This document shows, piece after piece, positions 1 through 64,000 of a stretch of DNA of 64,000 bases. The stretch spans positions 1,881 to 65,880 of the forward strand of contig JBAYHJ010000001.1 of the NCBI GenBank assembly GCA_041666225.1, in the 5' to 3' direction. Every line of letters starts with the position of its first letter. The first letter of the stretch is position 1. Under the pieces are notes generated by a model, which saw nothing but the letters and a program-made list of their open reading frames with translations, was not told the DNA's origin and made no database searches. Both the position numbers and the translations under genes were made by a program. The DNA comes from Minisyncoccota bacterium. Lineage in GTDB: Bacteria > Patescibacteriota > Minisyncoccia > Phycocordibacterales > UBA9973.

Positions 1-153
1 ATTAAGTCATCCATACTAAGAACATTAATGGATGAATCCCGCGCTGAGTTAATATAACTTTTAACCTCAGTTCCATTTCCTAGAAAGATAGGGTCCTGTT
101 TAACTATTTCGCTAAATTCCTTGATTTTTAAATTTGTTTTCATCTTTTTTGGT
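1..153 (-). CDS. hypothetical protein, N-terminal part (gene continues beyond window start)
   Basis: ATG at 153-151 on minus strand; translation MKTNLKIKEFSEIVKQDPIFLGNGTEVKSY... open to window edge; not recognisable as rpsN/rpsH. Confidence 0.4.
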
Positions 154-157
154 TTTA

Positions 158-210
158 TTGGTTTTCACAAAAGATAAACATTTATCTCCTCTGAAAACCA
201 ATAAAACCAA
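158..210. promoter_or_regulatory. perfect 19-bp inverted repeat (ttggttttattggttttca / tgaaaaccaataaaaccaa) with inner palindrome gataaacatttatc, in 5' leader of the minus-strand gene at 1..153
   Basis: read directly from sequence; related half-site ttggttttcaca recurs at 42344-42356 immediately upstream of another minus-strand ATG. Confidence 0.5.
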
Positions 211-275
211 ATATCAAAGGACTTAATTTCTGGTGGTATTATATCACACAAATAGCCATTTTGTCAACCCATATT

Positions 276-301
276 AAAAACCCTTATTTCTAAGGGTTTT
301 T
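276..301. terminator. intrinsic terminator hairpin aaaaaccctta-tttc-taagggttttt downstream of rplE (bidirectional)
   Basis: perfect GC-containing stem flanked by A/T runs. Confidence 0.7.
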
Positions 302-315
302 AATATTTTTAATTT

Positions 316-855
316 TTATTTCTTAAATGGTACACCGATAAGTTCAAAGAACTCTGTTGCTTCGGCTTTGGTTTTGGCTGTAGTCACAATTGTGACCGCT
401 AGACCAAAGACGTCTTTTAATTCTTCGTCACCTGTTTCGGGAAAGATTGTGTGCTCTTTAATACTCATTGTTAGATTTCCAATATTATCAACAATTTTCT
501 TATCAATACCGCGGAAATCTTTCGTTCGAGGAATAGCCACATTTATTAATTTATCTAAAAATCCATACATCCGTGCACCACGAAGTGTCACCATGACACC
601 AACTGGGTCCCCTAAACGAATCTTGAAAGAAGCAATTGATTTCTTTGCACTTTTTGTGGCAGGGCGTTGACCTGTAATCTTTGCAAGTCTTTCAAGCACA
701 AGTTTATTGTGATCTTTGTTTCTCTTTAGCCCTGAACCAGTACCACTTGCAATCACTACTTTCACCAAGCGAGGTGAAGCCATTACGTTTTTGTAGCCGT
801 ATTTACTCTTGAGTGCTGTATATGCTTTTTTTTCTTTTTGTTTAACTGTTTCCAT
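316..855 (-). CDS. rplE: 50S ribosomal protein L5
   Basis: 179 aa; L5 signature region (LERLAKITGQRP...GFLDKLINVAIPR); position after rplX. Confidence 0.9.
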   Translation of the reverse strand: METVKQKEKKAYTALKSKYGYKNVMASPRLVKVVIASGTGSGLKRNKDHNKLVLERLAKITGQRPATKSAKKSIASFKIRLGDPVGVMVTLRGARMYGFLDKLINVAIPRTKDFRGIDKKIVDNIGNLTMSIKEHTIFPETGDEELKDVFGLAVTIVTTAKTKAEATEFFELIGVPFKK

Positions 856-899
856 TGTATTTTAAATTCGTAATTCTTAATTCTTAATTCGTAATTACT

Positions 900-1118
900 T
901 TAGTCTCTTTTAGCAACATTTGATACGTGTATTGGCATTGCCATTTCTAAAATCTGACTGATATCGCCTTTCTTTTTAGCCTTGTGAGCTTTCTTTCTCA
1001 TGTTTACACCTTCAACAACCACTTTATTTTCGGCTGGCATAGCTCTTAGAACTTTACCTTTTTTGCCTTTGTTTGCTCCAGCGATAACTATTACATTGTC
1101 TCCTTTCTTAATCTTCAT
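900..1118 (-). CDS. rplX: 50S ribosomal protein L24
   Basis: 72 aa, KOW motif MKIKKGDNVIVIAG; operon position. Confidence 0.9.
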   Translation of the reverse strand: MKIKKGDNVIVIAGANKGKKGKVLRAMPAENKVVVEGVNMRKKAHKAKKKGDISQILEMAMPIHVSNVAKRD

Positions 1119-1160
1119 AGTATTTTAATTCTTAATTCGTAATTATTAATTCGTAATTAC

Positions 1161-1532
1161 TTATATAACTTCTTGGGCTAATGAAATAATTTTCTGATAC
1201 CCACGCTCTGCAAGCTCTCTTGGGATAGGACCAAATACGCGACCTCCTTTTGGATCAAGTTTATCTTTTTCGAGAATAACTACAGCATTGTCATCGAAAC
1301 GAATATAAGAACCATCTTTTCGGCGATATGACTTCACTGTTCGAACAACAACCGCTTGACAGACATCCTTTTTCTTAATTCCTTTTCTTGGTTCTGCTAC
1401 TTTAACAGATAAGATAACTTTATCACCAATACCAGCATAACGACGACGAGATGATCCAAGCACCTTGAAAATCTTTCCGATCTTTCCTCCGGCGTTGTCT
1501 GTGATATTTACAATTGTTCCATCTTGAATCAT
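1161..1532 (-). CDS. rplN: 50S ribosomal protein L14
   Basis: 123 aa MIQDGTIVNITDNAGGK... typical L14. Confidence 0.9.
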   Translation of the reverse strand: MIQDGTIVNITDNAGGKIGKIFKVLGSSRRRYAGIGDKVILSVKVAEPRKGIKKKDVCQAVVVRTVKSYRRKDGSYIRFDDNAVVILEKDKLDPKGGRVFGPIPRELAERGYQKIISLAQEVI

Positions 1533-1539
1533 ATAATTA

Positions 1540-1785
1540 TTATGCTATTACTTTAAAATGCTTATCTTTTGAAATAGGTTTTGTTTCTTCTATTTCGACA
1601 ACATCCCCTATCTTTTTAATATTCTCTTCATCATGTGCCTTGTATTTCTTTGTTTTCTTTATACGTTTACCATACTTTTTGTGTTCAACGAAGCGAGTAA
1701 CCTTAACAACAATAGTTTTATCCATTTTGTCTGAAGTAACTACTCCTTTTAAAATTTTATTTGTTTTTTTGATTTTTGTTTCCAT
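1540..1785 (-). CDS. rpsQ: 30S ribosomal protein S17
   Basis: 81 aa; S17 OB-fold pattern ([17 protein letters not shown]...YKAHDEEN). Confidence 0.85.
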
Positions 1786-1795
1786 AATGATTAGT

Positions 1796-1872
1796 TAATC
1801 AAGTTATAAAGTTTTTAAAGTTGAAAGTAATTTCTTCTTTATAACTTTATGAACTTTTTACTTTATAACTTC
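1796..1872. repeat. MITE-like ~75-bp element copy 1 with terminal inverted repeats AGTTATAAAG / CTTTATAACT; occupies the rplP-rpsQ spacer where rpmC (L29) normally lies
   Basis: near-identical copies at 3438..3511 and 10861..10949, all in same orientation. Confidence 0.7.
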
Positions 1873-1873
1873 G

Positions 1874-2290
1874 TTATCTAGCAACTACGCGAGTAGTAAC
1901 TGGTAATTTTGTTCCTGCTTTACGAAGAGCTTCTTTGGCTGTCGCTTCAGGAACACCATCAACTTCAAATATTATTCGGCCTGGGCGAACATCTAGACAG
2001 TATCCTTGTGGATCTCCTTTACCTTTTCCCATTCCTACTTCAGCTGGCTTTGCTGTAAAAGGTCGGTCAGGAAAAATTCTAATCCACATTCTACCAGTCT
2101 TTCCAAGTGTTCTTGAAGTAACCTTACGTGCTGATTCTATCTGATTTGCGCGGACACGTCCACCACTTGTGGCTTTGAGGCCATATGATCCAAAAGCCAC
2201 TGTAATACCTCGAGTATCAGGAGTAACCTTAGTCATATCAGTACGACCTGTTTGCCATTTTCTAAATTTTACTTTCTTTGGTGTTAACAT
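1874..2290 (-). CDS. rplP: 50S ribosomal protein L16
   Basis: 138 aa MLTPKKVKFRKWQTGR... canonical L16. Confidence 0.9.
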   Translation of the reverse strand: MLTPKKVKFRKWQTGRTDMTKVTPDTRGITVAFGSYGLKATSGGRVRANQIESARKVTSRTLGKTGRMWIRIFPDRPFTAKPAEVGMGKGKGDPQGYCLDVRPGRIIFEVDGVPEATAKEALRKAGTKLPVTTRVVAR

Positions 2291-2298
2291 AAAATATT

Positions 2299-2991
2299 TT
2301 AATTACTTTTATCATTTCTACTTGTTGAAGTAGCAGTAGGAGCAGAAAAGACTTCTCCACGATATATCCAAACTTTAATACCAATATCTCCATAACTCAT
2401 ATGAGCCTTTTCACGAGCAAAATCAACATCAGCGCGGAATGTTTGAAGTGGAATTGAACCACGTTTGATTTGTTCACTTCGAGCAATTTCGGCTCCACCC
2501 AAACGGCCTCCCAAGTAAATACGCGCTCCTTTTACTCCTCGAGCTGACATTACTTTTTCAATAGCTTGTTTGATAACACGACGATATGGTAGACGTTTTT
2601 CAAGACCTTCGGCAATAGAGCAAGCCACAATAGCTGCATCAGCATCTGGATTTGTAACTTCAAGAATATCAAATTTAAAATCTTCAGGAATTGCAATACC
2701 TTTTCGATTTAGGGTGTTTACCATCTCAGTCTTTAGTTTACTAACACCTTCACCTGAACGGCCAATAATCATACCTGGACGAGAAGTATAAACCATTATT
2801 CGTGTAGCTTTTACACTTCTTTCAATTTCAATACGAGAAATATAAAAACCTCGTAGTTTCTTTGTTAAAAATTCACGAATAACTACATCACTTTGTAAAA
2901 GAGTTTTGTATTTTTTATCAGCAAACCAGCGTGATTTCCAATCGCGGAGGGTTACTAGTCTATGAGCATATGGGTGAACTACTTTTGACAT
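2299..2991 (-). CDS. rpsC: 30S ribosomal protein S3
   Basis: 230 aa, KH + S3 C-terminal domain (GRLGGAEIARSE). Confidence 0.9.
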   Translation of the reverse strand: MSKVVHPYAHRLVTLRDWKSRWFADKKYKTLLQSDVVIREFLTKKLRGFYISRIEIERSVKATRIMVYTSRPGMIIGRSGEGVSKLKTEMVNTLNRKGIAIPEDFKFDILEVTNPDADAAIVACSIAEGLEKRLPYRRVIKQAIEKVMSARGVKGARIYLGGRLGGAEIARSEQIKRGSIPLQTFRADVDFAREKAHMSYGDIGIKVWIYRGEVFSAPTATSTSRNDKSN

Positions 2992-2997
2992 AAATAA

Positions 2998-3429
2998 TTA
3001 AGCTTTTGTTTCTTTAGTTTTTTCCGACTTTTTAACTTTTGATTTAATTGCTTTTTTTTCTACTTTTTCAGCCTTTTTAACAGTTTTTACTTTTTTAGCT
3101 TCAACTCCTTTTTCTATAAGAGTAAGCATGACATGACTTGTACGCTTATTTATACGAGATGCCGATCCACGAGCACGAGGCATACTACGCTTTAAAACGA
3201 TACCCTTATTTACTGTTACATTTTCAACATATAGGCCTTCCACTGCAATACCAGCTTGTTTTGCGTTTGCAATAGCTGAAGCGAGAAGTGTCTGGACTGG
3301 GCCAGAGGCTCTCTTTGGTAATGTATCAAGAATTAGAATTGCATCAGCAACCCTTTTGCTTTTGATTAGTTCCGCTACAAGGCGAACCTTGCGGGGGGAC
3401 TGTCTGTAGTTTTTAAGAAATGCTTTCAT
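2998..3429 (-). CDS. rplV: 50S ribosomal protein L22 with Lys-rich C-terminal extension
   Basis: 143 aa; L22 core MKAFLKNYRQSPRKVRLVAELIK. Confidence 0.85.
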   Translation of the reverse strand: MKAFLKNYRQSPRKVRLVAELIKSKRVADAILILDTLPKRASGPVQTLLASAIANAKQAGIAVEGLYVENVTVNKGIVLKRSMPRARGSASRINKRTSHVMLTLIEKGVEAKKVKTVKKAEKVEKKAIKSKVKKSEKTKETKA

Positions 3430-3437
3430 GATTTAGT

Positions 3438-3511
3438 TTATCAAGTTGTAAAGTTTTTAAAGTTGAAAGTAAATTCTTCTTTATAACTTTATGAACTTTC
3501 TACTTTATAAC
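3438..3511. repeat. MITE-like element copy 2 (rpsS-rplV spacer)
   Basis: tatcaagttgtaaagtttttaaagttgaaagtaaattcttctttataactttatgaactttctactttataactt, ~90% identical to 1796..1872. Confidence 0.7.
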
Positions 3512-3856
3512 TTACTTCTTCTTGGAATCAACTGCGGCCTTGGCTGATTTTGATGCGGTAATTTCGGCTTCTTTCTTCTTCATTTCTAATTCTTTCTGCA
3601 TCTTACCTCCGTGTCGGACAAATTTTCGTGTAAGTGAGAATTCTCCAAGTCTGTGTCCTACCATATCTTCACTTACTAGTACTTCTACGTGGGTCTTTCC
3701 GTTGTGAACACCAAAGACAAATCCAACCATTTCTGGGGAGATTTGACAGGCTCTTGCCCAAGTCTTAATCATCCCTGTTTCAATAGGTTTTTTACCGGCA
3801 ATCTTTTTTAATAGCCTTTCATCAACGTATGGACCTTTTTTAAGTGATCGTGTCAT
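3512..3856 (-). CDS. rpsS: 30S ribosomal protein S19 with Lys-rich C-terminal tail
   Basis: 114 aa; S19 core [15 protein letters not shown]. Confidence 0.85.
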
Positions 3857-3931
3857 ATTGTATAAATATAAATAAGCTCTTTTGAGCTCGTGGAATTCAT
3901 GTTAACAAATATAAGATAGAGAGTCAAGTGT

Positions 3932-4342
3932 TTACAAAAACACTACTATTTTCGGCAAAAAGATTATTATCCCTATAACACCAGCCACTATTACAGATAT
4001 TAGAACTGCTCCTGCAGCTACGTCTTTTGTGTCTTTTGCATAGGGGTGAAAAGTAGGAGAAGTTAAGTCAATATCAATCTCAAAAGCGGTATTTAGTGCT
4101 TCAGCAATAATGACTAGACCTATCGAGAAAATTATCATTACCCATTCAATATTTGATATTTTCAAAATAAAACCTAAATAAATAGCCAATATCGCAAAAA
4201 ATATATGAGCCCAGGAGTTGTGAGTAGACCGAATAAAAATACCCAATCCTCGCCATGCATTTCTTGTGCTTTTCAATCTAGCCACAATTGAAAATCTTTT
4301 CTTCTCTGATATTTTTTTATCCATTTTCCTATTATACATCAA
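3932..4342 (-). CDS. dgkA: diacylglycerol/undecaprenol kinase (DgkA family) membrane protein
   Basis: 136 aa, 3 TM helices, DgkA motifs RNAWRGL...HNSWAH and AEALNTAFEIDIDL. Confidence 0.7.
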   Translation of the reverse strand: MMYNRKMDKKISEKKRFSIVARLKSTRNAWRGLGIFIRSTHNSWAHIFFAILAIYLGFILKISNIEWVMIIFSIGLVIIAEALNTAFEIDIDLTSPTFHPYAKDTKDVAAGAVLISVIVAGVIGIIIFLPKIVVFL

Positions 4343-4384
4343 AAAAGCCCCAACCGTAGTCGGGGTATTGATATTTTAATGGGA

Positions 4385-5131
4385 TTAAGTTATTCTTTTT
4401 TTTCTAGCTGGTGTAAGACGATTAACTGTCCACACGATTAAACTTGCTATAATAATTCCAGCCGATCCGAAATAAAAAAAGAAAATGGAGGAAGGGATTA
4501 TTAAATAAAAGAACACAAACAACAAAGCAATAATCATTCCCCCTGATATTCGCCGGGCAATTTTCTCTATGTCGTCAAAAGAAAGAATTAAACAAGCATT
4601 TACAATTGGAATAGCAAGTATTATCCAACAAAATGTCACCAATGTTATATTTTCTTTTGGCGATCCAAAATATAACCACACTAATTCTATTACAGACAAT
4701 ACAATTAACATCGCTGCCAAAACAAGACTCCGCGTTGAATTGTTTTTAACAACAAACCCCCAATAAAGAAATATAATAAACAACACTACCCCAGCCATTG
4801 ATGAATCTCCCATTGAAGAAGAAATATCCTTAGCGAACTGAGTACTTACTGGTACATTTTTGTGAAGTTTTTCATTGTATAACAGCCCGGCGCCTTGTAC
4901 AGAATCTATCTTTAAATTGCCTTTATAATGAATAGATTCTTTGTGGAATAAAATGGTAAGCCCATTTTTGTAAGCTAGATCATTCTGTTCCGGAGTTGCG
5001 TCTTTGTAGGCAACTGAATCTGGAGTAATCGATTTATAACTCGATCCCTCCGATGAGGAAGACGTATTGTTTTTGAAGTATAAAAATACTCCCAAAGACA
5101 ATATCAGGGTAATTAAAAAAAGATTTTTCAT
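4385..5131 (-). CDS. membrane protein, signal peptide/N-terminal anchor plus C-terminal multi-TM domain
   Basis: 248 aa, hydrophobic N-terminus and 4-5 predicted TM segments. Confidence 0.55.
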   Translation of the reverse strand: MKNLFLITLILSLGVFLYFKNNTSSSSEGSSYKSITPDSVAYKDATPEQNDLAYKNGLTILFHKESIHYKGNLKIDSVQGAGLLYNEKLHKNVPVSTQFAKDISSSMGDSSMAGVVLFIIFLYWGFVVKNNSTRSLVLAAMLIVLSVIELVWLYFGSPKENITLVTFCWIILAIPIVNACLILSFDDIEKIARRISGGMIIALLFVFFYLIIPSSIFFFYFGSAGIIIASLIVWTVNRLTPARKKRIT

Positions 5132-5436
5132 GGTTTATTTTTTTAAAATGTTTGCCTTTAGATTACTCCTCATAAAACTTTTGTCAACCACATGATTTTG
5201 ATATATAATGAATTTAAATATTCTTTAAAAATTGTTTTTCTGTCAGACCGCACAAGGTTGAATCAGGTAAAAACTCTAACCAGAGCTTCGTGTCTTTGAC
5301 ACTTAAAGCTATCCTACTAACTGAATCCAAATTTTTTGGTTTCATAACACTTATCAAAGTATTGTCTTAATACTTTTGCTTAAACTAAAAACTTGTATAA
5401 GTATGAATGAAAAACTAAAAAGACAAAAAAGGGAAA

Positions 5437-5781
5437 TTGCACGGCTTCAAAAATAGAGCAGGTTGGAACGATGAACATCATATTAAAACACCTTGTTCAA
5501 GAGGTGGTGAAACAATCGATTCAAATTTACTTTTAATTGATGTCTACCGTCACGATGCGTGGCATTTACTTTTTAGTAATCAAACATTGCGCGAAATAAT
5601 TGCACACCTAAAAAACTACTGTAGCACTAAAGATTTTTTGCTTTCAGTTAACAATTACTATAAGCACCCTGCTTTTCGTTTACTATTTGGGAGTAAACCA
5701 CTAAACGAAATAATAGCATTACTACTAAGAATACAACATGCAAAAGATTCGCAACGAATTAGAATAAAACTAGCTGCATAA
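5437..5781 (+). CDS. hypothetical protein with internal duplicated motif (LLFSNQTLREIIAHL / LLFGSKPLNEIIALL); TTG start
   Basis: ORF-track entry begins at TTG; plausible -35/-10 (ttgtcaa..N17..tatataat) at ~5176-5210; hairpin terminator 5787-5816. Confidence 0.3.
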   Translation: MHGFKNRAGWNDEHHIKTPCSRGGETIDSNLLLIDVYRHDAWHLLFSNQTLREIIAHLKNYCSTKDFLLSVNNYYKHPAFRLLFGSKPLNEIIALLLRIQHAKDSQRIRIKLAA

Positions 5782-5819
5782 AATTAAAAGTCGTTCTGGA
5801 AACAGAACGACTTTTTAGT

Positions 5820-6548
5820 TTACCGAAGCCTTGCTTCGGTAGGTTCTATTTCTTCTATCTCTAACCATTCAAATATTTCTTTCTTGAAAATATTTGGGTC
5901 CTCAAAATAATCAGGGAATTTCTCTTTATTTAAAATCAAATTTTCTGGTCTTTTAGATAAAAGATAATCATTATAACTACTCCATTTGTATGAATTAAGA
6001 AAATTAATAGCTTCTGTTTTATTATTTATCCCTACTTCCTTCCAGTCAGATTGAATCAATTTAATAGGATTTAAGTGTATATATGAAAATAAATATTTTG
6101 CTTGTATTTCATCTTCAATATGAATAGATTTAAATTTACCTTCAAATAAAGACCCTGTTCTGTTATGTTTTTTATTAAAATATTTTGCATATGCGGTACA
6201 GAGTTTTCCCATAAATTCAGTTATATTATTCCTCTCTTCATCTTTCCCATTAGACCTACCGAAGCCTTGCTTCGGTAAAGCTATTAAATACAAGTGGAAA
6301 TGGTTGGGCATCAGTACCCATGCACCAATAGCTACTAACTGGTCCCCCCTTTCAAAATCCCAAGCACTTATTTTGGGTTGAATGATATCATCTTTAAAAT
6401 TAATTCCTTTGGTTGAATTACAAAGAAATAAAAGCTTGATAAAGCGATCTCTATCTTCATCATCAAGAAAGATTATTTGTTTATTGTTTCCTCTATTGTA
6501 AATATGATAATATTCACCATCCACAAGTGGAACTTTTCTTAAAGACAT
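5820..6548 (-). CDS. REP-associated tyrosine transposase (RAYT, IS200/IS605 TnpA-like HuH-Y1), copy 1
   Basis: 242 aa; N-terminal YHIYNRGNNKQIIF, HuH motif LMPNHFHLYL, C-terminal WSSY...Y motif; flanked and interrupted by REP1 palindromes. Confidence 0.8.
   Translation of the reverse strand: MSLRKVPLVDGEYYHIYNRGNNKQIIFLDDEDRDRFIKLLFLCNSTKGINFKDDIIQPKISAWDFERGDQLVAIGAWVLMPNHFHLYLIALPKQGFGRSNGKDEERNNITEFMGKLCTAYAKYFNKKHNRTGSLFEGKFKSIHIEDEIQAKYLFSYIHLNPIKLIQSDWKEVGINNKTEAINFLNSYKWSSYNDYLLSKRPENLILNKEKFPDYFEDPNIFKKEIFEWLEIEEIEPTEARLR
5821..5841. repeat. REP1 palindrome taccgaagccttgcttcggta (copy a)
   Basis: perfect 8-bp arms; copies at 6256..6276, 6573..6593, 24612..24632. Confidence 0.8.
6256..6276. 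repeat. REP1 palindrome (copy b), located in-frame inside the RAYT-1 ORF (translates LPKQGFGRS)
   Basis: sequence identity to other REP1 copies. Confidence 0.8.
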
Positions 6549-6572
6549 ATATTACATTATACTACAAAGGTT

Positions 6573-6593
6573 TACCGAAGCAAGGCTTCGGTG
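6573..6593. repeat. REP1 palindrome (copy c, loop inverted: taccgaagcaaggcttcggtg)
   Basis: sequence. Confidence 0.75.
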
Positions 6594-6641
6594 GATATCT
6601 CGTTTCCCATGATTTTTTATTAAGTTAATTTTAATACCTTA

Positions 6642-6671
6642 ATAATACCCCCCCCCGAAAAATGAAGTCAG
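6642..6671 (-). promoter_or_regulatory. putative sigma70-like promoter with 9-nt poly-G in spacer (minus strand: ctgact-N18 incl. G9-tattat) upstream of RAYT-1
   Basis: C9 tract at 6648..6656 on plus strand; same architecture at 7748..7777, 23865..23895, 25464..25494. Confidence 0.45.
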
Positions 6672-6677
6672 CACATC

Positions 6678-6703
6678 AAAAAATACCCTTGCGGGTATTT
6701 TTT
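6678..6703. terminator. hairpin terminator aaaaaataccc-ttgc-gggtatttttt (duplicate of the rplB terminator at 7825..7851)
   Basis: sequence. Confidence 0.65.
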
Positions 6704-6760
6704 GATGATAGATTTTATATTTTTTTCTAAAATTATTTTGCTTTTCCAACTTTTCGGCGG

Positions 6761-6893
6761 GAGACAATCCACATGTTTGAGTATTTCTTTGGTGTTCTTG
6801 TCTTCTGTCCTTTTCCTGTTGGTTTACCCCACATACTTTTGGCTCGGCGTAGTCCGCGTCCTTGGCGTCCTTCACCTCCGCCGTGGAAACTCG
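6761..6893 (-). pseudogene. duplicated 3' fragment of rplB (encodes ...GGGEGRQGRGLRRAKSMWGKPTGKGQKTRTPKKYSNMWIVSRRK), no start codon
   Basis: near-identical to 7984..8116 of the intact rplB; the overlapping ORF-track entry 6639..6944 is in a different frame and judged spurious. Confidence 0.75.
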
Positions 6894-7016
6894 CAATAAC
6901 GGTTCATTAGAATTCCTTAATATATTATGAGATAAAACAAGCAAAAACGGTTATTTTAGAAAGATTACAAACAAAAAGCAACCACCTTAATCACAGTTAC
7001 ACTAAGATTATATTAA

Positions 7017-7745
7017 TTAATATTTATGTTTATTTTTTTTATTGGCAAGATCACCACGTAAATTTTCTATTAAATAAGTTGATTTGCCTGATTTTTCATT
7101 ATTTTTTTCGTATTTTATTGCTAATTTATCAAACATCTCTTCATTTTCGTCATCTACTGCTTTATAAAGTGCCCTGGAAATATATTTGTCTTCTAAGTGT
7201 AAATGAGCATTTTCAAGAGACCATGTTCTTTCAATTAAATTTTTACCAACAGCTTCATCGAGAATATTTTTTACTTTCCTTTCATCAAATTTTATACCAA
7301 GTTCAATTGCCCTTTCTGCCCAGCAATATAAATTAAACGGTGTTTTATAATCATGTCCCTCCTTTTCTTTTTTATAGAGTTCAATAAAATCATTAATATA
7401 TCCCAATATTTCAATAGGATCATTTACTCTATATTCTTTTGATTCTTTTATTACTTCTAGTAAAAAAGCGTCAACGTCCTCACTTTTTAACTGACCTACT
7501 TTTTCTTGAGTTCCATCTTTAATAATCTTACTTTTTTCATTAAATTCTCTATTTTCTATCTCTGCCTCATCTCGAACATTTTCAGATTCTTGAGCAAGAT
7601 TATTAAGCTCAAAATAAGCCTCCCTTGCATCTTTCCCCCCCGCCTCAATTTTTTCTTGAGTAGCTATTGTTCTTTTATTTAAATCCTCTGCATTAGTAAA
7701 ATTTTCCATATAAATATTCAAAAATATTATTAATAATATACACAT
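7017..7745 (-). CDS. hypothetical acidic/Lys-rich protein (likely true start MENFTNAEDL at ~7711)
   Basis: 242-aa ORF; driven by poly-G promoter 7748..7777; contains an internal G7 tract at ~7626-7632. Confidence 0.55.
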   Translation of the reverse strand: MCILLIIFLNIYMENFTNAEDLNKRTIATQEKIEAGGKDAREAYFELNNLAQESENVRDEAEIENREFNEKSKIIKDGTQEKVGQLKSEDVDAFLLEVIKESKEYRVNDPIEILGYINDFIELYKKEKEGHDYKTPFNLYCWAERAIELGIKFDERKVKNILDEAVGKNLIERTWSLENAHLHLEDKYISRALYKAVDDENEEMFDKLAIKYEKNNEKSGKSTYLIENLRGDLANKKNKHKY

Positions 7746-7747
7746 CT

Positions 7748-7777
7748 ATAGTACCCCCCCCAGACATACATTGTCAA
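7748..7777 (-). promoter_or_regulatory. putative poly-G spacer promoter (minus strand ttgaca-N18 incl. G8-tactat)
   Basis: C8 tract 7754..7761 on plus strand. Confidence 0.45.
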
Positions 7778-7824
7778 TAAAGATAAAAATATAAAAAACT
7801 ATCAAACCAACTTTTTTAAAAAAC

Positions 7825-7851
7825 AAAAAATACCCTTTCGGGTATTTTTTG
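7825..7851. terminator. hairpin terminator downstream of rplB (aaaaaataccc-tttc-gggtatttttt)
   Basis: sequence. Confidence 0.65.
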
Positions 7852-7956
7852 TTGATAGAGTTTTTTATTTTTAAGGCTATTTTGCTTTTCCCTGCCCGCC
7901 CTCGTGTACTCGGGAGCAGGCGGGCAACTTTTCGTTCTATTTGATATGACTAAATA

Positions 7957-8799
7957 TTATTTAGCCTTACCTACCTTCCTTCGAGAGACAATCCACATGT
8001 TTGAGTATTTCTTTGGTGTTCTTGTCTTCTGTCCTTTTCCTGTTGGTTTACCCCACATACTTTTGGCTCGGCGTAGTCCGCGTCCTTGGCGTCCTTCACC
8101 TCCACCGTGTGGATGGTCAACTGGGTTCATGGCTGTACCACGAACTGTTGGGCGAATTCCTTTCCATCGTGAACGTCCTGCTTTTCCAAAGTTTTGAAGT
8201 TTGTATTCACTGTTTGAAACTTCACCAATACATGCCCAGGCATTTTCTGAAACTTTTCGAACTTCAGTTGATGGCATTTTGATATTTGTATACCCAAGGT
8301 CATTGGCAACAACTTGTCCAAATGTACCTGCGGAACGAGCCAATTTTGCTCCATTACCAGCTTTAATCTCTACGTTATACACAAATGTTCCAACTGGAAT
8401 TATTTTAAGAGGTAAACGATTTCCAACTGCAAGTGGAGCTGTTTCGGAAACTATAAATTTATCTCCAACTTTCATTGATTTAGGTACAACCACGTATCTT
8501 TTTTCTCCGTCAGCGTAGCAAGCTAAACTGATGAAGGCATTACGATTTGGATCATATTCTATTGAAGTTATTTTGGCAGGAATATCGTGCTTGTTGTACA
8601 TGAAATCGATTTCACGATAAAGACGCTTATGTCCACCCCCTTTATGGCGAGTAGTGATACGTCCCTGATTATTTCTTCCAACAGATCTCTTAAAACCTTT
8701 TGTTAAAGATTTTTCTGGAGTACTTGTCGTCAACACATTACGGTATGTTACCGTAGTTTGGTGACGCTTTGATGGAGTTGTAGGTCTATATGTTTTCAT
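7957..8799 (-). CDS. rplB: 50S ribosomal protein L2
   Basis: 280 aa; L2 signature (HPHGGGEGR, RNNQGRITTRHKGGGHKR). Confidence 0.92.
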   Translation of the reverse strand: MKTYRPTTPSKRHQTTVTYRNVLTTSTPEKSLTKGFKRSVGRNNQGRITTRHKGGGHKRLYREIDFMYNKHDIPAKITSIEYDPNRNAFISLACYADGEKRYVVVPKSMKVGDKFIVSETAPLAVGNRLPLKIIPVGTFVYNVEIKAGNGAKLARSAGTFGQVVANDLGYTNIKMPSTEVRKVSENAWACIGEVSNSEYKLQNFGKAGRSRWKGIRPTVRGTAMNPVDHPHGGGEGRQGRGLRRAKSMWGKPTGKGQKTRTPKKYSNMWIVSRRKVGKAK

Positions 8800-8801
8800 A
8801 A

Positions 8802-9128
8802 TTATGCGAATGTTATCTTATCTCCTTTTTTCAAATGTACGACCGCTTTTTTTCCACCTTGTTTTACACTTACAATTCCACGACGTGTAACTGTCTTTTT
8901 TGCAATTGTCGTAACTGAAATACGCTCTGGTGTTACTCCGTAAACAAATTTAATGGCTTTTTTAAGTTCATTTTTGTTTGCAGTTTGAGCAACATTAAAA
9001 GTATAAACACCGCGTTCAGCATCAATTGCAGATTTCTCAGTAATACGAGGACCTTTTATAAGTATATGTGTCTTTTCTTTACTTTCTACAACTTCTTTTG
9101 TATTCTTTTTTGTTTTTGTAGTTGCCAT
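8802..9128 (-). CDS. rplW: 50S ribosomal protein L23
   Basis: 108 aa; operon position, L23-like core. Confidence 0.8.
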   Translation of the reverse strand: MATTKTKKNTKEVVESKEKTHILIKGPRITEKSAIDAERGVYTFNVAQTANKNELKKAIKFVYGVTPERISVTTIAKKTVTRRGIVSVKQGGKKAVVHLKKGDKITFA

Positions 9129-9129
9129 A

Positions 9130-9885
9130 TTATTTCTTTTCTATTTTACCACCCAAAAAAGCAATACTTTCTTTTGGCTGTGTAATAATAATATATCTGA
9201 AGGCAAGTAAATCAACAGGATTTATATTTCTGATTTCATCAATCTCTGCTGTTTTAATATTTGCAAAACTTTTCTTTAATGAATCACTTTTTGCTGGTAC
9301 AGTTATGTATAGGTTCGTCTTCTTTCCTCCTGTAATTTTCTCAAAACCTTTTACACCACTTAAATCCTTCACAATAGCGATAGCATCTTTTGTCTTGATA
9401 TTTTTAAGAGCAAACTCTTCCACAAAAAGGATTTGACCTTTCCGCAACTTTTCAGATAGTACTGTAAAGAGTGCCTTGATTTTCATTTTCTTATTTATTT
9501 TTTGTTCGTAAGATTTTTCATTACGAGGTCCGTGAGTTACTCCTCCACCTTTCCAAATAGGAGAGCGGCTTGACCCATGACGGGCTCGTCCTGTTCCTTT
9601 TTGTTTCCAAGGTTTTCTGCCTCCTCCACGAACATCTGAGCGATCCTTAGTATGAGCAACTGGGGTACGAGCATTTGCTTGCATCGCAGTTACGACTTGG
9701 TGAACTAAGTCACCATTCCAAGGTAAACCAAATATTGTTTCTGGTAGTTCAAGTTTTCCAACAGATTTACCTTTTTGATTGTAAACTTCTGTTTCCATAA
9801 CAGCATCACTAACAACTTTAGTTTTCTTTACCGCGGTAGTTTTATTACTTTTTGTAGTTTCTTTTGTAGTCATAAAATTAGCCAA
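9130..9885 (-). CDS. rplD: 50S ribosomal protein L4 (with N-terminal extension)
   Basis: 251 aa; L4 core (GGGRKPWKQKGTGRARHGS). Confidence 0.85.
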   Translation of the reverse strand: MANFMTTKETTKSNKTTAVKKTKVVSDAVMETEVYNQKGKSVGKLELPETIFGLPWNGDLVHQVVTAMQANARTPVAHTKDRSDVRGGGRKPWKQKGTGRARHGSSRSPIWKGGGVTHGPRNEKSYEQKINKKMKIKALFTVLSEKLRKGQILFVEEFALKNIKTKDAIAIVKDLSGVKGFEKITGGKKTNLYITVPAKSDSLKKSFANIKTAEIDEIRNINPVDLLAFRYIIITQPKESIAFLGGKIEKK

Positions 9886-10498
9886 TAATTTCTACGAGCG
9901 TTCCGCGGCGTCCTGGAATCGCACCTTTAATAAGTAATTGATTGTTTTCTGTATCAACTCCGATAATTTCTAGATTTTTGATTGTGATACGATCACCTCC
10001 CATACGACCTCCCATGCGCATTCCCTTTGGAACTTTATTTCGAAGACCTCCTCCGATAGAACCTGGTTCACGTTCTGAGTGTTTTTGTCCGTGTGATCTT
10101 GGTCCTCCGTGAAATCCATGGCGTTTAACAACACCCTGGAATCCTTTACTCTTTGAAATTCCAGAAACAATAACAACGTCACCTTTTGCGAAAGCGCTGA
10201 CAGTTATTTTGTCTCCTTCTTTTATATCTTCAATATCACGAAACTCTCGTAAATGCTTAAATGCACCACCTTCCTTTTCTGTCTGAGATGCTAAAACATG
10301 TCCAAGATGTGCCTTTGTAGCACGACTTGTTTTTTGTTCTTCGAACGCTACTTGTACTGCTGTATAACCATCTACGTCTGGACTCTTAACTTGAGTCACA
10401 ACAAGAGGGCCAGCGGAAATTACCGTTGCTGGAACTGCGGTGCCATCATCTTGAAAGCACTGCATCATATGCTGTTTTTTTCCTAAAATAAATTTCAT
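9878..10498 (-). CDS. rplC: 50S ribosomal protein L3
   Basis: 206 aa; L3 motifs (FKGDVVIVSGISKSKGFQGVVKRHGFHGGP). Confidence 0.9.
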   Translation of the reverse strand: MKFILGKKQHMMQCFQDDGTAVPATVISAGPLVVTQVKSPDVDGYTAVQVAFEEQKTSRATKAHLGHVLASQTEKEGGAFKHLREFRDIEDIKEGDKITVSAFAKGDVVIVSGISKSKGFQGVVKRHGFHGGPRSHGQKHSEREPGSIGGGLRNKVPKGMRMGGRMGGDRITIKNLEIIGVDTENNQLLIKGAIPGRRGTLVEIIG

Positions 10499-10502
10499 AT
10501 AA

Positions 10503-10856
10503 TTACATCATTTTCACATCTATATCAACACCAGATGGTAGTGATAGGTTTGTGAGTGCCTCAATAGTCTTCGCATTTGGATTGAGAATATCGATGACAC
10601 GCTTATGGATTCTTATTTCAAACTGTTCTCGAGCATTTTTAAATACAAACGATGCTCTGTTGACTGTGTATTTTTTAATTTCGGTAGGAAGTGGAATTGG
10701 TCCTACAATCTTTGCATCATAACGCAGAGCAGTATCAATAATCTGCTTGACTGAAGTGTCAAGAATTTTATTCTCATAGGCTCGTACGCGGATACGAAGT
10801 TGTACAACTACATCTTCTTTTCCCTTTTTTGGTTTTAGAACTTTCTTTGTTGTCAT
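10503..10856 (-). CDS. rpsJ: 30S ribosomal protein S10
   Basis: 117 aa; S10 core (IRIRVRAYENKILD...GPIPLPT). Confidence 0.85.
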   Translation of the reverse strand: MTTKKVLKPKKGKEDVVVQLRIRVRAYENKILDTSVKQIIDTALRYDAKIVGPIPLPTEIKKYTVNRASFVFKNAREQFEIRIHKRVIDILNPNAKTIEALTNLSLPSGVDIDVKMM

Positions 10857-10860
10857 GGTA

Positions 10861-10949
10861 CTTAGTTATAAAGTTTGTAAAGTTGAAAGTTTGTAAAGCA
10901 AATGCATTTTTAATCTACTTTATAACTTTATGAACTTTATGAACTTTCT
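10861..10949. repeat. MITE-like element copy 3 (tuf-rpsJ spacer), with extra tatgaactt repeat
   Basis: ttagttataaagtttgtaaagttgaaagt...ctactttataactttatgaactttatgaactttctact. Confidence 0.65.
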
Positions 10950-10951
10950 AC

Positions 10952-12154
10952 TTACTTAATGATCTTAGTAACAACTCCTGCTCCGACAGTTTTACCTCCT
11001 TCACGGATAGCAAAGTGCATAGTTTCTTCTAGGGCTACAGGTGTTACTAGTTTAACCGAGAGTTTAACTGTATCTCCTGGCATAACCATTTCTACACCGC
11101 TCGGAAGTGTTGATTCTCCTGTTACGTCTGTTGTACGGATATAGAATTGAGGTTTGTATCCAGTAAAGAATGGAGTGTGACGTCCTCCTTCTTCTTTTTT
11201 CAAAATGTAAACTTCACATTCGAATTCAGAGTGAGGAGTAACTGTTCCTGGTTTAACAAGAACTTGACCACGAGTAACGTCTTCTTTTTTAATTCCACGA
11301 ATAAGAATACCGGCGTTGTCTCCTGCCATACCTTGTTTTAGGTTTTTATTAAACATTTCAATACCAGTAACTGTTGTCTTTGCAGTATCTTTAATACCAA
11401 CAATTTCAACATCTTCACCGACGTTGATAACTCCACGTTCGATTTTACCAGTCACAACTGTTCCACGTCCTTCGATTGAGAAAATATCTTCAATAGGCAT
11501 TAGGAATGGTTTTGTAACATCACGTTCTGGAACTGGAATATAAGTATCAAGAGCATTTACAAGATCCATGATCTTTACAGCCCAAGCATCTGTATTGTCA
11601 GCTGATTCAAGAGCTTTCAAAGCTGAACCACGAATAACTGGAGCGTTTGCACCATCAAAACCTTGTTTTGTAAGAAGTTCACGAACTTCTTCTTCGACTA
11701 GATCAAGCATGTCTGGATCATCAACCATGTCGCATTTATTTAGAAATACGATTATTTTTGGAACGTTAACTTGTTTAGCAAGGAGGATATGCTCACGAGT
11801 TTGTGGCATAACTCCGTCTGTCGCAGCGACAACGATAACTGCACCGTCCATTTGAGCGGCACCTGTAATCATGTTTTTAATATAGTCAGCGTGTCCTGGC
11901 GCATCAATGTGTGCGTAGTGACGTGCTGGTGTCCAATATTCATTGTGAGAAAGGGCAATCGTGATACCACGAGCTTTTTCTTCTGGGGCTGAGTCAATTT
12001 GATCAACTCCTTTTATTTTAGCACCATATTCACCACCTTGGCGTGCTAAAACTTGTAAAATAGCCGCAGTCAATGTAGTTTTGCCGTGATCGACGTGACC
12101 AATGGTACCTACATTAACGTGAGGCTTGTCTCTTTTAAATTCTTCTGCTGCCAT
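10952..12154 (-). CDS. tuf: elongation factor Tu
   Basis: 400 aa; [23 protein letters not shown]-motifs. Confidence 0.97.
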
Positions 12155-12436
12155 ATATTTTTATTGGTTGATAATTTCCAATTTAATTCTTAATTACTAA
12201 TTCGTAATTCTTAATTAATTAAAAGCTACCAACATAAATTATTAATAAATGTACCTCGCCTGTGGCAAGATAACGCAAAAATTGCGATTGACCTACATAG
12301 TAGCAGATTTAAAAATAAATGCAAATAAAGTTAGAACTTCTACTGACCTCCAAAAATAAACCATATAAAATATAGCCATTCTGGCTGACTCCGAACTTGA
12401 GACAATGTTCAAATGAGGATAACTGAGGTAAAAGAA

Positions 12437-12467
12437 TAGGGCCGACTAAAAATGATTAGTCGGCCCT
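12437..12467. terminator. hairpin agggccgacta-aaaatga-ttagtcggccct
   Basis: sequence. Confidence 0.6.
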
Positions 12468-12473
12468 TTATAT

Positions 12474-13277
12474 TTATAATTCAAGGACAAGTAATCCTTT
12501 CTTAATCAAAAGTTCAATAACATCTTTCCTCCAGTTATATTTATATATAAATTCGGGAATAGTCATAAGCTCTCTTTCAAGAGCATCTTCTTTGGGAATA
12601 AATTCTGCCAATTTACACTCTTTCGAAGCATAAAACAACATAATTTTTTCTTTACCCTCAAATTGAACTGTTGCAAATGGAATAGCCTCACCAATTGTAA
12701 TTCCTGCTTCTTCGTCTGCTTCTCTTCTAAGAGAATCCATTAAATTTAAATCAATAGATCCAACATGTCCACCAGGGATATCCCAACCCCGTTCATTCCT
12801 TGCTGCTACTATTTTATTATCAACAAAACCAATAAGAAATACAGCGCTTACATTTTTTATATCTGGCAATAATTCCGTATTAATAAAACGAATTTTAATA
12901 TTCTCAATTGAAAACTCATTTACTTCTTTTATCACAGCTTCATTACCATTTGAAATCATATGTACGATGATACCATTTTTAAGACCAGAAGTTAATTCTT
13001 CATTTATATGAATGACGAATTCAATTCTATCATCCTCATAAACTGAGTATTGCAAATGATCATGTGAGCGTTTATTCGGATGCGTAATGATAAGACCAAT
13101 CTTCTTATTCATTTTTAGTGACAAGGAACTTAGAAATGTAAATAATGATTCCCCCAATTCATGTTTAACAACAAAAATACGAATATACTCATTCATGTAT
13201 CCTTCTTGAAAGTCTAAAGTGTATTTTTCTTTCACATTATATTTTTCAATTTGTAAAGTCAATAGATTAGTAAGCAC
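12474..13277 (-). CDS. hypothetical protein with C-terminal Nudix-like hydrolase box
   Basis: 267 aa; ...LRREADEEAGI matches REUxEExGU of Nudix box; N-terminal domain unknown. Confidence 0.5.
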   Translation of the reverse strand: MLTNLLTLQIEKYNVKEKYTLDFQEGYMNEYIRIFVVKHELGESLFTFLSSLSLKMNKKIGLIITHPNKRSHDHLQYSVYEDDRIEFVIHINEELTSGLKNGIIVHMISNGNEAVIKEVNEFSIENIKIRFINTELLPDIKNVSAVFLIGFVDNKIVAARNERGWDIPGGHVGSIDLNLMDSLRREADEEAGITIGEAIPFATVQFEGKEKIMLFYASKECKLAEFIPKEDALERELMTIPEFIYKYNWRKDVIELLIKKGLLVLEL

Positions 13278-13348
13278 AAAATCCCCCTAACGGGGGATTT
13301 TGTGCATACTACCTACTTACTACTTACTACCTGCTACTTATTATTATT

Positions 13349-16300
13349 TTAATTCTCCTTTATAACTGGAATTATAACTTTAACCGTTGCAACACTGGAG
13401 GGCGAACTTGTCCCATTTGTACAAGTCAAAGTATAAGTCTTCGTCGAAGTTGGAGTTACTTTCACTCCTGGATTCATATTCTGTGCAGCTCCCTGGGTAT
13501 CAAAATCAGGACTAGAACACGAAGTTGCATTGTCTGCTGACCAAGTAAGAGTAGAGGATCGGCCCTTCAATACTTTATCTGGTGTTGCAATAAATGTTAT
13601 CACAATAGGTTGAATTTTAGCTTCTGAACAACTTGCATTAGTTCCTCCTCCACTTCCTTCACATGTCCAAAGATGAAAAGCTGGACTATCTGGATTATCT
13701 ACCATAGTTCCTTTACTACAGAGATTGTGAACCACTCCACAAATTCCATCTACTGCTATTGGCTCACAAGAATTACCATCCCAACTTGTTCCTATTGTAC
13801 ATGTTGCTTGTACGATAAGACCTTTTCCATTTGGAGATTCTGCTGTTGGAACAAGTGATTTAGCATTATTGTAAAGATAAAATATTTTAGCAGAAGGAGA
13901 TGTGAAAGTATAAGTCTTAGTCCCTGAATAATCATTACCAATAGTTGGGGTACTTAGATTTATAGGGCTCATATCATTAGCAGTTATCTGAGAAGGAATT
14001 GCTTCGGTATTGTCTATCGTCCAAGCTAGAGTTGTATTACAACTATTTCCTCCAGATAGAATCGTACAATTAGGGCCAGTAAGAGTTCCCCGAAGTGCAT
14101 CCGCTGCAATTACTTTCACTTGAGACCAAGAACCACTACAGTTATTACTTTCATTTGATTCAGCAATAGCTCCAGTATCTCCCGCCGAATTCTTATCTGC
14201 ACAAGCTCGTATATAATAATTTCCTACAACAGGGAATGTGATATTCACCGAAGAGATAGCTGACGCCCCAATCCCAAGAGCTGGCATTGCTCCATCTGGA
14301 TAATCTTTTAAATCTATCGGCCCAGTTTGAAGCACTGGATCCGCAAAACCTGTCGCCGTCTGAAATAGATTTTCAAACTTCAAAATAGTGGAGGCAGTTC
14401 CTTGGTTCGTAATAGTTGACTTATAAACTGTTGATACTCCCGCAACAGCACTTGCTGGACTTGGATTTGAGGCCACAAGATCAGCAGAAATAACAGCCGA
14501 GGCCACGCAAACACTCTCATCCCATTTCGATGTCGCCGTATCACAATCCGCCATTGCTACGGCCTGATCCAAGAGAGTAGAATTATATAAATAGAAATCT
14601 CTACTTCCATAATCGACAGACCATTTCTTTGTCCCATTATTGGCTGTCGCTACTACGACGTTCTTTGGAGTTGTAACTTGCGAGGTAACTCCAGCATTGG
14701 GATTTGTGGTACTCCATGTCAAATCTGTCATACAGCTACTTGCCCCGATTGGAATTACACAATTAGTTGCTGTCAATGTCCCCTTCGCTTGTTTTGCACA
14801 AGTTGTTCCATTCCAGACATCACCTGTAAATGCCGAACACATTGCTCTCGCATTCTTACTAGAAAGCACTACATTATTGTGACTTAGATCAAATTTCCTT
14901 ACTCCATAAGCCATTGAATAAGAAAATGGTAGTGAACTATTGTTACCTGTTGCTACTATAATATTTGTTGGAGTTATAATTTTTGAAGTGACTCCAGCCT
15001 TAGGATTCGAAGTACTCCAAGTCAATTTTGTAGCACAAGTACCTGCTCCTGTCGGAATTATACAATTTGTAACATTTAGTACCCCTGTAGGATTTGTTGT
15101 CGCTTCACATTTTTTACTTAAAGTATTATAAACTGTTCCAGATGTACAATCCGCCGTAGCAGTAACTGAACCAAGCGGAGCATTGGCATGATAAAGGAAA
15201 AATTCACGGGTACCAAAAGCGACAGGGTAAGGCACTCCCGTATTATTTGTATTCCCTGTTCCAACTGTTATATTCGTCGGTGTTGTAACCGCAGAAATAA
15301 ACGAGGGCTTTGGATTGTATGTCTCCCATTTTACATTTGTATTACAACTTCCTGCCCCAAGGGCAATCAAGCAATCAGGAGCTGTTATCACCCCCGTTGG
15401 AGGAATAGGAGCCGTAGTGGCTTCGCATTTATTGGTTACGATACTCCACTCAGAATCACTGGCACAAACTGTATTGATGGTTATTGTATCAAGTTCATTG
15501 GGGGCAGTTTTACGAATATTCATAGTATTTCCTTCATCGTCAACTGTATTTTCAGCTTTATATATTGCTCCGTATGAGGAATGATAAATATTTGTAATGC
15601 CAGAGCCAGTGTTGGTGGGGCTAAAAACAGCGAGACCATCCCTTGTAATTTTTGTATAAAGATTTGAAGGATAAACCGATGAATAAGGACTCGTCGTACC
15701 CCAGTTAAGCGTTACCCCAGGGCAACTACTTCCACCTATGGGGATAGTACAACTCATTGTTGTTGTGCCTGTACAATTAGTGCAAGCCAAATCCCCCGAC
15801 TGAGCACTTACGGGAACAATGACACTTTTCAACGACGGTGAAGATGAGTTCGTACAATCAAGCTGAAAATTATTTGTTGCAAGTTGTAGATTTGAAACTG
15901 TTTTATTTTGAATAAACGTACTATCGTAAAAAGTTCCATAATTATTCGTCACTGGATTTGAGTCACTAGTGTTTATTAAATCACAACTTCCAGTAATATT
16001 TTTAACATTGACTTTTAAATACGCCGTTCCAATAGGATCTGGAACTCCTTTTTTAACCACATTTTTAATTTGTGTTTGATCCAAATCAAGAGTAGCCACA
16101 GGTTCATCTGGTGGTGGAACTGCTGGTTGAATAACAATACTTACATCTTTAATAACTGAAATATTTCCAGGATCAACTCCTTCAGCGAAAATTTTAGGAA
16201 TGATATTTGAAAAGAAATTCTTTACTTTTTCAATGATAGCTACTTTAGGAATATCATTTTTAGTATTGCTATAGATAGCATCAGCAGGTGAGAAGGCCAT

Positions 16301-17335
16301 ATTCCCGCTTGCCCCTGGTCCATTACAATCACCCGAGGCAGGGTTATTAAACGCACCACCTACTCCACAAGTTATCGAATAATGTGTGGTAATATTTGAA
16401 CTCCCTGTATTAGTTAACGCTCCTGTGTAATATCGTCCCGAAGTTGGGCAACTAAGACCCCCGCTATCCGTAACACCTCCGACAGAGTCAATCTTTACGA
16501 TATTACAAGATTTCGAACCTAACGCACTATAGTTAATAAACGAACCATCGTTAGAATAAACAGGCGATAAGGTATTGGCTGTAATTGACGGGGGAACTAC
16601 ATTAACTATTACTTCTGCCGTCACAACTTGTCCACCAGCACCATTATTACATTCGTAAGAAAAGACTGTTGATTGCAATAAGCCTGTAGTAGTAATGGAA
16701 CCAGAAGTAGGGTCGGGTAGTGGTGCAGAAGCATCAAGCCACCAACAAGATATCCCTGTAGTTGGATAATTCTGCCAATGAATTACTGAAGACCCACCAT
16801 AATATACAGAACTCGGAGTGGCCCACATATTCAAAACAATAGTTGCTGGGTTATATACCGAAAAGTCATAAGTGCGATTTTCTATTTTATCACCAAAAGC
16901 TTTCGCTTCAATCTTTATACGATAATTCCCCAATAGTGGAGCTAAATTAAAAGATGTATTACCAGATACTGTGTCGTGAGTAGTAAAAACAAGATTTGAA
17001 GGACTAATTATATACTGAGAAGGTACCACGATGGTTTCGGCTCCACCAGTACCAACAGAATACAGAGTGGCTTTCATAGACACCGTAGTATTACCAAGAC
17101 TAAATATTCTATTATCAGTTTCCATCTGCCCGGCAATCATAAGAGCCCCAGTGGAAGGGTAATTCGTAATATCTGGAATAGTTTCTTTAACACTGACAAA
17201 CCTTATTGTTGTCCAGTTTTCAAAAATATCAAAAGTATTTTCGTAGGCAAAAGCTCTTTGGCTAAAACCTACAAAAGAAATGATTGTTACAATTAAAACT
17301 AAAACTCCGACAAAAGATTTTTTAAATAATTTCAT
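13349..17335 (-). CDS. giant secreted/cell-surface protein (1328 aa), Thr/Ser/Gly/Asn/Cys-rich with ~100-aa tandem domain repeats
   Basis: N-terminal signal peptide MKLFKKSFVGVLVLIVTIISFVGFSQRAFA; at least four repeats around the motif CxTxLTWSTxNPxAGVTSxxTTPTNxxVATxNN; repeat periodicity also visible as similar antisense ORFs at 14640-15580. Confidence 0.8.
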   Translation of the reverse strand: MKLFKKSFVGVLVLIVTIISFVGFSQRAFAYENTFDIFENWTTIRFVSVKETIPDITNYPSTGALMIAGQMETDNRIFSLGNTTVSMKATLYSVGTGGAETIVVPSQYIISPSNLVFTTHDTVSGNTSFNLAPLLGNYRIKIEAKAFGDKIENRTYDFSVYNPATIVLNMWATPSSVYYGGSSVIHWQNYPTTGISCWWLDASAPLPDPTSGSITTTGLLQSTVFSYECNNGAGGQVVTAEVIVNVVPPSITANTLSPVYSNDGSFINYSALGSKSCNIVKIDSVGGVTDSGGLSCPTSGRYYTGALTNTGSSNITTHYSITCGVGGAFNNPASGDCNGPGASGNMAFSPADAIYSNTKNDIPKVAIIEKVKNFFSNIIPKIFAEGVDPGNISVIKDVSIVIQPAVPPPDEPVATLDLDQTQIKNVVKKGVPDPIGTAYLKVNVKNITGSCDLINTSDSNPVTNNYGTFYDSTFIQNKTVSNLQLATNNFQLDCTNSSSPSLKSVIVPVSAQSGDLACTNCTGTTTMSCTIPIGGSSCPGVTLNWGTTSPYSSVYPSNLYTKITRDGLAVFSPTNTGSGITNIYHSSYGAIYKAENTVDDEGNTMNIRKTAPNELDTITINTVCASDSEWSIVTNKCEATTAPIPPTGVITAPDCLIALGAGSCNTNVKWETYNPKPSFISAVTTPTNITVGTGNTNNTGVPYPVAFGTREFFLYHANAPLGSVTATADCTSGTVYNTLSKKCEATTNPTGVLNVTNCIIPTGAGTCATKLTWSTSNPKAGVTSKIITPTNIIVATGNNSSLPFSYSMAYGVRKFDLSHNNVVLSSKNARAMCSAFTGDVWNGTTCAKQAKGTLTATNCVIPIGASSCMTDLTWSTTNPNAGVTSQVTTPKNVVVATANNGTKKWSVDYGSRDFYLYNSTLLDQAVAMADCDTATSKWDESVCVASAVISADLVASNPSPASAVAGVSTVYKSTITNQGTASTILKFENLFQTATGFADPVLQTGPIDLKDYPDGAMPALGIGASAISSVNITFPVVGNYYIRACADKNSAGDTGAIAESNESNNCSGSWSQVKVIAADALRGTLTGPNCTILSGGNSCNTTLAWTIDNTEAIPSQITANDMSPINLSTPTIGNDYSGTKTYTFTSPSAKIFYLYNNAKSLVPTAESPNGKGLIVQATCTIGTSWDGNSCEPIAVDGICGVVHNLCSKGTMVDNPDSPAFHLWTCEGSGGGTNASCSEAKIQPIVITFIATPDKVLKGRSSTLTWSADNATSCSSPDFDTQGAAQNMNPGVKVTPTSTKTYTLTCTNGTSSPSSVATVKVIIPVIKEN

Positions 17336-17459
17336 AATAATAAAAAGTTAATAATAATGTTTTTGATTCGTAATTCTTTAAATATTATATCACACAATAT
17401 ATATAAAAAAGATACTTTATCCCCACACTCACTTTACTATATTGTTATTACCCCTTTTT

Positions 17460-17506
17460 GAAGTAGCGAGGTATTTCTTCCGGAAGAAGTAATTCCTCGC
17501 TACAAC
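17460..17506. repeat. nested hairpin gtagcgagg-tatttcttccggaagaagtaatt-cctcgctac; related copy at 30755..30800
   Basis: sequence. Confidence 0.5.
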
Positions 17507-17536
17507 AATAATTCCCCAGAAAATTTCAACAATAAA

Positions 17537-17570
17537 AAAGACTGCTTCAAAAAGAAGCAGTCGATTTCAT
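17537..17570. terminator. hairpin gactgcttc-aaaaa-gaagcagtc downstream of lipoprotein gene
   Basis: sequence. Confidence 0.65.
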
Positions 17571-17588
17571 TTTAATCCAAATAAATGG

Positions 17589-18554
17589 TTATTTCGTTTG
17601 AAGACGTACAAAAGTTTCCCTAGTAGCATCTTGTTGACCACCTGGGTGGTAAACCCAAACCAAAGTATCTTGAGTAATGATGATGTCGAAATTATTATAC
17701 TCATCAACCGTCAATATAGATCCCCGTAAAGTCCATGGACCTTCTTGAGTTCGATCCTCAGTTCCACAACGAATTTCTCCGTTGTCATATACCACTTTTT
17801 TGGGTGAAAAATAAAATGTCCTTAAATCATCTTTCCTGCAATCACTTATAGTTCCTTCATACCAAGGTAATCCGGGTCCATCCTGAAATTCCAACTTAAC
17901 CATTTTCCATGGTCCAGCACAGAGATATGCTTCATCCTGTGTTGGTGGAATTTGTTGTGCTACCACAACAGTGATACTTTCAGTGACTTCACCTCCAGGA
18001 CCTATAACTTTGAAGTCATAAGTCTTAGTTTCGGTAACGGTAAAATTAAACGTTACCGGTGAATTTTCATATTTTATACCATTGAGCTCAAGAGCCCCAT
18101 TGGTAAAAATACAATTTATCACAACTGGTCCTCCAAAGTAAGGAAGGGTATCAATCACTTGGTCATTAAAAGTAAACGAGATGTTGATTGTGGGAGGAAG
18201 AGGATTCGCAGGCACGGTCACCGTCAAATACTTCTGGCTTTTTACACCAGAAGCGTTCTCAACGATAAAGGTAAGGAGTTTAGTCTCACCTTTTTTCATT
18301 GAAAAAATAGTATCTCCGTTTGGGGTTCTAAGATTGTCCCCATTAACAGTTCCTTTAACCACATTTTGCGTGATCCAGGATACCGTTACCGAAACGGTTA
18401 CGCTTTTTGAATCGGTCGTGCCGATAACAAAAGTCGGAGTAATTGTCGGTTTACCCACCGACACGGGTGTTTCTGGCTTATCTTTTTCACATCCTACAAG
18501 CAGCAGGGAGAGAAAAAGACCCAAAAATGCGAGCATTCTCATCATCTTTTTCAT
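17589..18554 (-). CDS. secreted lipoprotein (lipobox LLVGC)
   Basis: 321 aa; signal peptide + Cys lipobox; beta-rich Thr/Val sequence. Confidence 0.7.
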   Translation of the reverse strand: MKKMMRMLAFLGLFLSLLLVGCEKDKPETPVSVGKPTITPTFVIGTTDSKSVTVSVTVSWITQNVVKGTVNGDNLRTPNGDTIFSMKKGETKLLTFIVENASGVKSQKYLTVTVPANPLPPTINISFTFNDQVIDTLPYFGGPVVINCIFTNGALELNGIKYENSPVTFNFTVTETKTYDFKVIGPGGEVTESITVVVAQQIPPTQDEAYLCAGPWKMVKLEFQDGPGLPWYEGTISDCRKDDLRTFYFSPKKVVYDNGEIRCGTEDRTQEGPWTLRGSILTVDEYNNFDIIITQDTLVWVYHPGGQQDATRETFVRLQTK

Positions 18555-18754
18555 GATTTATTTAGTGAATATTTGGATTATTTATTTTTGATAAGATTCG
18601 TTTAAGTTTCTCCCGACAAATTCCTCATCTCTGGAAGTCCGACTTTCTTAATTTTCTATAAACCAACTTAATCAATTTAATGAAGTCTGACTTCCTTAAA
18701 TTTTGAATAAATAGGCTTTTTATCAAGAAAAACTTAAACAAATCCAAACAATTA

Positions 18755-18798
18755 TTATTTACCTAATTATCTAATTAATAAAGCTTCGTGTCAAGGAT
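18755..18798 (-). promoter_or_regulatory. candidate sigma70 promoter for the lipoprotein gene (minus strand ttgaca-N17-gataat)
   Basis: sequence; leaves a ~200-nt leader containing degenerate REP2 half-sites. Confidence 0.35.
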
Positions 18799-18872
18799 TT
18801 TCACTCCATTTATCCACTTTTTATCCCCAGTCCCAAATACCCCCAAAACCCATTAATCCCAAGCCTCCAAAT

Positions 18873-18896
18873 TGTTGGAAGTCGGACTTCCAACAT
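18873..18896. repeat. REP2 palindrome tgttggaagtcggacttccaaca
   Basis: copies at 19529..19557, 19773..19800, 58654..58680, 61013..61035; degenerate half-copies at 18632-18650 and 18683-18700. Confidence 0.8.
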
Positions 18897-18900
18897 TTTG

Positions 18901-18996
18901 TTAACTTCCAACTTAACTTCCAACTTAACTTCCAACTTAACTTCCAACTTAACTTCCAACTTAACTTCCAACTTAACTTCCAACTTAACTTCCAAC
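18901..18996. repeat. tandem repeat, 12-nt unit ttaacttccaac x8 (derived from REP2 half-site)
   Basis: perfect 8 tandem units; produces the spurious EVKL-repeat ORF 18810..18995. Confidence 0.9.
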
Positions 18997-19024
18997 CTTT
19001 AACTTTCCATTTATTTATTCTTAT

Positions 19025-19798
19025 TTATTCTAATGTAGTCCCTGATAAATTATCAATATTAAACGATTCAATCCAGTCGGAAATTTGTTTATACTGTTTA
19101 TCTTCATCTCCAAATAATTCAATCAAAAAATCTTTTTTAATTATCGAGGGAAAATTTTTCTTTCCAATATAATCAAGCAAACTACTCCACCTATAATTCA
19201 AAAGGAATTCTAAAGCTTTTTCAGGGTCAGAAATCTTGCCGTTTCGCCATTCTTTAAATTCAAAGTCGAGTGGATTTAAATGAATATATATAGGGAGGTA
19301 CATAAAGTGTGCATCATTTTCTATGTGAATTGATTTAAATTTGCCCTGGAAAAGCGCTCCGTTTCTTTTGTACTTTTGATTAAAATAATTCGTATAACCA
19401 GTTCCAAGCTTTCTCATAAAATTCGTAATTCCATTTTCTTCTTTTTGTCTAATGAGCATATGAAAATGATTGTCCATCAAACAATAAGCCAAAATCTCCA
19501 CAATCGGCTCTTTCCTCTTGTTTTTTATAATTGTTGGAAGTCCGACTTCCAACAATTTGCTTTGACTTTGGTGACGAGAGATTAAATTATTAATATTAAT
19601 TGAAGGATTTTTATCATTAAATTCATACATATCATGAATAAATCTAAAATTATCTCTTTCATTAATAAAAATATTCCTTTTATCTACCCCTCTGTTGTAA
19701 ATATGATAAATCTCATTTGTGGCAAATTTTGATTTTCTAATTGACATATAACTATTATAACAAATTAAATAAATTGTTGGAAGTCGGACTTCCAACAA
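19025..19798 (-). CDS. REP-associated tyrosine transposase (RAYT), copy 2; probable true start MSIRKSKF at ~19744
   Basis: IYHIYNRGVDKRNIF, HuH CLMDNHFHMLI, C-terminal YRWSSLLDY; REP2 palindrome in-frame at 19529..19557 (LEVGLPTI) and another at the 5' end. Confidence 0.75.
   Translation of the reverse strand: MLEVRLPTIYLICYNSYMSIRKSKFATNEIYHIYNRGVDKRNIFINERDNFRFIHDMYEFNDKNPSININNLISRHQSQSKLLEVGLPTIIKNKRKEPIVEILAYCLMDNHFHMLIRQKEENGITNFMRKLGTGYTNYFNQKYKRNGALFQGKFKSIHIENDAHFMYLPIYIHLNPLDFEFKEWRNGKISDPEKALEFLLNYRWSSLLDYIGKKNFPSIIKKDFLIELFGDEDKQYKQISDWIESFNIDNLSGTTLE
19529..19557. repeat. REP2 palindrome inside RAYT-2 coding sequence
   Basis: aattgttggaagtccgacttccaacaatt. Confidence 0.8.
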
Positions 19799-19800
19799 TT
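19773..19800. repeat. REP2 palindrome at RAYT-2 5' end
   Basis: sequence. Confidence 0.8.
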
Positions 19801-19979
19801 GACTTTTTGGGGTGATTATAATAACATTTGTGAGTAGTAAGTCCGTTCTCGAACCGGGCTTTTATTTTTAGAAAACCATGAAAATGGCTCCTGAAAAAAA
19901 TTTAATAGTTAGTAAAATTTAATAAAAACAATTTTTAATTTTAATAATTTATTTTAATTAATAATTCGTAATAATTCAT

Positions 19980-21170
19980 ATGTTGGATTTAAAAACAATG
20001 AAGTCTGCTCTAGAGCAACTCGAGCAGGAACGCAAAATACCGCGTGAAAAAATTATAGATGCTATCGAGCAAGCACTCGCAGCCGCTTATAAAAAAGACT
20101 ACGGTAAAAAAGGTCAAATTATTCGTGCAAAGATAGATATCGAATCTGGTGTAATGGAATTTCATCAAATCAAAATCGTCGTCGATGATTCGCTTGTCAG
20201 AATGACGCAAGAAGACGATGAAGATGAGGAAGAAATCGCAGAAGACGATGAGAGAGTTCGCTTCAACGAAGAACATCATATCCTAATTGAGGATGCTAAA
20301 AAAATAAAAAGTGATGTTGTGCCGGGTGAAGAATTAATCTTCCCTCTTGAGAATAAAGATGACTATGGACGCATCGCCGCACAAACAGCAAAACAAGTTA
20401 TTATTCAAAAAATCCGCGAAGCAGAACGTGGTGCTATTATCGACGAGTATGGAAGTAAAGAAGGAGAAATCATAAATGGTTTCGTTTCAAAAATGGAACG
20501 TGGAATTGTTTATATTGATTTCAATCGTGCCACTGGAATAATTTTACCCGAAGAACAAATCCCTGGAGAATTTTATCGCCGAGGAGAAAGAATTCGTGCT
20601 TATCTTTATTCTGTTGAAGAAACTCCTCGTGGAGTAAATCTAAAACTTTCCCGCACTCATCCTGAATTAATCGAAGGATTATTTGCAATGGAGGCTCCTG
20701 AAATCGCATCCGGTGTAGTTGAGATAAAATCGATCGCTCGTGAAGCCGGAAGTCGTTCAAAGATTGCCGTATTTTCAAATGACGAACATGTAGACCCTGT
20801 TGGATCATGTGTTGGTCAAAAAGGAGTTCGTGTCACTACTGTCATGAGTGAACTAAACGGTGAAAAGATCGATATTATTCCTTGGTCTCCTGATCCTGAA
20901 ACTTACATTGCAAGTGCAATCTCACCAGCCAATGTTTTAAAAATCGAAGTAAACGAGTCTGAACATAAAGCAATTCTCGAAGTTGCAAACGATCAGCTCT
21001 CTCTTGCAATCGGAAAAGGTGGACAAAATGTTCGTCTTGCTGCCAAGCTTACAGGTTGGAGAATTGATATTAAAAGTGTAGAAGCAAAGGGTGATGAACC
21101 TAGAGAAGTAATCGGTAGTGATGATATACTAGATGTAGATGATGGTATCGTTGATGACGGTACAAATTAG
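19980..21170 (+). CDS. nusA: transcription termination/antitermination factor NusA
   Basis: 396 aa; NusA N-domain, S1 and two KH domains (GSCVGQKGVRV, IGKGGQNVRLAAKLTGWRIDI). Confidence 0.9.
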   Translation: MLDLKTMKSALEQLEQERKIPREKIIDAIEQALAAAYKKDYGKKGQIIRAKIDIESGVMEFHQIKIVVDDSLVRMTQEDDEDEEEIAEDDERVRFNEEHHILIEDAKKIKSDVVPGEELIFPLENKDDYGRIAAQTAKQVIIQKIREAERGAIIDEYGSKEGEIINGFVSKMERGIVYIDFNRATGIILPEEQIPGEFYRRGERIRAYLYSVEETPRGVNLKLSRTHPELIEGLFAMEAPEIASGVVEIKSIAREAGSRSKIAVFSNDEHVDPVGSCVGQKGVRVTTVMSELNGEKIDIIPWSPDPETYIASAISPANVLKIEVNESEHKAILEVANDQLSLAIGKGGQNVRLAAKLTGWRIDIKSVEAKGDEPREVIGSDDILDVDDGIVDDGTN

Positions 21171-21281
21171 TTTATAGGTTCTAGTTGCTAGTGATTAGTA
21201 AGTAGAACAAAAAAGGTCATTTTATTAAAAATTTATTAGAAATAATTCTACTAGCCCCTAGTCACTAGGTACTAGTAACTC

Positions 21282-23300
21282 ATGCATATGAATCCATTTA
21301 TTATTTTTGCTCTTGTTTCTTCAGTTATCGCAATATTATATGGTTTACTTTTAATCAAAGTTGTTCTTAAAAAAGGTACTGGTGATGCTAAAATGCAAGC
21401 TATTGCAAAAGCAATCCAAGAAGGTGCAAGTGCATATTTAAATCGCCAATACAAAACTATTGGAATTATCGCGATCGTTCTATTCTTAATAATCGGTCTA
21501 GTGCCAATGCTCGGCTGGATGATGGCAATCAGTTTTATTTTTGGAGCTATTTTATCAGCAGTTGCAGGATACATCGGCATGAACGTTTCCGTTCGTGCAA
21601 ATGTCCGCACCACAGAAGAAGCAAAGAAAGGTTTGAAGGAAGCTCTGTCACTTGCTTTCAAAGGCGGAACAGTTACAGGACTTTTGGTTGTTGGTTTAGC
21701 CTTGCTTGGAGTTACTGTTTTCTACATGATTACCGGGGATGTGAAGTCTCTTATTGGTTTATCATTCGGAGCAAGTTTGATTTCAGTTTTCGCTCGACTA
21801 GGCGGTGGAATATTTACAAAAGCTGCGGACGTCGGTGCTGACCTTGTCGGCAAAGTTGAGGCTGGAATTCCAGAAGATGATCCTCGTAATCCTGCTGTTA
21901 TCGCTGATAATGTTGGAGACAATGTTGGAGACTGTGCTGGTATGGCCGCTGACTTATTTGAAACATATGCTGTGACTTCTGTTGCAACAATGCTTCTAGG
22001 CTCTCTCATGTTTGCTGGTTTTGGAAATGCAATTATCTACCCGCTCGCTATTGGTGGAGTTGCAATAATTTCTTCAATCATCGGTACATGGTTTGTAACA
22101 CTTGGAAAAAATAAAAATATCATGGGTGCTTTGTACAAAGGATTAATCGCTGCAGGAATTCTTTCTGCTATTAGTTTCTACCCTATTACAAAATGGCTTA
22201 TGGCTGACAATGGACTCTACTCAGTTGGAGCATTATATGTAAGTGCTTTAGTTGGTATATTTGTTACAGCTTTAATAATAGTTATAACAGAGTACTACAC
22301 TTCAACAGCTTACAATCCTGTGAAATCAATTGCGCAAGCAAGTCTCTCAGGTCACGGTACAAACGTGATTCAAGGACTTGCTGTTTCGATGAAATCTACT
22401 GCTTTCCCATTACTTACAATCGTGGCTGGTATTTTAGTCTCTTATCATTTTGCTGGTTTGTATGGAATAGCAATCGCAGCGATGTCCATGCTTTCTCTTA
22501 CCGGAATCATCGTCGCTATCGATTCATTTGGCCCTATCACTGACAATGCTGGTGGTATTGCTGAGATGGCAGGACTTCCAGATTCTGTCCGCGCAGTTAC
22601 TGACCCACTAGATGCTGTTGGAAATACAACAAAGGCGGTGACAAAAGGTTACGCTATCGGTTCAGCTGGACTTGCAGCTCTTGTACTCTTTGCTTCATAC
22701 ACACAAGAATTTGCAAACCTAGGACATTCTCTAACTTTTGATTTAAGTAATCCTAAAGTTATCGCAGGTCTACTTATAGGAGGATTACTTCCTTACTACT
22801 TCAGTGCTCTATGTATGGAAGCCGTAGGGAAAGCTGCCGGAAAAGTTGTTGAAGAAGTTCGCCGACAATTCAGAGAAATTAAAGGTATCATGGACGGAAC
22901 AGGTAAACCTGATTACGCTACTTGTGTAGATATCGTTACAACTGGTGCTCTTAAACAAATGATTCTTCCAGCTGTTATTGCCGTTCTCTCTCCAATCCTA
23001 GTTGGATTTATTTTAGGCCCTGAAGCTCTTGGTGGTTTACTTGTCGGTTCAATCATCACAGGGATATTCCTCGCAATCTCAATGACTTCCGGTGGTGGAG
23101 CATGGGACAATGCTAAGAAATATATTGAACTTGGAAACTTTGGTGGTAAAGGTAGTGACGCTCACAAGGCAGCCGTCACAGGAGATACTGTCGGAGACCC
23201 CTATAAAGACACAGCCGGCCCAGCCATCAACCCAATGATTAAAATCCTAAATATCATTGCTTTGATTCTGGTTCCAATTCTCGTTTCCTTTTGGTTTTAA
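21282..23300 (+). CDS. hppA: membrane-bound H+/Na+-translocating pyrophosphatase
   Basis: 672 aa; multi-TM; motifs [62 protein letters not shown]. Confidence 0.92.
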
Positions 23301-23329
23301 TTAATTTAAAAATTAATTAAATAGATAAT

Positions 23330-23380
23330 AAAAAATCCCCCGCCAACATCTTATGAAGTTGTGGCGGGGGATTTTTTAAT
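23330..23380. terminator. hairpin aaaaaatcccccgcc...ggcgggggatttttt after hppA
   Basis: sequence. Confidence 0.7.
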
Positions 23381-23400
23381 TTACTTTTCTATTCTAATAA

Positions 23401-23802
23401 TTAACCTTTCTTATTCATAAATTTATATACTATATCAATTTGTTCTCTTAACTTTTTACCTTCTTCTGGATTCATTATTTCAGCTGCTCTCACAAAAATT
23501 TCCATATTCTTATATTGAGATATCCACTCCCTATTATTCAAGAGATGATCCTTCACGGATCCAGGTTGTCCTGAGCCGGCTTTTCCTTCTAATATTTCTT
23601 TGGAATTATAAAACAACTTTGTTTTATAACTATTAAAATTACGTTCATAAAGTCTTGAATCTTTTTTATAAACCTCAATCATATTTAAGGTTTCTTTTTC
23701 TGCATTATCCATTATTTCTAAATACGCAGGACTAACATCATTACTCTCCTCTTTTTTACTATCACCCTCATTGTTATTTTGAACTTTATCAAATTGTCCC
23801 AT
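23401..23802 (-). CDS. hypothetical acidic protein
   Basis: 133 aa; immediately downstream of poly-G promoter 23865..23895. Confidence 0.5.
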   Translation of the reverse strand: MGQFDKVQNNNEGDSKKEESNDVSPAYLEIMDNAEKETLNMIEVYKKDSRLYERNFNSYKTKLFYNSKEILEGKAGSGQPGSVKDHLLNNREWISQYKNMEIFVRAAEIMNPEEGKKLREQIDIVYKFMNKKG

Positions 23803-23864
23803 AAATTTTATATTTTAATCCGCCTCAGCAGATAAGTTAATAATGCAAACTTTCTAATACCCTC

Positions 23865-23895
23865 ATTCTACCCCCCCCCTCATATGAGGTGTCAA
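23865..23895 (-). promoter_or_regulatory. putative poly-G spacer promoter (minus strand ttgaca-N19 incl. G9-tagaat)
   Basis: C9 at 23871..23879; ~90-nt block 23803..23895 is ~90% identical to 25402..25494. Confidence 0.5.
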
Positions 23896-23979
23896 GGAAA
23901 ATGTAATGCTTGACAATAATATAGCAATTTTGCTATATTAGTAATAAGTGGTATTTTATGTTGTGATATAATAATATTA

Positions 23980-24285
23980 ATGAATAAATTCAAGGTATTA
24001 TTTATAAATGAAGTTAGAAATTTTATTAATTCGCTTCCAGATGAAGATAAAGGTAAAATCAACTGTGATTCAAATGCTATGGAATTAGGTAATTTTGATT
24101 CCTTATACATCAAAACACTTAGTACTCCTATCAAGGAATTAATTATTAAAAAATACAGACTAATCTTTTTTATAAATAAAAATGAAATCTGGTTTATAGG
24201 AGCATTTATAAAGAAAACTTCCAAAACTCCAAAAAATGAAATAGAAAATGCTAAAAAGTTATACAAAGAAATTATTAATTTATAA
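23980..24285 (+). CDS. HigB/Gp49-like (RelE/ParE superfamily) toxin
   Basis: 101 aa; C-terminal IWFIGAFIKKTSKTPKNEIENAKKLYKEI typical of Gp49/HigB family; plus-strand promoter ttgaca-N18-tatatt at 23914-23943. Confidence 0.6.
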   Translation: MNKFKVLFINEVRNFINSLPDEDKGKINCDSNAMELGNFDSLYIKTLSTPIKELIIKKYRLIFFINKNEIWFIGAFIKKTSKTPKNEIENAKKLYKEIINL

Positions 24286-24295
24286 CAAAAAATAT

Positions 24296-24601
24296 ATGAA
24301 AACAATTAAAACAAAAAATGGTAAAACTTTAAAGTTTTATACTGCAGATGAAGTATTTAAAAAAGATTCAAAATCTAAAGTTTTTGTTGAGGCTTATAAC
24401 GAAGAACTTATTCGGTTAAATCTCGTAGGTGAAATTAAAAAGTTACGACTTGCAAAAAAATATACTCAGAAAGACCTCGCCCAAAAAGCACAAATGCCTC
24501 AATCTGTAATAGCCCGAATAGAGAGTGGAGAACATAGTTTCTCTCTTGGTACTCTTAGCCGTATCGCAAAAGTATTCAAAAAAGAAATACAATTAGTCTA
24601 A
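24296..24601 (+). CDS. XRE-family HTH antitoxin (HigA-like)
   Basis: [33 protein letters not shown]; overlaps/abuts toxin gene. Confidence 0.6.
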
Positions 24602-24611
24602 AATAAAATTC

Positions 24612-24632
24612 CACCGAAGCAAGGCTTCGGTA
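24612..24632. repeat. REP1 palindrome (copy d) abutting the hppA 3' fragment
   Basis: caccgaagcaaggcttcggta. Confidence 0.8.
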
Positions 24633-24635
24633 AAT

Positions 24636-24737
24636 TACAAAGATACCGCAGGACCCGCAATCAATCCAATGATTAAAATATTAAATATCATTGCTCTCAT
24701 TATCGTTCCGATCTTGGTTGCAATTTGGTTTAAATAA
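24636..24737 (+). pseudogene. orphan diverged copy of hppA 3' end (encodes [33 protein letters not shown])
   Basis: ~78% nt identity to 23193..23300, differences mostly synonymous; followed by hairpin terminator 24758..24796. Confidence 0.75.
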
Positions 24738-24757
24738 AATCTAATCGAATTATCAAC

Positions 24758-24796
24758 ATTAAAAAATCCCTCACTCGAGGGATTTTTTAATGTGGG
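24758..24796. terminator. hairpin aaaaaatccctcactcgagggatttttt
   Basis: sequence. Confidence 0.65.
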
Positions 24797-24798
24797 TT

Positions 24799-25401
24799 TT
24801 ATTTTTCCCCATGGGGAAGTTCTTCAATTGCCTGAGGTCCATCCCAAGCAAAATGCAGATATTTATTTTCTATTTTTTCTTTTAGGGCAAAAGATAAATA
24901 CAAGTTAAACCCTTTTTTGACTGAATCTTGTTCAATTCTTTCTTCTCTATTTTGAATAGAAGTAGAAATATTTTCTGGCCTCTGATTTTGACTCAAATTA
25001 TAAAGAACTGCCTTATCTACATCAGCAACAAAATTAATTTTTTCTAGTTCTTCTTTACTCAACTGATTAACGAATTCTTTAACTATTTTTGGATCTTTTA
25101 TAATTAGAGATTGATATCGACCTCCATTTTTTACATCATTTTCCCAACTTTTATCTTCTTTGTTTACAGGAAATTCTTCTAGAAAAAGATTTTTAAGACT
25201 TTCGACTTTTTCATCTGGAACATAAGAAACTTCTCTGTCTATAAAATCTGCATCTTCATCATTACCGTGATAATCCACAGGTAAAAACCAAGTGTATTTA
25301 TAATTTTCAATTAAATCACTAACCACTTTTCTTATTTTTTGTTTTTCGACAGTATTTTCATCTTTTTTTACTGCTTCGTTTTTATTTAATCCTTCATTCA
25401 T
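24799..25401 (-). CDS. hypothetical acidic protein
   Basis: 200 aa; preceded by poly-G promoter 25464..25494. Confidence 0.5.
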   Translation of the reverse strand: MNEGLNKNEAVKKDENTVEKQKIRKVVSDLIENYKYTWFLPVDYHGNDEDADFIDREVSYVPDEKVESLKNLFLEEFPVNKEDKSWENDVKNGGRYQSLIIKDPKIVKEFVNQLSKEELEKINFVADVDKAVLYNLSQNQRPENISTSIQNREERIEQDSVKKGFNLYLSFALKEKIENKYLHFAWDGPQAIEELPHGEK

Positions 25402-25463
25402 AAATTTTATATTTTAATCTGCCTCAACAGATAGTTAATAATGCAAACTTTTCTAATACCCTC

Positions 25464-25494
25464 ATTCTACCCCCCCCCTCATATAACCTGTCAA
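25464..25494 (-). promoter_or_regulatory. putative poly-G spacer promoter (ttgaca-N19 incl. G9-tagaat), paralog of 23865..23895
   Basis: C9 at 25470..25478. Confidence 0.5.
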
Positions 25495-25574
25495 TACAAC
25501 CCCTTAAAACCATATTTACTTTTAACCCAGCGTGCGCTATAGCGTAATATGAGTTAGGATGATATAATCTAATT

Positions 25575-26057
25575 ATGTCTATAAAGAATGAAATACTGGA
25601 AATATTAAAAACCCCTAAATTCTATTATAAAGGTATTCCTATGAATGCTTTTTTCCTCCCAGCTTTTCAAAATTATAAAAAACAATCAATTAGAAATAAA
25701 TTTTCCTCACTATATGATGATGGGTATTTGGATAAAAAGAATGGGCATTATTTTCTAAATAAAAAAGGGAAAGAATTTTTAGAAAAATCACCTAAATTAC
25801 AATTAAAAATATTCGAGCCAATAAAAAATAATGGTCCAAAAAATTTACTTTTACTTTATGACATTCCCGAGAGTATGAAAAAGGAACGTGATTGGTTTCG
25901 TAGGACATTAATCAAATTTAGTTTCATTATGATTCAAAGGAGTGTCTGGGTTGGTCCATCTCCTCTTCCTAAAGAATTCTTAGATTATGTAAAATCAATT
26001 GGTTTAAAAAATTCAATTAAAACATTCAAATTAGAAAAGGGATTGGTGAATAATTGA
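25575..26057 (+). CDS. hypothetical protein with C-terminal Cas2/PaaX_C-like segment
   Basis: 160 aa; LLLLYDIPESMKKERDWFRRTLIKFSFIMIQRSVWVG resembles Cas2 / PaaX C-domain pattern; -10 gatataat at 25552-25559; 36-nt palindrome terminator 26062..26097. Confidence 0.45.
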   Translation: MSIKNEILEILKTPKFYYKGIPMNAFFLPAFQNYKKQSIRNKFSSLYDDGYLDKKNGHYFLNKKGKEFLEKSPKLQLKIFEPIKNNGPKNLLLLYDIPESMKKERDWFRRTLIKFSFIMIQRSVWVGPSPLPKEFLDYVKSIGLKNSIKTFKLEKGLVNN

Positions 26058-26161
26058 TTTTAACTCACTATGCGCGATAGCATACAGTGAGTTAAAATCA
26101 ATTTAGTGATAATTATTTAAGGTTTGAAAATATATTAATTTTAGTATAAGATGTAAAAACT

Positions 26162-27247
26162 ATGCAAACAACAATTAAAAAATTAGATAAAAGTGAGTTA
26201 GAAATCATCGGTACTATCGAAGCCGTCGAGTTTGAAAAATATGAAGCGAAAGCTCTAGAGAAAGCTGGTGAAAGGCTTGAACTTCCTGGGTTTCGAAAAG
26301 GAAAAGCTCCTGTGGCAATGATCAAAGAAAATATCCCAGAAATGGAATTACTCGAAGAGATGGCGGAGATTGCAATGATGGATAATTACATGAAAATCTT
26401 AGAAGAAAATAAAATCGATGCAATCGGTCGCCCACAGATTGCAATTACAAAAATTGGCAAAGGTTCTGATTTGGAATTTAAAATTATCACTGCAGTTCTT
26501 CCAGAAGTAAAACTCCCTGATTATAAAAAAATATCAAAAGAACAGTGTTCAAAAGAAGATTTTAAAAAAGAAATTAACATTGAGGAATCTGAAGTTGAAA
26601 AAACAATTCTTGAACTTCGAAAAATGAGAGCCGAACAAGCCAAAGGTACAAGTCATGAGGGGCATGAACATATGACAGAGGAAGAACATACAAAAATTCA
26701 CGCGGAGGTTAAAGAAATTCCTGAGAGTGAATACCCAGCATTTGATGATGAGTTTGCAAAAAGCTTTGGTGATTTTAAAAATGCGGATGAACTTCGTGAA
26801 AAAATAAAAAATAATTTAAAAATTGAAAAACAAACTGAGTTAAAAGACAAACTTCGTTTAGCAATAGTTGAAGACCTAGTGAAACAAACTGAAGTTGAGA
26901 TTCCTGAGATTTTAACTCAAAGTGAAACTGACAAAATCATGTATCGCCTTCAAGCAGATATAACCAATGTTGGTTTTAAAATGGAAGATTATTTAAAACA
27001 AATAGGAAAAACTGAGGAAGATCTACGAAGTGAGTGGAAACCCGAAGCAGAGAAACGTGCAAAACTACAAATGATAATCCACACCATTTCAGAAAAAGAA
27101 AATCTCGCCCCAACAGAAGAAGAAATAGAAAAAGATGTTACACAAATTACAACTATGTACAAAGATGCTGACCCAAATCGCGCCCGAGCTTACGTGGAAC
27201 AAATGCTTGAAAATGAAAAAGTGTTTAAGTTTCTTGAAACACAATAA
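26162..27247 (+). CDS. tig: trigger factor (short form, apparently lacking PPIase domain)
   Basis: 361 aa; N-terminal ribosome-binding signature GFRKGKAP. Confidence 0.8.
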   Translation: MQTTIKKLDKSELEIIGTIEAVEFEKYEAKALEKAGERLELPGFRKGKAPVAMIKENIPEMELLEEMAEIAMMDNYMKILEENKIDAIGRPQIAITKIGKGSDLEFKIITAVLPEVKLPDYKKISKEQCSKEDFKKEINIEESEVEKTILELRKMRAEQAKGTSHEGHEHMTEEEHTKIHAEVKEIPESEYPAFDDEFAKSFGDFKNADELREKIKNNLKIEKQTELKDKLRLAIVEDLVKQTEVEIPEILTQSETDKIMYRLQADITNVGFKMEDYLKQIGKTEEDLRSEWKPEAEKRAKLQMIIHTISEKENLAPTEEEIEKDVTQITTMYKDADPNRARAYVEQMLENEKVFKFLETQ

Positions 27248-27264
27248 TTTGATATAATAACCTT

Positions 27265-27855
27265 ATGTTAATCCCAACAGTTATAGAAAAATCACAATTT
27301 GGCGAAAGAGCGTATGACATATACTCACGTCTTTTGAACGAAAGAATTATATTCCTTGGTGGTCCAATCGATGACCATGTGGCCAATTTGGTTATTGCCC
27401 AACTTCTTTATTTAGATCACACGGATTCCAAAAAAGATGTCTATCTTTATATAAATTCTCCTGGTGGTTCAGTCACCGCTGGCCTTGCTATCATCGATAC
27501 GATGAATTTTATTAAGAGTGACGTCTCTACCATCTGCGTCGGTATCGCTGCTTCGATGGGAGCGTTGATTCTTTCTTCTGGTAAAAAGGGTAAAAGATTT
27601 TCATTACCGAATTCAGAAGTAATGATTCATCAAGTGATGGGCGGTACTGAAGGCCAAGCATCGGACATTGCGATCAACGCAAAGCACATCCTCCGCACCA
27701 AAGATACTCTCAATAAAATTCTTGCCCAAAATACTAACAAAAAAATAGACCAAGTAGAAAAAGATTCTGACCGTGACTACTGGATGACTTCTGATGAAGC
27801 CAAGAAGTACGGTATCATAGACGACATTATTTCAAAACCAAAATCCGGAAAATAA
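27265..27855 (+). CDS. clpP: ATP-dependent Clp protease proteolytic subunit
   Basis: 196 aa; catalytic region [19 protein letters not shown]. Confidence 0.95.
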
Positions 27856-27877
27856 CATCAAAACTAGCTCTGAAAGC

Positions 27878-27912
27878 CGGTCATAAGCGTTGCTTATGAC
27901 CGGCTTTTTATT
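27878..27912. terminator. hairpin aagccggtcataagc-gttg-cttatgaccggctt + T-run
   Basis: sequence; clpX does not follow. Confidence 0.7.
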
Positions 27913-28042
27913 TAACTTTCTATTTGTTGCATTATTTGTTGCAAATTAACTTTTCAGTGCAAGGAAAATAAAAAAGGATTTTTACTAACAAAATACTAAT
28001 CTATTTGCTTTTAAAAGAGCAATTTGTTATTATCTGTATTAT

Positions 28043-29158
28043 ATGATAATATATCAACGCAAAATAGAATCCAAAATTAAATCTTTAATATTTAAAAACA
28101 AAATGATTGCTATCCTAGGGCCTAGGCAATCTGGTAAAACTACCTTATCTAAAAAATTAGTAAGTCAATATGGAAAAGATGGAGAGTATTTTGATTGTCA
28201 GATAAATGAAGTAAGAGAGTATTTTAAGGTTGGTGAACCCAAGACTCTATTGAAACTTATAAAAGATAAAAAAATTGTTGTATTTGATGAAGCTCAAACA
28301 ATTCAAGATATTGGTACAATTCTAAAAGTATTTCATGATACATATCCAGAAATACAAATAATAGCTACGGGTTCATCTTCTTTTGATTTAGCAAATAAAA
28401 TAAATGAACCTATGACAGGGAGAGTCTTTGAATTTATATTAATGCCTCTATCTATTGAAGAAATCAAATTATCAAAAAAAATAACAAGGGAAGATTTGAT
28501 GGATTATTTTCTATTAGGAACATACCCCGCTGTAGTAGCGGCAGAATCTAGAGAAGAAAAAGAAATTATTCTTAAAAATATTTCTACAAATTATTTATAC
28601 AAAGATATATTTGTATTTGAAGCAATAAGAAATCCTCAAATTTTTGAAAACTTGGTTAAATTACTTGCAATGCAAGTCGGACAAATGGTTTCTGTCCGAG
28701 AATTGTCATTAAATTTAGGTATTAGTCGTTCTGTAATACAAAAATATCTTAGATTATTAGAACAGTCCTTTATTATTAAAATAGTACATTCTTTCTCTCA
28801 GAATTCACGAAATGAATTAAAGAAAGCATTTAAAGTCTACTTTCTTGATAATGGAGTTCGCAATTCGCTTGTTGATATAAAAAGGCAAATGGAAGGGAGA
28901 ATTGATAAGGGATTTATATTTGAAAATTTCTTTATCTCTGACAGACTAAAACAGGGAACACTAGAAACATTCCCGCCTGAAATTATGTTCTGGCGGACTA
29001 GAACAGGATTAGAAATAGATGTAATTGAAAAATCAGGACTAGATATTTATGCTTATGAGTGTAAATGGACTCAAATAAATATTTCATTTAAAGAATTTCT
29101 CAAATTATATCCCGAAGCAAAAACTGAAATAATCACACCAGATTATTTCCTAAAATAA
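28043..29158 (+). CDS. AAA+ ATPase, AAA_14/DUF4143 family (COG1373-like)
   Basis: 371 aa; Walker A GPRQSGKTTL, Walker B VVFDEAQ, IIATGSSSFDL. Confidence 0.8.
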   Translation: MIIYQRKIESKIKSLIFKNKMIAILGPRQSGKTTLSKKLVSQYGKDGEYFDCQINEVREYFKVGEPKTLLKLIKDKKIVVFDEAQTIQDIGTILKVFHDTYPEIQIIATGSSSFDLANKINEPMTGRVFEFILMPLSIEEIKLSKKITREDLMDYFLLGTYPAVVAAESREEKEIILKNISTNYLYKDIFVFEAIRNPQIFENLVKLLAMQVGQMVSVRELSLNLGISRSVIQKYLRLLEQSFIIKIVHSFSQNSRNELKKAFKVYFLDNGVRNSLVDIKRQMEGRIDKGFIFENFFISDRLKQGTLETFPPEIMFWRTRTGLEIDVIEKSGLDIYAYECKWTQINISFKEFLKLYPEAKTEIITPDYFLK

Positions 29159-29174
29159 TATACAAGCTGAGCAC

Positions 29175-29209
29175 AAAAAACCGACGAGACAAGACCTAGT
29201 CGGTTTTTT
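29175..29209. terminator. hairpin aaaaaaccgacgagacaagacctagtcggtttttt
   Basis: sequence. Confidence 0.65.
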
Positions 29210-29210
29210 C

Positions 29211-29366
29211 TTACCACCATAATTCTGTCGGTTAATGATTAATTAATCGCAACTCCATCATCTTGTATAAAATTTTGGAGCGAGGAGAGAGATTCATAAA
29301 TTAATTACAGTATAATTAATTTACCGCGATGTCTTCAAATATTAGCCGACAAAATTATGGTGGTAA
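29211..29366. repeat. ~156-bp element bounded by 26-bp inverted repeats (ttaccaccataattctgtcggttaat / attagccgacaaaattatggtggtaa)
   Basis: 24/26 complementarity; AT-rich interior with attaattaat repeats; MITE-like or structured RNA. Confidence 0.55.
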
Positions 29367-29590
29367 AAAATCTACAAGGTCTTTCCTCAAGTGCTCCCGA
29401 AGTAAGTCCATGTAGATTTATAATTTATATTTCTTTTTCCTTTTCTCTCTCCTGTTTCTTCCCTATGAATCCACAAATCAAATGGCTAAAAATGTTTGTG
29501 AACTCAATAAGGATTTCAAGCTATTTATGACTTAAAAGTTATCCACATAAACGTCTTTACAATCGCGTTTTTAGGTATATAATTGATATT

Positions 29591-30715
29591 ATGATAATAA
29601 AAAGATGGCTAAAATCAAAAATAATAGAATCATTAAAGGACAATCGTATTACGATAATATATGGGGCTAGGCAGGTCGGCAAAACAACACTAGTAAAACA
29701 AATTACTGAAGAATTTAATGGTAAATATTTACTTTGTGAAGAACCCGATGTAAACGAAGCTTTAACAAAGAAAACTTCTACGGAAATGAAATTTTTCTTT
29801 GGAGATCATAAGCTAATTATTTTAGATGAAGCTCAGTCAATAGAAAATATTGGTTTATCTCTAAAAATAATTCATGACACCTACCCAGATATAAAAATAA
29901 TAGCCACAGGATCAAGTTCTTTTGATCTTATGAGTAAAATTTCTGAACCATTAACAGGTAGAAATATCCCATTTATGCTTTACCCTATCTCCTATCAAGA
30001 ATATTCCGAATCGATTGGACACATAGAGTCTAAGCGTCTTTTAAAAGAAAGAATCCTTTACGGTATGTACCCCCACATTATCAACTCAAATGATATTAAA
30101 CGAGACCTGAAAATACTTAGTTCAGACTATCTATTAAGAGATGTTCTAAGGATAGATCAAGTTCGTAAACCAATTATTTTAGAAAAATTAGTAAAGTTAC
30201 TTGCCCTACAATCAGGATCAGAAGTTTCATTCCAAGAAATTGCTCAAAAACTTGAAGTGAGCAGGGGCTTAGTGATGGATTATGTACGACTACTTGAACA
30301 AGCTTTTATTATCTTTCGCTTACCACCACTTGCAAAAAATCCTCGCGATGAAATAACTCGTTTTGAAAAAGTATTTTTCTATGATACTGGTATTCGTAAT
30401 GCATTAATAGACACATTTACAACACTTGAAAATAGGCAAGATAGTGGACAGCTATTTGAAAATTTTTTCATTAGTGAAAGAATGAAACAATATCAAAGAT
30501 TTGAAAATGAACCAAAACCTCACTTTTGGAGAACAAAAAACCAAAGCGAAATAGATCTTGTAGAAGAATATCACGACAAATTAGATGCTTTTGAATGCAA
30601 AATAAATTCTAAAAAATCTATAAAAACTCGTGCTTGGAATAATTCCTACCCAAACTATAAAGTTAAATCTGTATCGCTTGATACAATCTTTGAAATAATT
30701 ACTACTGATAAATAA
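29591..30715 (+). CDS. AAA+ ATPase, AAA_14/DUF4143 family, paralog
   Basis: 374 aa; GARQVGKTTL, ILDEAQ, IIATGSSSFDL; downstream motifs cttccctatgaa(c/t)ccacaaat and tttgtgaactcaataag repeated at 29457-29520 and 30740-30830. Confidence 0.8.
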   Translation: MIIKRWLKSKIIESLKDNRITIIYGARQVGKTTLVKQITEEFNGKYLLCEEPDVNEALTKKTSTEMKFFFGDHKLIILDEAQSIENIGLSLKIIHDTYPDIKIIATGSSSFDLMSKISEPLTGRNIPFMLYPISYQEYSESIGHIESKRLLKERILYGMYPHIINSNDIKRDLKILSSDYLLRDVLRIDQVRKPIILEKLVKLLALQSGSEVSFQEIAQKLEVSRGLVMDYVRLLEQAFIIFRLPPLAKNPRDEITRFEKVFFYDTGIRNALIDTFTTLENRQDSGQLFENFFISERMKQYQRFENEPKPHFWRTKNQSEIDLVEEYHDKLDAFECKINSKKSIKTRAWNNSYPNYKVKSVSLDTIFEIITTDK

Positions 30716-30754
30716 TTTCGACCACGCCCATTTTAATCTTCCCTATGAACCCAC

Positions 30755-30800
30755 AAATAATTTCGAGGTATTTCTTCACTCAACAGAGGGAAGTGATTCC
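30755..30800. repeat. hairpin cgagg-tatttcttcactcaacagagggaagtgatt-cctcg, related to 17460..17506
   Basis: sequence. Confidence 0.45.
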
Positions 30801-30981
30801 TCGTAAATATTTGTGAACTCAATAAGAATGCGGAATTTTCTTTCGAAAATTCCGCAAACATTTTTTGTGCTTACTTTGGGTAACCATTCCCATTTCAGCA
30901 AACCCGTTATTTTGAGACAGCTTTTCACTAAGCTTCTGTTTCTGTCTCGGTCCCCTTGTAGCTCAGGGGTTATTATATTTC

Positions 30982-31344
30982 TCAAATTTTATCCCTATAT
31001 ATTATTAATATGATAGGGATTATTATAGAAAATAAATATATAAAATAGTATATAAGTTTCAACTTTTTCTTAATAAGAAGAAACCCTGCACTATACATAA
31101 TACAAATTAAATATAATAAAAATTTAATCATACCCATTTCCCCCGATAACACAACTACTGAAAAAATGATTGTGTAAATCCATGAAAAAAATAGAGCAGC
31201 CATGACTAATGCCACAACGGGGTGATTTTCATCAGAATCAAACCCTTGGTACCATTCCCCTTTTTTTACTCCTCGGAAATTTAAAAGAGAAAATAGTATA
31301 TTCAGTAATGAATATACTATTATTATTTTTAAAATTTCTTCCAT
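30982..31344 (-). CDS. small membrane protein (3 TM)
   Basis: 120 aa, hydrophobic. Confidence 0.45.
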   Translation of the reverse strand: MEEILKIIIVYSLLNILFSLLNFRGVKKGEWYQGFDSDENHPVVALVMAALFFSWIYTIIFSVVVLSGEMGMIKFLLYLICIMYSAGFLLIKKKLKLIYYFIYLFSIIIPIILIIYRDKI

Positions 31345-31350
31345 TTAGAG

Positions 31351-32241
31351 TTATAAATTAACATCATCACCCCAATACAAACACGGAGTTAAATCCCTGT
31401 CTATATTGTATTCTATACTGGAGTCAAAACCATCCCCAGTATAGACACTCTTCCATCCTGCAAAAATGGCCTTCGCCAGGGTTACAAGATAATCATATTC
31501 TTTTCGTGGAAGAGTATTTTTAGGGCAAACGTTATGCCCATCAAACAATAACCCATTTTCCAATAAAGAAAATATTTTATTGTTTACAACTGTTTGAGAC
31601 AGAACACCTGTCCCAATCCTATCTTCCAAAAACCTAACAACAGAAAAGGGAAGATCTCTCTTCCATATCCTTTCAAATCCTGTCTCTTTTTCAAAAAACA
31701 GGGTACTTTTGTCACCACTCACAAAGAGTGGTGAACCTATCGCTCCTACACTGAATTGATATTTAGAGTAGGAGCTGTTTGGAGACTCAGGATATAATCC
31801 TGGGTCTATCTGGAATTCTCTTTTATCCATACAGAGAAAAGAAGATTCCAGTAATGGAGTATACTCTACTCCGCTCCCAAAACTTGGAGCCTCATCTGGC
31901 CCCCAAATTGAAAATTTAGGGAGTGCCCTTACCCCCTCACTTTTACACACCCTTATCAGGCATGGAAATCCCCCGCTTTGAACGAGGTAAAATTCCGTTG
32001 TTTCCCACTTTTCGCAGGAAACAACAAAAGATACCACCGAGGTAATATCTTTTAAATTTTTATTGCTTCCCCATTTTGCAATGGGGATACTTGTTTTGAA
32101 ATTTTCTGGAGTGTGTTCCACCCCAGAAAAATAAAAATTTCCCTCAACTGGAAATTTTAGATTTACCAAAATTTCAGTTGATTTGCCACAGAAATCAATG
32201 CTACCATTAATTTCTGAAAAATTTAAAAAACTTCTTTCCAT
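31351..32241 (-). CDS. hypothetical protein
   Basis: 296 aa, no recognisable motif; its start and ~110 nt upstream lie in direct repeat copy 1. Confidence 0.55.
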   Translation of the reverse strand: MERSFLNFSEINGSIDFCGKSTEILVNLKFPVEGNFYFSGVEHTPENFKTSIPIAKWGSNKNLKDITSVVSFVVSCEKWETTEFYLVQSGGFPCLIRVCKSEGVRALPKFSIWGPDEAPSFGSGVEYTPLLESSFLCMDKREFQIDPGLYPESPNSSYSKYQFSVGAIGSPLFVSGDKSTLFFEKETGFERIWKRDLPFSVVRFLEDRIGTGVLSQTVVNNKIFSLLENGLLFDGHNVCPKNTLPRKEYDYLVTLAKAIFAGWKSVYTGDGFDSSIEYNIDRDLTPCLYWGDDVNL

Positions 32242-32350
32242 CTTTCTGCCCCGTTCCCAGGGACTTTTTTTAGTTAGTTAAAATTGTATTTGAATTCCCA
32301 TCTCTAATATCTAAAGTAAATATCAAAGATGAGAATTCAAATTTAACTAA
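32226..32350. repeat. ~125-bp direct repeat copy 1 (ccccgttcccagggactttttttagtt...gaattcccatctctaatatctaaagtaaatatcaaagatgagaattcaaat...)
   Basis: copy 2 at 33822..33950, ~88% identical; contains imperfect hairpin gaattcccatc...gatgagaattc. Confidence 0.8.
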
Positions 32351-32536
32351 AAAAAACAAAAACTTCCCTATCAATCCACCAATTCTGATGAACTGAATAA
32401 GAAAGGAAACCAACAGAAGCTGGTTTCCAATTCTAATTTTAAACCCGTAACCCGAGTTAGATATTTTTTCCCTAGAGGTTACCTTTCCTCTATTTAGTCC
32501 ATTTTACGCATCAACTAGCCTTTTTGCGCCTGGTTT

Positions 32537-33553
32537 TTACGACTGTGGCTTGTCATAGGCTCCAGCGAAGCCTCGGTTGGCATCCCCATAAGGCTGATGC
32601 AAACCATTTTGGCTTGCCCACCCGTTTGGGTAGGTCGGTCGGCCCTCAACCATGAAGACCTCACCCAAGAAGTCAGCCACGACTTCCTTGGTGCCCGACA
32701 AGTTAACCTTGTCGGGGAACCGTTTATCCCCCTTTGCCATATAAGGGGTACCGGTCATTACACCGGCCTCAATCGTGAAAGGGATATTCCCCAATTCACG
32801 AATATCGGCAACCCGCTTGCCACCAAGCAGAACGGTTGCCGGAGGATTATTCAGTATATGAAGGGCTTCCTCAATGCCCTTCATAGCATCTGATTCAGAT
32901 GAAACATTTTCGCGTTTCATCAGTTCTGGCAGACGCATAACCAGAACTTCTTCGGCTGTTACACCAGGGCAAAGCCCGGCGTAAGCAGCCGAAAGGCAAT
33001 GATCGGCGGCTGCAATAACGCGGTCTTCCTGGGTTGCCTCTATCCCCAGGAAATTCAGGAGTTGTCCGAGACTCGATGCCTCGAAAAACTCACCTGCTGG
33101 CTTGCCAAAACCAGCGTCGCCAGGGTTATGGTGGTCGCATCTTGCAACCACTTTCAACCCCTGGGCAGCAGTTGGAGCGCATTCAAAAAGAATGCAGGTG
33201 GTCTTCTCATAGCGGACCTGCCCCGGATCCATTATGAACCCATCTGCTTTGTAGGCAGTCATGGGATTGCATATTACGCCACCCATGGTCGCGGTGGCGG
33301 TTTGTATTCTGTACTCGTCAGCAATCTGGCGAGCTTTTTGCTCCTCGATGTCAGGAGCACCAAAAATAATTGTGAGGTAGGATAAATCCCTACCTCCACA
33401 ATTTGGACACCGGTTACCATCCCGATGCCCATGGAATAGGTCACCCTGATGGTAACCCATTTTAATTAATTCCTCGTCAGTGACGGGAATTGACTTGGCA
33501 TAAAGCCCAGTCCAAAAACATGAAGGGCAGTACACTGCCCAATCTTTTTTCAT
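32537..33553 (-). CDS. hypothetical protein with N-terminal CxxC...CxxC zinc ribbon and DHH-like motif; GC-rich (~55%) gene
   Basis: 338 aa; CPSC...CPNCGG; ...VARCDHHNPGDAG; strong compositional contrast with flanks. Confidence 0.6.
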   Translation of the reverse strand: MKKDWAVYCPSCFWTGLYAKSIPVTDEELIKMGYHQGDLFHGHRDGNRCPNCGGRDLSYLTIIFGAPDIEEQKARQIADEYRIQTATATMGGVICNPMTAYKADGFIMDPGQVRYEKTTCILFECAPTAAQGLKVVARCDHHNPGDAGFGKPAGEFFEASSLGQLLNFLGIEATQEDRVIAAADHCLSAAYAGLCPGVTAEEVLVMRLPELMKRENVSSESDAMKGIEEALHILNNPPATVLLGGKRVADIRELGNIPFTIEAGVMTGTPYMAKGDKRFPDKVNLSGTKEVVADFLGEVFMVEGRPTYPNGWASQNGLHQPYGDANRGFAGAYDKPQS

Positions 33554-33688
33554 TTTTTAATTTTTTAAAAAATCCTTCGTTGTCTCGCCAACTCAGGTCA
33601 AGCGTCTCCTTTTTAAACGTCAGTGAGAATGACAAACTTCAATACTACCAAGTAATTTTGAAGATTTCTTTGGTAGATTTACTTGCCA

Positions 33689-33756
33689 CCAATACTATTT
33701 CGTTCGCACGAAATAGTATTTGATCTCCCAAAAACGTCTCTTCAGAAGTTTTTGGA
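33689..33756. promoter_or_regulatory. two perfect palindromes (aatactatttcg-ttcgca-cgaaatagtatt; ccaaaaacgtctcttcagaagtttttgg) in the leader upstream of the GC-rich gene; second overlaps the stop codon of a 31-codon leader ORF (33837..33742, minus)
   Basis: sequence. Confidence 0.45.
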
Positions 33757-33821
33757 GACCAACGAGTGTCCGTACCATCCAGTATAGACACCCTCAATGG
33801 AGATTATTTCCTCCACTTTAA

Positions 33822-33950
33822 ATTTTTTTTCTTCCATTTTCTTGCCCCGTTTCCAGGGACTTTTTTTAAGTTAAATTTAAGTTTGAATTCCCATCTCCAA
33901 TATCTAAAATAAATATCAAAGATGAGAATTCAAATTATTTAACTAAAAAA
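33822..33950. repeat. ~125-bp direct repeat copy 2
   Basis: see 32226..32350. Confidence 0.8.
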
Positions 33951-33959
33951 TGAAAACTA

Positions 33960-34560
33960 TCTGCCACGCAAATTTAATAATTTGCGGGGCTTGTTGTACG
34001 TTCAAAAACTGGTTCATCCGAGGAATTACTTCCTAAGGGAAGAAAGACCTCGGATTCCATTCTTAATCGCACAATATTTTATTTTCAAAGAAATTGTCTA
34101 TTACCCTAGATCTGGTCTCTCTCCTCTCTAGGCTCTCATTATTAACTCTCTCTTTAATAATGAATTCCTTCGTAAAGACATTTCAGATCACAATAGTGGG
34201 TTAAGCTATTATGGTCTGTCGATCTCTTTACGAGACGGTTGTGAATGTATGTTTGATAGTCTCGGTTTGCGGCTTCAACTATTAAACTATTCACGGTGCA
34301 AACAGATATGTCTTGAAAATTGTGATAGAACACTCTCTCTTTCTACCTAACTTACAGGCTTAGGTGCCATCCCTCGACTTTCGTCTCGGTTCAGAGGTGA
34401 ACATCAATCTTCTATATCTCCTTGAAGGTACTCTCTCCTCGTGTGGTTGAGCTATTCTTTCGAAAGGCTCCTCCAACTCTCTTGTGGATAGTATAGCACT
34501 TTATTTACATAATGTCAATGCTATGTGATAATGATAAATTAATATAAATAAATATATTGA
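33960..34560. ncRNA. candidate structured non-coding region (~600 nt, no ORF >=60 aa in any frame, CT-rich, ~42% GC, multiple long-range complementary segments e.g. cgagacg/cgtctcg)
   Basis: sequence inspection only; no match recognised to RNase P, tmRNA, SRP or group I/II intron cores. Confidence 0.25.
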
Positions 34561-34659
34561 TAAATAAGGATATTTTAAATCTATGTATTGTCATATTTGC
34601 GTGAAAATAATGACTATGCTATACTTTAAACAGCTATTAATTAACTTTAAATAAAATAT

Positions 34660-35454
34660 ATGAACCAAAATACAGATGAAAAAATATTAATAGAAGCTGG
34701 TCTGTCAGAAGAACAATCGGCTATATATAGTGCCCTATTAGATAAGGGTCCATTAAAAGCAGGGTCTATTGCTACTTGGACAGGGTTAAAAAGAGGCCTT
34801 ATTTACAAAGTCCTTGATCAATTAGAAAATATGGGGTTAGTTTCTAAGAAAGGGGGCGATGGTACTGTAGCAGTATTTGCACCAGAACACCCATCGCAAC
34901 TTGCAGTTATAATGGAACGTAAAGAAAAGTCCTTTGCTTTAGCTAAAGAAACGGTAAATTTTTCTCTTGGTGCACTTTCTTCAAAATTTAATCTTCTTTC
35001 TGGAAAACCAAATGTGCAATTCTACGAGGGGAAAGATGGGGTAGAAAAAGTTTTAGAAGACACATTAAATGCAAAAGGTGAGGTATTAACTTATGCTGAT
35101 ATAGAAATAGTTGAAAAATATTTCAAAAAGATAAATGAACAATATGTAGCAAAAAGAGAAAAATTTAATATTAAAAAAAGGGCATTAATTATCGAGAATG
35201 ATTTTTCTAAAAAATTTTTTAATGATTTATATAATAAAGATCCAGAATATTTTTCTATTACAGATGTAAAAATGGCCAAAACTTCAATCTACGAAGTAGA
35301 GGGGGCTATCCAAATATATGAAAACAAAATAGGAATTATCACTATCTCAAATGAAAATTTGATTAGTATTATAATCGAAGACGAAAGAATAAATAAATTA
35401 TTTAAAAGTATGTTTGAGGCACTTTATTTAGTTTCTCCAAGATTCATTCCATAG
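34660..35454 (+). CDS. TrmB-family winged-helix transcriptional regulator (paralog 1)
   Basis: 264 aa; N-terminal wHTH LSEEQSAIYSALLDKGPLKAGSIATWTGLKRGLIYKVLDQLENMGLV. Confidence 0.65.
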   Translation: MNQNTDEKILIEAGLSEEQSAIYSALLDKGPLKAGSIATWTGLKRGLIYKVLDQLENMGLVSKKGGDGTVAVFAPEHPSQLAVIMERKEKSFALAKETVNFSLGALSSKFNLLSGKPNVQFYEGKDGVEKVLEDTLNAKGEVLTYADIEIVEKYFKKINEQYVAKREKFNIKKRALIIENDFSKKFFNDLYNKDPEYFSITDVKMAKTSIYEVEGAIQIYENKIGIITISNENLISIIIEDERINKLFKSMFEALYLVSPRFIP

Positions 35455-38189
35455 TCTTCTTTAATTGTTTCATAGACAGCATACCATTCTCCATTATTTA
35501 TAAAACATCTAACTAAGGATTTTCCTGCTGGAATATCACTGTGTAGAGATTCAAGGTCTTTTGATTTTCTAATTTCAATATCTTCAGTATTTGTATTTCC
35601 ATACATACCTATCAATTCTTCTGTACTTTTTTGTTTAGACAAGATATCTTTATTTTTATTCTCATCCCAAATTAAATCTAACTGATTAGTATTATTAACC
35701 TTCTTAAAATTTCTTGAAATAAATCCTTTCTCAAAATATCTCATATTACTTTGATTGTTTATCAAACAAGTTGCATGTAAAATATTTTCCTTAGCTTCAC
35801 GACTAAGAGCTTCATCCATCATGGCTTCTCCTAGACCAAAGTTTTTACTAGCTTCATCTACATTTAATGCACTAGCATAGAAACTTGCATCATTTTGTTT
35901 TTCAAATCTAACAAAGGCTCTAATCTTATTATCCTTTTCAAAGGTATAAAAGAAGTTTTTCTTTTTATTATCTTCTGGAACAAAAGCAGTGGCAAAATAA
36001 TCTTTAACCTTGGTGATAAATTCTCGATCTGGGTGATCTTTATAATTACGATCGTATAATTCAAACATTTCTTCTTTTTGATCAGTTGATATAGCTCCTG
36101 CTTCTTTTTTTGAAAAAATTGAACCTTCAATACTCTCTATTGGGAGTTTCTCTCCATTTTTTATAGCTTGTTTAAATATTGCAAAAGTAGTTATAGTATC
36201 TGCATTTATACGATCTAATTGTCTCCCAATATCTTCGAAGTTTACTTCTATTTTATTATTTACATCTTCATATGCCCTAGAAAGCAATTGTTTACCTTTT
36301 GTATACAAAGTCTCTTCTATTTTTTGAATAAGCTCAGGATTTGTTTCTATTTCTTTTTTAAAATTACTTCTTGCAAATTCAGTTATTTTATTAACATTAT
36401 CAATTATTTCTCCGTATTTTGTAAAAACCTTCCTAGCTATATCTTCGGGTAATTTTTCTCCAAGTGCCAATATTTTGTCTCCGATTCCAATATCAATTCC
36501 ACTTTGCTGAATAGAAAGAAAAGTACGCATACCTGATTCTTTGTAAATTTTTACAAAATTTATAAGTTTTTCTTTCCTTAATTTTTCATTATTTTTATCT
36601 TCGTCTTTATTTATATCATTTAAGTAAAAAATAAATGATCCTTGTTCTTTAAAGGTTAAATTGTTCAAATAAACACCCGTTTCTTTAAATATTTTATCTT
36701 GTGATAATTTGTGATATTTTAAAGTAAATTCATTTAAATATTCTAGGCGTTGATTCTTTTCTTCATTTGTTTCATTTGATTTGGGTAAAAATAATGTCTC
36801 ATATACAAAATCTAGAATTTCAGCTTTTATATTTACATTTTCGTCTACAATATTTCCTAACTCAAAATATTTTATGAGTTTTTCTTCTTCGTTAAAGATA
36901 CCCATCTCTCCTTTTGGAGTCAATCTTTCAACACTATAGTTTGCATTATTATATTCACCCAAATCATACATTCTTTCTAAATATTTGACTCCTTCATTTG
37001 AAATACCTATCTTTCCAAATTCTAATCTATATAAAATAGAAGCTAAATGATTCTTGTCTTTTTTTTCTTTTCTTACAGCTTCGAGTAATTTTTTTGATGC
37101 ATAATTTGGGTCAAGTTTCGAAAGTGCCTCTGCAACATATACTCCAAAAATTGGATCACGATTTTTATTCCAGAAATCAATAAGAAAATTAATTGTTTCT
37201 TCTTTATTTTCCTTCAACTCACCCATTTTATCCAGTAAAGCATCTATGAGTTTAATAAACCCATATTCAAAAACTGGACCATCTGGACTATATGGATTTA
37301 ATGATAAGTTGTCTAAAAATTTCTTATCTTTATCTTTATAGATACTATTGGAATGTTTAGTCTTATAAACTAAAGAGTGCCCAAAATAAACATCTTGACC
37401 AAATTCATTATTTCTATCTGCTGACTTCTCATTAAGATCACCACTGTTCCAAATTTCCTGATATAACAATGAATTATGAAGATATGATAAAAATTTAATT
37501 AATAATTCTTTCTTTTTTTGTTCTCCTATTTTTTCAAAATTTTCATCAAATAAATCATCTGTATTTATATAACCATCTCCTCCTCTGATTAAATCATCAG
37601 CAATATCAAGTTTATCTAATAATTTTTTTCCAACTTTACCATACTCAAGTAAAAAACTATCACTCATATTACCATCACCCATAACTACCTCTTGTGCATG
37701 ATTCATTCTATCTGCCCTTAACCAATAATCATAACTATTACCCTCTGTCCACCCTCTTTTTTGAGGACAGTTTTTATTGTGTTTATTCCATATACCCAAT
37801 GTAGTAATTGATATTATCCCAGATTTACTTGGTGAATAACGTGGATTTTTTACAATATCTGATATTTTATCTATAACATCTTTATCAAAAGGAAATTCTG
37901 AAAGATATAAACTCGCTTTATCTGGTGAATTTAAGAGAAAATTATTAATTGCCATAGATACAATATAAATTCTCTTTTCAGTAGAAAAACTTCTCAAGAA
38001 TTCCACACTTTTTTCAGAAAAAATATCAGCCTTTATTTCTATTGGTAATTTATTATAAATATTTTTATATTTTCCACCATCCATATCTATGAAGCCATAA
38101 GCTTCGTCTAAAATTTTAGATTCTAGATCAAATTTTTCCTTATCATTATTTAGTTTATCTGTTTTTGATGGTGGTATATCAAATTTCAT
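35424..38189 (-). CDS. large hypothetical protein (921 aa), helical-repeat architecture with possible C-terminal GNAT-like motif
   Basis: long ORF; C-terminal ...KNFGLGEAMMDEAL resembles the GNAT acetyl-CoA-binding motif; otherwise unrecognised. Confidence 0.6.
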   Translation of the reverse strand: MKFDIPPSKTDKLNNDKEKFDLESKILDEAYGFIDMDGGKYKNIYNKLPIEIKADIFSEKSVEFLRSFSTEKRIYIVSMAINNFLLNSPDKASLYLSEFPFDKDVIDKISDIVKNPRYSPSKSGIISITTLGIWNKHNKNCPQKRGWTEGNSYDYWLRADRMNHAQEVVMGDGNMSDSFLLEYGKVGKKLLDKLDIADDLIRGGDGYINTDDLFDENFEKIGEQKKKELLIKFLSYLHNSLLYQEIWNSGDLNEKSADRNNEFGQDVYFGHSLVYKTKHSNSIYKDKDKKFLDNLSLNPYSPDGPVFEYGFIKLIDALLDKMGELKENKEETINFLIDFWNKNRDPIFGVYVAEALSKLDPNYASKKLLEAVRKEKKDKNHLASILYRLEFGKIGISNEGVKYLERMYDLGEYNNANYSVERLTPKGEMGIFNEEEKLIKYFELGNIVDENVNIKAEILDFVYETLFLPKSNETNEEKNQRLEYLNEFTLKYHKLSQDKIFKETGVYLNNLTFKEQGSFIFYLNDINKDEDKNNEKLRKEKLINFVKIYKESGMRTFLSIQQSGIDIGIGDKILALGEKLPEDIARKVFTKYGEIIDNVNKITEFARSNFKKEIETNPELIQKIEETLYTKGKQLLSRAYEDVNNKIEVNFEDIGRQLDRINADTITTFAIFKQAIKNGEKLPIESIEGSIFSKKEAGAISTDQKEEMFELYDRNYKDHPDREFITKVKDYFATAFVPEDNKKKNFFYTFEKDNKIRAFVRFEKQNDASFYASALNVDEASKNFGLGEAMMDEALSREAKENILHATCLINNQSNMRYFEKGFISRNFKKVNNTNQLDLIWDENKNKDILSKQKSTEELIGMYGNTNTEDIEIRKSKDLESLHSDIPAGKSLVRCFINNGEWYAVYETIKEDYGMNLGETK

Positions 38190-38429
38190 CCCTCTATTCT
38201 ACCAAATTCTCTAAATCTAGACAAAACTGCCATTTTGGAGTATTATAAATGTATCGAAATTTAAAAGTTTTATTGAAATGTTCGCTTTCGAAATGCAGTC
38301 ACGATATGAATTTTTTATGAATTTAAACAATTTTCAGTTCTGTTCTAAATCAATCATACATGTTTTGATAAATTGCCTTAAAATAAGGGTGGTTTAATCT
38401 CTGTGTTTTAAAAGCGGCAAAAAAGTCGC

Positions 38430-39956
38430 ATGAATTTAACAATAATAATGATAGGTGCTCTTGCTCTTGCATTGGGAGTTGGAGTTGGGTATTATTTGCG
38501 CCTAATTATTTCACTTGGGAAAAAGGGTTCTATGGAACTTGAAATCAAGCAAATAATGTTGGGGGCAAAAGAAGATGCTCAAAAAGTTATTGATGAAGCA
38601 AAGAAAAAAGGAGAGGCGCATCTTAATGAAGTTAGTAAAGAGACAAAACACAAAGAGGAAGAGTGGAAACAAACAGAAAACCGTCTAATAAAAAAAGACG
38701 AAATGCTCGACAATCGTCAAGCTGAAATAGATAAAGAGGTTGAGAAAATAAAGCTAAAGATTGAAGAAGTTAAAAAAGTTAAAGAAAGAGTAGACAGTAT
38801 GGAAGAAGAGAAAGAAAAAGTACTTGAAAAAGTTGCTGGTCTTTCACGTGATGATGCAAAAGAAATTTTATTTAAAGATATTGAAACAAAATATGAAGAA
38901 GATTTAGTTGTTCGTATGCAAAAAATGGAAGGGATCAATGCTGAAAAGCTTGATCGACGAGCTAAAGACATCCTCTCAGCAAGTATCAATCGCCTAGCTG
39001 CTTCTACAGCTAGTGAAATGATGACAACTTCCGTTAATATTCCAAACGATGAAATTAAAGGTAAGATTATCGGAAAAGAAGGCCGTAATATTCGTGCTTT
39101 TGAAAAAGGTTCAGGTGTTGAGTTGATTATCGACGAAACACCAGGAGCAATTGTGATATCGTCTTTTGATCCAGTGCGCCGACAAGTGGCTCGCCTTGCT
39201 CTTGAGAACTTAATCCTAGATGGCCGAATTCAACCAGCAAAAATTGAAGAAGTTGTCGCCAAAGCTCAAGAAGATATAAATAAAATAATTAAAGAAAAAG
39301 GAGACCAAGCAGTTTATGAATGTGGAATCTTTAATTTAGACCCAAGAATCAGTGCCATTGTCGGACGTCTATACTTCCGAACATCATATGGCCAAAATGT
39401 TCTACAGCACTCAATAGAGATGGCTCACATCGCAGGAATGCTTGCCGAAGAACTAGGTGCAGATGTTCAAGTCGCAAAAGCAGGTGCATTAGTACACGAT
39501 ATTGGTAAAGCCTTAGACCACGAGGTTCAAGGAACACATATAGATATTGGTATTAGAATCCTTCAAAAGTTTGGAGCAGACCCTCGTATTGTCACAGCCA
39601 TGAAGAGTCACCATGATGATACTCCTCACGAATCCATAGAAGCGGTAATCGTCCAAACAGCTGACCACATCTCAGGTGGACGCCCAGGAGCACGTAGAGA
39701 CAGTGTTGAGAACTATATTAAGCGTTTACAAGACTTGGAAGCCCTAACAAAAACGTTTGATGGAGTAGAAAAATCTTACGCCTTATCAGCCGGCCGTGAA
39801 ATAAGGATATTTGTAACCCCTGAAAAAGTTACAGACTTACAAGCAAAAGAAATGGCCCGTGATATAGCCAAAAAGATTGAACAAGAACTCACCTACCCTG
39901 GTGAAATAAGAGTCACAATGATAAGAGAAAATAGAATTATTGAATACGCAAGATAA
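38430..39956 (+). CDS. rny: ribonuclease Y
   Basis: 508 aa; N-terminal TM, coiled coil, KH (GKIIGKEGRNIRAFE), HD domain (VHDIGKA...HH). Confidence 0.9.
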   Translation: MNLTIIMIGALALALGVGVGYYLRLIISLGKKGSMELEIKQIMLGAKEDAQKVIDEAKKKGEAHLNEVSKETKHKEEEWKQTENRLIKKDEMLDNRQAEIDKEVEKIKLKIEEVKKVKERVDSMEEEKEKVLEKVAGLSRDDAKEILFKDIETKYEEDLVVRMQKMEGINAEKLDRRAKDILSASINRLAASTASEMMTTSVNIPNDEIKGKIIGKEGRNIRAFEKGSGVELIIDETPGAIVISSFDPVRRQVARLALENLILDGRIQPAKIEEVVAKAQEDINKIIKEKGDQAVYECGIFNLDPRISAIVGRLYFRTSYGQNVLQHSIEMAHIAGMLAEELGADVQVAKAGALVHDIGKALDHEVQGTHIDIGIRILQKFGADPRIVTAMKSHHDDTPHESIEAVIVQTADHISGGRPGARRDSVENYIKRLQDLEALTKTFDGVEKSYALSAGREIRIFVTPEKVTDLQAKEMARDIAKKIEQELTYPGEIRVTMIRENRIIEYAR

Positions 39957-39967
39957 ACCAAAATCAA

Positions 39968-40002
39968 AAATTCCCATAGGTCAGACCTATGGGAATTTTT
40001 TT
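39968..40002. terminator. bidirectional hairpin aaaaattcccataggtc-aga-cctatgggaattttttt
   Basis: sequence. Confidence 0.7.
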
Positions 40003-41725
40003 ATACTACTGTTTTTAAATAATGTTCTTTACAATACAAATTTGGAGTATTCTCACTGTAAGCCGTGATGATTTCTTTATCACATAGAGAGAACGTGCAC
40101 TTCCCTGTTCTAAATATTGGTCCGTTGCGAAGTTTCATACGCTCAGCATGTCTGCAATTGGGGCACTTGGAAGGAAGAGGAATATTGAATCGTTGATAAA
40201 ATCCAAATTCATCGGGAATAATTTTAAAGGCTGTTGCACAATTCTTGTTCTCATCGCCATTATTTTCACATTCTATAATTTCCCCTGTAATGTTTTCAGT
40301 TACTTCAGAAATTAAATCTGGAATATCATCTACCAAAATAGTTGGTTTATAATTTCTTTGCTCTCTTATATACCACTCATACCCCTTCTCTTTTGCAACC
40401 CTTTCATTGAGTGGGAAGAATTCTTGTGCCGTAGTTTCATTATAAGCAAAAGGAGAAAGTTCAGACGGGAAGAATTCCCCATAACCATACGACAGTCCTT
40501 GATTGTCTTTGTAAGGCATCGCTTTCATCTGTTCAATAATTTTCTCTCGCAATATTTTATATTCCTCTTCTGTGTATTCTTTATTTAAAATATAAAATCC
40601 CTTTTTCCTTAAACCAATACAGCCAAACATATCGTGAGAGGTCATAATCTGAATACAATAATCTAGGTTCATATTCTCACTTGCAGAGAACCAAGAAAAA
40701 TTTACTCTTGAACCTCCATTGCCCCCTTGTAGGACTTCATATTGCAACTCAGTATTGAAACCAAATTGAGTATAATCATAACAATCTTTAGTATTTGAAG
40801 CCACTAAATATTGACAATATTTCAGATTACGTCCTTCATGAACAATCCAACTTTCTTTAATATCTTTTGAATTATAAATATAATCTCCTGTTGCATTGTC
40901 GTTCTGCTTTTCATGCATATACTTTGTAATTCCAGTTTTCCAGAATTCAACTACTTTTCTTTTAATATTTTTAATTCCTTTTCTAGAATCCAATTTCAAT
41001 TCTTTCAGTTTTTCCATATAGGCTTCTTTACTACCCATTGGTTCATTGAAAATGCAAAAGCTTTGTTTGCGTAAATTCACACAACCGAAACAATCAGTAC
41101 ATCCATTACAATCACGGCAAAACAGAATATCCGAAGAACTTTCACAATCAATAGAATAAAATGCCCTATAACAATTCTGAATATTCACACATTCATAGCA
41201 CATTTCTCCTTTATCTGTTAGATTAGTATCAAAACAATTTTTAGATTTTTCAACTTCACAGCCATACGAACAATCTTCATTAAAATCAGAATTAAACATT
41301 AGATAACAATTACGAAGATCAAGAACCATATTATTATATGGTGAATTTACCATACGTGATTCATCCACTACAAAGTTCGTCATGAAAGGCACTTCACTCA
41401 TTAATTCTTTATACTGTTCGAAGAATGGCTTTGAGAAATCGTAATCCCTCCCATATTTTGTCGCATCGAAATCATCACCCCACCAGCATTTCTGGCAAAC
41501 TATTTTGGTTTTTCCTCCTGGATGATAAATAGAAATTACATCATTATTACACATTTCACATGTCCTTTTGTATAAAGTTCTGTCATTTCTAAAAGTTAAA
41601 CGACGAATAAGCCGACACTCGGGGCAAAAGGTTGGTGCTGGCACTCCAATTTTCTCATAGAAATCAAAATCTTCACTTTCAATTTCAAAACTTTTTTTAC
41701 ATTGTTGGCAATTTTTTGTTTCCAT
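40001..41725 (-). CDS. cysteine-rich protein with N- and C-terminal zinc-ribbon modules (paralog A)
   Basis: 574 aa; N-terminal CQQC...FYEKIGVPAPTFCPECRLIRRLTFRNDRTLYKRTCEMC repeated near C-terminus (FYQRFNIPLPSKCPNCRHAERMKLRN); central region with dense CxxC/CxC repeats; paralog at 59219..60904. Confidence 0.7.
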   Translation of the reverse strand: METKNCQQCKKSFEIESEDFDFYEKIGVPAPTFCPECRLIRRLTFRNDRTLYKRTCEMCNNDVISIYHPGGKTKIVCQKCWWGDDFDATKYGRDYDFSKPFFEQYKELMSEVPFMTNFVVDESRMVNSPYNNMVLDLRNCYLMFNSDFNEDCSYGCEVEKSKNCFDTNLTDKGEMCYECVNIQNCYRAFYSIDCESSSDILFCRDCNGCTDCFGCVNLRKQSFCIFNEPMGSKEAYMEKLKELKLDSRKGIKNIKRKVVEFWKTGITKYMHEKQNDNATGDYIYNSKDIKESWIVHEGRNLKYCQYLVASNTKDCYDYTQFGFNTELQYEVLQGGNGGSRVNFSWFSASENMNLDYCIQIMTSHDMFGCIGLRKKGFYILNKEYTEEEYKILREKIIEQMKAMPYKDNQGLSYGYGEFFPSELSPFAYNETTAQEFFPLNERVAKEKGYEWYIREQRNYKPTILVDDIPDLISEVTENITGEIIECENNGDENKNCATAFKIIPDEFGFYQRFNIPLPSKCPNCRHAERMKLRNGPIFRTGKCTFSLCDKEIITAYSENTPNLYCKEHYLKTVV

Positions 41726-41944
41726 ATAATTTTTTTATTATTTATATTATCTCACAATTAATTCACAAATAATACTATTCACGAACTAAATAATGAGGGT
41801 TAATTTTAAAAAACTAACCCAAAATTATTAATACCATTTTACTATCATCACGACAGTTTTGAGTTTCAAGGAGGCATGGTGTCCACCTAACCAGAGGTTT
41901 CGATTACTTCATTCATCGAACTTTGTTTGGATTTTTCCAAGGCT

Positions 41945-42253
41945 CTAGGATCCAAGAAGAAATATGCGGATACTAGTTAGACATTCAATGTAATCTTTTG
42001 AAAAATTATCACCAATGCTAACCAAATATTCAATATGACTCCTCAGCGTCTTACCTTCGTACACATCTTCTAGGAGATTGTTATACTGAATGTTAGAGAA
42101 AACCTCCCTAGCACTTTCAACAGCTAACAACTCATGAAGCAGACAAAGTTTGAGCTCGAGAATTGAATTGAACATTATCATTATTTTTTCCAAAAAACTT
42201 CCACAAACTCGTGGTTCCAAGCAAGAAATCCTGATAAATGAAGAATATACCAT
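41945..42253 (-). CDS. small hypothetical ORF (possibly spurious; alternative 50-codon membrane ORF MKKMKEFLRDFSQNHPFLIVLIIFVIAWYILHLSGFLAW at 42330..42178)
   Basis: weak; overlapping alternatives. Confidence 0.2.
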   Translation of the reverse strand: MVYSSFIRISCLEPRVCGSFLEKIMIMFNSILELKLCLLHELLAVESAREVFSNIQYNNLLEDVYEGKTLRSHIEYLVSIGDNFSKDYIECLTSIRIFLLGS

Positions 42254-42504
42254 GCTATAACAAATATAATTAGTACAATTAAGAATGGATGGTTTTGAGA
42301 AAAATCCCTTAAAAACTCTTTCATTTTTTTCATGGCTTTTGATTTAATTGGTTTTCACAATTACTAAATAGGAACTCTGAGAACCAATCAAATCTTTTTT
42401 AATGAACTTTATTTACTATAATTATCCCATGTATTTAGTAATATGTCATATTTGTCGTCAATATTCAAAATTATGGACAAATACGCTTATATGGTATAAA
42501 ATAT

Positions 42505-43287
42505 ATGTTGTCGGTTTGTCCGACATATATGATTAAAGTTAAAAATGATATTAAACTATTAGAAAACTTGCATGAGTTCGGATTGCAGGAAAATGAAGCA
42601 AAAGTATATCTTGCTTCCCTTTCTCTTGGTCCCACCACAATACTTAATCTTTCTAAATATGGAGAAGTAAAGAGAACTACAGTATATGAAGTTGTGGATA
42701 GTCTTGAAAAGAAAGGTTTAATGAAAAAGGAGGTTCATGGATTTAAAACTTTATATTCACCAGAACATCCTGAACGATTAGAAAATACATTGGAATCAAA
42801 AAGAGTTCTTCTTTTTCGTGTACTTCCAGAACTTGAGGGTAAATATCACTTAAAAGGAACCGAAAGTTCTATTAAATATTACGAAGGGCTTAGTGCAATA
42901 AAAAATATTTATGATGACTTATTAAAAGATCTTAAACCACATGATTTTTACTATGCCATTTCAAATATCAGAGAATGGCAAGGGCTTGATGAAGATTTTT
43001 TTATAAAAAACCATGTTGAAAAAAGAGCTAAAATGAGTATAAATACCAAGCTTATTTTTACAGACTCCCCTACTGCTCAAAATAGAAAGAAAACTGAACG
43101 CAATTTTAATGAAGAAATAAAAATAATTCCAGATAGTACAAACATACACTTGGACTTCGTAATTACTCCATATAAATTAGTTATGTTTCAGCTTCACAAT
43201 CCTCTTATCGCTCTTGTAATAGAAAATCAAAGCATGATAAATGCCCAAAAAGAAATTTTCGATCTTCTTTGGAGTAAGAGTTCGTAG
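42505..43287 (+). CDS. TrmB-family transcriptional regulator (paralog 2)
   Basis: wHTH LQENEAKVYLASLSLGPTTILNLSKYGEVKRTTVYEVVDSLEKKGLM. Confidence 0.65.
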   Translation: MLSVCPTYMIKVKNDIKLLENLHEFGLQENEAKVYLASLSLGPTTILNLSKYGEVKRTTVYEVVDSLEKKGLMKKEVHGFKTLYSPEHPERLENTLESKRVLLFRVLPELEGKYHLKGTESSIKYYEGLSAIKNIYDDLLKDLKPHDFYYAISNIREWQGLDEDFFIKNHVEKRAKMSINTKLIFTDSPTAQNRKKTERNFNEEIKIIPDSTNIHLDFVITPYKLVMFQLHNPLIALVIENQSMINAQKEIFDLLWSKSS

Positions 43288-43496
43288 TAAAAAATACTAC
43301 AAATTCTGCCATGACAAAATTTGTAGCATTTTTCATAATACAAAGACTTAATTTGTCAAACACATAAAACCCTTGTTTTAAAATTAGCTTGGTATATAAT
43401 AGGATTACACCTATTTATTAGGGATCGTTTGCAAACGGTCGAATTATTATTCAATAGCATTTTATATTTTTGAAAGAAATTATAAAAACTAAAATA

Positions 43497-43769
43497 ATGA
43501 ATAAACAAGCATTAGTAGAACTAGTTCATGAAAAGCTCGGCGGTACAAAAGTACAAGCTGAAGAAGTTGTAAATGGATTGTTTGACGCTATCGTTGCTAC
43601 TTTGAAAAAAGGAGGCGAAGTATCAATCGCAGGTATTGGAATCTTTTCTGTTAAGGCACGTGCAGCCCGCATGGCTCGCAACCCTAAGACAGGAGAGCAA
43701 GTAAAAGTAGCTGCTACAAAAGTTCCAAAATTCCGTGCAGCAAAAGCTCTTAAAGACGCTGTAAAATAA
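43497..43769 (+). CDS. hup: DNA-binding protein HU
   Basis: MNKQALVELVHEKLGGTKVQAEEVVNGLFDAI...GIGIFSV..RNPKTGE; terminator hairpin 43793-43830. Confidence 0.9.
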   Translation: MNKQALVELVHEKLGGTKVQAEEVVNGLFDAIVATLKKGGEVSIAGIGIFSVKARAARMARNPKTGEQVKVAATKVPKFRAAKALKDAVK

Positions 43770-43950
43770 TTCACCACTCGGCGAATTAAATATTAACCAC
43801 TCTATTCTATCTAGGAGTGGTTTTTATTTTTAAAAAACAAAAACAAATAGTCTTATCAAAGGGGCTTTGGAGCGCGTCGGCGCGAGAACGGAGCAAATTT
43901 CTAGCAAGAAATTTGCGTACCCTTTGAGAAGAGCTATTTGTTGAAGTTTT

Positions 43951-44700
43951 TTATTCTAATAATAGTAATGCGAGCATTGATAAAACTCCAATCAATATAA
44001 TAAAAATTTGGATTATTGAGTGTTTAACATTTTTGGTTTTATGGAGTTCAGGGATAAGATCAGCAATAGCTATATAAATAAATCCCCCTGCGGCAATTGG
44101 GATAAAAAACAATGCTGTATTTTCAATTATATTCCCAAATAGAAAAACTATGAGAAGCCCAAAGATAGAAGCAAGTGCTGAAAGAAAATTAAACCATAAT
44201 GCTCTTTTTTTACTATAACCAGAATGAATCAATACCGCAAAATCACCTATCTCTTGTGGGATCTCGTGCAAAATAACAGCAATAGTCGTCGCAATACCGA
44301 CTGGGATACTAACCAAAAAACTTGCTCCAATTATTGCTCCATCTATAAGATTATGAAAACCATCTGTAAACAAAACCAACTTCCCTACCGGATGAATATG
44401 ATCTTCATTTTTATCTTCTCCGTGGTGATGCCAATGAATAAATTTTTCTATTATAAAAAATAATAAAATCCCAACTATAATTAAAATACTAGATAAATTA
44501 ACTCCGAGTTTGCCTTCAAATGCTTCCGGAATAATATGAAGAAAAGCATCACCAAGCAATGCCCCAATTGCCAAACTTATAAAAAAATTAATATATTTTT
44601 TTAATATTTCTTCTTTTAAAGATAAAGAAAAAACGCCAACCAAAGAAACAAGGCTCACAAGTATCACACTTCCAAATGCATATAAATAATTTGTTAACAT
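43951..44700 (-). CDS. zupT: ZIP-family zinc transporter
   Basis: multi-TM; ZIP signature HEIPQEIGDFAVLIHSGYS; start trimmed to MLTNYLY to avoid overlap with tRNA-Pro. Confidence 0.8.
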   Translation of the reverse strand: MLTNYLYAFGSVILVSLVSLVGVFSLSLKEEILKKYINFFISLAIGALLGDAFLHIIPEAFEGKLGVNLSSILIIVGILLFFIIEKFIHWHHHGEDKNEDHIHPVGKLVLFTDGFHNLIDGAIIGASFLVSIPVGIATTIAVILHEIPQEIGDFAVLIHSGYSKKRALWFNFLSALASIFGLLIVFLFGNIIENTALFFIPIAAGGFIYIAIADLIPELHKTKNVKHSIIQIFIILIGVLSMLALLLLE

Positions 44701-44707
44701 AATATTG

Positions 44708-44780
44708 TCGGGGTGCCGGGATTCGAACCCGGAGTCGCCTGTTCCCAAAACAGGAATGTTAGCCGTTACACCACACCCCG
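44708..44780 (-). tRNA. tRNA-Pro (anticodon UGG)
   Basis: manual cloverleaf: C1:G72 acceptor CGGGGUG/CACCCCG, anticodon stem CCUGU/ACAGG, loop UUUGGGA, T-loop UUCGAAU. Confidence 0.85.
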
Positions 44781-44879
44781 ATGTAATTTTCTTATAGTAT
44801 CATATTTTACAATAAATACAATTTTATATAGTTTTTAGTTGAATTAATATTTCAAATAGTGTATATTATTTTAGTGTTT

Positions 44880-44950
44880 GCGGGATTAGTTTATCGGTAA
44901 AATAACAGTTTTCCAAACTGTGGTGAAGGGTTCGACTCCCTTATCCCGCA
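44880..44950 (+). tRNA. tRNA-Gly (anticodon UCC)
   Basis: acceptor GCGGGAU/AUCCCGC, anticodon stem ACAGU/ACUGU, loop UUUCCAA, T-arm AAGGG-UUCGACU-CCCUU. Confidence 0.85.
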
Positions 44951-45083
44951 CAGAAAAAAATCACCCATTGGGGTGTTTTTTGTGCGGGATAGCAAGTAAA
45001 CTTCTTTACTTGCGTAAGGGAGGCGAAAGATTTTTCTTTATTTTGATTTTAATCAAAATAGAAAAATACCCGAATAGGTTGTA

Positions 45084-45110
45084 TTCGACTCCCTTATCCC
45101 GCACTATAAA
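45084..45110 (+). repeat. direct repeat of the tRNA-Gly(UCC) 3' end (ttcgactcccttatcccgcac), 133 nt downstream of the intact gene
   Basis: 23-nt exact match to 44928..44950; intervening 44951..45083 is hairpin-rich. Confidence 0.75.
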
Positions 45111-45520
45111 ATTATATTTTCAATCTTTTTAACTCTGGCTTTTCTATTTTCGAGATCTAAATAAACAACCAATAAATCAAATTGCCAATCAGTATACCCC
45201 AATCTTTTACTTATAAGATACGTTTCCACTACCCTTCGCAATCTTTTCAATTTCCATGGATGCATATTTTCTTCTGGTCTTCCACTTGTGTTTATGTTTA
45301 ATTCATTCTGTTTAAAATAATAATCTAAATCAGAAACACTCTTGGATTTAACTTCAATAAAATATAAAATCTCATCTTTTTTAGCAATAATATCTATTTC
45401 TCCCCATTTTTTCGTATAGTTTCGTTCCAATACCGAAAAACCTAAATTGGAAAGATAATTGCAGGCAACATCTTCTCCTATCTCACCTATTTTCTGAGAA
45501 TTTGAAGTAAAATTCTTCAT
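45104..45520 (-). CDS. yraN: YraN/UPF0102-family putative endonuclease
   Basis: 138 aa; IGEIGEDVACNYL...GEIDIIA motif. Confidence 0.75.
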   Translation of the reverse strand: MKNFTSNSQKIGEIGEDVACNYLSNLGFSVLERNYTKKWGEIDIIAKKDEILYFIEVKSKSVSDLDYYFKQNELNINTSGRPEENMHPWKLKRLRRVVETYLISKRLGYTDWQFDLLVVYLDLENRKARVKKIENIIL

Positions 45521-45900
45521 ATATAATAGTTTTGTGACATGCGATTTAGCAAAATCGTGTCGCGCAGTGTCGACTAAAGCGCGACGAACCCATAATTAGT
45601 TTCATGTGTAACTTGATATTTGTCATAATATCTTGGTTTATTTACAATCAATCGTTTCACGTGAAACGATTTCAATATAATGGACATGAAATTCGATTCA
45701 TAATAATATTTCATAAAAATATTCTTATTTATCAAGGTATTTATCGCTTCATCTAAAATTTGTCTTACAAAAACTTAATCTCAATAGTTGTCTTTTATAA
45801 ACAATACACACATGGTTATCCACAAAATTCTTAATTTCCAAGGCTTTTCAATGTGGATAAGGGACGAATAAAGGTCAAAGTATTTTATGATATTATATTT

Positions 45901-45974
45901 TGGTGCGGGATAGGGGAATCGGACCCCTGTCAAATGATTGGCAACCATTTGTTCTACCACTGAACCAATCCCGC
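45901..45974 (-). tRNA. tRNA-Gly (anticodon GCC), CCA encoded
   Basis: GCGGGAUUGGUUCAGUGGUAGAAC...anticodon loop UUGCCAA...GGUCCGAUUCCCCUAUCCCGCACCA. Confidence 0.85.
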
Positions 45975-46110
45975 AAACATAAAATAACTCATAAATTATA
46001 ATCATTTTTGACAAAAAATGCAATTGTAATAATATGCTTATTTTAAAAGCTTATTTACTAAATTATCAAACTAGTGTACAATTAAATAGTAAAATTATTA
46101 AAAGTAACTC

Positions 46111-46182
46111 TGCGCCCGTAGCTCAACGGATAGAGTACCGGTCTTCGGAACCGTGGATGTGGGTTCAATTCCTGCCGGGCGC
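46111..46182 (+). tRNA. tRNA-Arg (anticodon UCG; isotype from manual fold)
   Basis: acceptor GCGCCCG/CGGGCGC, D-arm GCUC-AACGGAUA-GAGU, anticodon loop CUUCGGA, T-loop UUCAAUU. Confidence 0.7.
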
Positions 46183-46335
46183 ACAAGTGTTTATTAATCT
46201 TCACTTCTGTAGATTGATAGCTTGTGCGAAGTGGAGCCCTGTTTTGTTAGTAAACAAAACAGGCGAGCCAGGGTCGTGAAAATATATTTGTGACGACAAA
46301 TAAATTATTCCTGACCACAAGCGATATATTTAAAT

Positions 46336-47895
46336 ATGTTTCCCATGAAACAAACAACCATAAACAACAATCTAATTCCTAACTATGTTACACATGTAAC
46401 ACAAACACTCGAAAATGCTGGTTTTGAGGTCTTTTTGGTTGGTGGTTGTGTTCGTGATCTTATTATGTCGCAGATACTGGAAGTAAAAAGGGGACCAAAA
46501 GACTGGGATATTACTACAAATGCTATTCCTGAAGAAATCATTCCATTATTTGAAAAAACTATATACGAGAATAATTTTGGAACAGTTGGAGTTTGTATTC
46601 CCGTTGATGATGTTACACATGAAACAGATTCAAACGTTACACATGTAACAAATAGTATAAAATATAACATTTTGGAGGTTACACCGTATAGAACTGAAGC
46701 AAAATATAGTGATTTTAGACATCCAGACGAAGTACAATTTAGTGATAACATAGAAGATGACCTTAAGAGACGTGACTTCACAATAAATGCCCTGGCTTAT
46801 AATCCACATAAAGGACAGATTATTGACCTTTATAAAGGACAAGAAGATATAAAAGACATGGTGATTAGAGCTGTTGGAAATCCTAATGATAGATTCCAAG
46901 AAGATGCTCTTAGGATGCTACGTGCCATACGATTCGGAACTCAATTAAATTTCGCCTTATCATATGACACTATGCAGGCAATAGTGGATAATGCTCATTT
47001 ATTAAAAAATATCTCATTTGAAAGAATCCGAGATGAATTTGTAAAAATCATAATGTCTGAATCTCCAATGATTGGAATTGGTTTACTTTCAAAGCTTGAT
47101 CTCCTAAAATATATTATTCCTGAACTTGAAGAGGGAATTGGATGCGAACAAAAAGGTGAACATATATATGATGTATGGGAACACCTTCTTCATGCTCTTG
47201 ACCATGCAGGCAATAAAGGCTGGTCGCTTGAAGTACGCTTGGCTGCACTGTTTCACGATATTGGAAAACCAAAAACTAGACGCTGGGATGGAACCAAAGC
47301 TGGAGGGAAGGGGAAATATACATTTTACGGACACGAAGTAGTGGGAGCAAGAATGACAAAAATAATATTAGAAAGACTTAAATTCCCAAAGAAAACTAGC
47401 GATTTAGTTTTAAAACTTGTCCGTGGACATATGTTTTTCTCTGATACTGAAATGATCACGCTCTCGGCTGTTCGTCGAGTTGTTCAAAATGTTGGGAAAG
47501 AACACATTTGGGATCTCATGAATGTTCGTGAGTGTGACCGGGTAGGAATGAAAAAGAAAGAAGCCCCTTATCGCTTGCGAAAATACCACGCTATGATAGA
47601 CGAGGTTCTACATGATCCAATATCTGTCGGCCAGCTAGTAATTGATGGTAAATATATGATTGAGGTGTTACACATGAAACCAAGTCCGAGAATGGGCTGG
47701 ATTCTGAGTGCTTTACTTGAGGAAGTACTAGATGATCCAAATAAAAATACAGAGGAACACTTAGCTGAATTAGTAAGATCCCTAGATATGCTCGGCGATG
47801 CCGAACTTAAAACCTTGGGAGATAGGGGAAAAGAAAAACAAGAAAAGCTAGAGGAAGAAGAAATTGACAAACTTCACAAAAAGCATGGGGTATAA
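46336..47895 (+). CDS. cca: CCA-adding enzyme / poly(A) polymerase-family tRNA nucleotidyltransferase with HD domain
   Basis: 519 aa; GGCVRDLIM, RRDFTINALAY, HD motif LAALFHDIGKP; contains VTHVT-encoding palindromic gttacacatgtaac repeats at 46387, 46634. Confidence 0.85.
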   Translation: MFPMKQTTINNNLIPNYVTHVTQTLENAGFEVFLVGGCVRDLIMSQILEVKRGPKDWDITTNAIPEEIIPLFEKTIYENNFGTVGVCIPVDDVTHETDSNVTHVTNSIKYNILEVTPYRTEAKYSDFRHPDEVQFSDNIEDDLKRRDFTINALAYNPHKGQIIDLYKGQEDIKDMVIRAVGNPNDRFQEDALRMLRAIRFGTQLNFALSYDTMQAIVDNAHLLKNISFERIRDEFVKIIMSESPMIGIGLLSKLDLLKYIIPELEEGIGCEQKGEHIYDVWEHLLHALDHAGNKGWSLEVRLAALFHDIGKPKTRRWDGTKAGGKGKYTFYGHEVVGARMTKIILERLKFPKKTSDLVLKLVRGHMFFSDTEMITLSAVRRVVQNVGKEHIWDLMNVRECDRVGMKKKEAPYRLRKYHAMIDEVLHDPISVGQLVIDGKYMIEVLHMKPSPRMGWILSALLEEVLDDPNKNTEEHLAELVRSLDMLGDAELKTLGDRGKEKQEKLEEEEIDKLHKKHGV

Positions 47896-47930
47896 GAAAA
47901 ACCGACTCATTTATGAATCGGTTTATTAAA

Positions 47931-48194
47931 TTATGCTAGCAGGTATGTGATGCCTACTTTTACGGTTTCTCCTTCTATTTGATTAAAATGAAATCCCGTA
48001 AGATCTTCAAGCTTTTTGATGAAGCAAAAAGAGTTTTCTATTAAAATGTAGGTCCTGGTTGATCCTGAGCTATCGCTCTCAAATTCAAGCTTTTCCCCAT
48101 TTCGCGTAACTTGAAATGTTACGCCAATTGATACTTCCCATATTTTAAATATGTCTCCAGCTTGTAATCCTGTGTGTTTTCCGTTTAGTTTCAT
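47931..48194 (-). CDS. small hypothetical protein
   Basis: 87-aa ORF, no recognised motif. Confidence 0.3.
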   Translation of the reverse strand: MKLNGKHTGLQAGDIFKIWEVSIGVTFQVTRNGEKLEFESDSSGSTRTYILIENSFCFIKKLEDLTGFHFNQIEGETVKVGITYLLA

Positions 48195-48365
48195 CTTTTT
48201 TGTTTTAAATATTTTTATTTAATATAATAGTATCATTATTATTACTATTTGTCAATCGTTAATAACATTGGTATTGAGAATATTGTTATAAATTAAGGTA
48301 TACTGATAAATATTATTATTTGTCAGTATAGTTGACATTTAGCATATTAAGAATATACTATTGTT

Positions 48366-49115
48366 ATGACATTGGAACTTATAAAATCACTTGAAAAATT
48401 AGGATTAAGTGAAAAGGAATCAAAAATATATATTGCTGGACTTGGTTTGAGTAAATTTTCAGTTATGGCTATTTCTGAAAAGACTGGGATAAAAAGGCCG
48501 ACCTGCTATTTAATTTTGGAAGATTTAAAAAAGAAAGGCCTTATCACAACCTTTCCGAAAGCAAAAAAAATTTTATATGTAGCCGAACATCCAAACAATC
48601 TTCTAAAAAATACAGAAAATTCTTTCAAATTAGCAAAAGAATTGATGCCCGAATTACAAAATTTAATTGGTTCTACTTCTGAAAAACCAATTTTAAAAGT
48701 ATATGTTGGGCAAAGTGGAATTCATAATATTTTTGAAGATATATTAGAAGACAAAAAAGATTTTTATTATATTGCTTCGGTGACAGATTTAGTTGAAGAA
48801 CTCGGCCAAGAATATCAAGATGAGTGGATTAAAAGAAGGGTTGCTAAAGGAATGCAGTCAACAAGTATCAGAATTCGGGAAGGAGAAACAGATTATCCTC
48901 TTTATGGAAATGCTCCAGAAAATCCAAGAGTAATAAGATATGCCCCCGAAGGATTTAAAATGCCATATACTGTTTTTATTTATGGTAAAAAAGTTGCTTT
49001 TATTTCAAAGAAAAAAGAATTTTTTGGATTTATTGTTGAAAGTAATGATATGTCTATATCTATAAAAGCCCTTTTTGATGTTTTGTGGAATATCTCCTCG
49101 GAAAGTTTAAATTAG
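48366..49115 (+). CDS. TrmB-family transcriptional regulator (paralog 3)
   Basis: wHTH LSEKESKIYIAGLGLSKFSVMAISEKTGIKRPTCYLILEDLKKKGLI. Confidence 0.65.
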   Translation: MTLELIKSLEKLGLSEKESKIYIAGLGLSKFSVMAISEKTGIKRPTCYLILEDLKKKGLITTFPKAKKILYVAEHPNNLLKNTENSFKLAKELMPELQNLIGSTSEKPILKVYVGQSGIHNIFEDILEDKKDFYYIASVTDLVEELGQEYQDEWIKRRVAKGMQSTSIRIREGETDYPLYGNAPENPRVIRYAPEGFKMPYTVFIYGKKVAFISKKKEFFGFIVESNDMSISIKALFDVLWNISSESLN

Positions 49116-49224
49116 TTGGTAAAAAAATTGCCGATGAACAAAAAAAGTTTTCGAATTGGCGTGGTTAGGAGCTAAAAGTTTGAGGAAATAAATATCAAGT
49201 AAGTTTTAGTGATATAATTAATAT

Positions 49225-50190
49225 ATGAAAAAAAATGAAAACAAAATAATAATATATCAGGCTCCTTCTGGAGCCATTGAATTTCGTGGGGATATCAAAA
49301 GTGAAACAATTTGGGCAACACAGGCTCAGATTGCTGAAGTTTTTAATGTAGAAAGATCAGTTATTACAAAACATATTAGAAATATATTAAAAGATAAGGA
49401 ACTTGAAAGATCTTCAGTATGTGCAAAATTTGCACATACTGCCAGTGATGGAAAAACCTACCAAGTAGAACACTACAATTTGGATGTTGTTTTGTCTGTG
49501 GGCTATCGTACAAACTCAAAGATTGCCATAGCTTTTCGACAATGGGTGACTAAGACCTTGCGAGAGCATATTACAAAAGGTTACACCATAAACCGTAAAC
49601 AGATAGCCAAGAATTATGATTCCTTTATGCAAACTGTTGCTAGTATTCAAAATTTATTACCAGAGAATATTACTCTTGACCCAAAGGTAGTTTTGGAATT
49701 AATCAAAGAATTCGCAAGTACTTGGATATCACTCGATGCCTATGATAAAGAATTACTTCAAATAAAAGGAGTTACAAAGAAAAGTATTAAATTAACAGGG
49801 GGTGAATTACTTTCTGCTATTTCAAATTTAAAAAATGAATTAATTAAAAAAGGAGAAACCACAGATTTATTTGCGACCGAAAGACAAAAAGGAAGTGTGG
49901 AGGGTATAGTTGGTAATGTAATGCAAACATTTGGAGGTAAACCACTTTATGAAACTGCTGAAGAAAAAGCAGCGCATCTTCTGTATTTCATGGTGAAGAA
50001 TCATCCTTTCATAGATGGGAATAAACGTTCAGGTGCATTCACTTTCATTTGGTTTATAAGAAAAACAAGAATAAAAGGTTTTAAAAATATAAATCCAGCA
50101 ACATTAACCACACTCACACTTCTAATTGCCGAAAGTGATCCTAAAGATAAAGAGCAGATGGTTGCACTCGTTACCCAATTACTAAAATAA
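49225..50190 (+). CDS. RhuM-family N-domain fused to Fic/Doc domain protein
   Basis: 321 aa; RhuM-like ...ETIWATQAQIAEVFNVERSVITKHIRNI...HYNLDVVLSVGYR; Fic motif HPFIDGNKRSGA. Confidence 0.8.
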   Translation: MKKNENKIIIYQAPSGAIEFRGDIKSETIWATQAQIAEVFNVERSVITKHIRNILKDKELERSSVCAKFAHTASDGKTYQVEHYNLDVVLSVGYRTNSKIAIAFRQWVTKTLREHITKGYTINRKQIAKNYDSFMQTVASIQNLLPENITLDPKVVLELIKEFASTWISLDAYDKELLQIKGVTKKSIKLTGGELLSAISNLKNELIKKGETTDLFATERQKGSVEGIVGNVMQTFGGKPLYETAEEKAAHLLYFMVKNHPFIDGNKRSGAFTFIWFIRKTRIKGFKNINPATLTTLTLLIAESDPKDKEQMVALVTQLLK

Positions 50191-50198
50191 TATTTTTA

Positions 50199-50966
50199 TT
50201 AAAATTCAATCATTATCGGGCAATGATCTGAGCCATAGTAATCAGATATAGTTTTAAAACTTTTTATATTTTTCACAAAAGATTGATTTGTAAAAAAGTA
50301 ATCTATTCGCCAGCCGACGTTGCGGTCGCGAGCACGAGTTTTCTGATCCCAGTATGTGTAAACATCTTTTTTGTTTGGATATAAATTACGAAAAATATCT
50401 ACCCAACCATTATTTATCAACTCATCCATCCAAGCACGTTCAATAGGTAGGAATCCTGTATTTCCTTCATTTGCCTTTGGCCTTGCAAGGTCTATTTCTT
50501 CATGAGCAGTATTTATATCACCACAAAAAATAACATTTTTACCTTGTTTCTTTAATTTATTTATAAATTCTAAAAAAGCATCATAAAATTCCAACTTGTA
50601 TTTCAATCTTTCTGGACCTCCACCTCCGTTAGGGAAGTAGCAGTTGATGAGAACAAAGTTTTTATAGTAAGCAACTAGAGTTCGCCCTTCATCGTCAAAT
50701 CTTTTTTCACCGATTCCATATTCAACTTTTTCTGGTTTTTCTTTTGAATAAATCGCGACACCACTGTAACCTTTTCTTAATTTTGAGTATGAAAAATATG
50801 AATTATAACCCTTTAGATTTCTAGTATCTGCATCAAGTTGTTCTGGTTCGCATTTTGTTTCTTGAAGGCAGACAATATCGGGATTGTTAAAAGAAAACAA
50901 AGGCACAAAATGACCTTGTTTAACCGTCGCTCGCAATCCATTTGTGTTCCAAGAAATTATTTTCAT
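50199..50966 (-). CDS. xth: exodeoxyribonuclease III (AP endonuclease)
   Basis: 255 aa; MKIISWNTNGLRA...CLQETK...GDINTAHEEIDL...SDHCP. Confidence 0.9.
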   Translation of the reverse strand: MKIISWNTNGLRATVKQGHFVPLFSFNNPDIVCLQETKCEPEQLDADTRNLKGYNSYFSYSKLRKGYSGVAIYSKEKPEKVEYGIGEKRFDDEGRTLVAYYKNFVLINCYFPNGGGGPERLKYKLEFYDAFLEFINKLKKQGKNVIFCGDINTAHEEIDLARPKANEGNTGFLPIERAWMDELINNGWVDIFRNLYPNKKDVYTYWDQKTRARDRNVGWRIDYFFTNQSFVKNIKSFKTISDYYGSDHCPIMIEF

Positions 50967-51060
50967 AATAGTATTATTTTACTACAAAAAATTAAATAAT
51001 GCTTATATGTAATCATGTTGGTCTCTAAAAAAGAGGCTGGAATTATTTTCCGGCCTCTTT

Positions 51061-51990
51061 TTACTTACTATGAAACTTTTTATGAACATCTCGAAGTTGT
51101 TTATCTGTTATATGTGTATATATCTGGGTTGTAGCAATGTTGGCATGACCAAGCATCATTTGGACAGAACGAATATCCGCCCCGTTTGAAAGTAAGTCTG
51201 TCGCAAATGAGTGGCGAATGATATGTGGAGTTACTTTTTTTGATATTCCAGCCACGATTGCATAGTATTTTACAATGCGTTCTATCGAACGGGGAGTTAG
51301 CCTATTTCCTTTCGCTCCATTTTGAGAATATTGGATAAATAAAGGCTCATCCATATCTTTACGAATTTTTAAATATTCTCGAATTGCATCTTTAGCAGAA
51401 TCAGATAAAAATACTACTCGCACCTTTTCCCCCTTACCACGAATAGAAAATTCATCTTTTGATAAATCTAGATCACGATTAATAGAGCAAAGCTCAGAAA
51501 GACGAAGCCCCGTTGAAAAAAATAGCTCCAAAATAGCCTTATCTCGCAACATTTTCCCCAGCCCTAAGTCGGACTTAGGGCTGTTAAGAGGGGCATTTAA
51601 AAGTCGATTTAATTCATCTGTTGATATTAAGTCGAGAGAACGCTCTTTTATTTTAGCTAAGTCTATACGTTCAGGAGAAAGGGAAGTAATACCCCTTTTC
51701 ATCAAGTATTTAAGAAATGAACGAAGAGCAATAAGATGATAATTCTGAGTATTTTTCTTGAGAGTTCCGGCTTGTTGACCTTTTGTTTTAGCACCAGGCT
51801 GACGATTGAGATATAATCTAAACTCTCGAATTTTGTCATCTGTTATTTCTTTCGGTTCGGAAATTTTAGCAAAAGTGAAAAAACGAGTTAAATAGTGGTC
51901 GTAATTATTGACCGTTTTTAGACTGTTTCCTTTCTCAATTTCTACATGTTCAAGGAATTCTCTTTTTAATTGTTCGAATTCTGTGGTCAT
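51061..51990 (-). CDS. xerD: tyrosine site-specific recombinase (XerC/XerD-type)
   Basis: 309 aa; catalytic RHSFATDLLSNGADIRSVQMMLGHANIATTQIYTHI. Confidence 0.85.
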   Translation of the reverse strand: MTTEFEQLKREFLEHVEIEKGNSLKTVNNYDHYLTRFFTFAKISEPKEITDDKIREFRLYLNRQPGAKTKGQQAGTLKKNTQNYHLIALRSFLKYLMKRGITSLSPERIDLAKIKERSLDLISTDELNRLLNAPLNSPKSDLGLGKMLRDKAILELFFSTGLRLSELCSINRDLDLSKDEFSIRGKGEKVRVVFLSDSAKDAIREYLKIRKDMDEPLFIQYSQNGAKGNRLTPRSIERIVKYYAIVAGISKKVTPHIIRHSFATDLLSNGADIRSVQMMLGHANIATTQIYTHITDKQLRDVHKKFHSK

Positions 51991-52081
51991 AATTAATGTC
52001 GTACAATAATTGTATCATAAGATGCCTAAATTATGCATATATGGCCGACCCCTTGCATTTTTTAACAATTTATGCTAATAT

Positions 52082-52351
52082 ATGCTCACGATGTTAACAA
52101 CAAAGAAAAAGCAAAATATTATAAAAAAGAACCAACTGCACGATAAAGACACTGGAAGTGCATCAGTTCAGATCGCTATTTTGAGTAAAAGGATAGATGA
52201 GCTTGCTGGTCACCTAAAAGAACACAAAAAAGACAACAGTTCTCGTCGTGGATTGATAAAAATGGTTGCTGATCGTAGAAATCATTTAAAACATCTCGAA
52301 AAAACTGATAAGGAAAGATACGCGACAGAAACTAAAAAATTAAAAGCCTAA
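52082..52351 (+). CDS. rpsO: 30S ribosomal protein S15
   Basis: GSASVQIAILSKRIDELAGHLKEHKKDNSSRRGLIKMVADRRNHLKHL; terminator cccgacactgtcggg at 52368-52390. Confidence 0.9.
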   Translation: MLTMLTTKKKQNIIKKNQLHDKDTGSASVQIAILSKRIDELAGHLKEHKKDNSSRRGLIKMVADRRNHLKHLEKTDKERYATETKKLKA

Positions 52352-52562
52352 CAAAATTCCCGACACTGTCGGGTCTTTTGTTATATAATGGAATTGTTGT
52401 TAACATGACAATAGGTCGATAATTAATTTTTAATATAAAAAGCTTCACAAATTATATTCTAAAAAAAGTCCTCGGATGAGGGAGGACAAGGAGCCACCCA
52501 GTAGGTGATTCTCCTGAATCAGACATTTTTTCATAAAATAATTTGTTTCGCTATTAAACTAT

Positions 52563-53069
52563 ATGAGTGTAATAAAACACAAAGAACAAAGAGTAGGGGT
52601 TTTTATAGATACATCAAATCTATATCACTCTGCAAAAAATTTATATAAAAGGAAAGTAAACTTCGGGGCAGTTTTAAAAGATGCAGTAGCAGGACGCAAA
52701 CTTGTCCGTGCAATTGCTTACGTTATCACAAGTGAGGGCGGTGAAGAAAAAAACTTTTTTGATGCATTAACAAAACTTGGAATTGAAACAAAAACAAAAG
52801 ATTTACAAATTTTTTCAGGTGGAGCAAAAAAGGGGGATTGGGATGTCGGACTTGCAGTTGATGCCATGAAGATGGCTCCAAAACTCGACGCAGTTATATT
52901 GGTCGCAGGGGATGGAGATTTTGTCCCTCTAGTAGAATATTTACAAAGTACATCTGGAGTTCAAGTGGAAGTAGTATCTTTTGGAAAGAGTGCTTCAATG
53001 AAACTAAAAGAACAAGCCGATGATTTCCTAGACCTCTCAAATAATTATCGTAAGTATTTAATTTATTAA
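52563..53069 (+). CDS. NYN-domain (LabA-like) protein
   Basis: 168 aa; VFIDTSNLYHS...VAGDGDFVPLV; terminator 53073-53105. Confidence 0.75.
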   Translation: MSVIKHKEQRVGVFIDTSNLYHSAKNLYKRKVNFGAVLKDAVAGRKLVRAIAYVITSEGGEEKNFFDALTKLGIETKTKDLQIFSGGAKKGDWDVGLAVDAMKMAPKLDAVILVAGDGDFVPLVEYLQSTSGVQVEVVSFGKSASMKLKEQADDFLDLSNNYRKYLIY

Positions 53070-53118
53070 ATAAAAAAACCGCGCTGACATCAGTGCGGTT
53101 TTTTGTTTCAAAAATATA

Positions 53119-53406
53119 TTAATACTCCCCGTCGTCTATTCCTTCAACAGAGAAATTGAATGCGTGTTGACGTTGTTTAATTAGAAATAATTGTTTCCAA
53201 AAAAATAACGTCTCTGTGGATTTTATTTCCACAAGGTCGTATGCCATTTTAGTTGGACTAAAAACCATTCTTTTAAATACTTTTAATATAAAAGAGCGAG
53301 TGTTGCCTTCGTTGGCAACTTCACCAATGATGGTTTCTATCCTACCGTCTGGCATCAGTTTACAAATCTCTAGATTTTCACCTGAAGATATTTTTATTTT
53401 TTTCAT
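53119..53406 (-). CDS. small hypothetical protein
   Basis: 95-aa ORF. Confidence 0.3.
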   Translation of the reverse strand: MKKIKISSGENLEICKLMPDGRIETIIGEVANEGNTRSFILKVFKRMVFSPTKMAYDLVEIKSTETLFFWKQLFLIKQRQHAFNFSVEGIDDGEY

Positions 53407-53572
53407 GGCTGTGGTTTTTCTTTTACATTATAACAATAATCTATCATTGTCAATCAGCGTTTTTTTTGCTATTATAGTTCTATTAATAGTTATTTAATTT
53501 GTTAATCTCCGAACAATTAGCGTTGAAACAAAAAGTTTCAAAACTAGAGTTTGGAGAGTAGCACTAAAATAT

Positions 53573-55708
53573 ATGCAAAGTAAAGAATACGAAGTAGAAA
53601 TCGGTGGCAAGAAAATTGTCGCATTTTTTAGTGATTTAGCTGACCAAGCAAATGGTTCAGTAATTTTAAAAAGTGAGGGGACAGTAGTTATGGCTACAGC
53701 CGTCATCTCAAAAGATGGAAGTAAAAATTTAGGATTTTTTAATCTAACAGTCGAGTATTTAGAAAAGTTTTACGCTGCTGGAAAAATTCTTGGTGGACAA
53801 TACAATAAGAGGGAGGGCCGACCAAGTGACCAAGCTATCTTGGCTGCTCGCATGATCGATCGTACTATCCGTCCGCTTTTCGATCATCATATAAAAAATG
53901 CTGTGCAAGTAATTGTCACAGTAATTGCAGTAGGAGAAACTGATCCAAAAGTTTTAGGAATCAATGCGGCATCAGTGGCATTACAAATGTCTGACATCCC
54001 TTGGAACGGTCCAATTGGTGCAGTTCAAATAAGTAAAACAAGTGATGACAAAGAAGTAAAAGTAAATCACTATATCCCAAGTCAAGACGAATCAGTGTAC
54101 GCACTTGATCTTCTTGTTTGTGGAAAAGATAAAACAATCAACATGATCGAAGCGATGGCATATGAATTAAACGAAGAAGAAATGGGGAGTTGTTTTGATC
54201 TTGCTTCTAGTGAAATCACAAAGTGGGAAGATTTCCAAAAGAAACTTCAAGGTGAATTTGGTAAGACGAAACTTGTATTTCCAAAGCCGGTAATAGATGA
54301 AAGTGTTACCACTCTCTTTAATGAAAAAATTAAATCAACACTCGATGCAAAACTTTTCACTAAAGAAAGTAAAAAAATTTCAAGTGAAGTTGAGGCTCTT
54401 TGGAGTGAATTATTAAAAGAAAAATATCCAAATGAAGAAGATGAAGCAACACTTAGTGCGGCTGAAGATTATTTACATCATTACTTAGACAATGAGTTCC
54501 ATAGAGTTGCATTGGAAAATGGAACTCGTGCTGATGGAAGAAAAGTTGATGAGATACGAAAACTTTTTGCTAAAGCAGGTGGAGTGTCTCCTGTGTTACA
54601 CGGTTCTGGAATATTTTACAGAGGGGAAACACACGTTCTATCGGTGCTCGCACTTGGTGGGCCTGAAGATATGCTACTTGTGCAAGGAATGGAATCTGAA
54701 TTAAAAAAACGTTTCATACATCACTACAATTTCCCTCCGTACTCAGGTGGTGAGACAGGGCGTGTTGGTGGAATCAATCGTCGTGAAATGGGTCACGGAT
54801 TTTTAGCAGAAAAAGCACTCACTCCAATTATTCCAAATAAAATAAATTTTCCTTATACGATTCGTGTTGTGTCTGAATCAACAGCTTCAAACGGTTCAAC
54901 TTCCCAAGCTTCAATCTGTGCAGCAACTCTTGCTTTGATGGATGGAGGTGTCCCAATCAAAAGTCCGGTAGCTGGAATTTCTGTCGGACTAATGGCAAGT
55001 GAAAAAGATGAAAATAAATATGTTTTACTTTCTGATATTCAAGGACCGGAAGATCACTACGGAGACATGGATTTCAAAGTTGCTGGCACAAAAGATGGTA
55101 TCACGGCAATTCAACTTGATGTGAAAGTAGATGGAGTCAGAATCCCGATTTTAAAAGAAGCACTTGTCCGCGCAAAAAATGCACGTCTAGAAATTCTTGA
55201 AACTATCACAAAAGAAATCGCATCACCACGCGCAAGTATTTCTCCAAGGGCTCCGATGATATTAACTATTAAAATTAAAAAAGATCAAATCGGAATGGTT
55301 ATTGGCCCCGGTGGAAAAAACATCAATGCAATTCGAGAAGAAACAGGAACTGAAATTACAATCGAGGAAGATGGAACAGTTTTTGTCACAGGTAAAAATG
55401 GAGGGGCGGAAAAAGCAGTCAAGATAATTGAGGATATGACTCATGAATACAAGATTGGAGAGAAAGCTGATGGCGAAGTTGTAAAACTTATGGATTTTGG
55501 AGCCTTTGTTCGCATTGGACATGACACTGAGGGCTTAGTTCACATTTCAGAAATAGCCCCATTCCGTGTTGAGAAAGTTTCTGATATTCTTAAGGAGGGG
55601 GATAAAGTTCCCGTGAAAATAATCAAAGTGGATGAGAGAGGCAGATTAAACTTTTCAATCAAAGATGCAGATAGTAATTTTTTCAAGAAACCAGAATTAG
55701 ATAAATAA
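53573..55708 (+). CDS. pnp: polyribonucleotide nucleotidyltransferase (PNPase)
   Basis: 711 aa; two RNase PH domains, KH (GMVIGPGGKNI) and S1 domains. Confidence 0.95.
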   Translation: MQSKEYEVEIGGKKIVAFFSDLADQANGSVILKSEGTVVMATAVISKDGSKNLGFFNLTVEYLEKFYAAGKILGGQYNKREGRPSDQAILAARMIDRTIRPLFDHHIKNAVQVIVTVIAVGETDPKVLGINAASVALQMSDIPWNGPIGAVQISKTSDDKEVKVNHYIPSQDESVYALDLLVCGKDKTINMIEAMAYELNEEEMGSCFDLASSEITKWEDFQKKLQGEFGKTKLVFPKPVIDESVTTLFNEKIKSTLDAKLFTKESKKISSEVEALWSELLKEKYPNEEDEATLSAAEDYLHHYLDNEFHRVALENGTRADGRKVDEIRKLFAKAGGVSPVLHGSGIFYRGETHVLSVLALGGPEDMLLVQGMESELKKRFIHHYNFPPYSGGETGRVGGINRREMGHGFLAEKALTPIIPNKINFPYTIRVVSESTASNGSTSQASICAATLALMDGGVPIKSPVAGISVGLMASEKDENKYVLLSDIQGPEDHYGDMDFKVAGTKDGITAIQLDVKVDGVRIPILKEALVRAKNARLEILETITKEIASPRASISPRAPMILTIKIKKDQIGMVIGPGGKNINAIREETGTEITIEEDGTVFVTGKNGGAEKAVKIIEDMTHEYKIGEKADGEVVKLMDFGAFVRIGHDTEGLVHISEIAPFRVEKVSDILKEGDKVPVKIIKVDERGRLNFSIKDADSNFFKKPELDK

Positions 55709-55735
55709 AATAATAGTTTTGTTTATAAAAAAAAT

Positions 55736-56638
55736 ATGGATGAAAATAAACCACAACAAAATGACACCGACATAAAAGTTCTCCGAACATATACTTCTGA
55801 TATGGCCGATGCTGTTCGAATAAACGAAATGTCTGTGATCAAAATAGCTCTTGCTGAAAAAGAAAAACGTGAAAGGGAAGAGATATACAAAAAAGCCGAA
55901 GGAACAAATACTTCAAAAACTTTTCTAGTAATTGGAGGTATAATTTTAATCGCTGTTGCAATTTTTGGATCTTATTTTATTTTTCAAAAAACAAAAGAAA
56001 AGAAAATCCCACCACAGATAACGACAAATATTGAGACAATTATAACATATGATTCAAAATCAAATATAGATGTAACAAATATAACTGGTATAAGTGATTT
56101 AATTTCTGAAATAAAAAAAGGGCAAGATTCAAATCCAAGTTTGATTAAAGCACTTTTCTTTATAAAAAATAATAATGGTATAACCGAAAATATTAGTTCT
56201 AGTAATTTTCTCTCATTAATTAAAACATCAGCACCCGGAGCACTCATAAGATCATTGTCTGATAAATATTTGTTTGGAAAATATTCAAACTCAAATGCAA
56301 TAAATGAAAAAGATAAATATGCAACTTTTTTAATCTTTCAAACAAACAATTATACTCAAACCTATGCTTCAATGCTTGATTGGGAAAAAACAATGTTAAA
56401 AGATTTATTTACTATTTTTGAAATCACTATACCAGAATCAGAAAATTCATTATTTGAAAAACCATGGAAAGATCTAATTGTAAACAATAAAGATGTTCGT
56501 GTATTATATGGAGACACCGGAGAAGGCATACTGTATTATGTTTTTGTAAACAAAGATAATCTTGTTATTGCCAATAACTTGGAAACACTGAAAGAAGTTA
56601 TGTCGAGAATAATAATAAAAAATACTCAACCACTCTAA
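55736..56638 (+). CDS. hypothetical single-pass membrane protein
   Basis: 300 aa; TM FLVIGGIILIAVAIFGSYFIF. Confidence 0.5.
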   Translation: MDENKPQQNDTDIKVLRTYTSDMADAVRINEMSVIKIALAEKEKREREEIYKKAEGTNTSKTFLVIGGIILIAVAIFGSYFIFQKTKEKKIPPQITTNIETIITYDSKSNIDVTNITGISDLISEIKKGQDSNPSLIKALFFIKNNNGITENISSSNFLSLIKTSAPGALIRSLSDKYLFGKYSNSNAINEKDKYATFLIFQTNNYTQTYASMLDWEKTMLKDLFTIFEITIPESENSLFEKPWKDLIVNNKDVRVLYGDTGEGILYYVFVNKDNLVIANNLETLKEVMSRIIIKNTQPL

Positions 56639-56677
56639 ATAGTTGTCAAATACTCAATAAATGTTAATATAATAATT

Positions 56678-57040
56678 ATGAATGTTAAAATTTACAAAGA
56701 AAAATTAGAGGAGGAAAAGAAGTTATTAGTAGAAGAACTCGGAGGGCTTGGTCGTGTAGATAAGACAGGGGACTGGGAAGCTGTTCCAGAAAATGAGACA
56801 GCAAGCCAAGAAGTCCCAGATGAAGGAGATCTAGCAGAGAGAGCTGAAGATTATGAAGAACGTTCCATTAAACTCAATACCCTCGAATCAAGACTAGGGG
56901 ATATCAATAAAGCTTTAGAAAAAATCAATAGTGATAATTATGGAATCTGTGAAAATTGCAAAAAAGAAATCGAAGAAGACCGATTAGAAGTAAATCCTGC
57001 AGCTAAAACATGCAAGGATTGTATGGAAAAAGTGTTATAA
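56678..57040 (+). CDS. DksA/TraR-family C4 zinc-finger protein
   Basis: 120 aa; CENCKKEI...CKDCMEK; terminator 57044-57077. Confidence 0.7.
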   Translation: MNVKIYKEKLEEEKKLLVEELGGLGRVDKTGDWEAVPENETASQEVPDEGDLAERAEDYEERSIKLNTLESRLGDINKALEKINSDNYGICENCKKEIEEDRLEVNPAAKTCKDCMEKVL

Positions 57041-57086
57041 ATTAAAACCCCCAAAACAATTATTTTGGGGGTTTTACATTAAATAT

Positions 57087-58655
57087 ATGTCATTCTCGAG
57101 AATTTATTCAGCACAAACACATTTATTAAAAGGAAAAATTGTAACTATTGAAGTTGATATTACAAAAAAGACTCTTCACTCTTTTACTTTAGTTGGGCTG
57201 CCAGATAAAGCTGTCGACGAATCAAAAGACCGAATGAGTTCTGCTTTAAAAAACTCAGGATACAATTCTCCTAAAAATCAAAATCAAAAAATTGTTATTT
57301 CACTTTCTCCAGCTGATCTTAAAAAAGAGGGGCCATATTTTGATTTAGCAATTGCGCTTTCTTACCTTCTTTCTGCCGAAGAAATAAATTTTAATCCTGA
57401 TGGAAGAATTTTTCTGGGAGAATTGTCATTAAACGGTGAACTACGTCCCATAAAAGGGGCATTGCCATTAACTCAAGAAGCTAAAAAACTTGGTTATAAA
57501 GAAATATTCTTACCAATTGAAAATGCTGAAGAGGCTGCGCTTGTGGATGATATTAAAATATATGGAGCAAAAAATCTAAAAGAAGTAATTGATCATATTT
57601 ATATACCAAAGACAGATAAAAAGGGTAATTTAATAGAAAAAGAAAGACCCAAAATATCTATCTTCCCAAAAACTGAAATCCTACACAAAGAAAGATCTGG
57701 GAATATTGATTTTTCAGATATCAAAGGTCAAGAAGGGGCAAAAAGGGGACTTGAGATAGCAGCTAGTGGTGGACACAATATCGCTATGTCTGGCCCACCT
57801 GGTACAGGGAAAACAATGTTGGCGCGCGTTTTTTCGCACATTCTTCCCGATTTAGAAAAAGATGATTGTTTAGAAATTACAGGAATACACTCAGTTGTTG
57901 GACTACTTGAAGATGCATTAATTACCGAATCCCCCTTTCGTGCTCCGCACCATACCGCAAGTTATGTCTCAATGATTGGAGGTGGAACAAATCCAAAACC
58001 GGGAGAGGTTACACTTGCACACCGTGGAGTTTTATTTCTCGATGAATTTCCAGAATTTGAAAAAAGGGTTTTAGAAGCTCTTCGCCAGCCACTTGAAGAC
58101 AATGTCGTCTCAATTTCTCGCGCCCGTGGTTCAGCGATTTTTCCATCAAATTTTATCCTCGTTGCGGCAATGAATCCTTGTCCTTGTGGAAATAAAGGCA
58201 ACAAACAAAAAGAGTGTATTTGTAAACCAATTGATTTAGATCGGTATAAAAGAAAACTCTCAGGTCCTATAATGGATCGAATTGATATTTGGGTTACAGT
58301 TAGCAATGTAGATTATGAAAAGCTTTCAAATAACACACAGGAAGGTGAAAAAACTTTTACGATAAAAGAAAGGGTCAAAAAAGCTCGTGATATTCAAAAT
58401 AAACGGTTTAAAAATGCGGAGAGAAAAATAAACACAAATAGTGAAATAAATGTAAAAGAATTAAATATTTACGCTCCACTTGATAATGAAACAAAAAAAT
58501 TACTAAACCAAAGTGCTGAGCGCCTACAACTCTCAGCCCGAGCCTACCACCGCACCATCAAACTCGCTCGCACCATCGCCGACCTAGAAGGTAGTGAAAA
58601 TATAACTCAATCTCATATCTTGGAAGCACTCCAATACAGACCAAGAGAAAATTAA
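57087..58655 (+). CDS. comM: ComM/YifB-family Mg-chelatase-like AAA+ ATPase
   Basis: 522 aa; Walker A GPPGTGKT, Walker B VLFLDEFPEF, C-terminal ChlI-like domain. Confidence 0.85.
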   Translation: MSFSRIYSAQTHLLKGKIVTIEVDITKKTLHSFTLVGLPDKAVDESKDRMSSALKNSGYNSPKNQNQKIVISLSPADLKKEGPYFDLAIALSYLLSAEEINFNPDGRIFLGELSLNGELRPIKGALPLTQEAKKLGYKEIFLPIENAEEAALVDDIKIYGAKNLKEVIDHIYIPKTDKKGNLIEKERPKISIFPKTEILHKERSGNIDFSDIKGQEGAKRGLEIAASGGHNIAMSGPPGTGKTMLARVFSHILPDLEKDDCLEITGIHSVVGLLEDALITESPFRAPHHTASYVSMIGGGTNPKPGEVTLAHRGVLFLDEFPEFEKRVLEALRQPLEDNVVSISRARGSAIFPSNFILVAAMNPCPCGNKGNKQKECICKPIDLDRYKRKLSGPIMDRIDIWVTVSNVDYEKLSNNTQEGEKTFTIKERVKKARDIQNKRFKNAERKINTNSEINVKELNIYAPLDNETKKLLNQSAERLQLSARAYHRTIKLARTIADLEGSENITQSHILEALQYRPREN

Positions 58656-58680
58656 TGTTGGAAGTCGGACTTCCAACATT
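58654..58680. repeat. REP2 palindrome immediately after the comM stop codon
   Basis: aatgttggaagtcggacttccaacatt. Confidence 0.8.
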
Positions 58681-58799
58681 TTAAATTTCTTTATCGAGGC
58701 GCTTGGCTTCAGCCCAAGAAAGTTCGTAAATTTTTTTCATCGCATCAGCAATTTCAGCATTATTTTGTAAAGCTAATAAAAGATGTATTATTAATAGAT

Positions 58800-59210
58800 A
58801 TGGAAGAAAAAAGACACAACTCAATGCTCATTCCCTATTATTTTAAAAAAAATAATCTTTATGTTTTCTTACAAAGAAGAAATGATGACGCTCCAAGAAA
58901 CCCAAATATCTTAGGTGGATTCGGTGGAGGATTAGAAGGAGAAGAAAATAATGAGGATGCATTAATACGAGAAATGAATGAAGAATTAGAATATACTCCA
59001 AAAAATTATTCCCTTCTCGGAACTTTTGAAACTGATCATTCAATATCTAATTACTACATCGAAGAAGTCGATGAAAATTTTGAGAACAATGTTATTGTGC
59101 ATGAAGGAAAGAGAGGAGAATGGCATGAGGCAATAAAAGTTGTTGAGAGAGACGATATTAGTCCAAACACGAAAAGAGTTATTAATTCAATAATTTTAAA
59201 ATTTCGTTAA
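58800..59210 (+). CDS. Nudix-family hydrolase (divergent)
   Basis: 136 aa; GGFGGGLEGEENNEDALIREMNEEL approximates the Nudix box; 8-nt gap to the next gene. Confidence 0.55.
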   Translation: MEEKRHNSMLIPYYFKKNNLYVFLQRRNDDAPRNPNILGGFGGGLEGEENNEDALIREMNEELEYTPKNYSLLGTFETDHSISNYYIEEVDENFENNVIVHEGKRGEWHEAIKVVERDDISPNTKRVINSIILKFR

Positions 59211-59218
59211 TAAATTAT

Positions 59219-60904
59219 ATGACAAAAGAAAAATGCAAAACATGTGAGAAAGATTTTGTAATAAGAGATGAAGATCTTGTTTTTTATGAACAAATGAAAA
59301 CAGTCCCTCCAGTTGATTGCCCTGATTGTCGTATGGCAAGAAGGTTAGTTTTTCGCAATGAAAGAACCTTATATAAAAGAACTTGTGATCTTTGTAAAAA
59401 AGATATGGTCGCTTTGTATACTCAAGAATCAAAATTTAAAGTTTACTGTCATGATTGTTGGTGGAGCGATAATTGGAATCCAAAAGATTATGCACAAGAT
59501 TATGATTTCTCAAAAACATTTTTTGAACAGTTTAGAGAATTAATGATGAAAGTTCCACGGATTGGAATGCTGGCATTTAATAATGTTCGAAGTGAATACA
59601 CAAATGGCTCAGCCGAAAACAAAGATTGTTATTTAATTTTTGCAGCTGATTATAATGAGGACTGCTTATATAGCAGATTACTTCAACGTGACAAGGGTTG
59701 TGTAGATTGCGCCTTCCTCCATGAATCAGAGTTGTGTTATGAATGTATCGATACTCGAAAATGTTTTAAATGTATGTATTCGGAACAATGTCAGTCATCA
59801 AGTGATTTATTGTTTTGTTTTAATATGAGAGATTCTCAAAATTGTATTTTTTGTACAAATGGCAGGCATATGTCGAACTATATTCTAAATCAAAAGTGTA
59901 CAAAAGAAGAATATGATAAAAAGAAAAAAGAAATACTTTCAAATTATGAAAGTATTGAAAAAGCTAAAAAAGAATTTATAGAAATAAAAAAGAAGGCTAT
60001 CATGAAATTTACTTCTCAAAGTAAGTGCCACAATGTTACAGGGGACTATATTCACAACTGTTATGATGGAGTTAGGCTTTATGACACTTATGATGCAAAA
60101 AATTGTTCTTATATGAAGGACACCGAGAACCCAACTGACAGCTGGGATTGTAATAATTATTATTACAAATGTCAGTTTGGTTACAATATAATGGGCGCAT
60201 TACAAATTAGTAATTGTAAAAATTGTGCTTTTGTATTTTATTCGAATAATCTGGAATATTGTGAAAATTGTTATCATCTATCAAATGGATTTGGTTGTCT
60301 CGCAATTCGTAAGGGTCAAAATATGATTTTAAATAAAGAATATGAAAAAGAAGAATACCTAAAAATAAGAAAACAAATTGAGGATGAAATGAAAAAAGAT
60401 GGAACTTGGGGTCAATATTTCCCTGCAAGCATCGCTCCTTTCTCATACAACGAAGCGCTCTCACAAGACTTCTTTCCTTTATCAAAAGAAGAAGCAATAA
60501 AAAGAGGTTTTACTTGGCAAGAAAAAACAACTGGAACTTACGGAAAAGAAACCATCGAAAAAGGAGAAATTCCTAATTCTATAGAAAAGGTTACCGAAGC
60601 TATTTTAAAAGAAATTTTAGTTTGTGAAGATTGTAATAAAAATTATCGCCTTGTCCAAGCTGAATTGGAATTTTACAAAAGAATGAATTTACCAATCCCT
60701 CATAAAGATTTTGAGTGTCGTCATCAAGATAGAATGAAAAAAAGAAACACAAAAGAACTTTACCCTCGTTCATGTATGTGTAAAAACGAAAAACATATAA
60801 ATCACAATGGCGTTAATTGTTCAGAAAAACTTGAGACAACTTATGCTCCAGACCGACCAGAAATAATTTATTGTGAAAGTTGTTATCAACAAGAAGTAGC
60901 ATAG
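59219..60904 (+). CDS. cysteine-rich protein with terminal zinc-ribbon modules (paralog B)
   Basis: 561 aa; CKTCEKDF...FYEQMKTVPPVDCPDCRMARRLVFRNERTLYKRTC; same architecture as 40001..41725. Confidence 0.7.
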   Translation: MTKEKCKTCEKDFVIRDEDLVFYEQMKTVPPVDCPDCRMARRLVFRNERTLYKRTCDLCKKDMVALYTQESKFKVYCHDCWWSDNWNPKDYAQDYDFSKTFFEQFRELMMKVPRIGMLAFNNVRSEYTNGSAENKDCYLIFAADYNEDCLYSRLLQRDKGCVDCAFLHESELCYECIDTRKCFKCMYSEQCQSSSDLLFCFNMRDSQNCIFCTNGRHMSNYILNQKCTKEEYDKKKKEILSNYESIEKAKKEFIEIKKKAIMKFTSQSKCHNVTGDYIHNCYDGVRLYDTYDAKNCSYMKDTENPTDSWDCNNYYYKCQFGYNIMGALQISNCKNCAFVFYSNNLEYCENCYHLSNGFGCLAIRKGQNMILNKEYEKEEYLKIRKQIEDEMKKDGTWGQYFPASIAPFSYNEALSQDFFPLSKEEAIKRGFTWQEKTTGTYGKETIEKGEIPNSIEKVTEAILKEILVCEDCNKNYRLVQAELEFYKRMNLPIPHKDFECRHQDRMKKRNTKELYPRSCMCKNEKHINHNGVNCSEKLETTYAPDRPEIIYCESCYQQEVA

Positions 60905-60936
60905 ATAATTAAAAATGAAGAATTAGGAATTGAAAA

Positions 60937-60975
60937 CACGCATCTACGCTATAGCGTAGATGCGTGTTTTTGTTT
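60937..60975. terminator. 28-nt perfect palindrome acgcatctacgctatagcgtagatgcgt + T-run
   Basis: sequence. Confidence 0.7.
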
Positions 60976-61012
60976 ATCTTTTCTTGGCTGAGTATGGGGC
61001 AGTGTCAGGAGT

Positions 61013-61035
61013 GTTGGAAGTCGGACTTCCAACAT
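61013..61035. repeat. REP2 palindrome followed (61047..61080) by a ~30-nt duplicate of the 3' end of the upstream Cys-rich gene (ttattgtgaaagttgttatcaaca)
   Basis: match to 60869..60892. Confidence 0.75.
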
Positions 61036-61163
61036 TTTAGATCTCTTTATTGTGAAAGTTGTTATCAACAGGAGATATATTAGATGGGGATCAAAAAGAG
61101 CGGGTTGGCTTCGCCAACCCGCTCTTTTAATTAGTAATTAGTAATTTTTAATTAGTAATTATT

Positions 61164-62288
61164 CTAAAACGGTGGTCGCATCTTGGAACCATTAGCATTT
61201 TCTATTTCAAAGTGAAGATGTGGGCCAGTAGATAAACCAGTGTTTCCAAGTGATCCGATTTTATCCCCTTGAGCAACAGTTTCACCCATCTTAACATTTA
61301 CCTTACTCAAATGACCGTATCGAGTCATAGTTCCATTTGGATGTTCTATATCAATATAATTTCCATATCCACCACCGCAACCTCTCTTTCCTTCTTTACA
61401 ACCAGTAACAACCTTAGAAACAACACCGGAAGCGGCAGCCACAATTTGAGTTCCGCGAACATTTCCAAAGTCTATCCCCGGATGAAACCCTCTTCGTCTT
61501 GATCCATACGGAGATGTAACAATTCCAACTACTGGTCTTAGATAATAACCAGATGGGGCTTTTGTATTTGATGATTTAGTAGAAACTGGATTCTTTGTAT
61601 TTGAAGAAGGTGTAGGCTTTGCAACAACTGGTTTAATAATACCGTTTGGAACAAAGATTATATCTCCTTGCTTGAGATCTCCGTTTGAAATATCGTTGAA
61701 TATTGATATATCTTCAGATTCAGCTTCATATTTATCTGCAATCTTACTTAAAGTATCACCCTTTTTAACAACATGCTTTACTCCAGTAACAGGCAGAATA
61801 TTGAGCTTTTGGCCAACAGAAATCTTTGGGCTAGTAATATTATTTTCCCAACGAATTGTATTTACTGAAACATTAAAATATTCAGCAATTCCTGACAAAG
61901 TATCACCTTCTTTAACTGTGTAAACATTAATCTGGTCAGAAATTGAGCTTTTTTCAAAAGAAACATCCGGCCCCGGCCCAAAAATACCATCACTGTAGAT
62001 AAATGAGTCATCTTGAACTATCACAATATCTTCTTTATCATTTGTATTTTTAAGATCTGGATTAACCGAAGACTCTAAAAGAGGAATATTTTGGGAGTTA
62101 TGGATAACACTATTATCTATTTGAGGGGCAACTTCATTTGCTGTTACCTCGGTACCCAACACCATTGATGTTAAATCAGAAAAAAAGCTGGCATTTGCCA
62201 ACGTTGGAACTCCAAATATCATAGAAAGGGCTACAAAAAAAGAAGAAACCTTTATAATAGAAGGCTTGTAAGATAAGGCTATTTTCAT
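61164..62288 (-). CDS. M23-family peptidase with two LysM domains
   Basis: 374 aa; LysM (YTVKEGDTLSGIAEYF; VKKGDTLSKIADKY); M23 HPGIDFG...GHL...HLHFEI. Confidence 0.85.
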   Translation of the reverse strand: MKIALSYKPSIIKVSSFFVALSMIFGVPTLANASFFSDLTSMVLGTEVTANEVAPQIDNSVIHNSQNIPLLESSVNPDLKNTNDKEDIVIVQDDSFIYSDGIFGPGPDVSFEKSSISDQINVYTVKEGDTLSGIAEYFNVSVNTIRWENNITSPKISVGQKLNILPVTGVKHVVKKGDTLSKIADKYEAESEDISIFNDISNGDLKQGDIIFVPNGIIKPVVAKPTPSSNTKNPVSTKSSNTKAPSGYYLRPVVGIVTSPYGSRRRGFHPGIDFGNVRGTQIVAAASGVVSKVVTGCKEGKRGCGGGYGNYIDIEHPNGTMTRYGHLSKVNVKMGETVAQGDKIGSLGNTGLSTGPHLHFEIENANGSKMRPPF

Positions 62289-62801
62289 CGGATGATAACC
62301 TTCTTGCGAATAGCTATCTTCAGAATCTTTTATTTGAGGTTGAATAAGCCTAAATAAAGTAATTACACTATTTTACCCCTTGTTGAGGAATACAGTACGA
62401 CCGCATTAAGCGAGGGCTGTAATTATAAGTAAAATTGGCGTAATTGTTACAATCGTCTCAGAAATGTCTTTGTAAATAAAGCTCTTTTTGGATTTTCTGT
62501 AATATAAGACCCATACCAAAGGTCCTATACTTATAGGGTAGCCCAGATCAGTTTTATAGTCAACGAAGTAATCCACAGAGTTATATCACGACACAAATGC
62601 TGTTTTTGGCAAAAAGAACTACTTGACAGATACAACCCAGTATGCTATACTATAGGTAGAGCTTTAAGTTCTTTAATAAATTTCATTTTATTGATTTGGA
62701 AGTAATTCAATTAGTAAAAAGTCCTAAATTATTAAAAATATTTAGTAATTTGAGACTTTTTACTAATCCAAAATAATTATAAACCCAAAAAATCAAACAA
62801 A

Positions 62802-63296
62802 ATGAAAACACTTTATTGGATCATCATTATTTTTGTAGTAGTCGTAGTAGCATCTTTTGTAACGTTTACTGTGGCAAAACCACAAGTGACCAAAACGGCA
62901 CAAAAGGAATTCAACGATTCAATCACAAAAATTAACAAAATTGCCAGGGAAAGAATTGCCAAAGCCGATGCTGATCTCACAAAGGGAGTAGGAGAAGCAA
63001 TGCAAACAGCAAATGACGAAAAGGCAAAAGCAAAATTATTGTCAGATTCCCTTGATAAGGTGAATGCCGCCCTTGCTATCGCAACTGCAACCCCGGCCGC
63101 AAAAGCAAAAGCTGCCGCCGATGCTAAAGCAAAAATAGCTGCAGAAAAAGCCGCCGCAAAAGCCTATGCGAAAAAGATCAAAGGCCACCCGGCATTAGAT
63201 GATGACGAGGAGACATTTACTTGTTTAAAGTCGGATTCGGCTTCATTCTACTATTTAGCTCCAAGTGGGTATGAAATAATAATACTCCCCCAATAG
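62802..63296 (+). CDS. hypothetical N-terminally anchored Ala/Lys-rich protein
   Basis: 164 aa; TM IIIIFVVVVVASFVTFTV; terminator 63305-63345. Confidence 0.5.
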   Translation: MKTLYWIIIIFVVVVVASFVTFTVAKPQVTKTAQKEFNDSITKINKIARERIAKADADLTKGVGEAMQTANDEKAKAKLLSDSLDKVNAALAIATATPAAKAKAAADAKAKIAAEKAAAKAYAKKIKGHPALDDDEETFTCLKSDSASFYYLAPSGYEIIILPQ

Positions 63297-63391
63297 TTAG
63301 TAACAGGTAAAAAAAGAATAAGCCGGACTCATCCATGAGCCCGGCTTAATTATTTTTTATAAGAGAAATTATGTTAAAATAAAAAAGTAAT

Positions 63392-64000
63392 ATGATGAAG
63401 GTAGAAAAACCTATAAATAAAATAGAAGAAAACTCAAATTATGAATTTTTAAAGAATGAAATAGAAAAAGGTATTTCGAGCACTCCAGAAGGTAAAGATA
63501 AAAAAACGCATCTTTTGGAAATTTTAAATATGGATTATGGTATAGATTTGAGTCAAAAAATAATAGAATCCTTACCAAGTGATTATTTTGATAATATAGA
63601 AGAAACAAAAAAAGAAATTCCACCCATGGTAAGTGAAGAAAAAAATGAAACAAGACTAGAAGATACTCTAAAAAATGATTTCAAATTGCCAGCTGATAAA
63701 ATAAATGAGGTCAAAAAAGACCCACGAATAAAAAAAATATTAAAAATTGGAATATTTAGTGCACTAACTGTTGCTTCTATTGTTGGAATATTAAAAACAT
63801 CTGATTTTAAAAAGGGGGAGAAAGAAAATAATTTAGATAAAACAATAAGTTTTGACAAAAGATTTAGTGGGGAAATATATGCAACACTCCCCGAAGAAGG
63901 GAAGGATATTTATAAATACATGGCCGAAGAAAATCCAACTCCTGAAAGGTGGTACCAGGTGTTAGATAAAGACAGTGCAGTAATTTATGTTTTTAATTCA
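63392..64000 (+). CDS. hypothetical protein, partial (open to window end); C-terminal TM segment
   Basis: ATG at 63392, no stop through 64000 (MMKVEKPINKIEENSNYEF...); overlapping minus-strand ORFs 63411..63653 and 63583..63858 judged spurious. Confidence 0.45.
   Translation, partial: MMKVEKPINKIEENSNYEFLKNEIEKGISSTPEGKDKKTHLLEILNMDYGIDLSQKIIESLPSDYFDNIEETKKEIPPMVSEEKNETRLEDTLKNDFKLPADKINEVKKDPRIKKILKIGIFSALTVASIVGILKTSDFKKGEKENNLDKTISFDKRFSGEIYATLPEEGKDIYKYMAEENPTPERWYQVLDKDSAVIYVFNS

Follow-up and report, generated by a model that had tools for sequence, protein, structure and literature searches.

We found that an intact hppA gene in Paceibacteria DNA is followed by an orphan copy of the last 33 hppA codons that comes from a different allele, and that this orphan is a real scar of horizontal exchange, of a known kind. 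The window (the whole stretch analysed, 64,000 nucleotides) had been interpreted in an earlier note as carrying a mobile element that integrates into the hppA 3' end and brings a replacement end; two alternative versions of the locus stacked by recombination read better. The locus is evidence, read directly from sequence, that Paceibacteria (CPR), which are uncultured and have reduced genomes, swap small accessory modules by recombination; the partners are lineages that have diverged by about 20%, and the swaps take place at a defined hot spot beside an essential gene. It is also a compact natural record of how such a swap at times adds a module rather than replacing one. It also links a toxin-antitoxin pair, REP-type hairpins and phase-variable-looking promoters, and may serve strain typing and questions on the roles of hypervariable ORFans. 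No new class of element is revealed unless the hairpin-guided reading considered below is true.

The orphan hppA tail and its source

The intact hppA gene (21288-23300, plus strand) encodes a membrane-bound Na+/H+ pyrophosphatase of 670 aa beginning with MNPF (PF03030, 907 bits), which shows 100% identity to P0001 and 96-97% to P0002-P0006. The last 33 codons of this gene and its stop (endA, 23202-23304, plus strand) form one member of an ungapped direct repeat, D1, whose other member lies at 24636-24738; 80 of the 103 bases are the same (78%), with unbroken stretches of identity of at most 14 nt. The last 12 residues of the endA peptide match the closest relatives. The second member contains the orphan 3' fragment (endB, 24636-24737, plus strand), which consists of 33 codons, a Lys codon and a stop. 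Repeat, peptide and profile match all agree with the earlier claim that 24636-24737 re-encodes the last 33 hppA codons at about 78% identity, and the similarity extends to the protein level, the orphan alone matching positions 623-645 of the Pfam H_PPase model with an E value of 4e-6.

Codons of the orphan and of the intact tail showed 14 synonymous and 3 non-synonymous differences, and the stop was changed to Lys. The Nei-Gojobori method gave a pS of 0.70, a pN of 0.074 and a dN/dS of 0.04, and the neutral probability of so few non-synonymous changes in the orphan was 4e-6. This is the divergence pattern of a functional gene in another lineage. The orphan itself is an untranslatable pseudogene fragment, because an upstream stop interrupts its frame at 24594-24596 and neither ATG, GTG nor TTG follows in that frame before 24636; by itself it serves no function. 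The peptide that it spells out matches exactly the natural C-terminus of P0073, another Paceibacteria hppA. The low dN/dS and this identity show that the orphan derives from a different hppA allele than the end of the intact gene, as had been proposed from its mostly synonymous changes. The nearest alleles at the nucleotide level were only 86-89% identical to the orphan, and no candidate donor exceeded 89%.

The intact gene is followed by spacer A, TAATTAATTTAAAAATTAATTAAATA, and a bidirectional terminator hairpin, T1 (23329-23378; spacer and hairpin together, 23301-23378). T1 consists of a perfect inverted repeat of 17 nt (I11), and its stem, CCCCGCCAAC, resembles the hppA terminators of L097 and L099. 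Spacer A is nearly identical to the spacer of L087, and the end of the intact gene together with this 27-nt spacer resembles L087, the closest relative. The orphan is followed by spacer B and a bidirectional terminator, T2 (24756-24793, inverted repeat I12 with a terminator call; together, 24738-24793). The orphan and its spacer resemble lineages in which hppA ends with Lys, and T2 is nearly identical to terminators 3' of hppA in L087, L145 and L187. In L187, a Lys-ending hppA tail runs directly into a T2 almost identical to that of the window, and the orphan, spacer B and T2 are, therefore, one natural block. The join between TACAAAG and REP1, the hairpin preceding the orphan, is the sole novel junction.

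The region between hppA and tig in relatives

The orphan lies between hppA and tig, the trigger factor gene (26162-27247, plus strand), which is the conserved right flank of the region. About 13 related lineages have hppA, a terminator and tig within 91-150 bp. Empty sites, where hppA is followed directly by tig, were found in L097, L098, L001, L093 and L094, of which L097 and L098 are 96-97% relatives. Because close relatives have this arrangement, all of 23301-26161 is accessory. The cassette described in the earlier note is thus absent from these lineages, and its arrangement is not fixed in all relatives.

The size of the gap between hppA and tig ranged from 91 to 4261 bp, and the 214 ORFs in it fell into 107 families. 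L135 has the order hppA, terminator, ORFan, D2 (a repeated promoter region), HigBA, terminator, tig, and the same order was seen as far as HigBA in L126 and L223, the latter on a contig that ends inside higA. The order hppA, T2, ORFan, D2, PaaX, hairpin, tig was found in L087, L108, L142, L143 and L171, and in L119 two modules are joined at identical 42-nt copies of T2 without an hppA fragment. When the window was compared with L223, the nucleotide identity of HigBA was 89%, whereas that of hppA was only 81%. This difference and the 107 ORF families show that the modules are exchanged laterally, and the gap is a hypervariable hot spot of reusable modules that have HigBA or a PaaX-like gene as cargo.

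Orphan tails were found in three Paceibacteria lineages, that is, at 3 of 138 clade loci (the window strain, L185 and L099), and in one Hyphomicrobiaceae genome (L071) among 76 diverse genomes; most genomes with the same kinds of module after hppA carry no orphan. The breakpoints in the four lineages were at -33, -38/-21, -49 and -27 codons, every one within the last 50 codons of the 670-codon hppA, and their difference between lineages argues against a fixed att site. All clade orphans begin 0-5 nt 3' of a hairpin, which is REP1 in the window; in L185 the hairpin bears a GTAG tag in four instances and has a CAAG loop in one. L185 contains tandem 125-nt units made of a hairpin and a 21-codon replacement tail only, and the hairpin always joins at CCAA|TGAT. 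A toxin-antitoxin pair is present at three of the four orphan loci, as HigBA in the window and L185 and as a BrnT/BrnA-like pair in L071; none was found in the 2-kb contig of L099.

Profile searches detected no recombinase domain in any of the five ORFs that separate hppA from tig, and no cassette contains a recombinase. Across the whole window, tyrosine recombinases were represented by a single Xer-like ORF 27 kb away (51061-51990). Likewise, no integrase was seen beside hppA in about 200 loci with a readable downstream region, which were not exhaustively typed.

Origin of the orphan tail

On balance, we think that the orphan is probably the seam of two modules stacked by one-sided homologous plus illegitimate recombination (C-terminal displacement), although our preference is a modest one. 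The gap between hppA and tig in this clade is a recombination hot spot at which related lineages swap alternative accessory modules, each built of a bidirectional terminator, a minus-strand lineage-specific ORFan, a D2 of about 90 nt with a G-tract, a plus-strand cargo and a hairpin. The window strain has two of them in tandem: module A comprises T1, the 133-aa gene, D2, HigBA and REP1, and module B comprises T2, the gene for the 200-aa protein, D2, the gene of the PaaX-like regulator and a hairpin, with the 99-nt orphan tail as the seam. DNA from a related lineage with the other version of the locus would have recombined homologously on one side, in hppA or tig, and its other end would have been attached by an illegitimate join that falls directly behind the REP1 hairpin and 99 nt short of the stop of an hppA copy. 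The newcomer would have been added to the resident module instead of replacing it, and one hppA tail would have lost its gene. The 3' flank of REP1 (AAAyTAmAAAG in the copies at 24613 and 5822) has six of seven bases in common with the hppA TACAAAG at the join, a possible microhomology that would fit a join mediated in this way. We slightly favour the direction in which module A brought an entire hppA end with it, so that the tail and module B already in place were displaced downstream; the identities of the two tails to relatives lie only a few bases apart, and GC3 was uninformative. It is the pathway, the direction and any role of the hairpin that we infer; the anatomy, the foreign origin of the orphan, the empty sites, the modularity of the locus, the rarity of orphans and the variable breakpoints are observations.

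Orphan arrays of rhs, CDI and T6SS effector-immunity loci have been attributed to homology-facilitated illegitimate recombination (PMC5361080), and C-terminal displacement with orphan arrays is credited to Jackson et al. 2009, as cited in that paper. As in those arrays, a conserved upstream gene precedes variable downstream modules, clean homologous replacement is the rule, no recombinase is involved, and rare events retain the old module downstream, headed by a 3' piece of the anchor gene that stems from a different allele; the retained modules of L185 and L099 likewise start with an hppA 3' fragment of a different allele. Unlike those arrays, the anchor here is a housekeeping ion pump and not a toxin gene, the modules contain a toxin-antitoxin pair, a regulator and ORFans instead of toxin tips and immunity genes, and the seam adjoins a REP-type hairpin.

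The integrating element of the earlier note did not hold up as well. The cassette is without a recombinase and most occupied sites are without an orphan, and breakpoints that vary across four lineages speak against a fixed att site. Nor is a brought-in replacement end borne out by the L087-like end and spacer of the intact gene, which are not obviously foreign. A modified version, which we consider unlikely but not negligible, is an integrase-less mobile cassette (replacement tail, cargo and hairpin) that depends for its movement on an enzyme acting in trans on the hairpin, for example one of the RAYT-like Y1 (HUH) transposases encoded in these genomes. Such a cassette would insert at the conserved hppA tail, restore the gene and leave the old tail as an orphan. 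The presence of a hairpin immediately 5' of every clade orphan looks more systematic than random end-joining, but the window cassette has a hairpin only at its right end, whereas IS200/IS605-type elements need subterminal hairpins at both ends and insert 3' of a fixed short target. The tandem units of L185, with synonymously different tails and a constant join, look like a small tail-targeting element, and the orphan of L099 lies beside a native-type terminator and tig as if an insert had brought a replacement end; the lineage-dependent breakpoints, the absence of orphans from most occupied sites and the not obviously foreign end of the intact gene argue the other way.

The hairpin itself is real, as the earlier note had recognised. 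REP1 (24610-24634, core 24613-24631), the last feature before the orphan, is the palindrome ACCGAAGC-AAG-GCTTCGGT, with a core that ends 4 nt before the orphan, a fold of dG -9.2 (z -5.9) and, on the minus strand, a score as a terminator; the core occurs in 4 copies in the 64-kb window, with 0 expected. Two inverted copies, at 5822-5840 (loop CTT) and 6574-6592 (loop AAG), flank a RAYT-like Y1 transposase gene (5820-6592, minus strand; NF047646 REP_Tyr_transpos 39 bits, PF01797 weak), and a further copy (6258-6276) lies in frame inside this ORF. A second Y1 gene is located two genes 5' of hppA in the window, L087 and L097. Both the flanking copies and this second gene agree with a mobile cassette, and a short, repeated intergenic palindrome that flanks a single Y1/HUH gene in inverted orientation is a trait of REP/RAYT systems (PMC2817692, PMC3116915, PMC3733652). 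Unlike in those systems, REP1 has only 4 copies in 64 kb, one of them in a gene, and bears neither a GTAG nor a CGTC tag, GTAG being present in the L185 hairpin; moreover, where relatives have core-motif matches at this position, the matches belong to ordinary terminators. The RAYT-like proteins also score below the family cut-off, at 39 and 42 bits against the 80 bits required for NF047646, and of the two, 19025-19798 passes PF01797 (40.5 bits) and 5820-6548 fails it (17.7 bits).

A more specific form of this idea seems improbable to us. Recombinase-less Paceibacteria cassettes, with a REP-type hairpin as the right end and a captured hppA tail as the left end, would be moved as single strands by hairpin-specific Y1/RAYT proteins. 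The cassettes would home to the conserved NPMIK-coding stretch of hppA, each insertion swapping the tail and pushing the earlier cassette downstream, and the tandem 125-nt unit of L185, a hairpin with a 21-codon tail, would be the smallest member. If this were true, domesticated RAYTs would shuffle cassettes in an integron-like system without an integrase. Small modules in tandem at one site, each ending with a hairpin, do resemble integron cassettes, but there is no IntI and no attC consensus here, and the modules have their own promoters and genes on both strands.

It is also doubtful that the locus is a larger integrative element (a genomic island or prophage) with attB in the hppA 3' end, decayed by deletions that removed its integrase. 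Foreign DNA set between direct repeats of a gene 3' end is the classic attL/attR signature, and SGI1 integrates at the 3' end of trmE (PMC8409611). Such islands and integrative mobilisable elements share with our locus the 3'-end direct repeats that bracket foreign DNA, an intact gene and an empty site in relatives; they differ from it in that our locus has no integrase, has diverged repeats without a long identical core, has breakpoints that vary between occurrences and has an insert of only 1.4 kb. Retention of a toxin-antitoxin pair at three of four orphan loci would be consistent with decay, because loss of the pair is penalised, and duplication of the hppA tail recurs in a distant phylum. 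However, the repeats are only 78% identical with common runs of only 14 nt, the breakpoints are not constant between lineages, none of the roughly 200 readable, not exhaustively typed loci has an integrase beside hppA, no match was found in phage, plasmid or viral collections, and the same modular content occurs in relatives without repeats.

We regard it as very improbable that the assembler produced a chimera by linking two strain versions of the locus one behind the other. The region is strain-variable with frequent contig breaks, many HigB homologues being on contigs of 0.5-3 kb, L092 starts inside hppA, and REP1 is a repeated sequence. Against these points, the junction is identical in the NCBI/JGI 131-kb contig and in the ENA 35-kb contig of a second assembly (ERZ27249449 k141_72059, L092; 100% identity across window positions 21941-29285), the join has no shared repeat of k-mer length, and comparable structures are present in the independent samples L185 and L099. 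Finally, duplication of the hppA end in place followed by divergence, which a direct repeat in the same orientation might suggest, is effectively refuted by the dN/dS of 0.04 at a pS of 0.70, since an untranslated copy would change regardless of codon position, and the identity of the orphan peptide to a natural allele also opposes it.

Genes and promoters of the inserted region

The toxin and antitoxin assignments of the earlier note were confirmed by profile searches. The HigB-like toxin gene (23980-24285, plus strand, 101 aa; Gp49/RelE-ParE superfamily) matched PF05973 with an E value of 5e-11 and 42.9 bits (cut-off 23.9 bits), and 38 homologues were found, some named RelE/ParE family toxin by NCBI. 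After a gap of 10 nt comes the gene for a HigA-like XRE-HTH antitoxin (24296-24601, plus strand, 101 aa), which matched PF01381 HTH_3 with an E value of 7e-15 and 55.3 bits (cut-off 23 bits); its start codon was chosen so as to agree with the homologous partners of L135 and L218, which are 101 aa long. The two genes have a single promoter, TTGACA-18 nt-TATATT (23910-23939, plus strand), which was the best match of the promoter scan with 11 of 12 positions and is overlapped by a 20-nt near-palindrome, ATATAGCAATTTTGCTATAT, the presumed HigA operator. The same presumed operator is found 5' of HigB in L135, L119 and L223, and the HigB/HigA pairing occurs in at least 8 relatives. The domains, the toxin gene in first place, the 10-nt gap and the palindromic operator are all like those of HigBA type II systems, and nothing notable differs. 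HigBA looks functional as a type II toxin-antitoxin system and would stabilise the insert.

The 133-aa ORFan (23401-23802, minus strand), a predicted helical bundle, had no match in Pfam, NCBIfam or PHROG, and its AF2 model (pLDDT 78.5) had no match in the PDB. The ORFan has a single homologue, P0122 (67% identity), which adjoins a Y1 transposase gene at an unrelated locus. The promoter and 5' UTR of this gene are in D2 copy 1 (23803-23895, minus strand), with a -35 TTGACA at 23890-23895, a G9 tract at 23871-23879 and a -10 TAGAAT at 23865-23870. The spacer between the -35 and -10 elements is 19 nt long and ends in the G9 tract; the poly-G promoter that had been claimed is present on the minus strand at 23865-23895. 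The D2 direct repeat spans 23800-23895 and 25399-25494, and copy 1 aligns with the equivalent region of L087. Copy 2 (25402-25494, minus strand; G9 tract at 25470-25478) contains the same promoter and 5' UTR. The second ORFan (24799-25401, minus strand, 200 aa) showed no similarity to the 133-aa ORFan by BLASTP, and its only relative in the survey is a 198-aa gene of L126. The PaaX-like regulator gene (25575-26057, plus strand; PF20803, E 1.5e-13) encodes a Cas2-like middle domain, and the hairpins on its two sides (25523-25556 and 26052-26103) have the loop TGCGC(G/T)ATAGC in common.

The second hppA tail and the layout of the locus

The intact hppA gene (21288-23300) encodes a protein that was 100% identical to an NCBI MAG protein and whose closest relatives are named Candidatus Paceibacterota (Nomurabacteria-like). 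We found its last 33 codons again at 24636-24737, 1434 bp downstream of the copy in the intact gene. The two tails aligned without a gap and shared 80 of 103 bases, in agreement with the earlier note, which had described a 33-codon re-encoding at about 78% identity. Similarity to hppA also held at the protein level: the orphan alone matched Pfam H_PPase over the final 23 positions of the profile (E 4e-6). The differences between the tails were overwhelmingly synonymous (pS 0.70, pN 0.074, dN/dS 0.04), a pattern with a probability of 4e-6 under neutrality. Both tails therefore diverged inside working genes of different lineages; the same pattern rules out an in-place duplication of the hppA end. 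The exact orphan peptide is the natural C-terminus of P0073, a Paceibacteria hppA protein whose hppA is 88% identical to that of the window, and thus the earlier attribution of the copy to a different hppA allele held up. No in-frame start codon was found in the reading frame of the orphan, which is not translatable. Another public assembly of this strain, ENA ERZ27249449, showed an identical junction.

The intact gene is followed by an AT-rich spacer of 27 nt, a bidirectional terminator, T1 (23329-23378), and a minus-strand ORFan of 133 aa (23401-23802). Then come the first copy of D2, a repeated element of 93 nt that comprises a promoter and a 5' UTR, a higBA operon with a palindromic operator within its promoter, and the 19-nt palindrome REP1, which ends 4 nt ahead of the orphan. 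The D2 promoter is of the sigma-70 type, with TTGACA, a spacer of 19 nt that ends in G9, TAGAAT, and then the leader. The orphan is followed, in order, by a spacer, a second bidirectional terminator (T2), a minus-strand ORFan of 200 aa (24799-25401) unrelated to the first, the second copy of D2, a PaaX-like gene, a hairpin, and tig. Because the layout repeats after the orphan, we concluded that the locus consists of two units of the same design in tandem, the orphan heading the second. It is a hypervariable modular hot spot in which the orphan is the seam between two units, a more layered structure than the earlier note saw.

The GC content of the accessory stretch was 26-29% vs. 41% in hppA. 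The HigBA pair, noticed earlier as HigB/HigA-like, showed every sequence-level feature of a type II toxin-antitoxin system, with a Gp49/HigB toxin and an XRE HigA antitoxin. Searches with the 133-aa protein returned a single homologue and no family match, and its confident AF2 model, a helical bundle, had no Foldseek match in the PDB. Rfam gave sub-threshold chance matches alone, both in the window region and in L185, a related hppA locus.

The hppA-tig gap in other lineages

We collected hppA loci from species-representative genomes, from contigs encoding the closest hppA proteins, and from a metagenome scan with an IUPAC DNA pattern for an 11-residue hppA-tail peptide; the loci are a sample among the matches listed. 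In about 13 lineages among these matches, including L097 and L098, whose hppA is 96-97% identical, a terminator and then tig followed hppA within 91-150 bp. This is the empty site that the earlier note had proposed to look for, and the arrangement in the window is thus not fixed among relatives. Since tig directly follows hppA and its terminator there, all of 23301-26161 is accessory. Occupied gaps elsewhere measured 230-4261 bp and were extremely diverse: their 214 ORFs fell into 107 families, and the minus-strand gene adjoining hppA was nearly always a singleton (both among the matches listed). The connectors recurred across loci, namely T2-type terminators, D2, the higBA promoter, and hairpins on either side of PaaX whose loop is TGCGCGATAGCGTA. 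The ORFans adjoining hppA on the minus strand are different in nearly every lineage, yet the same D2 of about 90 nt drives all of them (window, L087, L135, L119, L126, L185, L223, and others).

Both units were also found singly. The order hppA, terminator, ORFan, D2, HigBA, terminator, tig occurred in L135, and was seen as far as HigBA in L126 and in L223, whose contig ends inside higA; the order hppA, T2, ORFan, D2, PaaX, hairpin, tig occurred in L087 and at a number of further loci. Nucleotide identity of the window to L223 was 89% for HigBA and 81% for hppA, and more distant HigBA relatives were located at unrelated loci, so the modules move laterally.

We then compared every hppA tail with its own downstream DNA. 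Among the matches listed, only the window strain and L185 carried an extra tail copy out of 138 loci of related Paceibacteria lineages, and a check for tails without a gene body added L099. In diverse genomes an orphan was found in 1 of 76, at L071 (Hyphomicrobiaceae), where an 80-nt tail copy of 90% identity (2521-2610 and about 3864-3953) brackets 1.27 kb containing a BrnT/BrnA-like pair as well as a coiled-coil ORF of 94 aa, with no integrase found in this insert. The breakpoints lay at codon -33 in the window, -38 and -21 in L185, -49 in L099, and about -27 in L071. In L099 (1-1530) a native-type terminator and tig come straight after the 49-codon orphan, and ahead of it are a DUF3800-like gene and a possible small RNA (promoter near 318, terminator near 400-430). 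At L119 two stacked modules are joined at identical T2 copies without any hppA fragment. Profile searches found no recombinase in any cassette, and the sole tyrosine recombinase in the window is an Xer-like gene 27 kb away. Phage and plasmid collections gave no nucleotide match to the locus, and viral contigs contained neither a HigB relative nor the hppA-tail pattern.

Origin of the orphan

L087, the nearest relative by NusA, hppA, tig, and ClpP, has a tail and spacer similar to those of the intact gene, and T1 is similar to the terminators after hppA in L097 and L099. The stop context and spacer of the orphan are like those of Lys-ending lineages, among them L093, L094, and L187, and in L187 a Lys-type tail is directly followed by a T2 almost identical to that of the window. 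By these resemblances two blocks are each a natural contiguous arrangement: the first comprises hppA and its tail, T1, the 133-aa gene, D2, HigBA, and REP1, and the second the orphan tail, T2, the 200-aa gene, D2, PaaX, and tig. REP1|TACAAAG is the sole unnatural join. A circular-intermediate model with a crossover at AAAAAATCCC was dropped because in L187 a Lys-type tail together with T2 forms a single natural block.

As to which tail is foreign, the evidence was mixed. Sliding nucleotide identity of hppA against L087, L081, and L001 showed no breakpoint, and the flanking NusA, tig, and ClpP had the same nearest relatives throughout, again without one. Tail identities to 138 alleles among the matches listed differed by few bases over 96 nt, a GC3 test of the direction of the event was uninformative, and a search for the donor allele returned nothing above 89% identity among the matches listed. 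The L099 orphan, adjoining a native-type terminator and tig, has the geometry expected if incoming DNA brought a replacement end. From this geometry and the sufficiency of a linear donor of the L135 type, we lean very slightly to the first module, from T1 to REP1, as the newcomer.

The best explanation, to which we give a little better than an even chance, is C-terminal displacement, or homology-facilitated illegitimate recombination, as described at rhs, CDI, and T6SS loci (PMC5361080). The hppA-tig locus shows the same four-part pattern on which this choice rests: replacement is normally clean, the old module is kept only rarely and is then headed by a piece of the anchor gene, the breakpoints vary, and an integrase is absent. 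An incoming module would usually replace the resident one cleanly; in rare cases the old module would be kept, headed by a fragment of hppA, and the event in the window would need no more than a linear donor of the common L135 type. The 3' flank of REP1 reads AAATTACAAAG at the orphan junction (24632-24642) vs. AAACTAAAAAG at copy 5822 (reverse strand, 5811-5821). Because the flanks are alike, the first bases of the orphan may overlap the REP1 flank, a possible 6-of-7 microhomology. The orphan is real, but as a recombination scar it belongs to a kind for which good precedents exist.

The element that the earlier note supposed to integrate at the hppA 3' end fared unevenly: the cassettes lack a recombinase and the breakpoints vary, but every clade orphan adjoins a hairpin, beginning 0-5 nt after it. 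A hairpin-guided mobile cassette is therefore conceivable, though we consider it unlikely. The orphan in the window comes after REP1, and members of the REP1 family flank a RAYT-like gene of this genome. A Y1 transposase gene is also conserved, two genes ahead of hppA. In L185 the orphan follows a CAAG-loop hairpin at a unit boundary, and a tail follows a 49-nt GTAG-tagged hairpin (dG -16, z -6.9) four further times, always joined at CCAA|TGAT within the NPMIK codons. Immediately past the hppA stop of L185 are two 125-nt units in tandem that contain this hairpin and a 21-codon tail only; the tail of one matches that of the gene exactly and the tail of the next differs synonymously, an arrangement that resembles a minimal element with a replacement end. 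The L185 hairpin element was absent from the window and from 216 other loci. The tandem units map to 4748-4997 and 6541-6832 of L185, where the GTAG-tagged hairpin also interrupts the orphan copy at CCAA|TGAT. A decayed integrase-borne island is more doubtful still; the locus did not pass as an integrase island, nor as an integron.

REP1, G-tract promoters, and further insertions

REP1 lies on both sides of the RAYT-like Y1 transposase gene (5820-6548), the flanking copies being in inverted orientation (5820-6592), and once inside it; this third copy (6258-6276) is in frame and encodes LPKQGFGRS. REP/RAYT tests thus found the flanking repeats, with scores below the cut-offs. Another RAYT-like protein is encoded at 19025-19798. 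In relatives, core-motif matches to REP1 were parts of ordinary terminators.

G8-G9 tracts occur at four promoters of this 34% GC genome (6648-6656, 7754-7761, 23871-23879, and 25470-25478 on the minus strand), where they occupy the 3' part of an 18-19-nt spacer between TTGACA-like -35 and -10 boxes. By its sequence, such a layout is classic for promoters that are phase-variable through slipped-strand mispairing. The tract varies in relatives (GAGAGAGGGG in L087, GGATGGAGGGG in L223, G11 in L185, and G8 and G9 in L119). The PaaX/Cas2-like gene has hairpins on both sides (25523-25556 and 26052-26103), as in L081, L087, L119, L142, L148/L184, and L206. Their loop is conserved, and from lineage to lineage their stems vary with compensatory changes. 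These hairpins may serve as an operator, or they may mark the ends of a small mobile unit.

L087 has a GIY-YIG endonuclease gene (9274-9560) inserted right behind the tig promoter and a start stub, ATGAA, and just upstream of the real tig. At L221, an unrelated locus, a promoter-like direct repeat of 45-70 nt (4032-4104 and 5826-5911, 91% identity) brackets a 214-aa gene and a HigBA homologue, another insertion with duplicated flanking DNA. In the window, two paralogous AAA_14/DUF4143 ATPase genes (28043-29158 and 29591-30715) lie just downstream of clpP.

Follow-up and report, generated by a model that had tools for sequence, protein, structure and literature searches.

Putative poly-G promoter modules and stacked accessory-gene units between hppA and tig in a Minisyncoccota genome

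The gap between hppA and tig in a Minisyncoccota bacterium contains two unrelated small acidic genes, each behind what looks like the same promoter and leader and each following a copy of the hppA 3' end. Judged from sequence, the two promoter blocks (P1 and P2) represent the same promoter-leader module, which occurs widely in Paceibacteria (candidate phyla radiation, CPR), and its poly-G tract may make it a stochastic on/off or volume switch. The two units are, on comparative grounds, a merger of two diverged versions of one locus and not a local duplication. The full reading, with a widespread module, a hot spot in the hppA-tig gap, a recombined segment from a relative and a tract-set spacing as putative switch, is considered probable, with moderate confidence. 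Promoter activity, switching and the recombination route are the parts of it that are inferred from sequence. The features are listed in Table 1 with positions in the window, which is the whole stretch of 64,000 nucleotides that was analysed (contig JBAYHJ010000001.1).

Table 1. Features of the hppA-tig gap and related elements elsewhere in the window
Feature	Position	Strand	Basis and details
Third poly-G promoter (putative)	7709..7782	-	TTGACA-N10-G8 (7754-7761)-TACTAT, before acidic ORF 7017-7709
Fourth poly-G promoter (putative)	6608..6680	-	G9 (6648-6656)-TATTAT-TAAGGTATTA; then only a 12-codon ORF running into a REP hairpin
hppA (membrane H+/Na+ pyrophosphatase), intact	21282..23300	+	Pfam H_PPase E=6.5e-273; 92-95% amino acid identity to L004
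3' end of intact hppA (..VSFWF*), repeated as orphan	23202..23300	+	Direct repeat, alignment
Bidirectional intrinsic terminator 1	23329..23378	.	A-run, 17-bp perfect stem, T-run; common to convergent hppA and geneA
geneA, 133-aa acidic ORF, predicted helical bundle	23401..23802	-	AlphaFold2 pLDDT 78.5
Leader 1, 62 nt	23803..23864	-	Conserved start-region motif GAGGGTATTAGAAA; small stem-loop 23818-23833
Poly-G promoter P1 (putative)	23865..23895	-	-35 23890-23895, N10 23880-23889, C9 (+ strand) 23871-23879, -10 23865-23870; spacer 19 bp
Putative divergent promoter of Gp49/HTH pair (TTGACA-18-TATATT with TG)	23910..23939	+	Top consensus-scan match, 11/12; conserved in L163, L119 and L114
Gp49-like (23980-24285) and HTH_3 (24296-24601) pair	23980..24601	+	Pfam Gp49 5e-11, HTH_3 7e-15
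REP-like hairpin CCACCGAAGCAAGGCTTCGGTAAA	24610..24634	.	Junction of inserted segment and orphan hppA end
Orphan hppA 3' end, last 32 codons plus extra Lys and stop	24636..24737	+	Without start codon or upstream gene body
Bidirectional terminator 2 (AAAAAATCCCTCACTCGAGGGATTTTTT)	24756..24793	.	Inverted repeat, terminator scan
geneB, 200-aa acidic ORF	24799..25401	-	AlphaFold2 pLDDT 67.6
Leader 2, 62 nt	25402..25463	-	Stem-loop 25417-25432
Poly-G promoter P2 (putative)	25464..25494	-	-35 25489-25494, N10 25479-25488, C9 (+ strand) 25470-25478, -10 25464-25469; spacer 19 bp
PaaX_M/Cas2-like winged-helix gene, usual right-hand neighbour of the slot	25575..26057	+	Pfam; syntenic in L147, L123, L096, L188 and L193
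tig (trigger factor), right border of the variable slot	26162..27247	+	Synteny

The promoter-leader module and its family

A sequence-only reading of the window had proposed two promoter-leader blocks of about 90% identity with leaders of about 65 nt, and its coordinates were off by no more than a few bases. Aligned over 97 columns, 23800-23895 and 25399-25494 differ by five substitutions and two 1-nt indels (about 93% identity), and they have the same -35, G9 spacer, TAGAAT -10 and leader of 62 nt. The order on the minus strand is TTGACA-N10-G9-TAGAAT, leader and ATG in both, and the similarity ends sharply at TTGACA on one side and at the ATG on the other. Low complexity does not account for it: two exact occurrences of the 20-mer TAGAATGAGGGTATTAGAAA were counted in the window, where 0.02 would be expected. 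The ORFs behind the two blocks are unrelated, as had been proposed (23401-23802 and 24799-25401, both on the minus strand; BLASTP E=14). By their anatomy the blocks would be promoters plus leaders. P1 and P2 were not called in a sigma-70 consensus scan because it allowed spacers of only 16-18 bp and theirs are 19 bp, so this result is not evidence against a promoter.

Within the window, which has 34% GC, each of the four runs of G>=8 has a -35-like hexamer on one side and a -10-like hexamer on the other, read on the strand that encodes the downstream ORF. The homopolymer is uninterrupted and the hexamers recognisable both at the two G9 blocks and at the G8 (7754) and G9 (6648) runs, and in the window TAnnAT-NN-RRGTATTA was found only beside G-runs. 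For a wider comparison the pattern G7-TAnnAT-NN-RRGTATTA, in which seven Gs are required, was scanned over metagenome contigs and a viral collection. It matched at least 118 metagenome contigs, with tracts from G7 to G11, and gave zero matches in the viral collection. Two features that are not part of the pattern are common at its matches: 64% of 105 family members have a TTGACA match of at least 5/6 at 15-23 bp (5% of random positions), and 90% of matches have an ATG-initiated ORF of at least 40 amino acids 15-70 nt downstream (20% of random positions). In 613 kb of these low-GC contigs, 87 of 92 runs of G>=8 match the family pattern, and four of the other five are likewise preceded, at 9-10 nt, by a -35-like box.

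The module is built up in the order -35 (TTGACA or TTGCCA), 9-10 nt, uninterrupted G7-G11, -10 (TAnnAT), RRGTATTA(G/A)AAAT, leader and ATG. Its leader is A/T-rich and has no Shine-Dalgarno sequence, and the hppA-linked copies have an additional small stem-loop. This hairpin before the AUG folds in all 14 hppA-linked leaders when each sequence is folded by itself. In an 18-column hand-anchored alignment of these leaders, which is biased toward structure, the core pairs are 94% paired compared with 67% in shuffles, with compensatory changes present; RNAalifold on a MAFFT alignment of the 14 leaders, in which the hairpins are misaligned, gave no structure. A known riboswitch or leader RNA was ruled out by Rfam, where no family was above threshold in 22500-26500 and the whole window gave only four tRNAs. 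Shine-Dalgarno sequences are missing from most genes of this genome, and by eye several genes seem to be leaderless.

Each module is followed by one small, usually acidic accessory ORF. Among the family ORFs, 66 formed 59 BLASTP clusters; most have no Pfam match, and the 21 Pfam families that were found have one member each. The median length is 135 amino acids, and 57 of 69 ORFs are net acidic. The products are mostly cytoplasmic-looking, and a few start with a hydrophobic stretch. Searches with geneA and geneB rendered no match in Pfam, PADLOC or PHROGs and no fold match in PDB at E<0.9. There is one homologue of geneA, P0003, with 67% identity and a dN/dS of about 0.38. The geneB family has only three members among 1.84 billion representative proteins (exhaustive HMMER), each of which occupies the hppA slot and is preceded by a G9 promoter. 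That such small acidic proteins have an anti-restriction or DNA-mimic role is only a guess.

The source is a metagenome-assembled genome, and one of the Logan contigs, a short one, stops at the repeated block, so it was considered whether strain variants of the locus have been stitched in tandem or the G-runs are poly-G noise from two-colour Illumina sequencing. The probability of this is close to negligible. The junction of the HTH gene, hairpin, orphan and geneB is internal to contigs of three assemblies, and analogous tandem or orphan structures are present in unrelated samples (L163, L085 and L185). The G-runs are internal, 7-11 nt long, constant in orientation and context, and recur in many independent projects of different ages, and both sequencing artefact and assembly chimera were rejected on these grounds. 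The break in contig L003 is explained by a 35-nt stretch common to P1 and P2.

The hppA-tig slot and the origin of its second unit

Comparison of related loci shows that the hppA-tig gap is a hot spot. The check that the sequence-only reading had called for, whether related genomes vary in cassette number, revealed cassette-like behaviour, with a slot that is empty, single-unit or two-unit depending on lineage. It is empty in the closest relative (L004), where tig follows 94 nt after hppA, while many related lineages have a single unit with a different ORF and the independent lineage L163 has two units together with orphan hppA ends. Thirteen pattern matches also have an hppA match, 12 of them in the hppA-tig slot and one (L182) rearranged; in addition, the paaX-tig side is represented in L193, and geneB led to L203. 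The ORF in the slot differs in each hppA-linked lineage. A unit consists of a terminator shared with hppA, the variable ORF, its leader and its poly-G promoter. What comes next is either a PaaX/Cas2-like gene, as after the single unit of L147, or a Gp49/HTH pair, as in L119. The PaaX-like gene in the window is flanked by similar palindromes (25521-25556 and 26052-26103).

The proposed layout of the window, an hppA 3' end plus terminator, a reversed gene and a poly-G promoter occurring twice, describes it correctly: the repeats come in the same order, an hppA 3' end and terminator precede each unit, and hairpins (AAAAAATCCC...GGGATTTTTT) follow both hppA copies (23329-23378 and 24756-24793). 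What the layout left out is the Gp49/HTH pair and the REP-like hairpin between the first unit and the orphan. The pair has 91% and 90% amino acid identity to the pair in L119. Its two small adjacent genes, of Gp49/RelE-fold and HTH_3 type, are separated by a 10-nt gap and have a putative promoter in common, as expected for one operon with a HigB/HigA-like layout, and it is a candidate HigB/HigA-like toxin-antitoxin or regulator module.

At the sequence level, one of the two hppA ends is shown to be of foreign origin. Their DNA identity is 78% (24636-24738 compared with 23202-23304), and the orphan translation is identical to the true hppA C-terminus in 29 of 32 residues; with pS 0.70 and pN 0.074 the differences are mostly synonymous. 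Compared pairwise, the two ends and that of L004 are 75-79% identical to one another. The orphan end (..VAIWFK*) and its type of terminator match the intact hppA of L147, which ends in ..WFK*, and the 3' end of the intact hppA probably arrived with the inserted segment. The insert has a gene 3' end at both borders, and the proximal copy keeps the gene intact. Orphan hppA ends have arisen independently in three further lineages (L163, L185 and L085). The orphans start 21 codons before the stop in L163 and L185, 32 in the window, about 38 in L163 and 48 in L085.

A piece of about 1.43 kb (about 23202-24635) would have been recombined in from the same locus of a donor relative diverged at roughly species level, with hppA as the homology anchor. 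This piece would run from the last 33 codons of hppA through the terminator, geneA and P1 to the Gp49/HTH pair and end at the REP-like hairpin. It would have given hppA a new in-frame end and displaced the resident end and the geneB-P2-PaaX unit downstream, the former as an orphan. The direction of insertion is based on parsimony and synteny. No breakpoint was mappable inside hppA, where all available relatives are only about 80% identical in DNA (about 75-90% in every segment).

The repeated parts keep their order and orientation and lie 1434 and 1599 nt apart, as would result if the second unit were a local tandem duplication of hppA end, terminator, gene and promoter followed by divergence and gene replacement in this genome. 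This origin is highly improbable, because identity between the two hppA ends (75%) is no higher than that of either end to another species (78-79%), and the differences are almost only synonymous. Each end therefore evolved as part of a functional gene in a lineage of its own. Moreover, the two ORFs are unrelated, and the right-hand module of each unit stands alone elsewhere (L147 and L119). These observations favour the merger of two diverged versions of the locus.

A discrete mobile element has also to be considered, either an integrative cassette that targets the hppA 3' end and brings a replacement end or a segment moved by RAYT/REP (Y1 HUH) via its terminal hairpin. The REP-like hairpin (CCGAAGC-N3-GCTTCGG) is found four times in the window against zero expected, once exactly at the orphan junction and three times clustered in or beside the Y1_Tnp gene at 5820-6548, so that a Y1 (HUH) transposase-like gene is associated with a genome-repeated short hairpin as in REP/RAYT systems. 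The Y1_Tnp match of that gene is weak (E=0.004), and there is a second one at 19025-19750 (E=3e-10). Another hairpin (CCCCGTAGT...ACTACTGGGG) adjoins the orphan hppA ends of L163 and L185 that start at the same codon, but the left-end hairpin is absent in the window, and junction hairpins are possibly secondary, REP hairpins gathering in any non-coding gap. RAYT-like genes are located near poly-G units in L084, L086, L114, L153, L166, L182 and L203. Toxin-antitoxin pairs are common on mobile DNA, and the insert contains a pair of that kind; however, it codes only for geneA, Gp49 and HTH_3, and no integrase or recombinase was found in or beside it. The genes that run from nusA through clpP and further on are RAYT, NusA, H_PPase, Gp49, HTH_3, PaaX_M, Trigger factor, CLP_protease and AAA_14, with no integrase among them. 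Four different orphan start positions also speak against a single att core. Origin from a phage or plasmid was rejected, since the insert has no BLASTN match in phage or plasmid collections and viral contigs do not contain the pattern. Taken together, a mobile element is unlikely.

The E. coli prophages phage 21 and e14, which are inserted in icd, carry a replacement icd 3' end. The hppA insert is similar in that it is located in the 3' end of a housekeeping gene, the incoming, diverged and mostly synonymous end keeps the gene intact, and the old end is left as an orphan at the far border. Unlike these prophages it is only 1.4 kb and has no integrase or site-specific recombinase, and there is no single crossover core, as the orphan starts vary by lineage. 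Homology-anchored recombination between alleles of one locus therefore fits better than site-specific integration. The slot also resembles integron cassette arrays, with small, diverse and mostly unannotatable ORFs stacked at one chromosomal site with repeated boundaries, but there is no IntI, attC or common Pc; each unit has its own putative promoter and terminator, and the boundary is an hppA fragment. As in REP/RAYT systems, short genome-repeated hairpins surround a Y1_Tnp gene and one is found at the insert junction. In contrast to REP/RAYT mobilisation only one hairpin borders the insert; it is co-located with the junction at 24610-24634, and any causal role in forming the tandem would be hypothetical.

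Length of the G-run and possible switching

A pure G9 run is prone to indels through homopolymer slippage. At P1 and P2 the G-run sets the distance between -35 and -10, which is 19 bp, and slipped-strand mispairing that adds or drops a G would change the spacing and with it the strength of a -35-dependent promoter, unit by unit. The outcome would be heritable and reversible variation in expression across a swappable repertoire of accessory genes. In the family the part of the spacer outside the G-run is constant at 9-10 nt, and the -35/-10 distance consequently tracks the G-run; it spans 16-20 bp and is most often 18-19 bp. Differences in tract length between related copies are uncompensated while the flanks are conserved. 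For example, orthologous hppA-linked promoters have G8, G9 or G10; L143 (G9) and L171 (G8) have exactly the same 19 nt upstream and 32 nt downstream; and L109, L151 and L121 have one upstream 20-mer but tracts of G9, G8 and G7, respectively.

The module could instead be a promoter in which the G-run is a fixed cis-element, the mark of a regulon-type promoter class that a specific factor reads. This could be an alternative sigma factor, or else a regulator, repressing or activating, of the kind of the PaaX-like and HTH proteins next to it, with length differences due to neutral drift or assembly noise. The distribution of tract lengths across the family is narrow with a peak at 9, the start-region RRGTATTA is strictly coupled to the G-run, and the divergent neighbour is regularly a DNA-binding gene, although many family members are far from PaaX or HTH genes. 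The tract lengths G9, G9, G9 and G8 are identical in the window, ENA ERZ27249449, JGI 3300037810 and Logan SRR6484324, all of them consensus sequences that perhaps come from one sample. Among contig pairs with fully identical flanks, again as consensus sequences, the tract is of equal length in 8/8; six of these pairs are family members, while L134/L192 and L140/L176 have no -35 box. A fixed element would, however, keep either its length or the total spacing, whereas the tract varies uncompensated from 7 to 11, differs between identically flanked copies and is intrinsically indel-prone at G9. A fixed element is thus possible but doubtful, and a spacing set by the tract remains the preferred reading. 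Contig breaks at the tracts, considered as a sign of heterogeneity, were not enriched (2/105).

Known promoter-spacer tracts and implications for Paceibacteria

In Neisseria meningitidis, opc is phase-variable and has a poly-C homopolymer in its promoter spacer. The meningococcal porA gene has a G-run between -35 and -10, and compared with 11G its expression is 2-fold lower with 10G and 13-fold lower with 9G (PMC3639595). The promoters described here are like those of porA and opc in having an uninterrupted G/C run of about 9-11 nt between -35 and -10, where the tract alone sets the spacer. Unlike porA, the Paceibacteria promoter belongs to a composite module whose elements (G-run, -10, RRGTATTA and leader) are conserved and which is found before at least 100 unrelated ORFs in many uncultured lineages. 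Its hosts are free-living or episymbiotic CPR bacteria and not mucosal pathogens, its products are small, mostly cytoplasmic-looking acidic proteins and not known surface antigens, and the switching is a prediction from sequence.

Promoter-spacer tracts also control variable gene families in Mycoplasma hyorhinis (poly-A, vlp) and Haemophilus influenzae (TA repeats, hif). Similarities to these systems are the repeat tract in the spacer, the conserved 5' regions shared by variable genes and the tandem units. In contrast to vlp and hif, which encode lipoproteins and fimbriae, the type of repeat is different, and conservation here stops at or just after the start codon, so that the ORF bodies are unrelated.

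Tentatively, Paceibacteria and perhaps other CPR bacteria might keep a "phasome", in which many copies per genome of the poly-G promoter each stochastically switch or tune a different small acidic orphan protein, with the genes swapped at hot spots. Strains would exchange these genes as cassettes at sites like hppA-tig, failed clean exchanges would leave orphan ends, and the start-region motif and leader hairpin that the copies share would place all of them under one further level of control. To our knowledge, repeat-tract phase variation is known almost only from host-adapted pathogens, and the transcription signals of CPR bacteria are essentially uncharacterised. The library of papers that was searched contained none tying phase variation or poly-G promoters to Patescibacteria or CPR. 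If true, the phasome would amount to a system of contingency loci in environmental symbionts that are ultra-small and uncultured. If the tracts are invariant, the module would still be a new and specific class of CPR promoter. It is readily recognised, and through it many small acidic proteins that otherwise defy annotation are marked as what would be one co-designed accessory class, and the hppA-tig slot offers a clean natural case of swapping and stacking of accessory genes in reduced genomes with no obvious mobile-element machinery.

Paired predicted promoter-leader blocks behind two ends of hppA

A sequence-only reading had described two similar promoter-leader blocks ahead of different genes, each unit placed behind an hppA 3' end and a hairpin. 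This observation is confirmed, and the cassette-like interpretation given to it is supported. Aligned over 97 columns, the two blocks show five substitutions and two 1-nt indels, with a similarity bounded by the -35 hexamer at the start and the start codon at the end. One 20-mer of the block, itself non-repetitive, has exactly two occurrences in the 64 kb where 0.02 would be expected, so the similarity is not limited to low-complexity sequence.

Features of the window at the hppA-tig interval and other poly-G promoters
Feature	Position	Strand	Description
Fourth poly-G promoter	G9 6648-6656	minus	G9-TATTAT-TAAGGTATTA
Third poly-G promoter	G8 7754-7761		TTGACA-N10-G8-TACTAT, before another acidic ORF
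Hairpin 1	23329-23378		perfect 17 bp, A-run and T-run flanks; 3' of intact hppA; geneA converges on it
geneA	23401-23802	minus	133-aa ORF behind P1 block
Block copies (P1, P2)	23895-23800 and 25494-25399	minus	TTGACA, 10 nt, nine Gs, TAGAAT, GAGGGTATTAGAAA, leader ending GATTAAAATATAAAATTT-ATG
Divergent promoter (predicted)			TTGACA-18-TATATT, between unit 1 and orphan
Gp49/HTH_3 gene pair			Pfam matches, between unit 1 and orphan
REP-like hairpin	24610-24634		between unit 1 and orphan, at orphan junction
Orphan hppA end	24636-24737		102 nt, 78% DNA identity to real hppA end
Hairpin 2	24756-24793		perfect 17 bp, A-run and T-run flanks; 3' of orphan; geneB converges on it
geneB	24799-25401	minus	200-aa ORF behind P2 block

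The two genes are unrelated to each other in sequence comparison, as had been proposed. Neither has a Pfam, PADLOC or PHROG match, and their AlphaFold2 models gave no fold match. The sole homologue of geneA (contig L084; 67% identity, dN/dS about 0.38) is found in another genomic context, but it too stands behind TTGCCA-N9-G9-TATTAT-AAGAGTATTA. For geneB, 1.84 billion representative proteins yielded just two relatives (contigs L114 and L203), both in the slot between hppA (membrane pyrophosphatase) and tig (trigger factor) and both behind a G9 promoter.

The intact hppA (Pfam H_PPase, E=6.5e-273) stands before the first unit and the orphan end before the second. The orphan translation agrees with the real end in 29 of 32 residues, and the two differ with a pS of 0.70 (synonymous, near saturation) and a low pN of 0.074 (non-synonymous), which shows that both have long evolved as working gene ends in separate lineages.

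A family of predicted poly-G promoters ahead of unrelated ORFs

The finding reaches well beyond the window. Four runs of at least eight Gs occur in the window, at 34% GC, and all have the same promoter context. A search pattern from the shared core, G7-TAnnAT-NN-RRGTATTA, gave at least 118 matches in metagenome contigs and none in viral contigs. Among the matches listed, TTGACA is matched in at least five of six positions at 15-23 bp in 64% (5% at random positions), and an ORF of 40 aa or more opens with ATG 15-70 nt downstream in 90% (20% at random positions); neither property is in the search pattern, yet both are strongly enriched. The pattern fits 87 of 92 runs of at least eight Gs in 613 kb of low-GC contigs among the matches listed, a sample of contigs picked for at least one such run, and four of the five remaining runs have a -35-like box 9-10 nt upstream. 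In the window TAnnAT-NN-RRGTATTA is found only next to G-runs. Left out of all statistics is an unrelated, highly conserved repeat family from coral-associated metagenomes (TAAACCCCTAGGCTGTTTAATT-G7-10-TACCATTTAAGTATTAGAT; contigs L101, L102, L111, L124, L145, L167-L169, L177, L179 and L198), which has neither a -35 box nor an ORF where the module would have them.

A Shine-Dalgarno-like motif precedes only 3 of the 42 window ORFs that reach 150 aa, and in several ordinary genes, by eye, a TATAAT-like -10 box, in some with TGn, lies just 6-12 nt ahead of the ATG. This suggests that expression in the Paceibacterium of the window is largely SD-less and possibly leaderless. Because ordinary genes differ in this way, the poly-G promoters form a distinct class that is -35-dependent and leader-bearing.

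The leaders among the matches listed are mostly 36-50 nt long, A/T-rich and without a Shine-Dalgarno motif, and no Rfam family matched the leader. All 14 hppA-linked leaders have a small predicted hairpin 5-16 nt before the AUG, with loops of 3-5 nt, most commonly 4 (GAAA, GAAG, GAGA, UGAG, UAAG), and varying stems (GCC/GGC, CGC/GCG, CAUCA/UGAUG, AUCUGC/GCGGAU, AUCCAU/GUGGAU). The three core pairs are 94% paired compared with 67% in shuffles (0 of 500 reach 94%) and 18-36% in slid controls, with eight cells altered on both sides; these values come from 11 leaders aligned by hand on the hairpin itself, and the support is therefore not conclusive.

The driven ORFs among the matches listed are extremely diverse, with 59 BLASTP clusters for 66 ORFs. 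They have a median length of 135 aa, a net acidic composition in 57 of 69 cases and mostly no Pfam match, the 21 families found having a single member each. Similar 5' regions precede different ORFs in other contigs also. A leader is common to L119 and L133 and a promoter to L143 and L171, L151 has two promoter-leader copies, and L128 has three poly-G units in a row (2723, 4369, 5352), two of them with near-identical upstream sequence and ORFs alike only in the N-terminus MNENEPK. Paralogous 5' copies before different ORFs are thus a general property of the family. A subset of otherwise unrelated ORFs, among geneB, L085, L098, L104, L105, L114, L139, L185 and L203, opens with M(x)EG(L/V/A)N(K)N(E); the conserved module may reach a few codons into the gene, or such N-termini may bear a common signal.

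Two members look decayed. In L147 (7850-7885) the run is preceded by GAGAGAGA and the -35 box is 24 bp from the -10 box, and in unit 1 of L163 (5340-5420) G10 is followed by AATGTG, not TAnnAT. Downstream of the G9 run at 6648-6656 there is only a 12-codon ORF (MGNEISTEALLR and a stop) running into a REP hairpin (6560-6680, minus strand), with a RAYT-like gene (Y1 transposase-like) with its own -10 box 3' of both. Here a RAYT/REP insertion seems to have replaced or truncated a poly-G-driven gene. The called 101-aa ORF at 6639-6944, which reads through the G-run, is probably spurious.

The hppA-tig slot and the origin of the second unit

The proposed comparison with related genomes showed that the slot varies in content, being empty in L004, holding single units in L147 and L119 and two in L163. 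The window proteins bear NCBI names from a Candidatus Paceibacterota metagenome-assembled genome. In L004, the closest species-level relative (hppA C-terminal half 95% identical), tig follows hppA after 94 nt; everything from 23301 to 26161 is therefore accessory, with a G+C content of 0.22-0.30 compared with 0.33-0.44 in the flanks. Thirteen contigs among the pattern matches listed, found via the promoter and not via hppA, have an hppA match, and in 12 of them a poly-G promoter occupies the slot; the other, L182 (hppA only 50% identical), has a rearranged order. The order in L147, L123, L096 and L188 is hppA, terminator, ORF, leader, poly-G promoter and a PaaX/Cas2-like gene, the first three contigs reaching tig, and L193 covers only the promoter, PaaX-like gene and tig. 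L119 and L114 have the same order as far as the promoter, which is followed by Gp49 and HTH genes, and the contigs end before tig, L119 with sequence resembling the tig promoter of the window. The slot ORF is different nearly every time.

The intact hppA of L147 ends in VAFWFK and a stop, followed by AAAAAATCCCTCAAGCGAGGGATTTTTT; the window orphan, ending in VAIWFK and a stop followed by AAAAAATCCCTCACTCGAGGGATTTTTT, is of the same type. The Gp49 and HTH proteins of L119 are 91% and 90% identical to the window pair. The window thus looks like an L119-type unit placed before an L147-type unit. Orphan hppA ends have recurred independently in L163 (two full units, with five pieces of the hppA end), L185 (one, behind a hairpin) and L085 (48 codons, before tig).

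In the simplest scenario, 1.43 kb of this locus from a diverged relative would have recombined into hppA, giving it a new in-frame end and displacing the resident one. This would take a single homologous crossover, now hidden, within hppA and a single illegitimate junction where the hairpin meets the orphan. The direction of insertion is the one favoured by parsimony and synteny; the available relatives have only about 75-90% DNA identity in any segment. The orphan ends begin at four different positions, which argues for homology-anchored, imprecise recombination and against a single attachment core. A RAYT/REP-type mechanism is still a live alternative because hairpin elements lie at three of the orphan junctions.

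A 62-nt hairpin element (..CCCCGTAGT..ACTACTGGGGTG) in L163 (4684-4997 and 6541-6832) and L185 (1-172) combines with the final 63 nt of hppA into 125-nt repeats, every new copy of which leaves the reading frame of hppA open. The orphans of both contigs start at the identical codon (..TG/ATTAAAAT).

The REP-like hairpin yyyA-CCGAAGC-AAGG-GCTTCGG-Trrr has four copies in the window: two in frame inside a RAYT-like Y1_Tnp ORF at 5820-6548 (5823-5839, encoding the C-terminus, and 6259-6275), one just upstream of it (6575-6591) and one at the orphan junction. A second RAYT-like Y1_Tnp gene (19025-19798) lies about 1.5 kb upstream of hppA; L114 has a 62% identical gene at a similar distance and L086 a fragment likewise, which would fit a vertically inherited, domesticated gene. 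The PaaX_M/Cas2-like gene at 25575-26057 lies between similar palindromes at 25521-25556 and 26052-26103 (TTAAC(C/T)CA..GCGC.ATAGC..TGAGTTA, the second with perfect 18-nt arms); this may be a small unit of its own, either mobile or regulatory.

Tract length and possible switching

The G-run lies between the -35 and -10 hexamers. Across the family the rest of the spacer has a constant 9-10 nt, so total spacing is given by adding 9-10 to the tract length: 19 bp for P1 and P2, and 16 to 20 bp family-wide. The run stays uninterrupted across lineages with about 20% flank divergence while its length varies: orthologous hppA-linked promoters have G8-G10, L143 has G9 and L171 G8 with identical flanks, and a single upstream 20-mer is found with G9, G8 and G7. 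G/C homopolymers of such length are indel hot spots, and -35-dependent promoters are sensitive to 1-bp spacing changes. In meningococcal porA, expression is graded according to whether the run between the -35 and -10 boxes has 11, 10 or 9 Gs (PMC3639595). Each unit would be a contingency-type switch or tuner of one accessory gene.

Alternatively, a regulon-type promoter may have the tract as its fixed recognition element, as is suggested by the coupling of RRGTATTA to the G-run and by the DNA-binding genes next door. Tract lengths are equal in four assemblies of the window strain, possibly from one sample, and in eight pairs of fully identical contigs, of which L134/L192 and L140/L176 lack a -35 box and may fall outside the family. 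Such equality is compatible with a stable majority length and is likewise predicted by a fixed element. Given that the module is a promoter, functional switching by tract length is slightly favoured; confidence in the overall account is a little greater, and moderate. A G7 run at 7635-7641, equal in length in all assemblies, lies within the coding sequence of the poly-G-driven ORF 7017-7709 (..EAGGKD..) and is a possible second, translational frameshift switch.

Mechanistically closest are the homopolymer-in-spacer promoters of porA and opc, along with the repeat-in-spacer promoters of vlp and hif. The orphan gene end most resembles the phage 21/e14 insertions in icd, but an integrase is absent here, and the stacking is similar to an integron array, though with no IntI, no attC and no common promoter. 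Literature searches combining Patescibacteria, CPR (candidate phyla radiation) or Parcubacteria with phase variation, homopolymers or poly-G promoters found no relevant paper. In CPR bacteria the orphan genes served by this conserved composite poly-G promoter module make up a very large, cassette-like repertoire, and switching by the module is plausible.

What the first reader, a model, noticed from the sequence alone, without database searches (positions are those of the whole stretch)
32226..33950. GC-rich (~55%) foreign gene bracketed by ~125-bp direct repeats
The gene 32537..33553 encodes a zinc-ribbon (CPSC..CPNCGG) plus CDHHNPGD protein. It differs sharply from the ~33% GC background, so it is a horizontal-transfer candidate. 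It is flanked by direct repeats 32226..32350 and 33822..33950 (~88% identical). The repeats are the promoter-leader regions of two minus-strand genes, and the second repeat now precedes only a 31-codon ORF and palindromic operators (33689..33756). The repeats could mediate excision or duplication by homologous recombination.
Basis: seen in the sequence. Interest (0 to 1): 0.65.

Follow-up and report, generated by a model that had tools for sequence, protein, structure and literature searches.

The report
Hairpin-packed operon around GC-rich gene
The GC-rich gene is a real phosphoesterase gene, not a fresh insertion, and it sits in a conserved 3.7-kb transcription unit of an ultra-small (CPR) bacterium whose RNA (leader, spacers and even the protein-coding parts) is predicted to fold into conserved hairpins almost end to end, which I could not find described for a bacterial operon; the 'direct repeats' are two copies of one hairpin spacer of that unit.

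Summary
The ORF 32537..33553(-) has 51% GC and GC3 0.50, against 34% and 0.24 for the window. Copies of about 119 nt at 32236-32354 and 33832-33950 are 87% identical.

The gene encodes a remote DHH-superfamily phosphoesterase (closest solved fold: NrN). It occupies the same chromosomal slot in related Paceibacteria, so it is not a recent import.

The 'repeats' are two copies of a conserved, covarying RNA leader module. The module has a U-tract, a 26-35 bp hairpin, a small GC hairpin and the AUG. In other genomes it heads different genes. Relative L093 has only the downstream copy, so the upstream copy is probably an extra one.

The main result is that the finding lies inside a sharply bounded transcription unit. 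It runs from the promoter at 34518..34490 to the terminator at 30856..30829. It opens with an unannotated, roughly 520-nt structured RNA next to a TrmB-like regulator. Folding z-scores are -3 to -8 throughout the unit, ORFs included, and about 0 in neighbouring genes and in proteobacterial homologues. In seven orthologues, 27 hairpins inside the coding sequence are conserved with compensatory changes. This accounts for part of the GC excess. The function of the structure is unknown.

The parts
34490..34518 (-). Near-consensus sigma-70 promoter (TTGACA-17-TGcTATACT) that starts the unit. It lies face to face with a candidate TrmB promoter on the + strand (34504-34532).
   Evidence: Best promoter match of the region, 11 of 12 positions plus an extended -10. 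Conserved in window, L004, L003 (three copies), L010 and L011.
33963..34487 (-). Conserved structured RNA of about 520 nt (leader or ncRNA), ending in two strong hairpins. The second hairpin (33963-33990) is terminator-like and is followed by UUUUCAUUUUUU.
   Evidence: nhmmer and MAFFT find it in L004, L003 (two copies), L098, L012, L010, L093 and L107. D-domain: 20 pairs, 95% of cells paired, 7 pairs with double changes, 0-1 of 500 shuffles as good. No Rfam match. 3' hairpins z = -5.5.
33832..33963 (-). Inner hairpin 33882-33934, small GC hairpin 33845-33858, ATG at 33835-33837.
   Evidence: Covariance model R1 scores 129 bits. RNA fold -43.8 kcal/mol, z = -8.1 on the sense strand, against -26.8 on the antisense strand. 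94.8% identical to L012 354-467.
33742..33837 (-). 31-codon ORF headed by copy 2; probably a stub of a lost cassette gene.
   Evidence: Only weak similarity to the end of the 296-aa gene (16 nt at 94%, E = 0.04; peptide E = 0.3).
33691..33757 (.). Two perfect palindromes (12-bp and 10-bp arms). Window-specific; role unknown.
   Evidence: No counterpart in relatives.
33571..33639 (-). Conserved 5' element immediately upstream of the phosphoesterase gene. Contains GTCA-N7-TGAC. No significant fold.
   Evidence: 87-90% identical in L012 and L004, although the L012 gene is only 38% identical in protein. z = 0.5 and -1.4.
32537..33553 (-). 338-aa DHH-superfamily-like phosphoesterase gene, GC-rich and packed with conserved hairpins.
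33380..33553 (-). Codons 1-58: a four-cysteine zinc-ribbon extension found only in this protein. It looks like an in-frame insertion after the first three codons (MKK).
   Evidence: Other homologues cover only 82-83% of the query. Alignments A2 and A7. AlphaFold pLDDT about 40-58 here.
32436..32532 (-). Conserved 3'-UTR element of the phosphoesterase gene.
   Evidence: 93% identical to L012 2769-2868; also conserved in L004.
32355..32428 (-). Intrinsic terminator (32405-32428) plus the conserved box TTTCTTATTCAGTTCA..GTGGATTGATAGGGAAG.
   Evidence: Compensatory changes in the stem in L004. The same architecture follows the L012 127-aa gene and the window 120-aa gene.
32236..32369 (-). Inner hairpin 32288-32342, small hairpin 32249-32262, ATG at 32239-32241.
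   Evidence: R1 scores 121 bits. RNA fold -43.9 kcal/mol, z = -7.4. L093 has its single copy at the equivalent place.
31351..32241 (-). 296-aa near-orphan ORF, hyper-structured as RNA.
   Evidence: Only one database homologue, P0122, matching the C-terminal 92 aa at 66%. Mean z = -5.3.
30982..31344 (-). 120-aa ORF that looks like a membrane protein from its sequence (not tested), AT-rich yet structured.
   Evidence: GC 0.26, mean z = -3.6.
30911..30970 (-). Conserved two-hairpin 3' element.
   Evidence: 96.7% identical in L098, where it follows a 96-aa gene. 91% identical in L004, where it follows a 224-aa gene and abuts the 5' element of the phosphoesterase gene.
30829..30856 (-). Terminal intrinsic terminator. 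The structured domain ends here.
34660..35454 (+). Divergent TrmB-like helix-turn-helix regulator. Its z-score is about 0.
   Evidence: Pfam TrmB E = 4e-11. Conserved next to the unit in L001, L003, L005, L012 and L089.
35424..38189 (-). 921-aa protein with a C-terminal GNAT domain. It overlaps the TrmB gene tail to tail by 31 nt and is a backbone partner of the module.
   Evidence: The same pairing and overlap occur in L001, L005 and L012.

Best explanation
Shown:
1. The ORF is a genuine gene for a remote member of the DHH phosphoesterase superfamily. It belongs to an uncharacterised family with no Pfam model. This copy carries a lineage-specific N-terminal zinc ribbon.
2. It is a resident of a conserved Paceibacteria locus. 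A TrmB-like regulator is read divergently from a near-consensus promoter. That promoter is followed by a conserved structured RNA of about 520 nt, then a terminator, then a variable set of ORFs.
3. Every ORF in the unit is framed by conserved noncoding modules. The 5' leader module consists of UUUUCAUUUUUU, a 26-35 bp AU-rich hairpin, a small GC hairpin and an A-rich AUG. The 3' modules consist of a terminator and a box. Copy 1 serves the 296-aa gene, in the position also found in relative L093. Copy 2 is probably an extra copy placed just after the leader-RNA terminator, and it now heads a stub.
4. From promoter to terminal terminator, the whole unit, coding sequences included, is predicted to fold far better than shuffled sequence. 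The hairpins inside the phosphoesterase coding sequence are conserved and covary among orthologues.

Inferred:
5. Selection acts on the RNA of the whole transcript. Stems raise G+C at synonymous sites and slow synonymous change, which explains part of the 'foreign' composition.
6. The shared modules act as homology arms for duplication, loss and exchange of ORFs. This gave the bracketing repeats here, and gave two very different phosphoesterase genes between the same flanks in the window and in L012.
7. My best guess for function, with low confidence, is that near-continuous structure shields or insulates a long-lived transcript from single-strand-specific RNases or Rho and gates translation. 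The U-tract containing CAU can pair with the AAAAUGAAA start region. The TrmB-like protein and the leader RNA would control entry into the unit.
For: Protein:
- 135 database homologues and 1,583 cluster representatives; none of the homologues listed has a precomputed Pfam domain.
- Invariant motifs GxxDxE, EC, DHHxPG, SSLGQ and AADHC.
- AlphaFold model with pLDDT 88.
- Best Foldseek hits in the PDB are NrN (E = 5e-6, probability 1.0) and then family II pyrophosphatases. NrN is a DHH-family enzyme that degrades SAM-AMP (PMC10600005).

Residency:
- L004 has leader RNA, the gene, then ClpP-Tig, as in the window.
- The link to the TrmB/large-protein module holds in L001, L003, L005, L012 and L089.

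Repeats as a leader module:
- L093 has a single copy, between the gene and the 296-like gene.
- Model R1 finds strong copies heading a 96-aa gene in L098 and 127-aa and 244-aa genes in L012. Weaker hits all end at start codons.
- Sense-strand folds are -39 to -48 kcal/mol (z = -7.4 to -9.2), against -19 to -32 on the antisense strand.
- 31 pairs, 96% of cells paired, 7 pairs with double changes. G.U 24 against A.C 1.
- L008, L098, L010 and L012 each carry their own bracketing module repeats.

Hyper-structure:
- The tool's own z-scores for the coding sequence are -2.1 to -6.6.
- Mean z is -5.0 for this gene and -5.3 for the 296-aa gene. With synonymous-codon shuffles it is -3.7 and -3.9. Five control genes give about 0.
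- The domain edges coincide with the promoter and the terminal terminator.
- It is the only sustained structured domain in 64 kb.
- All cassette ORFs in relatives score -1.2 to -5.7, most of them -2.5 or lower, whatever their GC. Backbone genes and proteobacterial homologues score about 0.
- The same domain pattern appears in L003, L005, L008 and L089.
- 27 hairpins in the coding sequence: 90% of cells paired against 35-46% when partners are slid; 25 pairs with double changes against 5-13; 0 of 500 shuffles as good.
- GC3 is 0.63 in stems and 0.47 elsewhere in the gene.

Exchange:
- Between window and L012 the flanks are 87% and 93% identical while the ORFs are 38% identical in protein.
- Four-fold site identity between window and L004 is 0.65 in this gene against 0.46 in ClpP.
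Against: - All structure evidence is computational. No transcript, 5' end or probing data exist.
- The coding-sequence structure was derived from the same alignment on which it was scored. This inflates the counts of paired cells and of G.U pairs.
- In several ORF windows the antisense strand folds as well as the sense strand. A DNA-level or mutational origin of the palindromes is therefore not excluded.
- GC3 outside the consensus stems is still 0.47, against 0.24 for the genome. Structure does not explain the whole anomaly.
- Some CPR lineages carry the gene without any GC excess (L016, L022, L051, L073).
- No promoters were recognised for the internal genes. Co-transcription through several intrinsic terminators is assumed, not shown.
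- Only three to four distinct sequences support the leader-module structure.
- The order of events behind the duplication is not resolved. The stub's similarity to the 296-aa gene is not significant.
Confidence: 0.6

Rival explanations
1. Recent horizontal insertion. A foreign GC-rich gene landed here, and the two repeats are by-products or substrates of its insertion and excision.
For: GC and GC3 are extreme outliers. The repeats are direct, 87% identical and share a 27-nt exact run. The amino-acid composition is also shifted toward GC.
Against: The gene is in the same slot in L004, with ClpP-Tig synteny, and is linked to the same module in more distant genomes. L093 has the gene with only the downstream repeat. 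Four-fold sites against L001 and L005 are saturated while GC4 stays near 0.48. The repeats belong to a module family that heads unrelated genes elsewhere.
Confidence: 0.07
2. A laterally exchanged allele at a conserved slot. The ORF, but not its flanks, is repeatedly replaced by homologous recombination (for example after DNA uptake) from a pool of CPR alleles near 50% GC. Its composition therefore never relaxes to that of the host. This is compatible with the best explanation and may act alongside it.
For: Flanks are 87-93% identical while the ORFs are 38% identical between window and L012. Synonymous identity with L004 is higher than in ClpP. Both gene subfamilies are GC-rich in AT-rich hosts. 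Leader-RNA types and gene types are shuffled among L003, L012 and the window.
Against: Conserved hairpins also predict slow synonymous change, so one search does not discriminate. No donor was identified. No gene tree was compared with a species tree. Paralogous loci within one genome could mimic replacement.
Confidence: 0.35
3. An integron-like cassette array. The palindromic modules are recombination sites that fold as single-stranded DNA, and the ORFs are captured cassettes downstream of a common promoter.
For: There is one strong promoter, then ORFs of varying identity and composition separated by conserved imperfect palindromes of about 120 nt. The size and identity resemble the chromosomal array repeats of Vibrio (from my own knowledge).
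Against: No integrase or other recombinase is in the locus: TrmB, GNAT protein and RNase Y on one side, AAA ATPases and ClpP on the other. The palindromes lie 5' of the ORFs and include the start codon. The 24:1 excess of G.U over A.C and the strand asymmetry point to RNA. The hairpins continue through the ORFs, which attC sites do not.
Confidence: 0.07
4. A MITE/ERIC/REP-like mobile palindrome that inserted twice, unrelated to the gene it flanks.
For: It is an imperfect palindrome of about 120 nt. Its outer arms (UUUUCAUUUU and AAAAUGAAAA) are complementary. Copies are highly similar across genomes, 95% between window and L012. An IS200-like Y1 transposase gene lies at 19025-19798.
Against: There are only two copies in 64 kb, both inside this unit, and every copy in every genome has the same orientation and register with a start codon. 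It is always part of a larger conserved junction of terminator, box and module. No target-site duplications were seen. There is no R1 hit near the Y1 gene.
Confidence: 0.08
5. The palindromes are a mutational by-product, for example templated correction of quasi-palindromes in DNA that is often single-stranded, and have no RNA function.
For: Within the ORFs, plus- and minus-strand z-scores are often similar.
Against: Stem positions are conserved and covary among orthologues whose synonymous sites are saturated. G.U outnumbers A.C by 140 to 35 in the coding sequence, 24 to 1 in the leader module and 16 to 3 in the leader-RNA D-domain. The domain edges match the promoter and terminator.
Confidence: 0.1
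6. An assembly chimera in the metagenome-assembled genome, joined at the repeats.
For: A GC-rich segment flanked by direct repeats is a classic pattern of misassembly.
Against: The same GC-rich gene with the same conserved flanks in an AT-rich context is seen in independent assemblies from different samples: L003, L004, L012, L093, L098 and L008.
Confidence: 0.01

Closest known systems
NrN, the DHH-family phosphodiesterase of CorA-type type III CRISPR loci (PDB 9LQ9/9LQA; Chi et al. 2023, PMC10600005)
   Same: Best structural match: Foldseek E = 5e-6, probability 1.0, TM-score 0.46 normalised by the query and 0.59 by the target. It shares a DHH motif. It is also the top biologically sensible hit of a profile search of PDB sequences (E = 0.09).
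   Different: Only 16% identical, and the sequence match is not significant. No CRISPR, Cas10 or CorA genes in any locus examined. No PADLOC hit. An extra zinc ribbon is present. The substrate is unknown.
DHH/DHHA1 nanoRNases and phosphodiesterases (NrnA, GdpP, RecJ) and family II pyrophosphatases
   Same: Two-domain fold. Invariant DHH and a following D/H motif. Family II pyrophosphatases are the next Foldseek hits.
   Different: No Pfam DHH or DHHA1 match at E <= 0.1. Motif I is DxE and motif II is E. The C-terminal GGGH motif is replaced by RGFAG.
Repetitive intergenic palindromes transcribed within operons (ERIC, REP/BIME, BOX, Correia elements); comparison from my own knowledge
   Same: Imperfect palindromes of about 120 nt in transcribed intergenic DNA that fold as RNA hairpins, occur in several copies and are conserved beyond their flanking genes.
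   Different: Confined to one kind of locus. Fixed orientation and register with the start codon. Part of a larger junction module. The hairpin character continues through the ORFs.
Integron gene-cassette arrays with attC sites; comparison from my own knowledge
   Same: A common strong promoter followed by interchangeable ORFs separated by conserved imperfect palindromes.
   Different: No integrase. Palindromes lie 5' of the ORFs. The signatures are at RNA level, not single-stranded DNA.
Leader RNAs of processive antitermination systems (put, EAR, the conjugation operon of pLS20; PMC10325885, PMC8191782, from titles and abstracts only)
   Same: A long structured leader at the head of an operon that contains several intrinsic terminators.
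   Different: No sequence or structure similarity was established. Antitermination was not tested. Those systems are not known for hairpin-saturated coding regions.
Genome-scale ordered RNA structure of some RNA viruses; comparison from my own knowledge
   Same: Excess folding energy spread along whole coding regions rather than in discrete elements.
   Different: Here it is a DNA-encoded bacterial transcription unit. The excess is much larger: in the first 150 nt the native fold is -64 against -41 kcal/mol for shuffles. Individual hairpins are positionally conserved.

Membership tests
DHH phosphoesterase superfamily | Motif III, DHH | tested here: met
   D140-H141-H142 are invariant in 42 aligned homologues.
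DHH phosphoesterase superfamily | Motifs I (DxD), II (D) and IV (D) with acidic metal ligands | tested here: inconclusive
   Invariant D68xE70, E124 and D184-H185 lie at plausible positions, but with E in place of D in motifs I and II. No structural superposition of the ligands was made.
DHH phosphoesterase superfamily | Two-domain DHH plus DHHA1/2 fold | tested here: met
   AlphaFold core pLDDT above 90. Foldseek hits NrN at E = 5e-6 and family II pyrophosphatases at E = 2e-4.
DHH phosphoesterase superfamily | Match to the Pfam DHH or DHHA1 profiles | tested here: not met
   No Pfam, NCBIfam or PHROG family at E <= 0.1. PDB sequence search empty. Profile against NrN E = 0.09.
DHH phosphoesterase superfamily | Phosphoesterase activity | not testable with these tools
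   Needs an enzyme assay.
NrN-type CRISPR ancillary phosphodiesterase | Linkage to type III CRISPR (cas10) and a CorA effector | tested here: not met
   None in the window neighbourhood or in 10 related loci. No PADLOC hit.
Horizontally acquired genomic island | Atypical composition | tested here: met
   GC 0.51 against 0.34 and GC3 0.50 against 0.24; z is about 5.
Horizontally acquired genomic island | Absent from the same locus in close relatives, or in a patchy context | tested here: not met
   Present in the same slot in L004 and in the same module in L001, L003, L005, L012, L089, L093 and L098.
Horizontally acquired genomic island | Mobility genes or flanking scars created by the insertion | tested here: not met
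   No integrase or transposase in the unit. The repeats are leader modules that also head other genes.
Integron cassette array | IntI tyrosine recombinase next to the array | tested here: not met
   Pfam annotation of neighbours on both sides shows none.
Integron cassette array | attC at the 3' end of each cassette, folding as single-stranded DNA with R'/R'' cores | tested here: not met
   The modules end at the start codon of the next ORF. G.U against A.C is 24 to 1, and the sense strand folds far better than the antisense strand. GTTAAAT/ATTTAAC fits the core consensus but is weak evidence in AT-rich DNA.
MITE/REP-like mobile palindrome | Many dispersed copies in either orientation | tested here: inconclusive
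   Two copies in 64 kb, both in the unit and both in the sense orientation. The rest of the genome was not available.
Known RNA families (Rfam 15) | Covariance-model match for the leader RNA or the leader module | tested here: not met
   Only tRNAs reach gathering scores. Nothing at E <= 1 except chance miRNA-like hits to the hairpin.
Processive antitermination leader | Read-through of downstream terminators that depends on the leader | not testable with these tools
   Needs transcription assays or Term-seq.

The most novel reading that the evidence does not exclude
Paceibacteria and related CPR bacteria carry a previously undescribed kind of transcription unit. It has a TrmB-linked consensus promoter and an unannotated structured RNA of about 520 nt. 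These are followed by interchangeable ORFs framed by conserved RNA junction modules. The entire transcript, including protein-coding sequence, is under selection for near-continuous hairpin structure. The structure would serve a unit-level purpose, such as an RNase- and Rho-resistant long-lived or stored mRNA, helicase-gated translation, or RNA that is handled as a particle. The conserved modules would double as recombination arms that shuffle the cargo genes.
Probability: 0.45. Interest if true: 0.85.

Novelty: categorically new. Interest (0 to 1): 0.78.

Why it matters
For the finding as written, a textbook-looking 'foreign island with flanking repeats' turns out to be a resident gene. Part of its odd composition comes from selection on nucleic-acid structure. 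This is a caution for composition-based calls of horizontal transfer in AT-rich genomes.

Beyond that, three things become directly testable.
1. A sizeable phosphoesterase family without a Pfam model (about 1,600 cluster representatives) related to nanoRNases and to NrN, in organisms whose nucleotide economy is poorly understood.
2. A new large structured RNA with a consensus promoter beside a TrmB-like regulator.
3. A bacterial operon in which coding sequences carry conserved hairpins roughly every 30 nt.

If the third point is confirmed, it would show that whole-transcript RNA structure can be a selected, portable property of a locus, independent of which proteins it encodes. It would also offer a handle on mRNA stability, translation control and gene shuffling in ultra-small symbiotic bacteria that cannot yet be manipulated genetically.

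Tried and rejected
- Pfam, PHROGs, NCBIfam and PADLOC gave nothing for the 338-aa, 296-aa and 120-aa proteins.
- A sequence search of the PDB was empty.
- Rfam gave no match at gathering scores or at E <= 1 for the leader RNA or the repeats.
- The repeat core has no exact match in viral contigs, so there is no sign of a phage origin.
- Stub as a remnant of a 296-aa paralogue: only a 16-nt match (E = 0.04) and a 21-residue match (E = 0.3). This was kept as a possibility, not a result.
- Search for a deletion between the repeats: the metagenome scan returned only five close relatives and none has it.
- Promoters inside the repeats: only 8-9 of 12 matches, and not conserved between the copies (and my own reading).
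- The 69-nt 5' element shows no significant fold, so it is not claimed as an RNA structure.
- GC-richness as a property of all cassette genes: rejected, because AT-rich cassettes are equally structured.
- GC-richness explained entirely by stems: rejected, because GC3 outside the stems is 0.47.
- Literature searches found no description of such units or of this RNA.

Full report
**Observation**

The window is a low-GC (34.1%) contig of a Candidatus Paceibacterota genome assembled from a metagenome. The 338-aa product is identical to NCBI protein WCT42_00205.

The ORF 32537..33553(-) is real and carries CPSC, CPNCGG and CDHHNPGD. Its GC is 51.2%, not 55%. Same-size windows elsewhere give 33.8 +/- 3.7% with a maximum of 42.6%. 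Its GC3 is 0.504, against 0.238 +/- 0.051 (maximum 0.371) for 54 other ORFs.

The direct repeats are real. They lie at 32236-32354 and 33832-33950, are 87% identical with two 3-nt indels, and score blastn E = 2e-37. They are the only copies in 64 kb, and the longest exact shared run is 27 nt. Copy 1 contains the ATG of the 296-aa ORF and copy 2 the ATG of a 31-codon ORF.

**The protein**

No Pfam, NCBIfam, PHROG or PADLOC family matches, and no PDB sequence matches. The family is nevertheless large:
- 135 database hits;
- 1,583 cluster representatives at E <= 1e-3, of which 1,063 are at E <= 1e-30.

It occurs in many CPR lineages and in Proteobacteria such as Azohydromonas, Variovorax and Pseudomonas duriflava.

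The core of about 280 aa has invariant GxxDxE, EC, DHHxPG, SSLGQ and AADHC motifs. An AlphaFold model built on 42 homologues has pLDDT 88, above 90 in the core and low over residues 1-58.

Foldseek against the PDB puts NrN first (E = 5e-6, probability 1.0) and family II pyrophosphatases next. A profile search of PDB sequences also lists NrN, but not significantly (E = 0.09). NrN is a DHH-family enzyme that cleaves SAM-AMP in CorA-type type III CRISPR loci (PMC10600005). None of the loci examined here has CRISPR, Cas10 or CorA genes.

I therefore file the protein as a remote DHH-superfamily phosphoesterase of unknown substrate. The zinc ribbon (residues 1-58) is unique to this copy. The start context AAAAAAUGAAAAA is shared with relatives, so the ribbon looks like an in-frame insertion after the third codon.

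**Not a recent insertion**

Relative L004 is 83% identical over the gene. It has the same order on both sides: an upstream conserved noncoding element, the gene, then ClpP and trigger factor.

More distant genomes (L001/L008, L005, L003, L012 and L089, the last at 41% protein identity) keep the gene a few kb from a conserved pair. The pair is a large protein gene (with a GNAT domain where one was detected; none on record for L089) that overlaps a TrmB-like regulator gene tail to tail.

Orthologues are 52-54% GC in hosts of 34-42% GC. Across CPR loci the gene exceeds its flanks by 0.10-0.22 in most low-GC hosts, though not in all.

Against L001 and L005, four-fold sites are saturated (26-33% identical) while GC4 stays at 0.47-0.50. 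The adjacent TrmB gene has GC4 of 0.15-0.23 in the window.

**What the repeats are**

The 296-aa protein is nearly an orphan. Its only database homologue, P0122, lies directly downstream of the phosphoesterase gene in L093.

L093 reads: leader-RNA 3' end with terminator, then the gene, a terminator, one copy of the repeat, and the 296-like gene. Copy 1 is therefore in the position also seen in L093, and copy 2 is probably an extra copy in the window's lineage.

The repeat is an RNA element on the gene strand:
- Sense-strand folds are -39 to -48 kcal/mol (z = -7.4 to -9.2), against -19 to -32 for the antisense strand.
- A 26-bp hairpin and a 5-bp GC hairpin give 31 pairs with 96% of cells paired. 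Seven pairs carry double compensatory changes in four sequences, and the slid controls collapse.
- G.U pairs outnumber A.C by 24 to 1.
- In the predicted folds the upstream U-tract UUUUCAUUUUUU pairs with the A-rich start-codon region.

A covariance model of the element finds strong copies that head a 96-aa gene in L098 and 127-aa and 244-aa genes in L012. The first L012 copy sits right after the leader-RNA terminator and is 94.8% identical to window copy 2. Weaker hits all end at start codons of genes in these loci.

The element is part of a larger junction. The junction consists of a terminator, the box TTTCTTATTCAGTTCA..GTGGATTGATAGGGAAG, the U-tract, the long hairpin, the small hairpin and the AUG. 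It recurs with the same architecture after different genes.

Other genomes have their own pairs of module repeats that bracket the same gene. In L098 they are about 117 nt and 90% identical, in L008 they are 89 and 96 nt, and L010 and L012 also have such pairs.

Other conserved pieces move as well. A two-hairpin element of 57-60 nt follows the 120-aa gene here, a 96-aa gene in L098 (96.7% identical) and a 224-aa gene in L004. In L004 it directly abuts the 5' element that precedes the phosphoesterase gene here.

Between the window and L012, the 92 nt upstream and the 100 nt downstream of the gene are 87% and 93% identical. The two phosphoesterase ORFs share only 38% protein identity and no detectable DNA similarity. 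TrmB and the GNAT-protein gene are 75% identical in DNA. The noncoding scaffold is thus conserved and the ORFs are exchangeable.

**The leader RNA**

The best promoter of the region lies between the TrmB gene and copy 2, at 34518..34490(-). It reads TTGACA-17-TGcTATACT, matches 11 of 12 positions, and is conserved in all relatives that reach this point.

It is followed by a conserved ORF-free stretch of about 520 nt that ends in two strong hairpins (z = -5.5). The second hairpin is terminator-like.

One domain has 20 pairs around an invariant YUAACCC loop. In it, 95% of cells are paired and 7 pairs carry double changes, with 0-1 of 500 shuffles doing as well. Optional stems capped by GAAA-like loops vary in length. 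Rfam has no match.

Two paralogous types of the RNA exist, and they are combined differently with the two phosphoesterase subfamilies.

**The unexpected result**

The coding sequence itself is hyper-structured. Seven consecutive pieces of the ORF give z = -5.1, -4.1, -3.0, -3.2, -6.6, -5.7 and -2.1 against dinucleotide shuffles.

With my own ViennaRNA script, mean z-scores were as follows.

| Gene | Sense strand | Antisense strand | Synonymous-codon shuffle |
|---|---|---|---|
| This gene | -5.0 | -3.9 | -3.7 |
| 296-aa gene | -5.3 | -3.4 | -3.9 |

TrmB, ClpP, H+-pyrophosphatase, trigger factor and RNase Y all lie between -0.7 and +0.4 in all three tests.

A sliding profile shows a sharply bounded domain. 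Between the terminator at 30829-30856 and the promoter at 34490-34518, z is -2 to -8 in most windows. From 29600 to 30600 and from 34500 to 37500 it is about 0.

Over the whole window this is the only sustained structured domain. Mean z is -4.3 inside against -0.8 outside.

The property belongs to the unit, not to the protein family or to GC content:
- Cassette ORFs of relatives score between -1.2 and -5.7, most at -2.5 or lower, at GC values from 0.26 to 0.55.
- Backbone genes score about 0.
- Proteobacterial homologues score -0.4 to 0.05.
- L003 (three separate domains, each starting at a TrmB-linked promoter), L005, L008 and L089 show the same domain pattern.

The hairpins are conserved. 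RNAalifold on seven orthologues predicts 191 pairs. Restricting this to 27 local hairpins (166 pairs) gives these results:
- 90% of cells are paired, against 35-46% when partners are slid.
- 25 pairs have double changes, against 5-13 in the slid controls.
- 0 of 500 shuffles do as well.

In these stems G.U outnumbers A.C by 140 to 35. The structure was derived from the same alignment, which inflates these figures. The contrast is still large, and it includes orthologues whose synonymous sites are saturated.

**Composition revisited**

GC3 is 0.63 in the consensus stems and 0.47 outside them. Structure therefore explains part of the excess, but not all of it.

Synonymous identity with L004 is higher in this gene (0.65 over 130 four-fold sites) than in ClpP (0.46 over 71 sites). 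My rough estimate for the difference is z of about 2.5. Either synonymous constraint or more recent allele exchange would produce this.

The flank-versus-ORF contrast with L012 favours some lateral or paralogous replacement. I regard both processes as likely contributors, and I rate a recent insertion as unlikely.

**Mechanism and confidence**

Shown:
- the gene and its fold class;
- the conserved locus;
- the modular junctions;
- the RNA-level covariation of the leader module and of one leader-RNA domain;
- the bounded hyper-structured domain;
- the conserved hairpins in the coding sequence.

Inferred:
- a single transcript from the conserved promoter that reads through internal terminators;
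- control by the TrmB-like protein and the leader;
- recombination at the modules as the source of the bracketing repeats and of the cassette turnover.

Guessed, with low confidence: the near-continuous structure protects or insulates the transcript and gates translation.

Rivals were weighed and rated lower. They are an integron-like array, a mobile palindrome, mutational palindromes and an assembly chimera. The reasons are given in their entries. No paper in the searched library describes such a unit.

**Verdict**

The most interesting content is not the 'island' but the hairpin-saturated, modular, leader-RNA-headed unit in which it sits. All structural claims rest on computation and need RNA-level experiments.

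Noticed in passing
window 33963-34518 (minus strand): An unannotated conserved structured RNA of about 520 nt with a near-consensus promoter, next to the TrmB-like gene. It has no Rfam match. It occurs in at least 9 related loci in two paralogous types. Purine-rich GAGGAGAGAG motifs recur in its loops.
   Followed up: partly
window 17589-18554 (-) and 19025-19798 (-): A 321-aa ORF with no Pfam match is the only other gene-sized stretch with strongly negative folding z on its sense strand (1-kb mean -3.6). It has relatively high GC3 (0.33). It lies beside an IS200-like Y1 transposase gene (Pfam Y1_Tnp, E = 3e-10).
   Followed up: no
window 28043-29158 (+) and 29591-30715 (+); intergenic 29100-29550: Two tandem AAA_14/DUF4143 ATPase genes separate the unit from ClpP-Tig. 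They are absent at that position in relative L004, so they are a likely insertion. The spacer between them is hairpin-rich (z down to -6).
   Followed up: no
window 42505-43287 (+): A second TrmB-like regulator gene (Pfam E = 1e-14) with no adjacent copy of the leader RNA.
   Followed up: no
window 35424-35454: The TrmB-like gene and the 921-aa GNAT-domain gene converge and overlap by 31 nt. The same overlap is conserved in L001, L005 and L012.
   Followed up: partly
L003 1171-1211, 5346-5386, 11188-11228: One contig carries three TrmB-linked copies of the conserved promoter. Each opens its own hyper-structured domain. The first is followed after about 190 nt by a GC-rich 374-aa ORF instead of the long RNA.
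   Followed up: partly
P0018 / L005 6001-7590 (also P0013-P0015, P0017, P0020): Versions of the phosphoesterase of 510-540 aa carry an N-terminal extension that itself contains DHH-like motifs (FLGGKDAE.., IIDHHGD). This suggests a tandem duplication of the domain.
   Followed up: no
window 60901-61950: Strongly structured stretch (z down to -11) around the 5' end and upstream region of a LysM/M23 peptidase gene (61164-62288, minus strand).
   Followed up: no
window 33951-34037 (+): A 28-codon plus-strand ORF (MKTICHANLIICGACCTF..) lies antisense to the leader-RNA terminator, and L093 has a similar reading frame. It is most likely a by-product of the conserved hairpin and of UUUUCAUUUU being the reverse complement of a start context.
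   Followed up: no
L012 8048-8125: A second leader-RNA start (promoter plus first block) appears at the end of the L012 contig, downstream of the TrmB/GNAT pair. The units may therefore be arranged in series.
   Followed up: no
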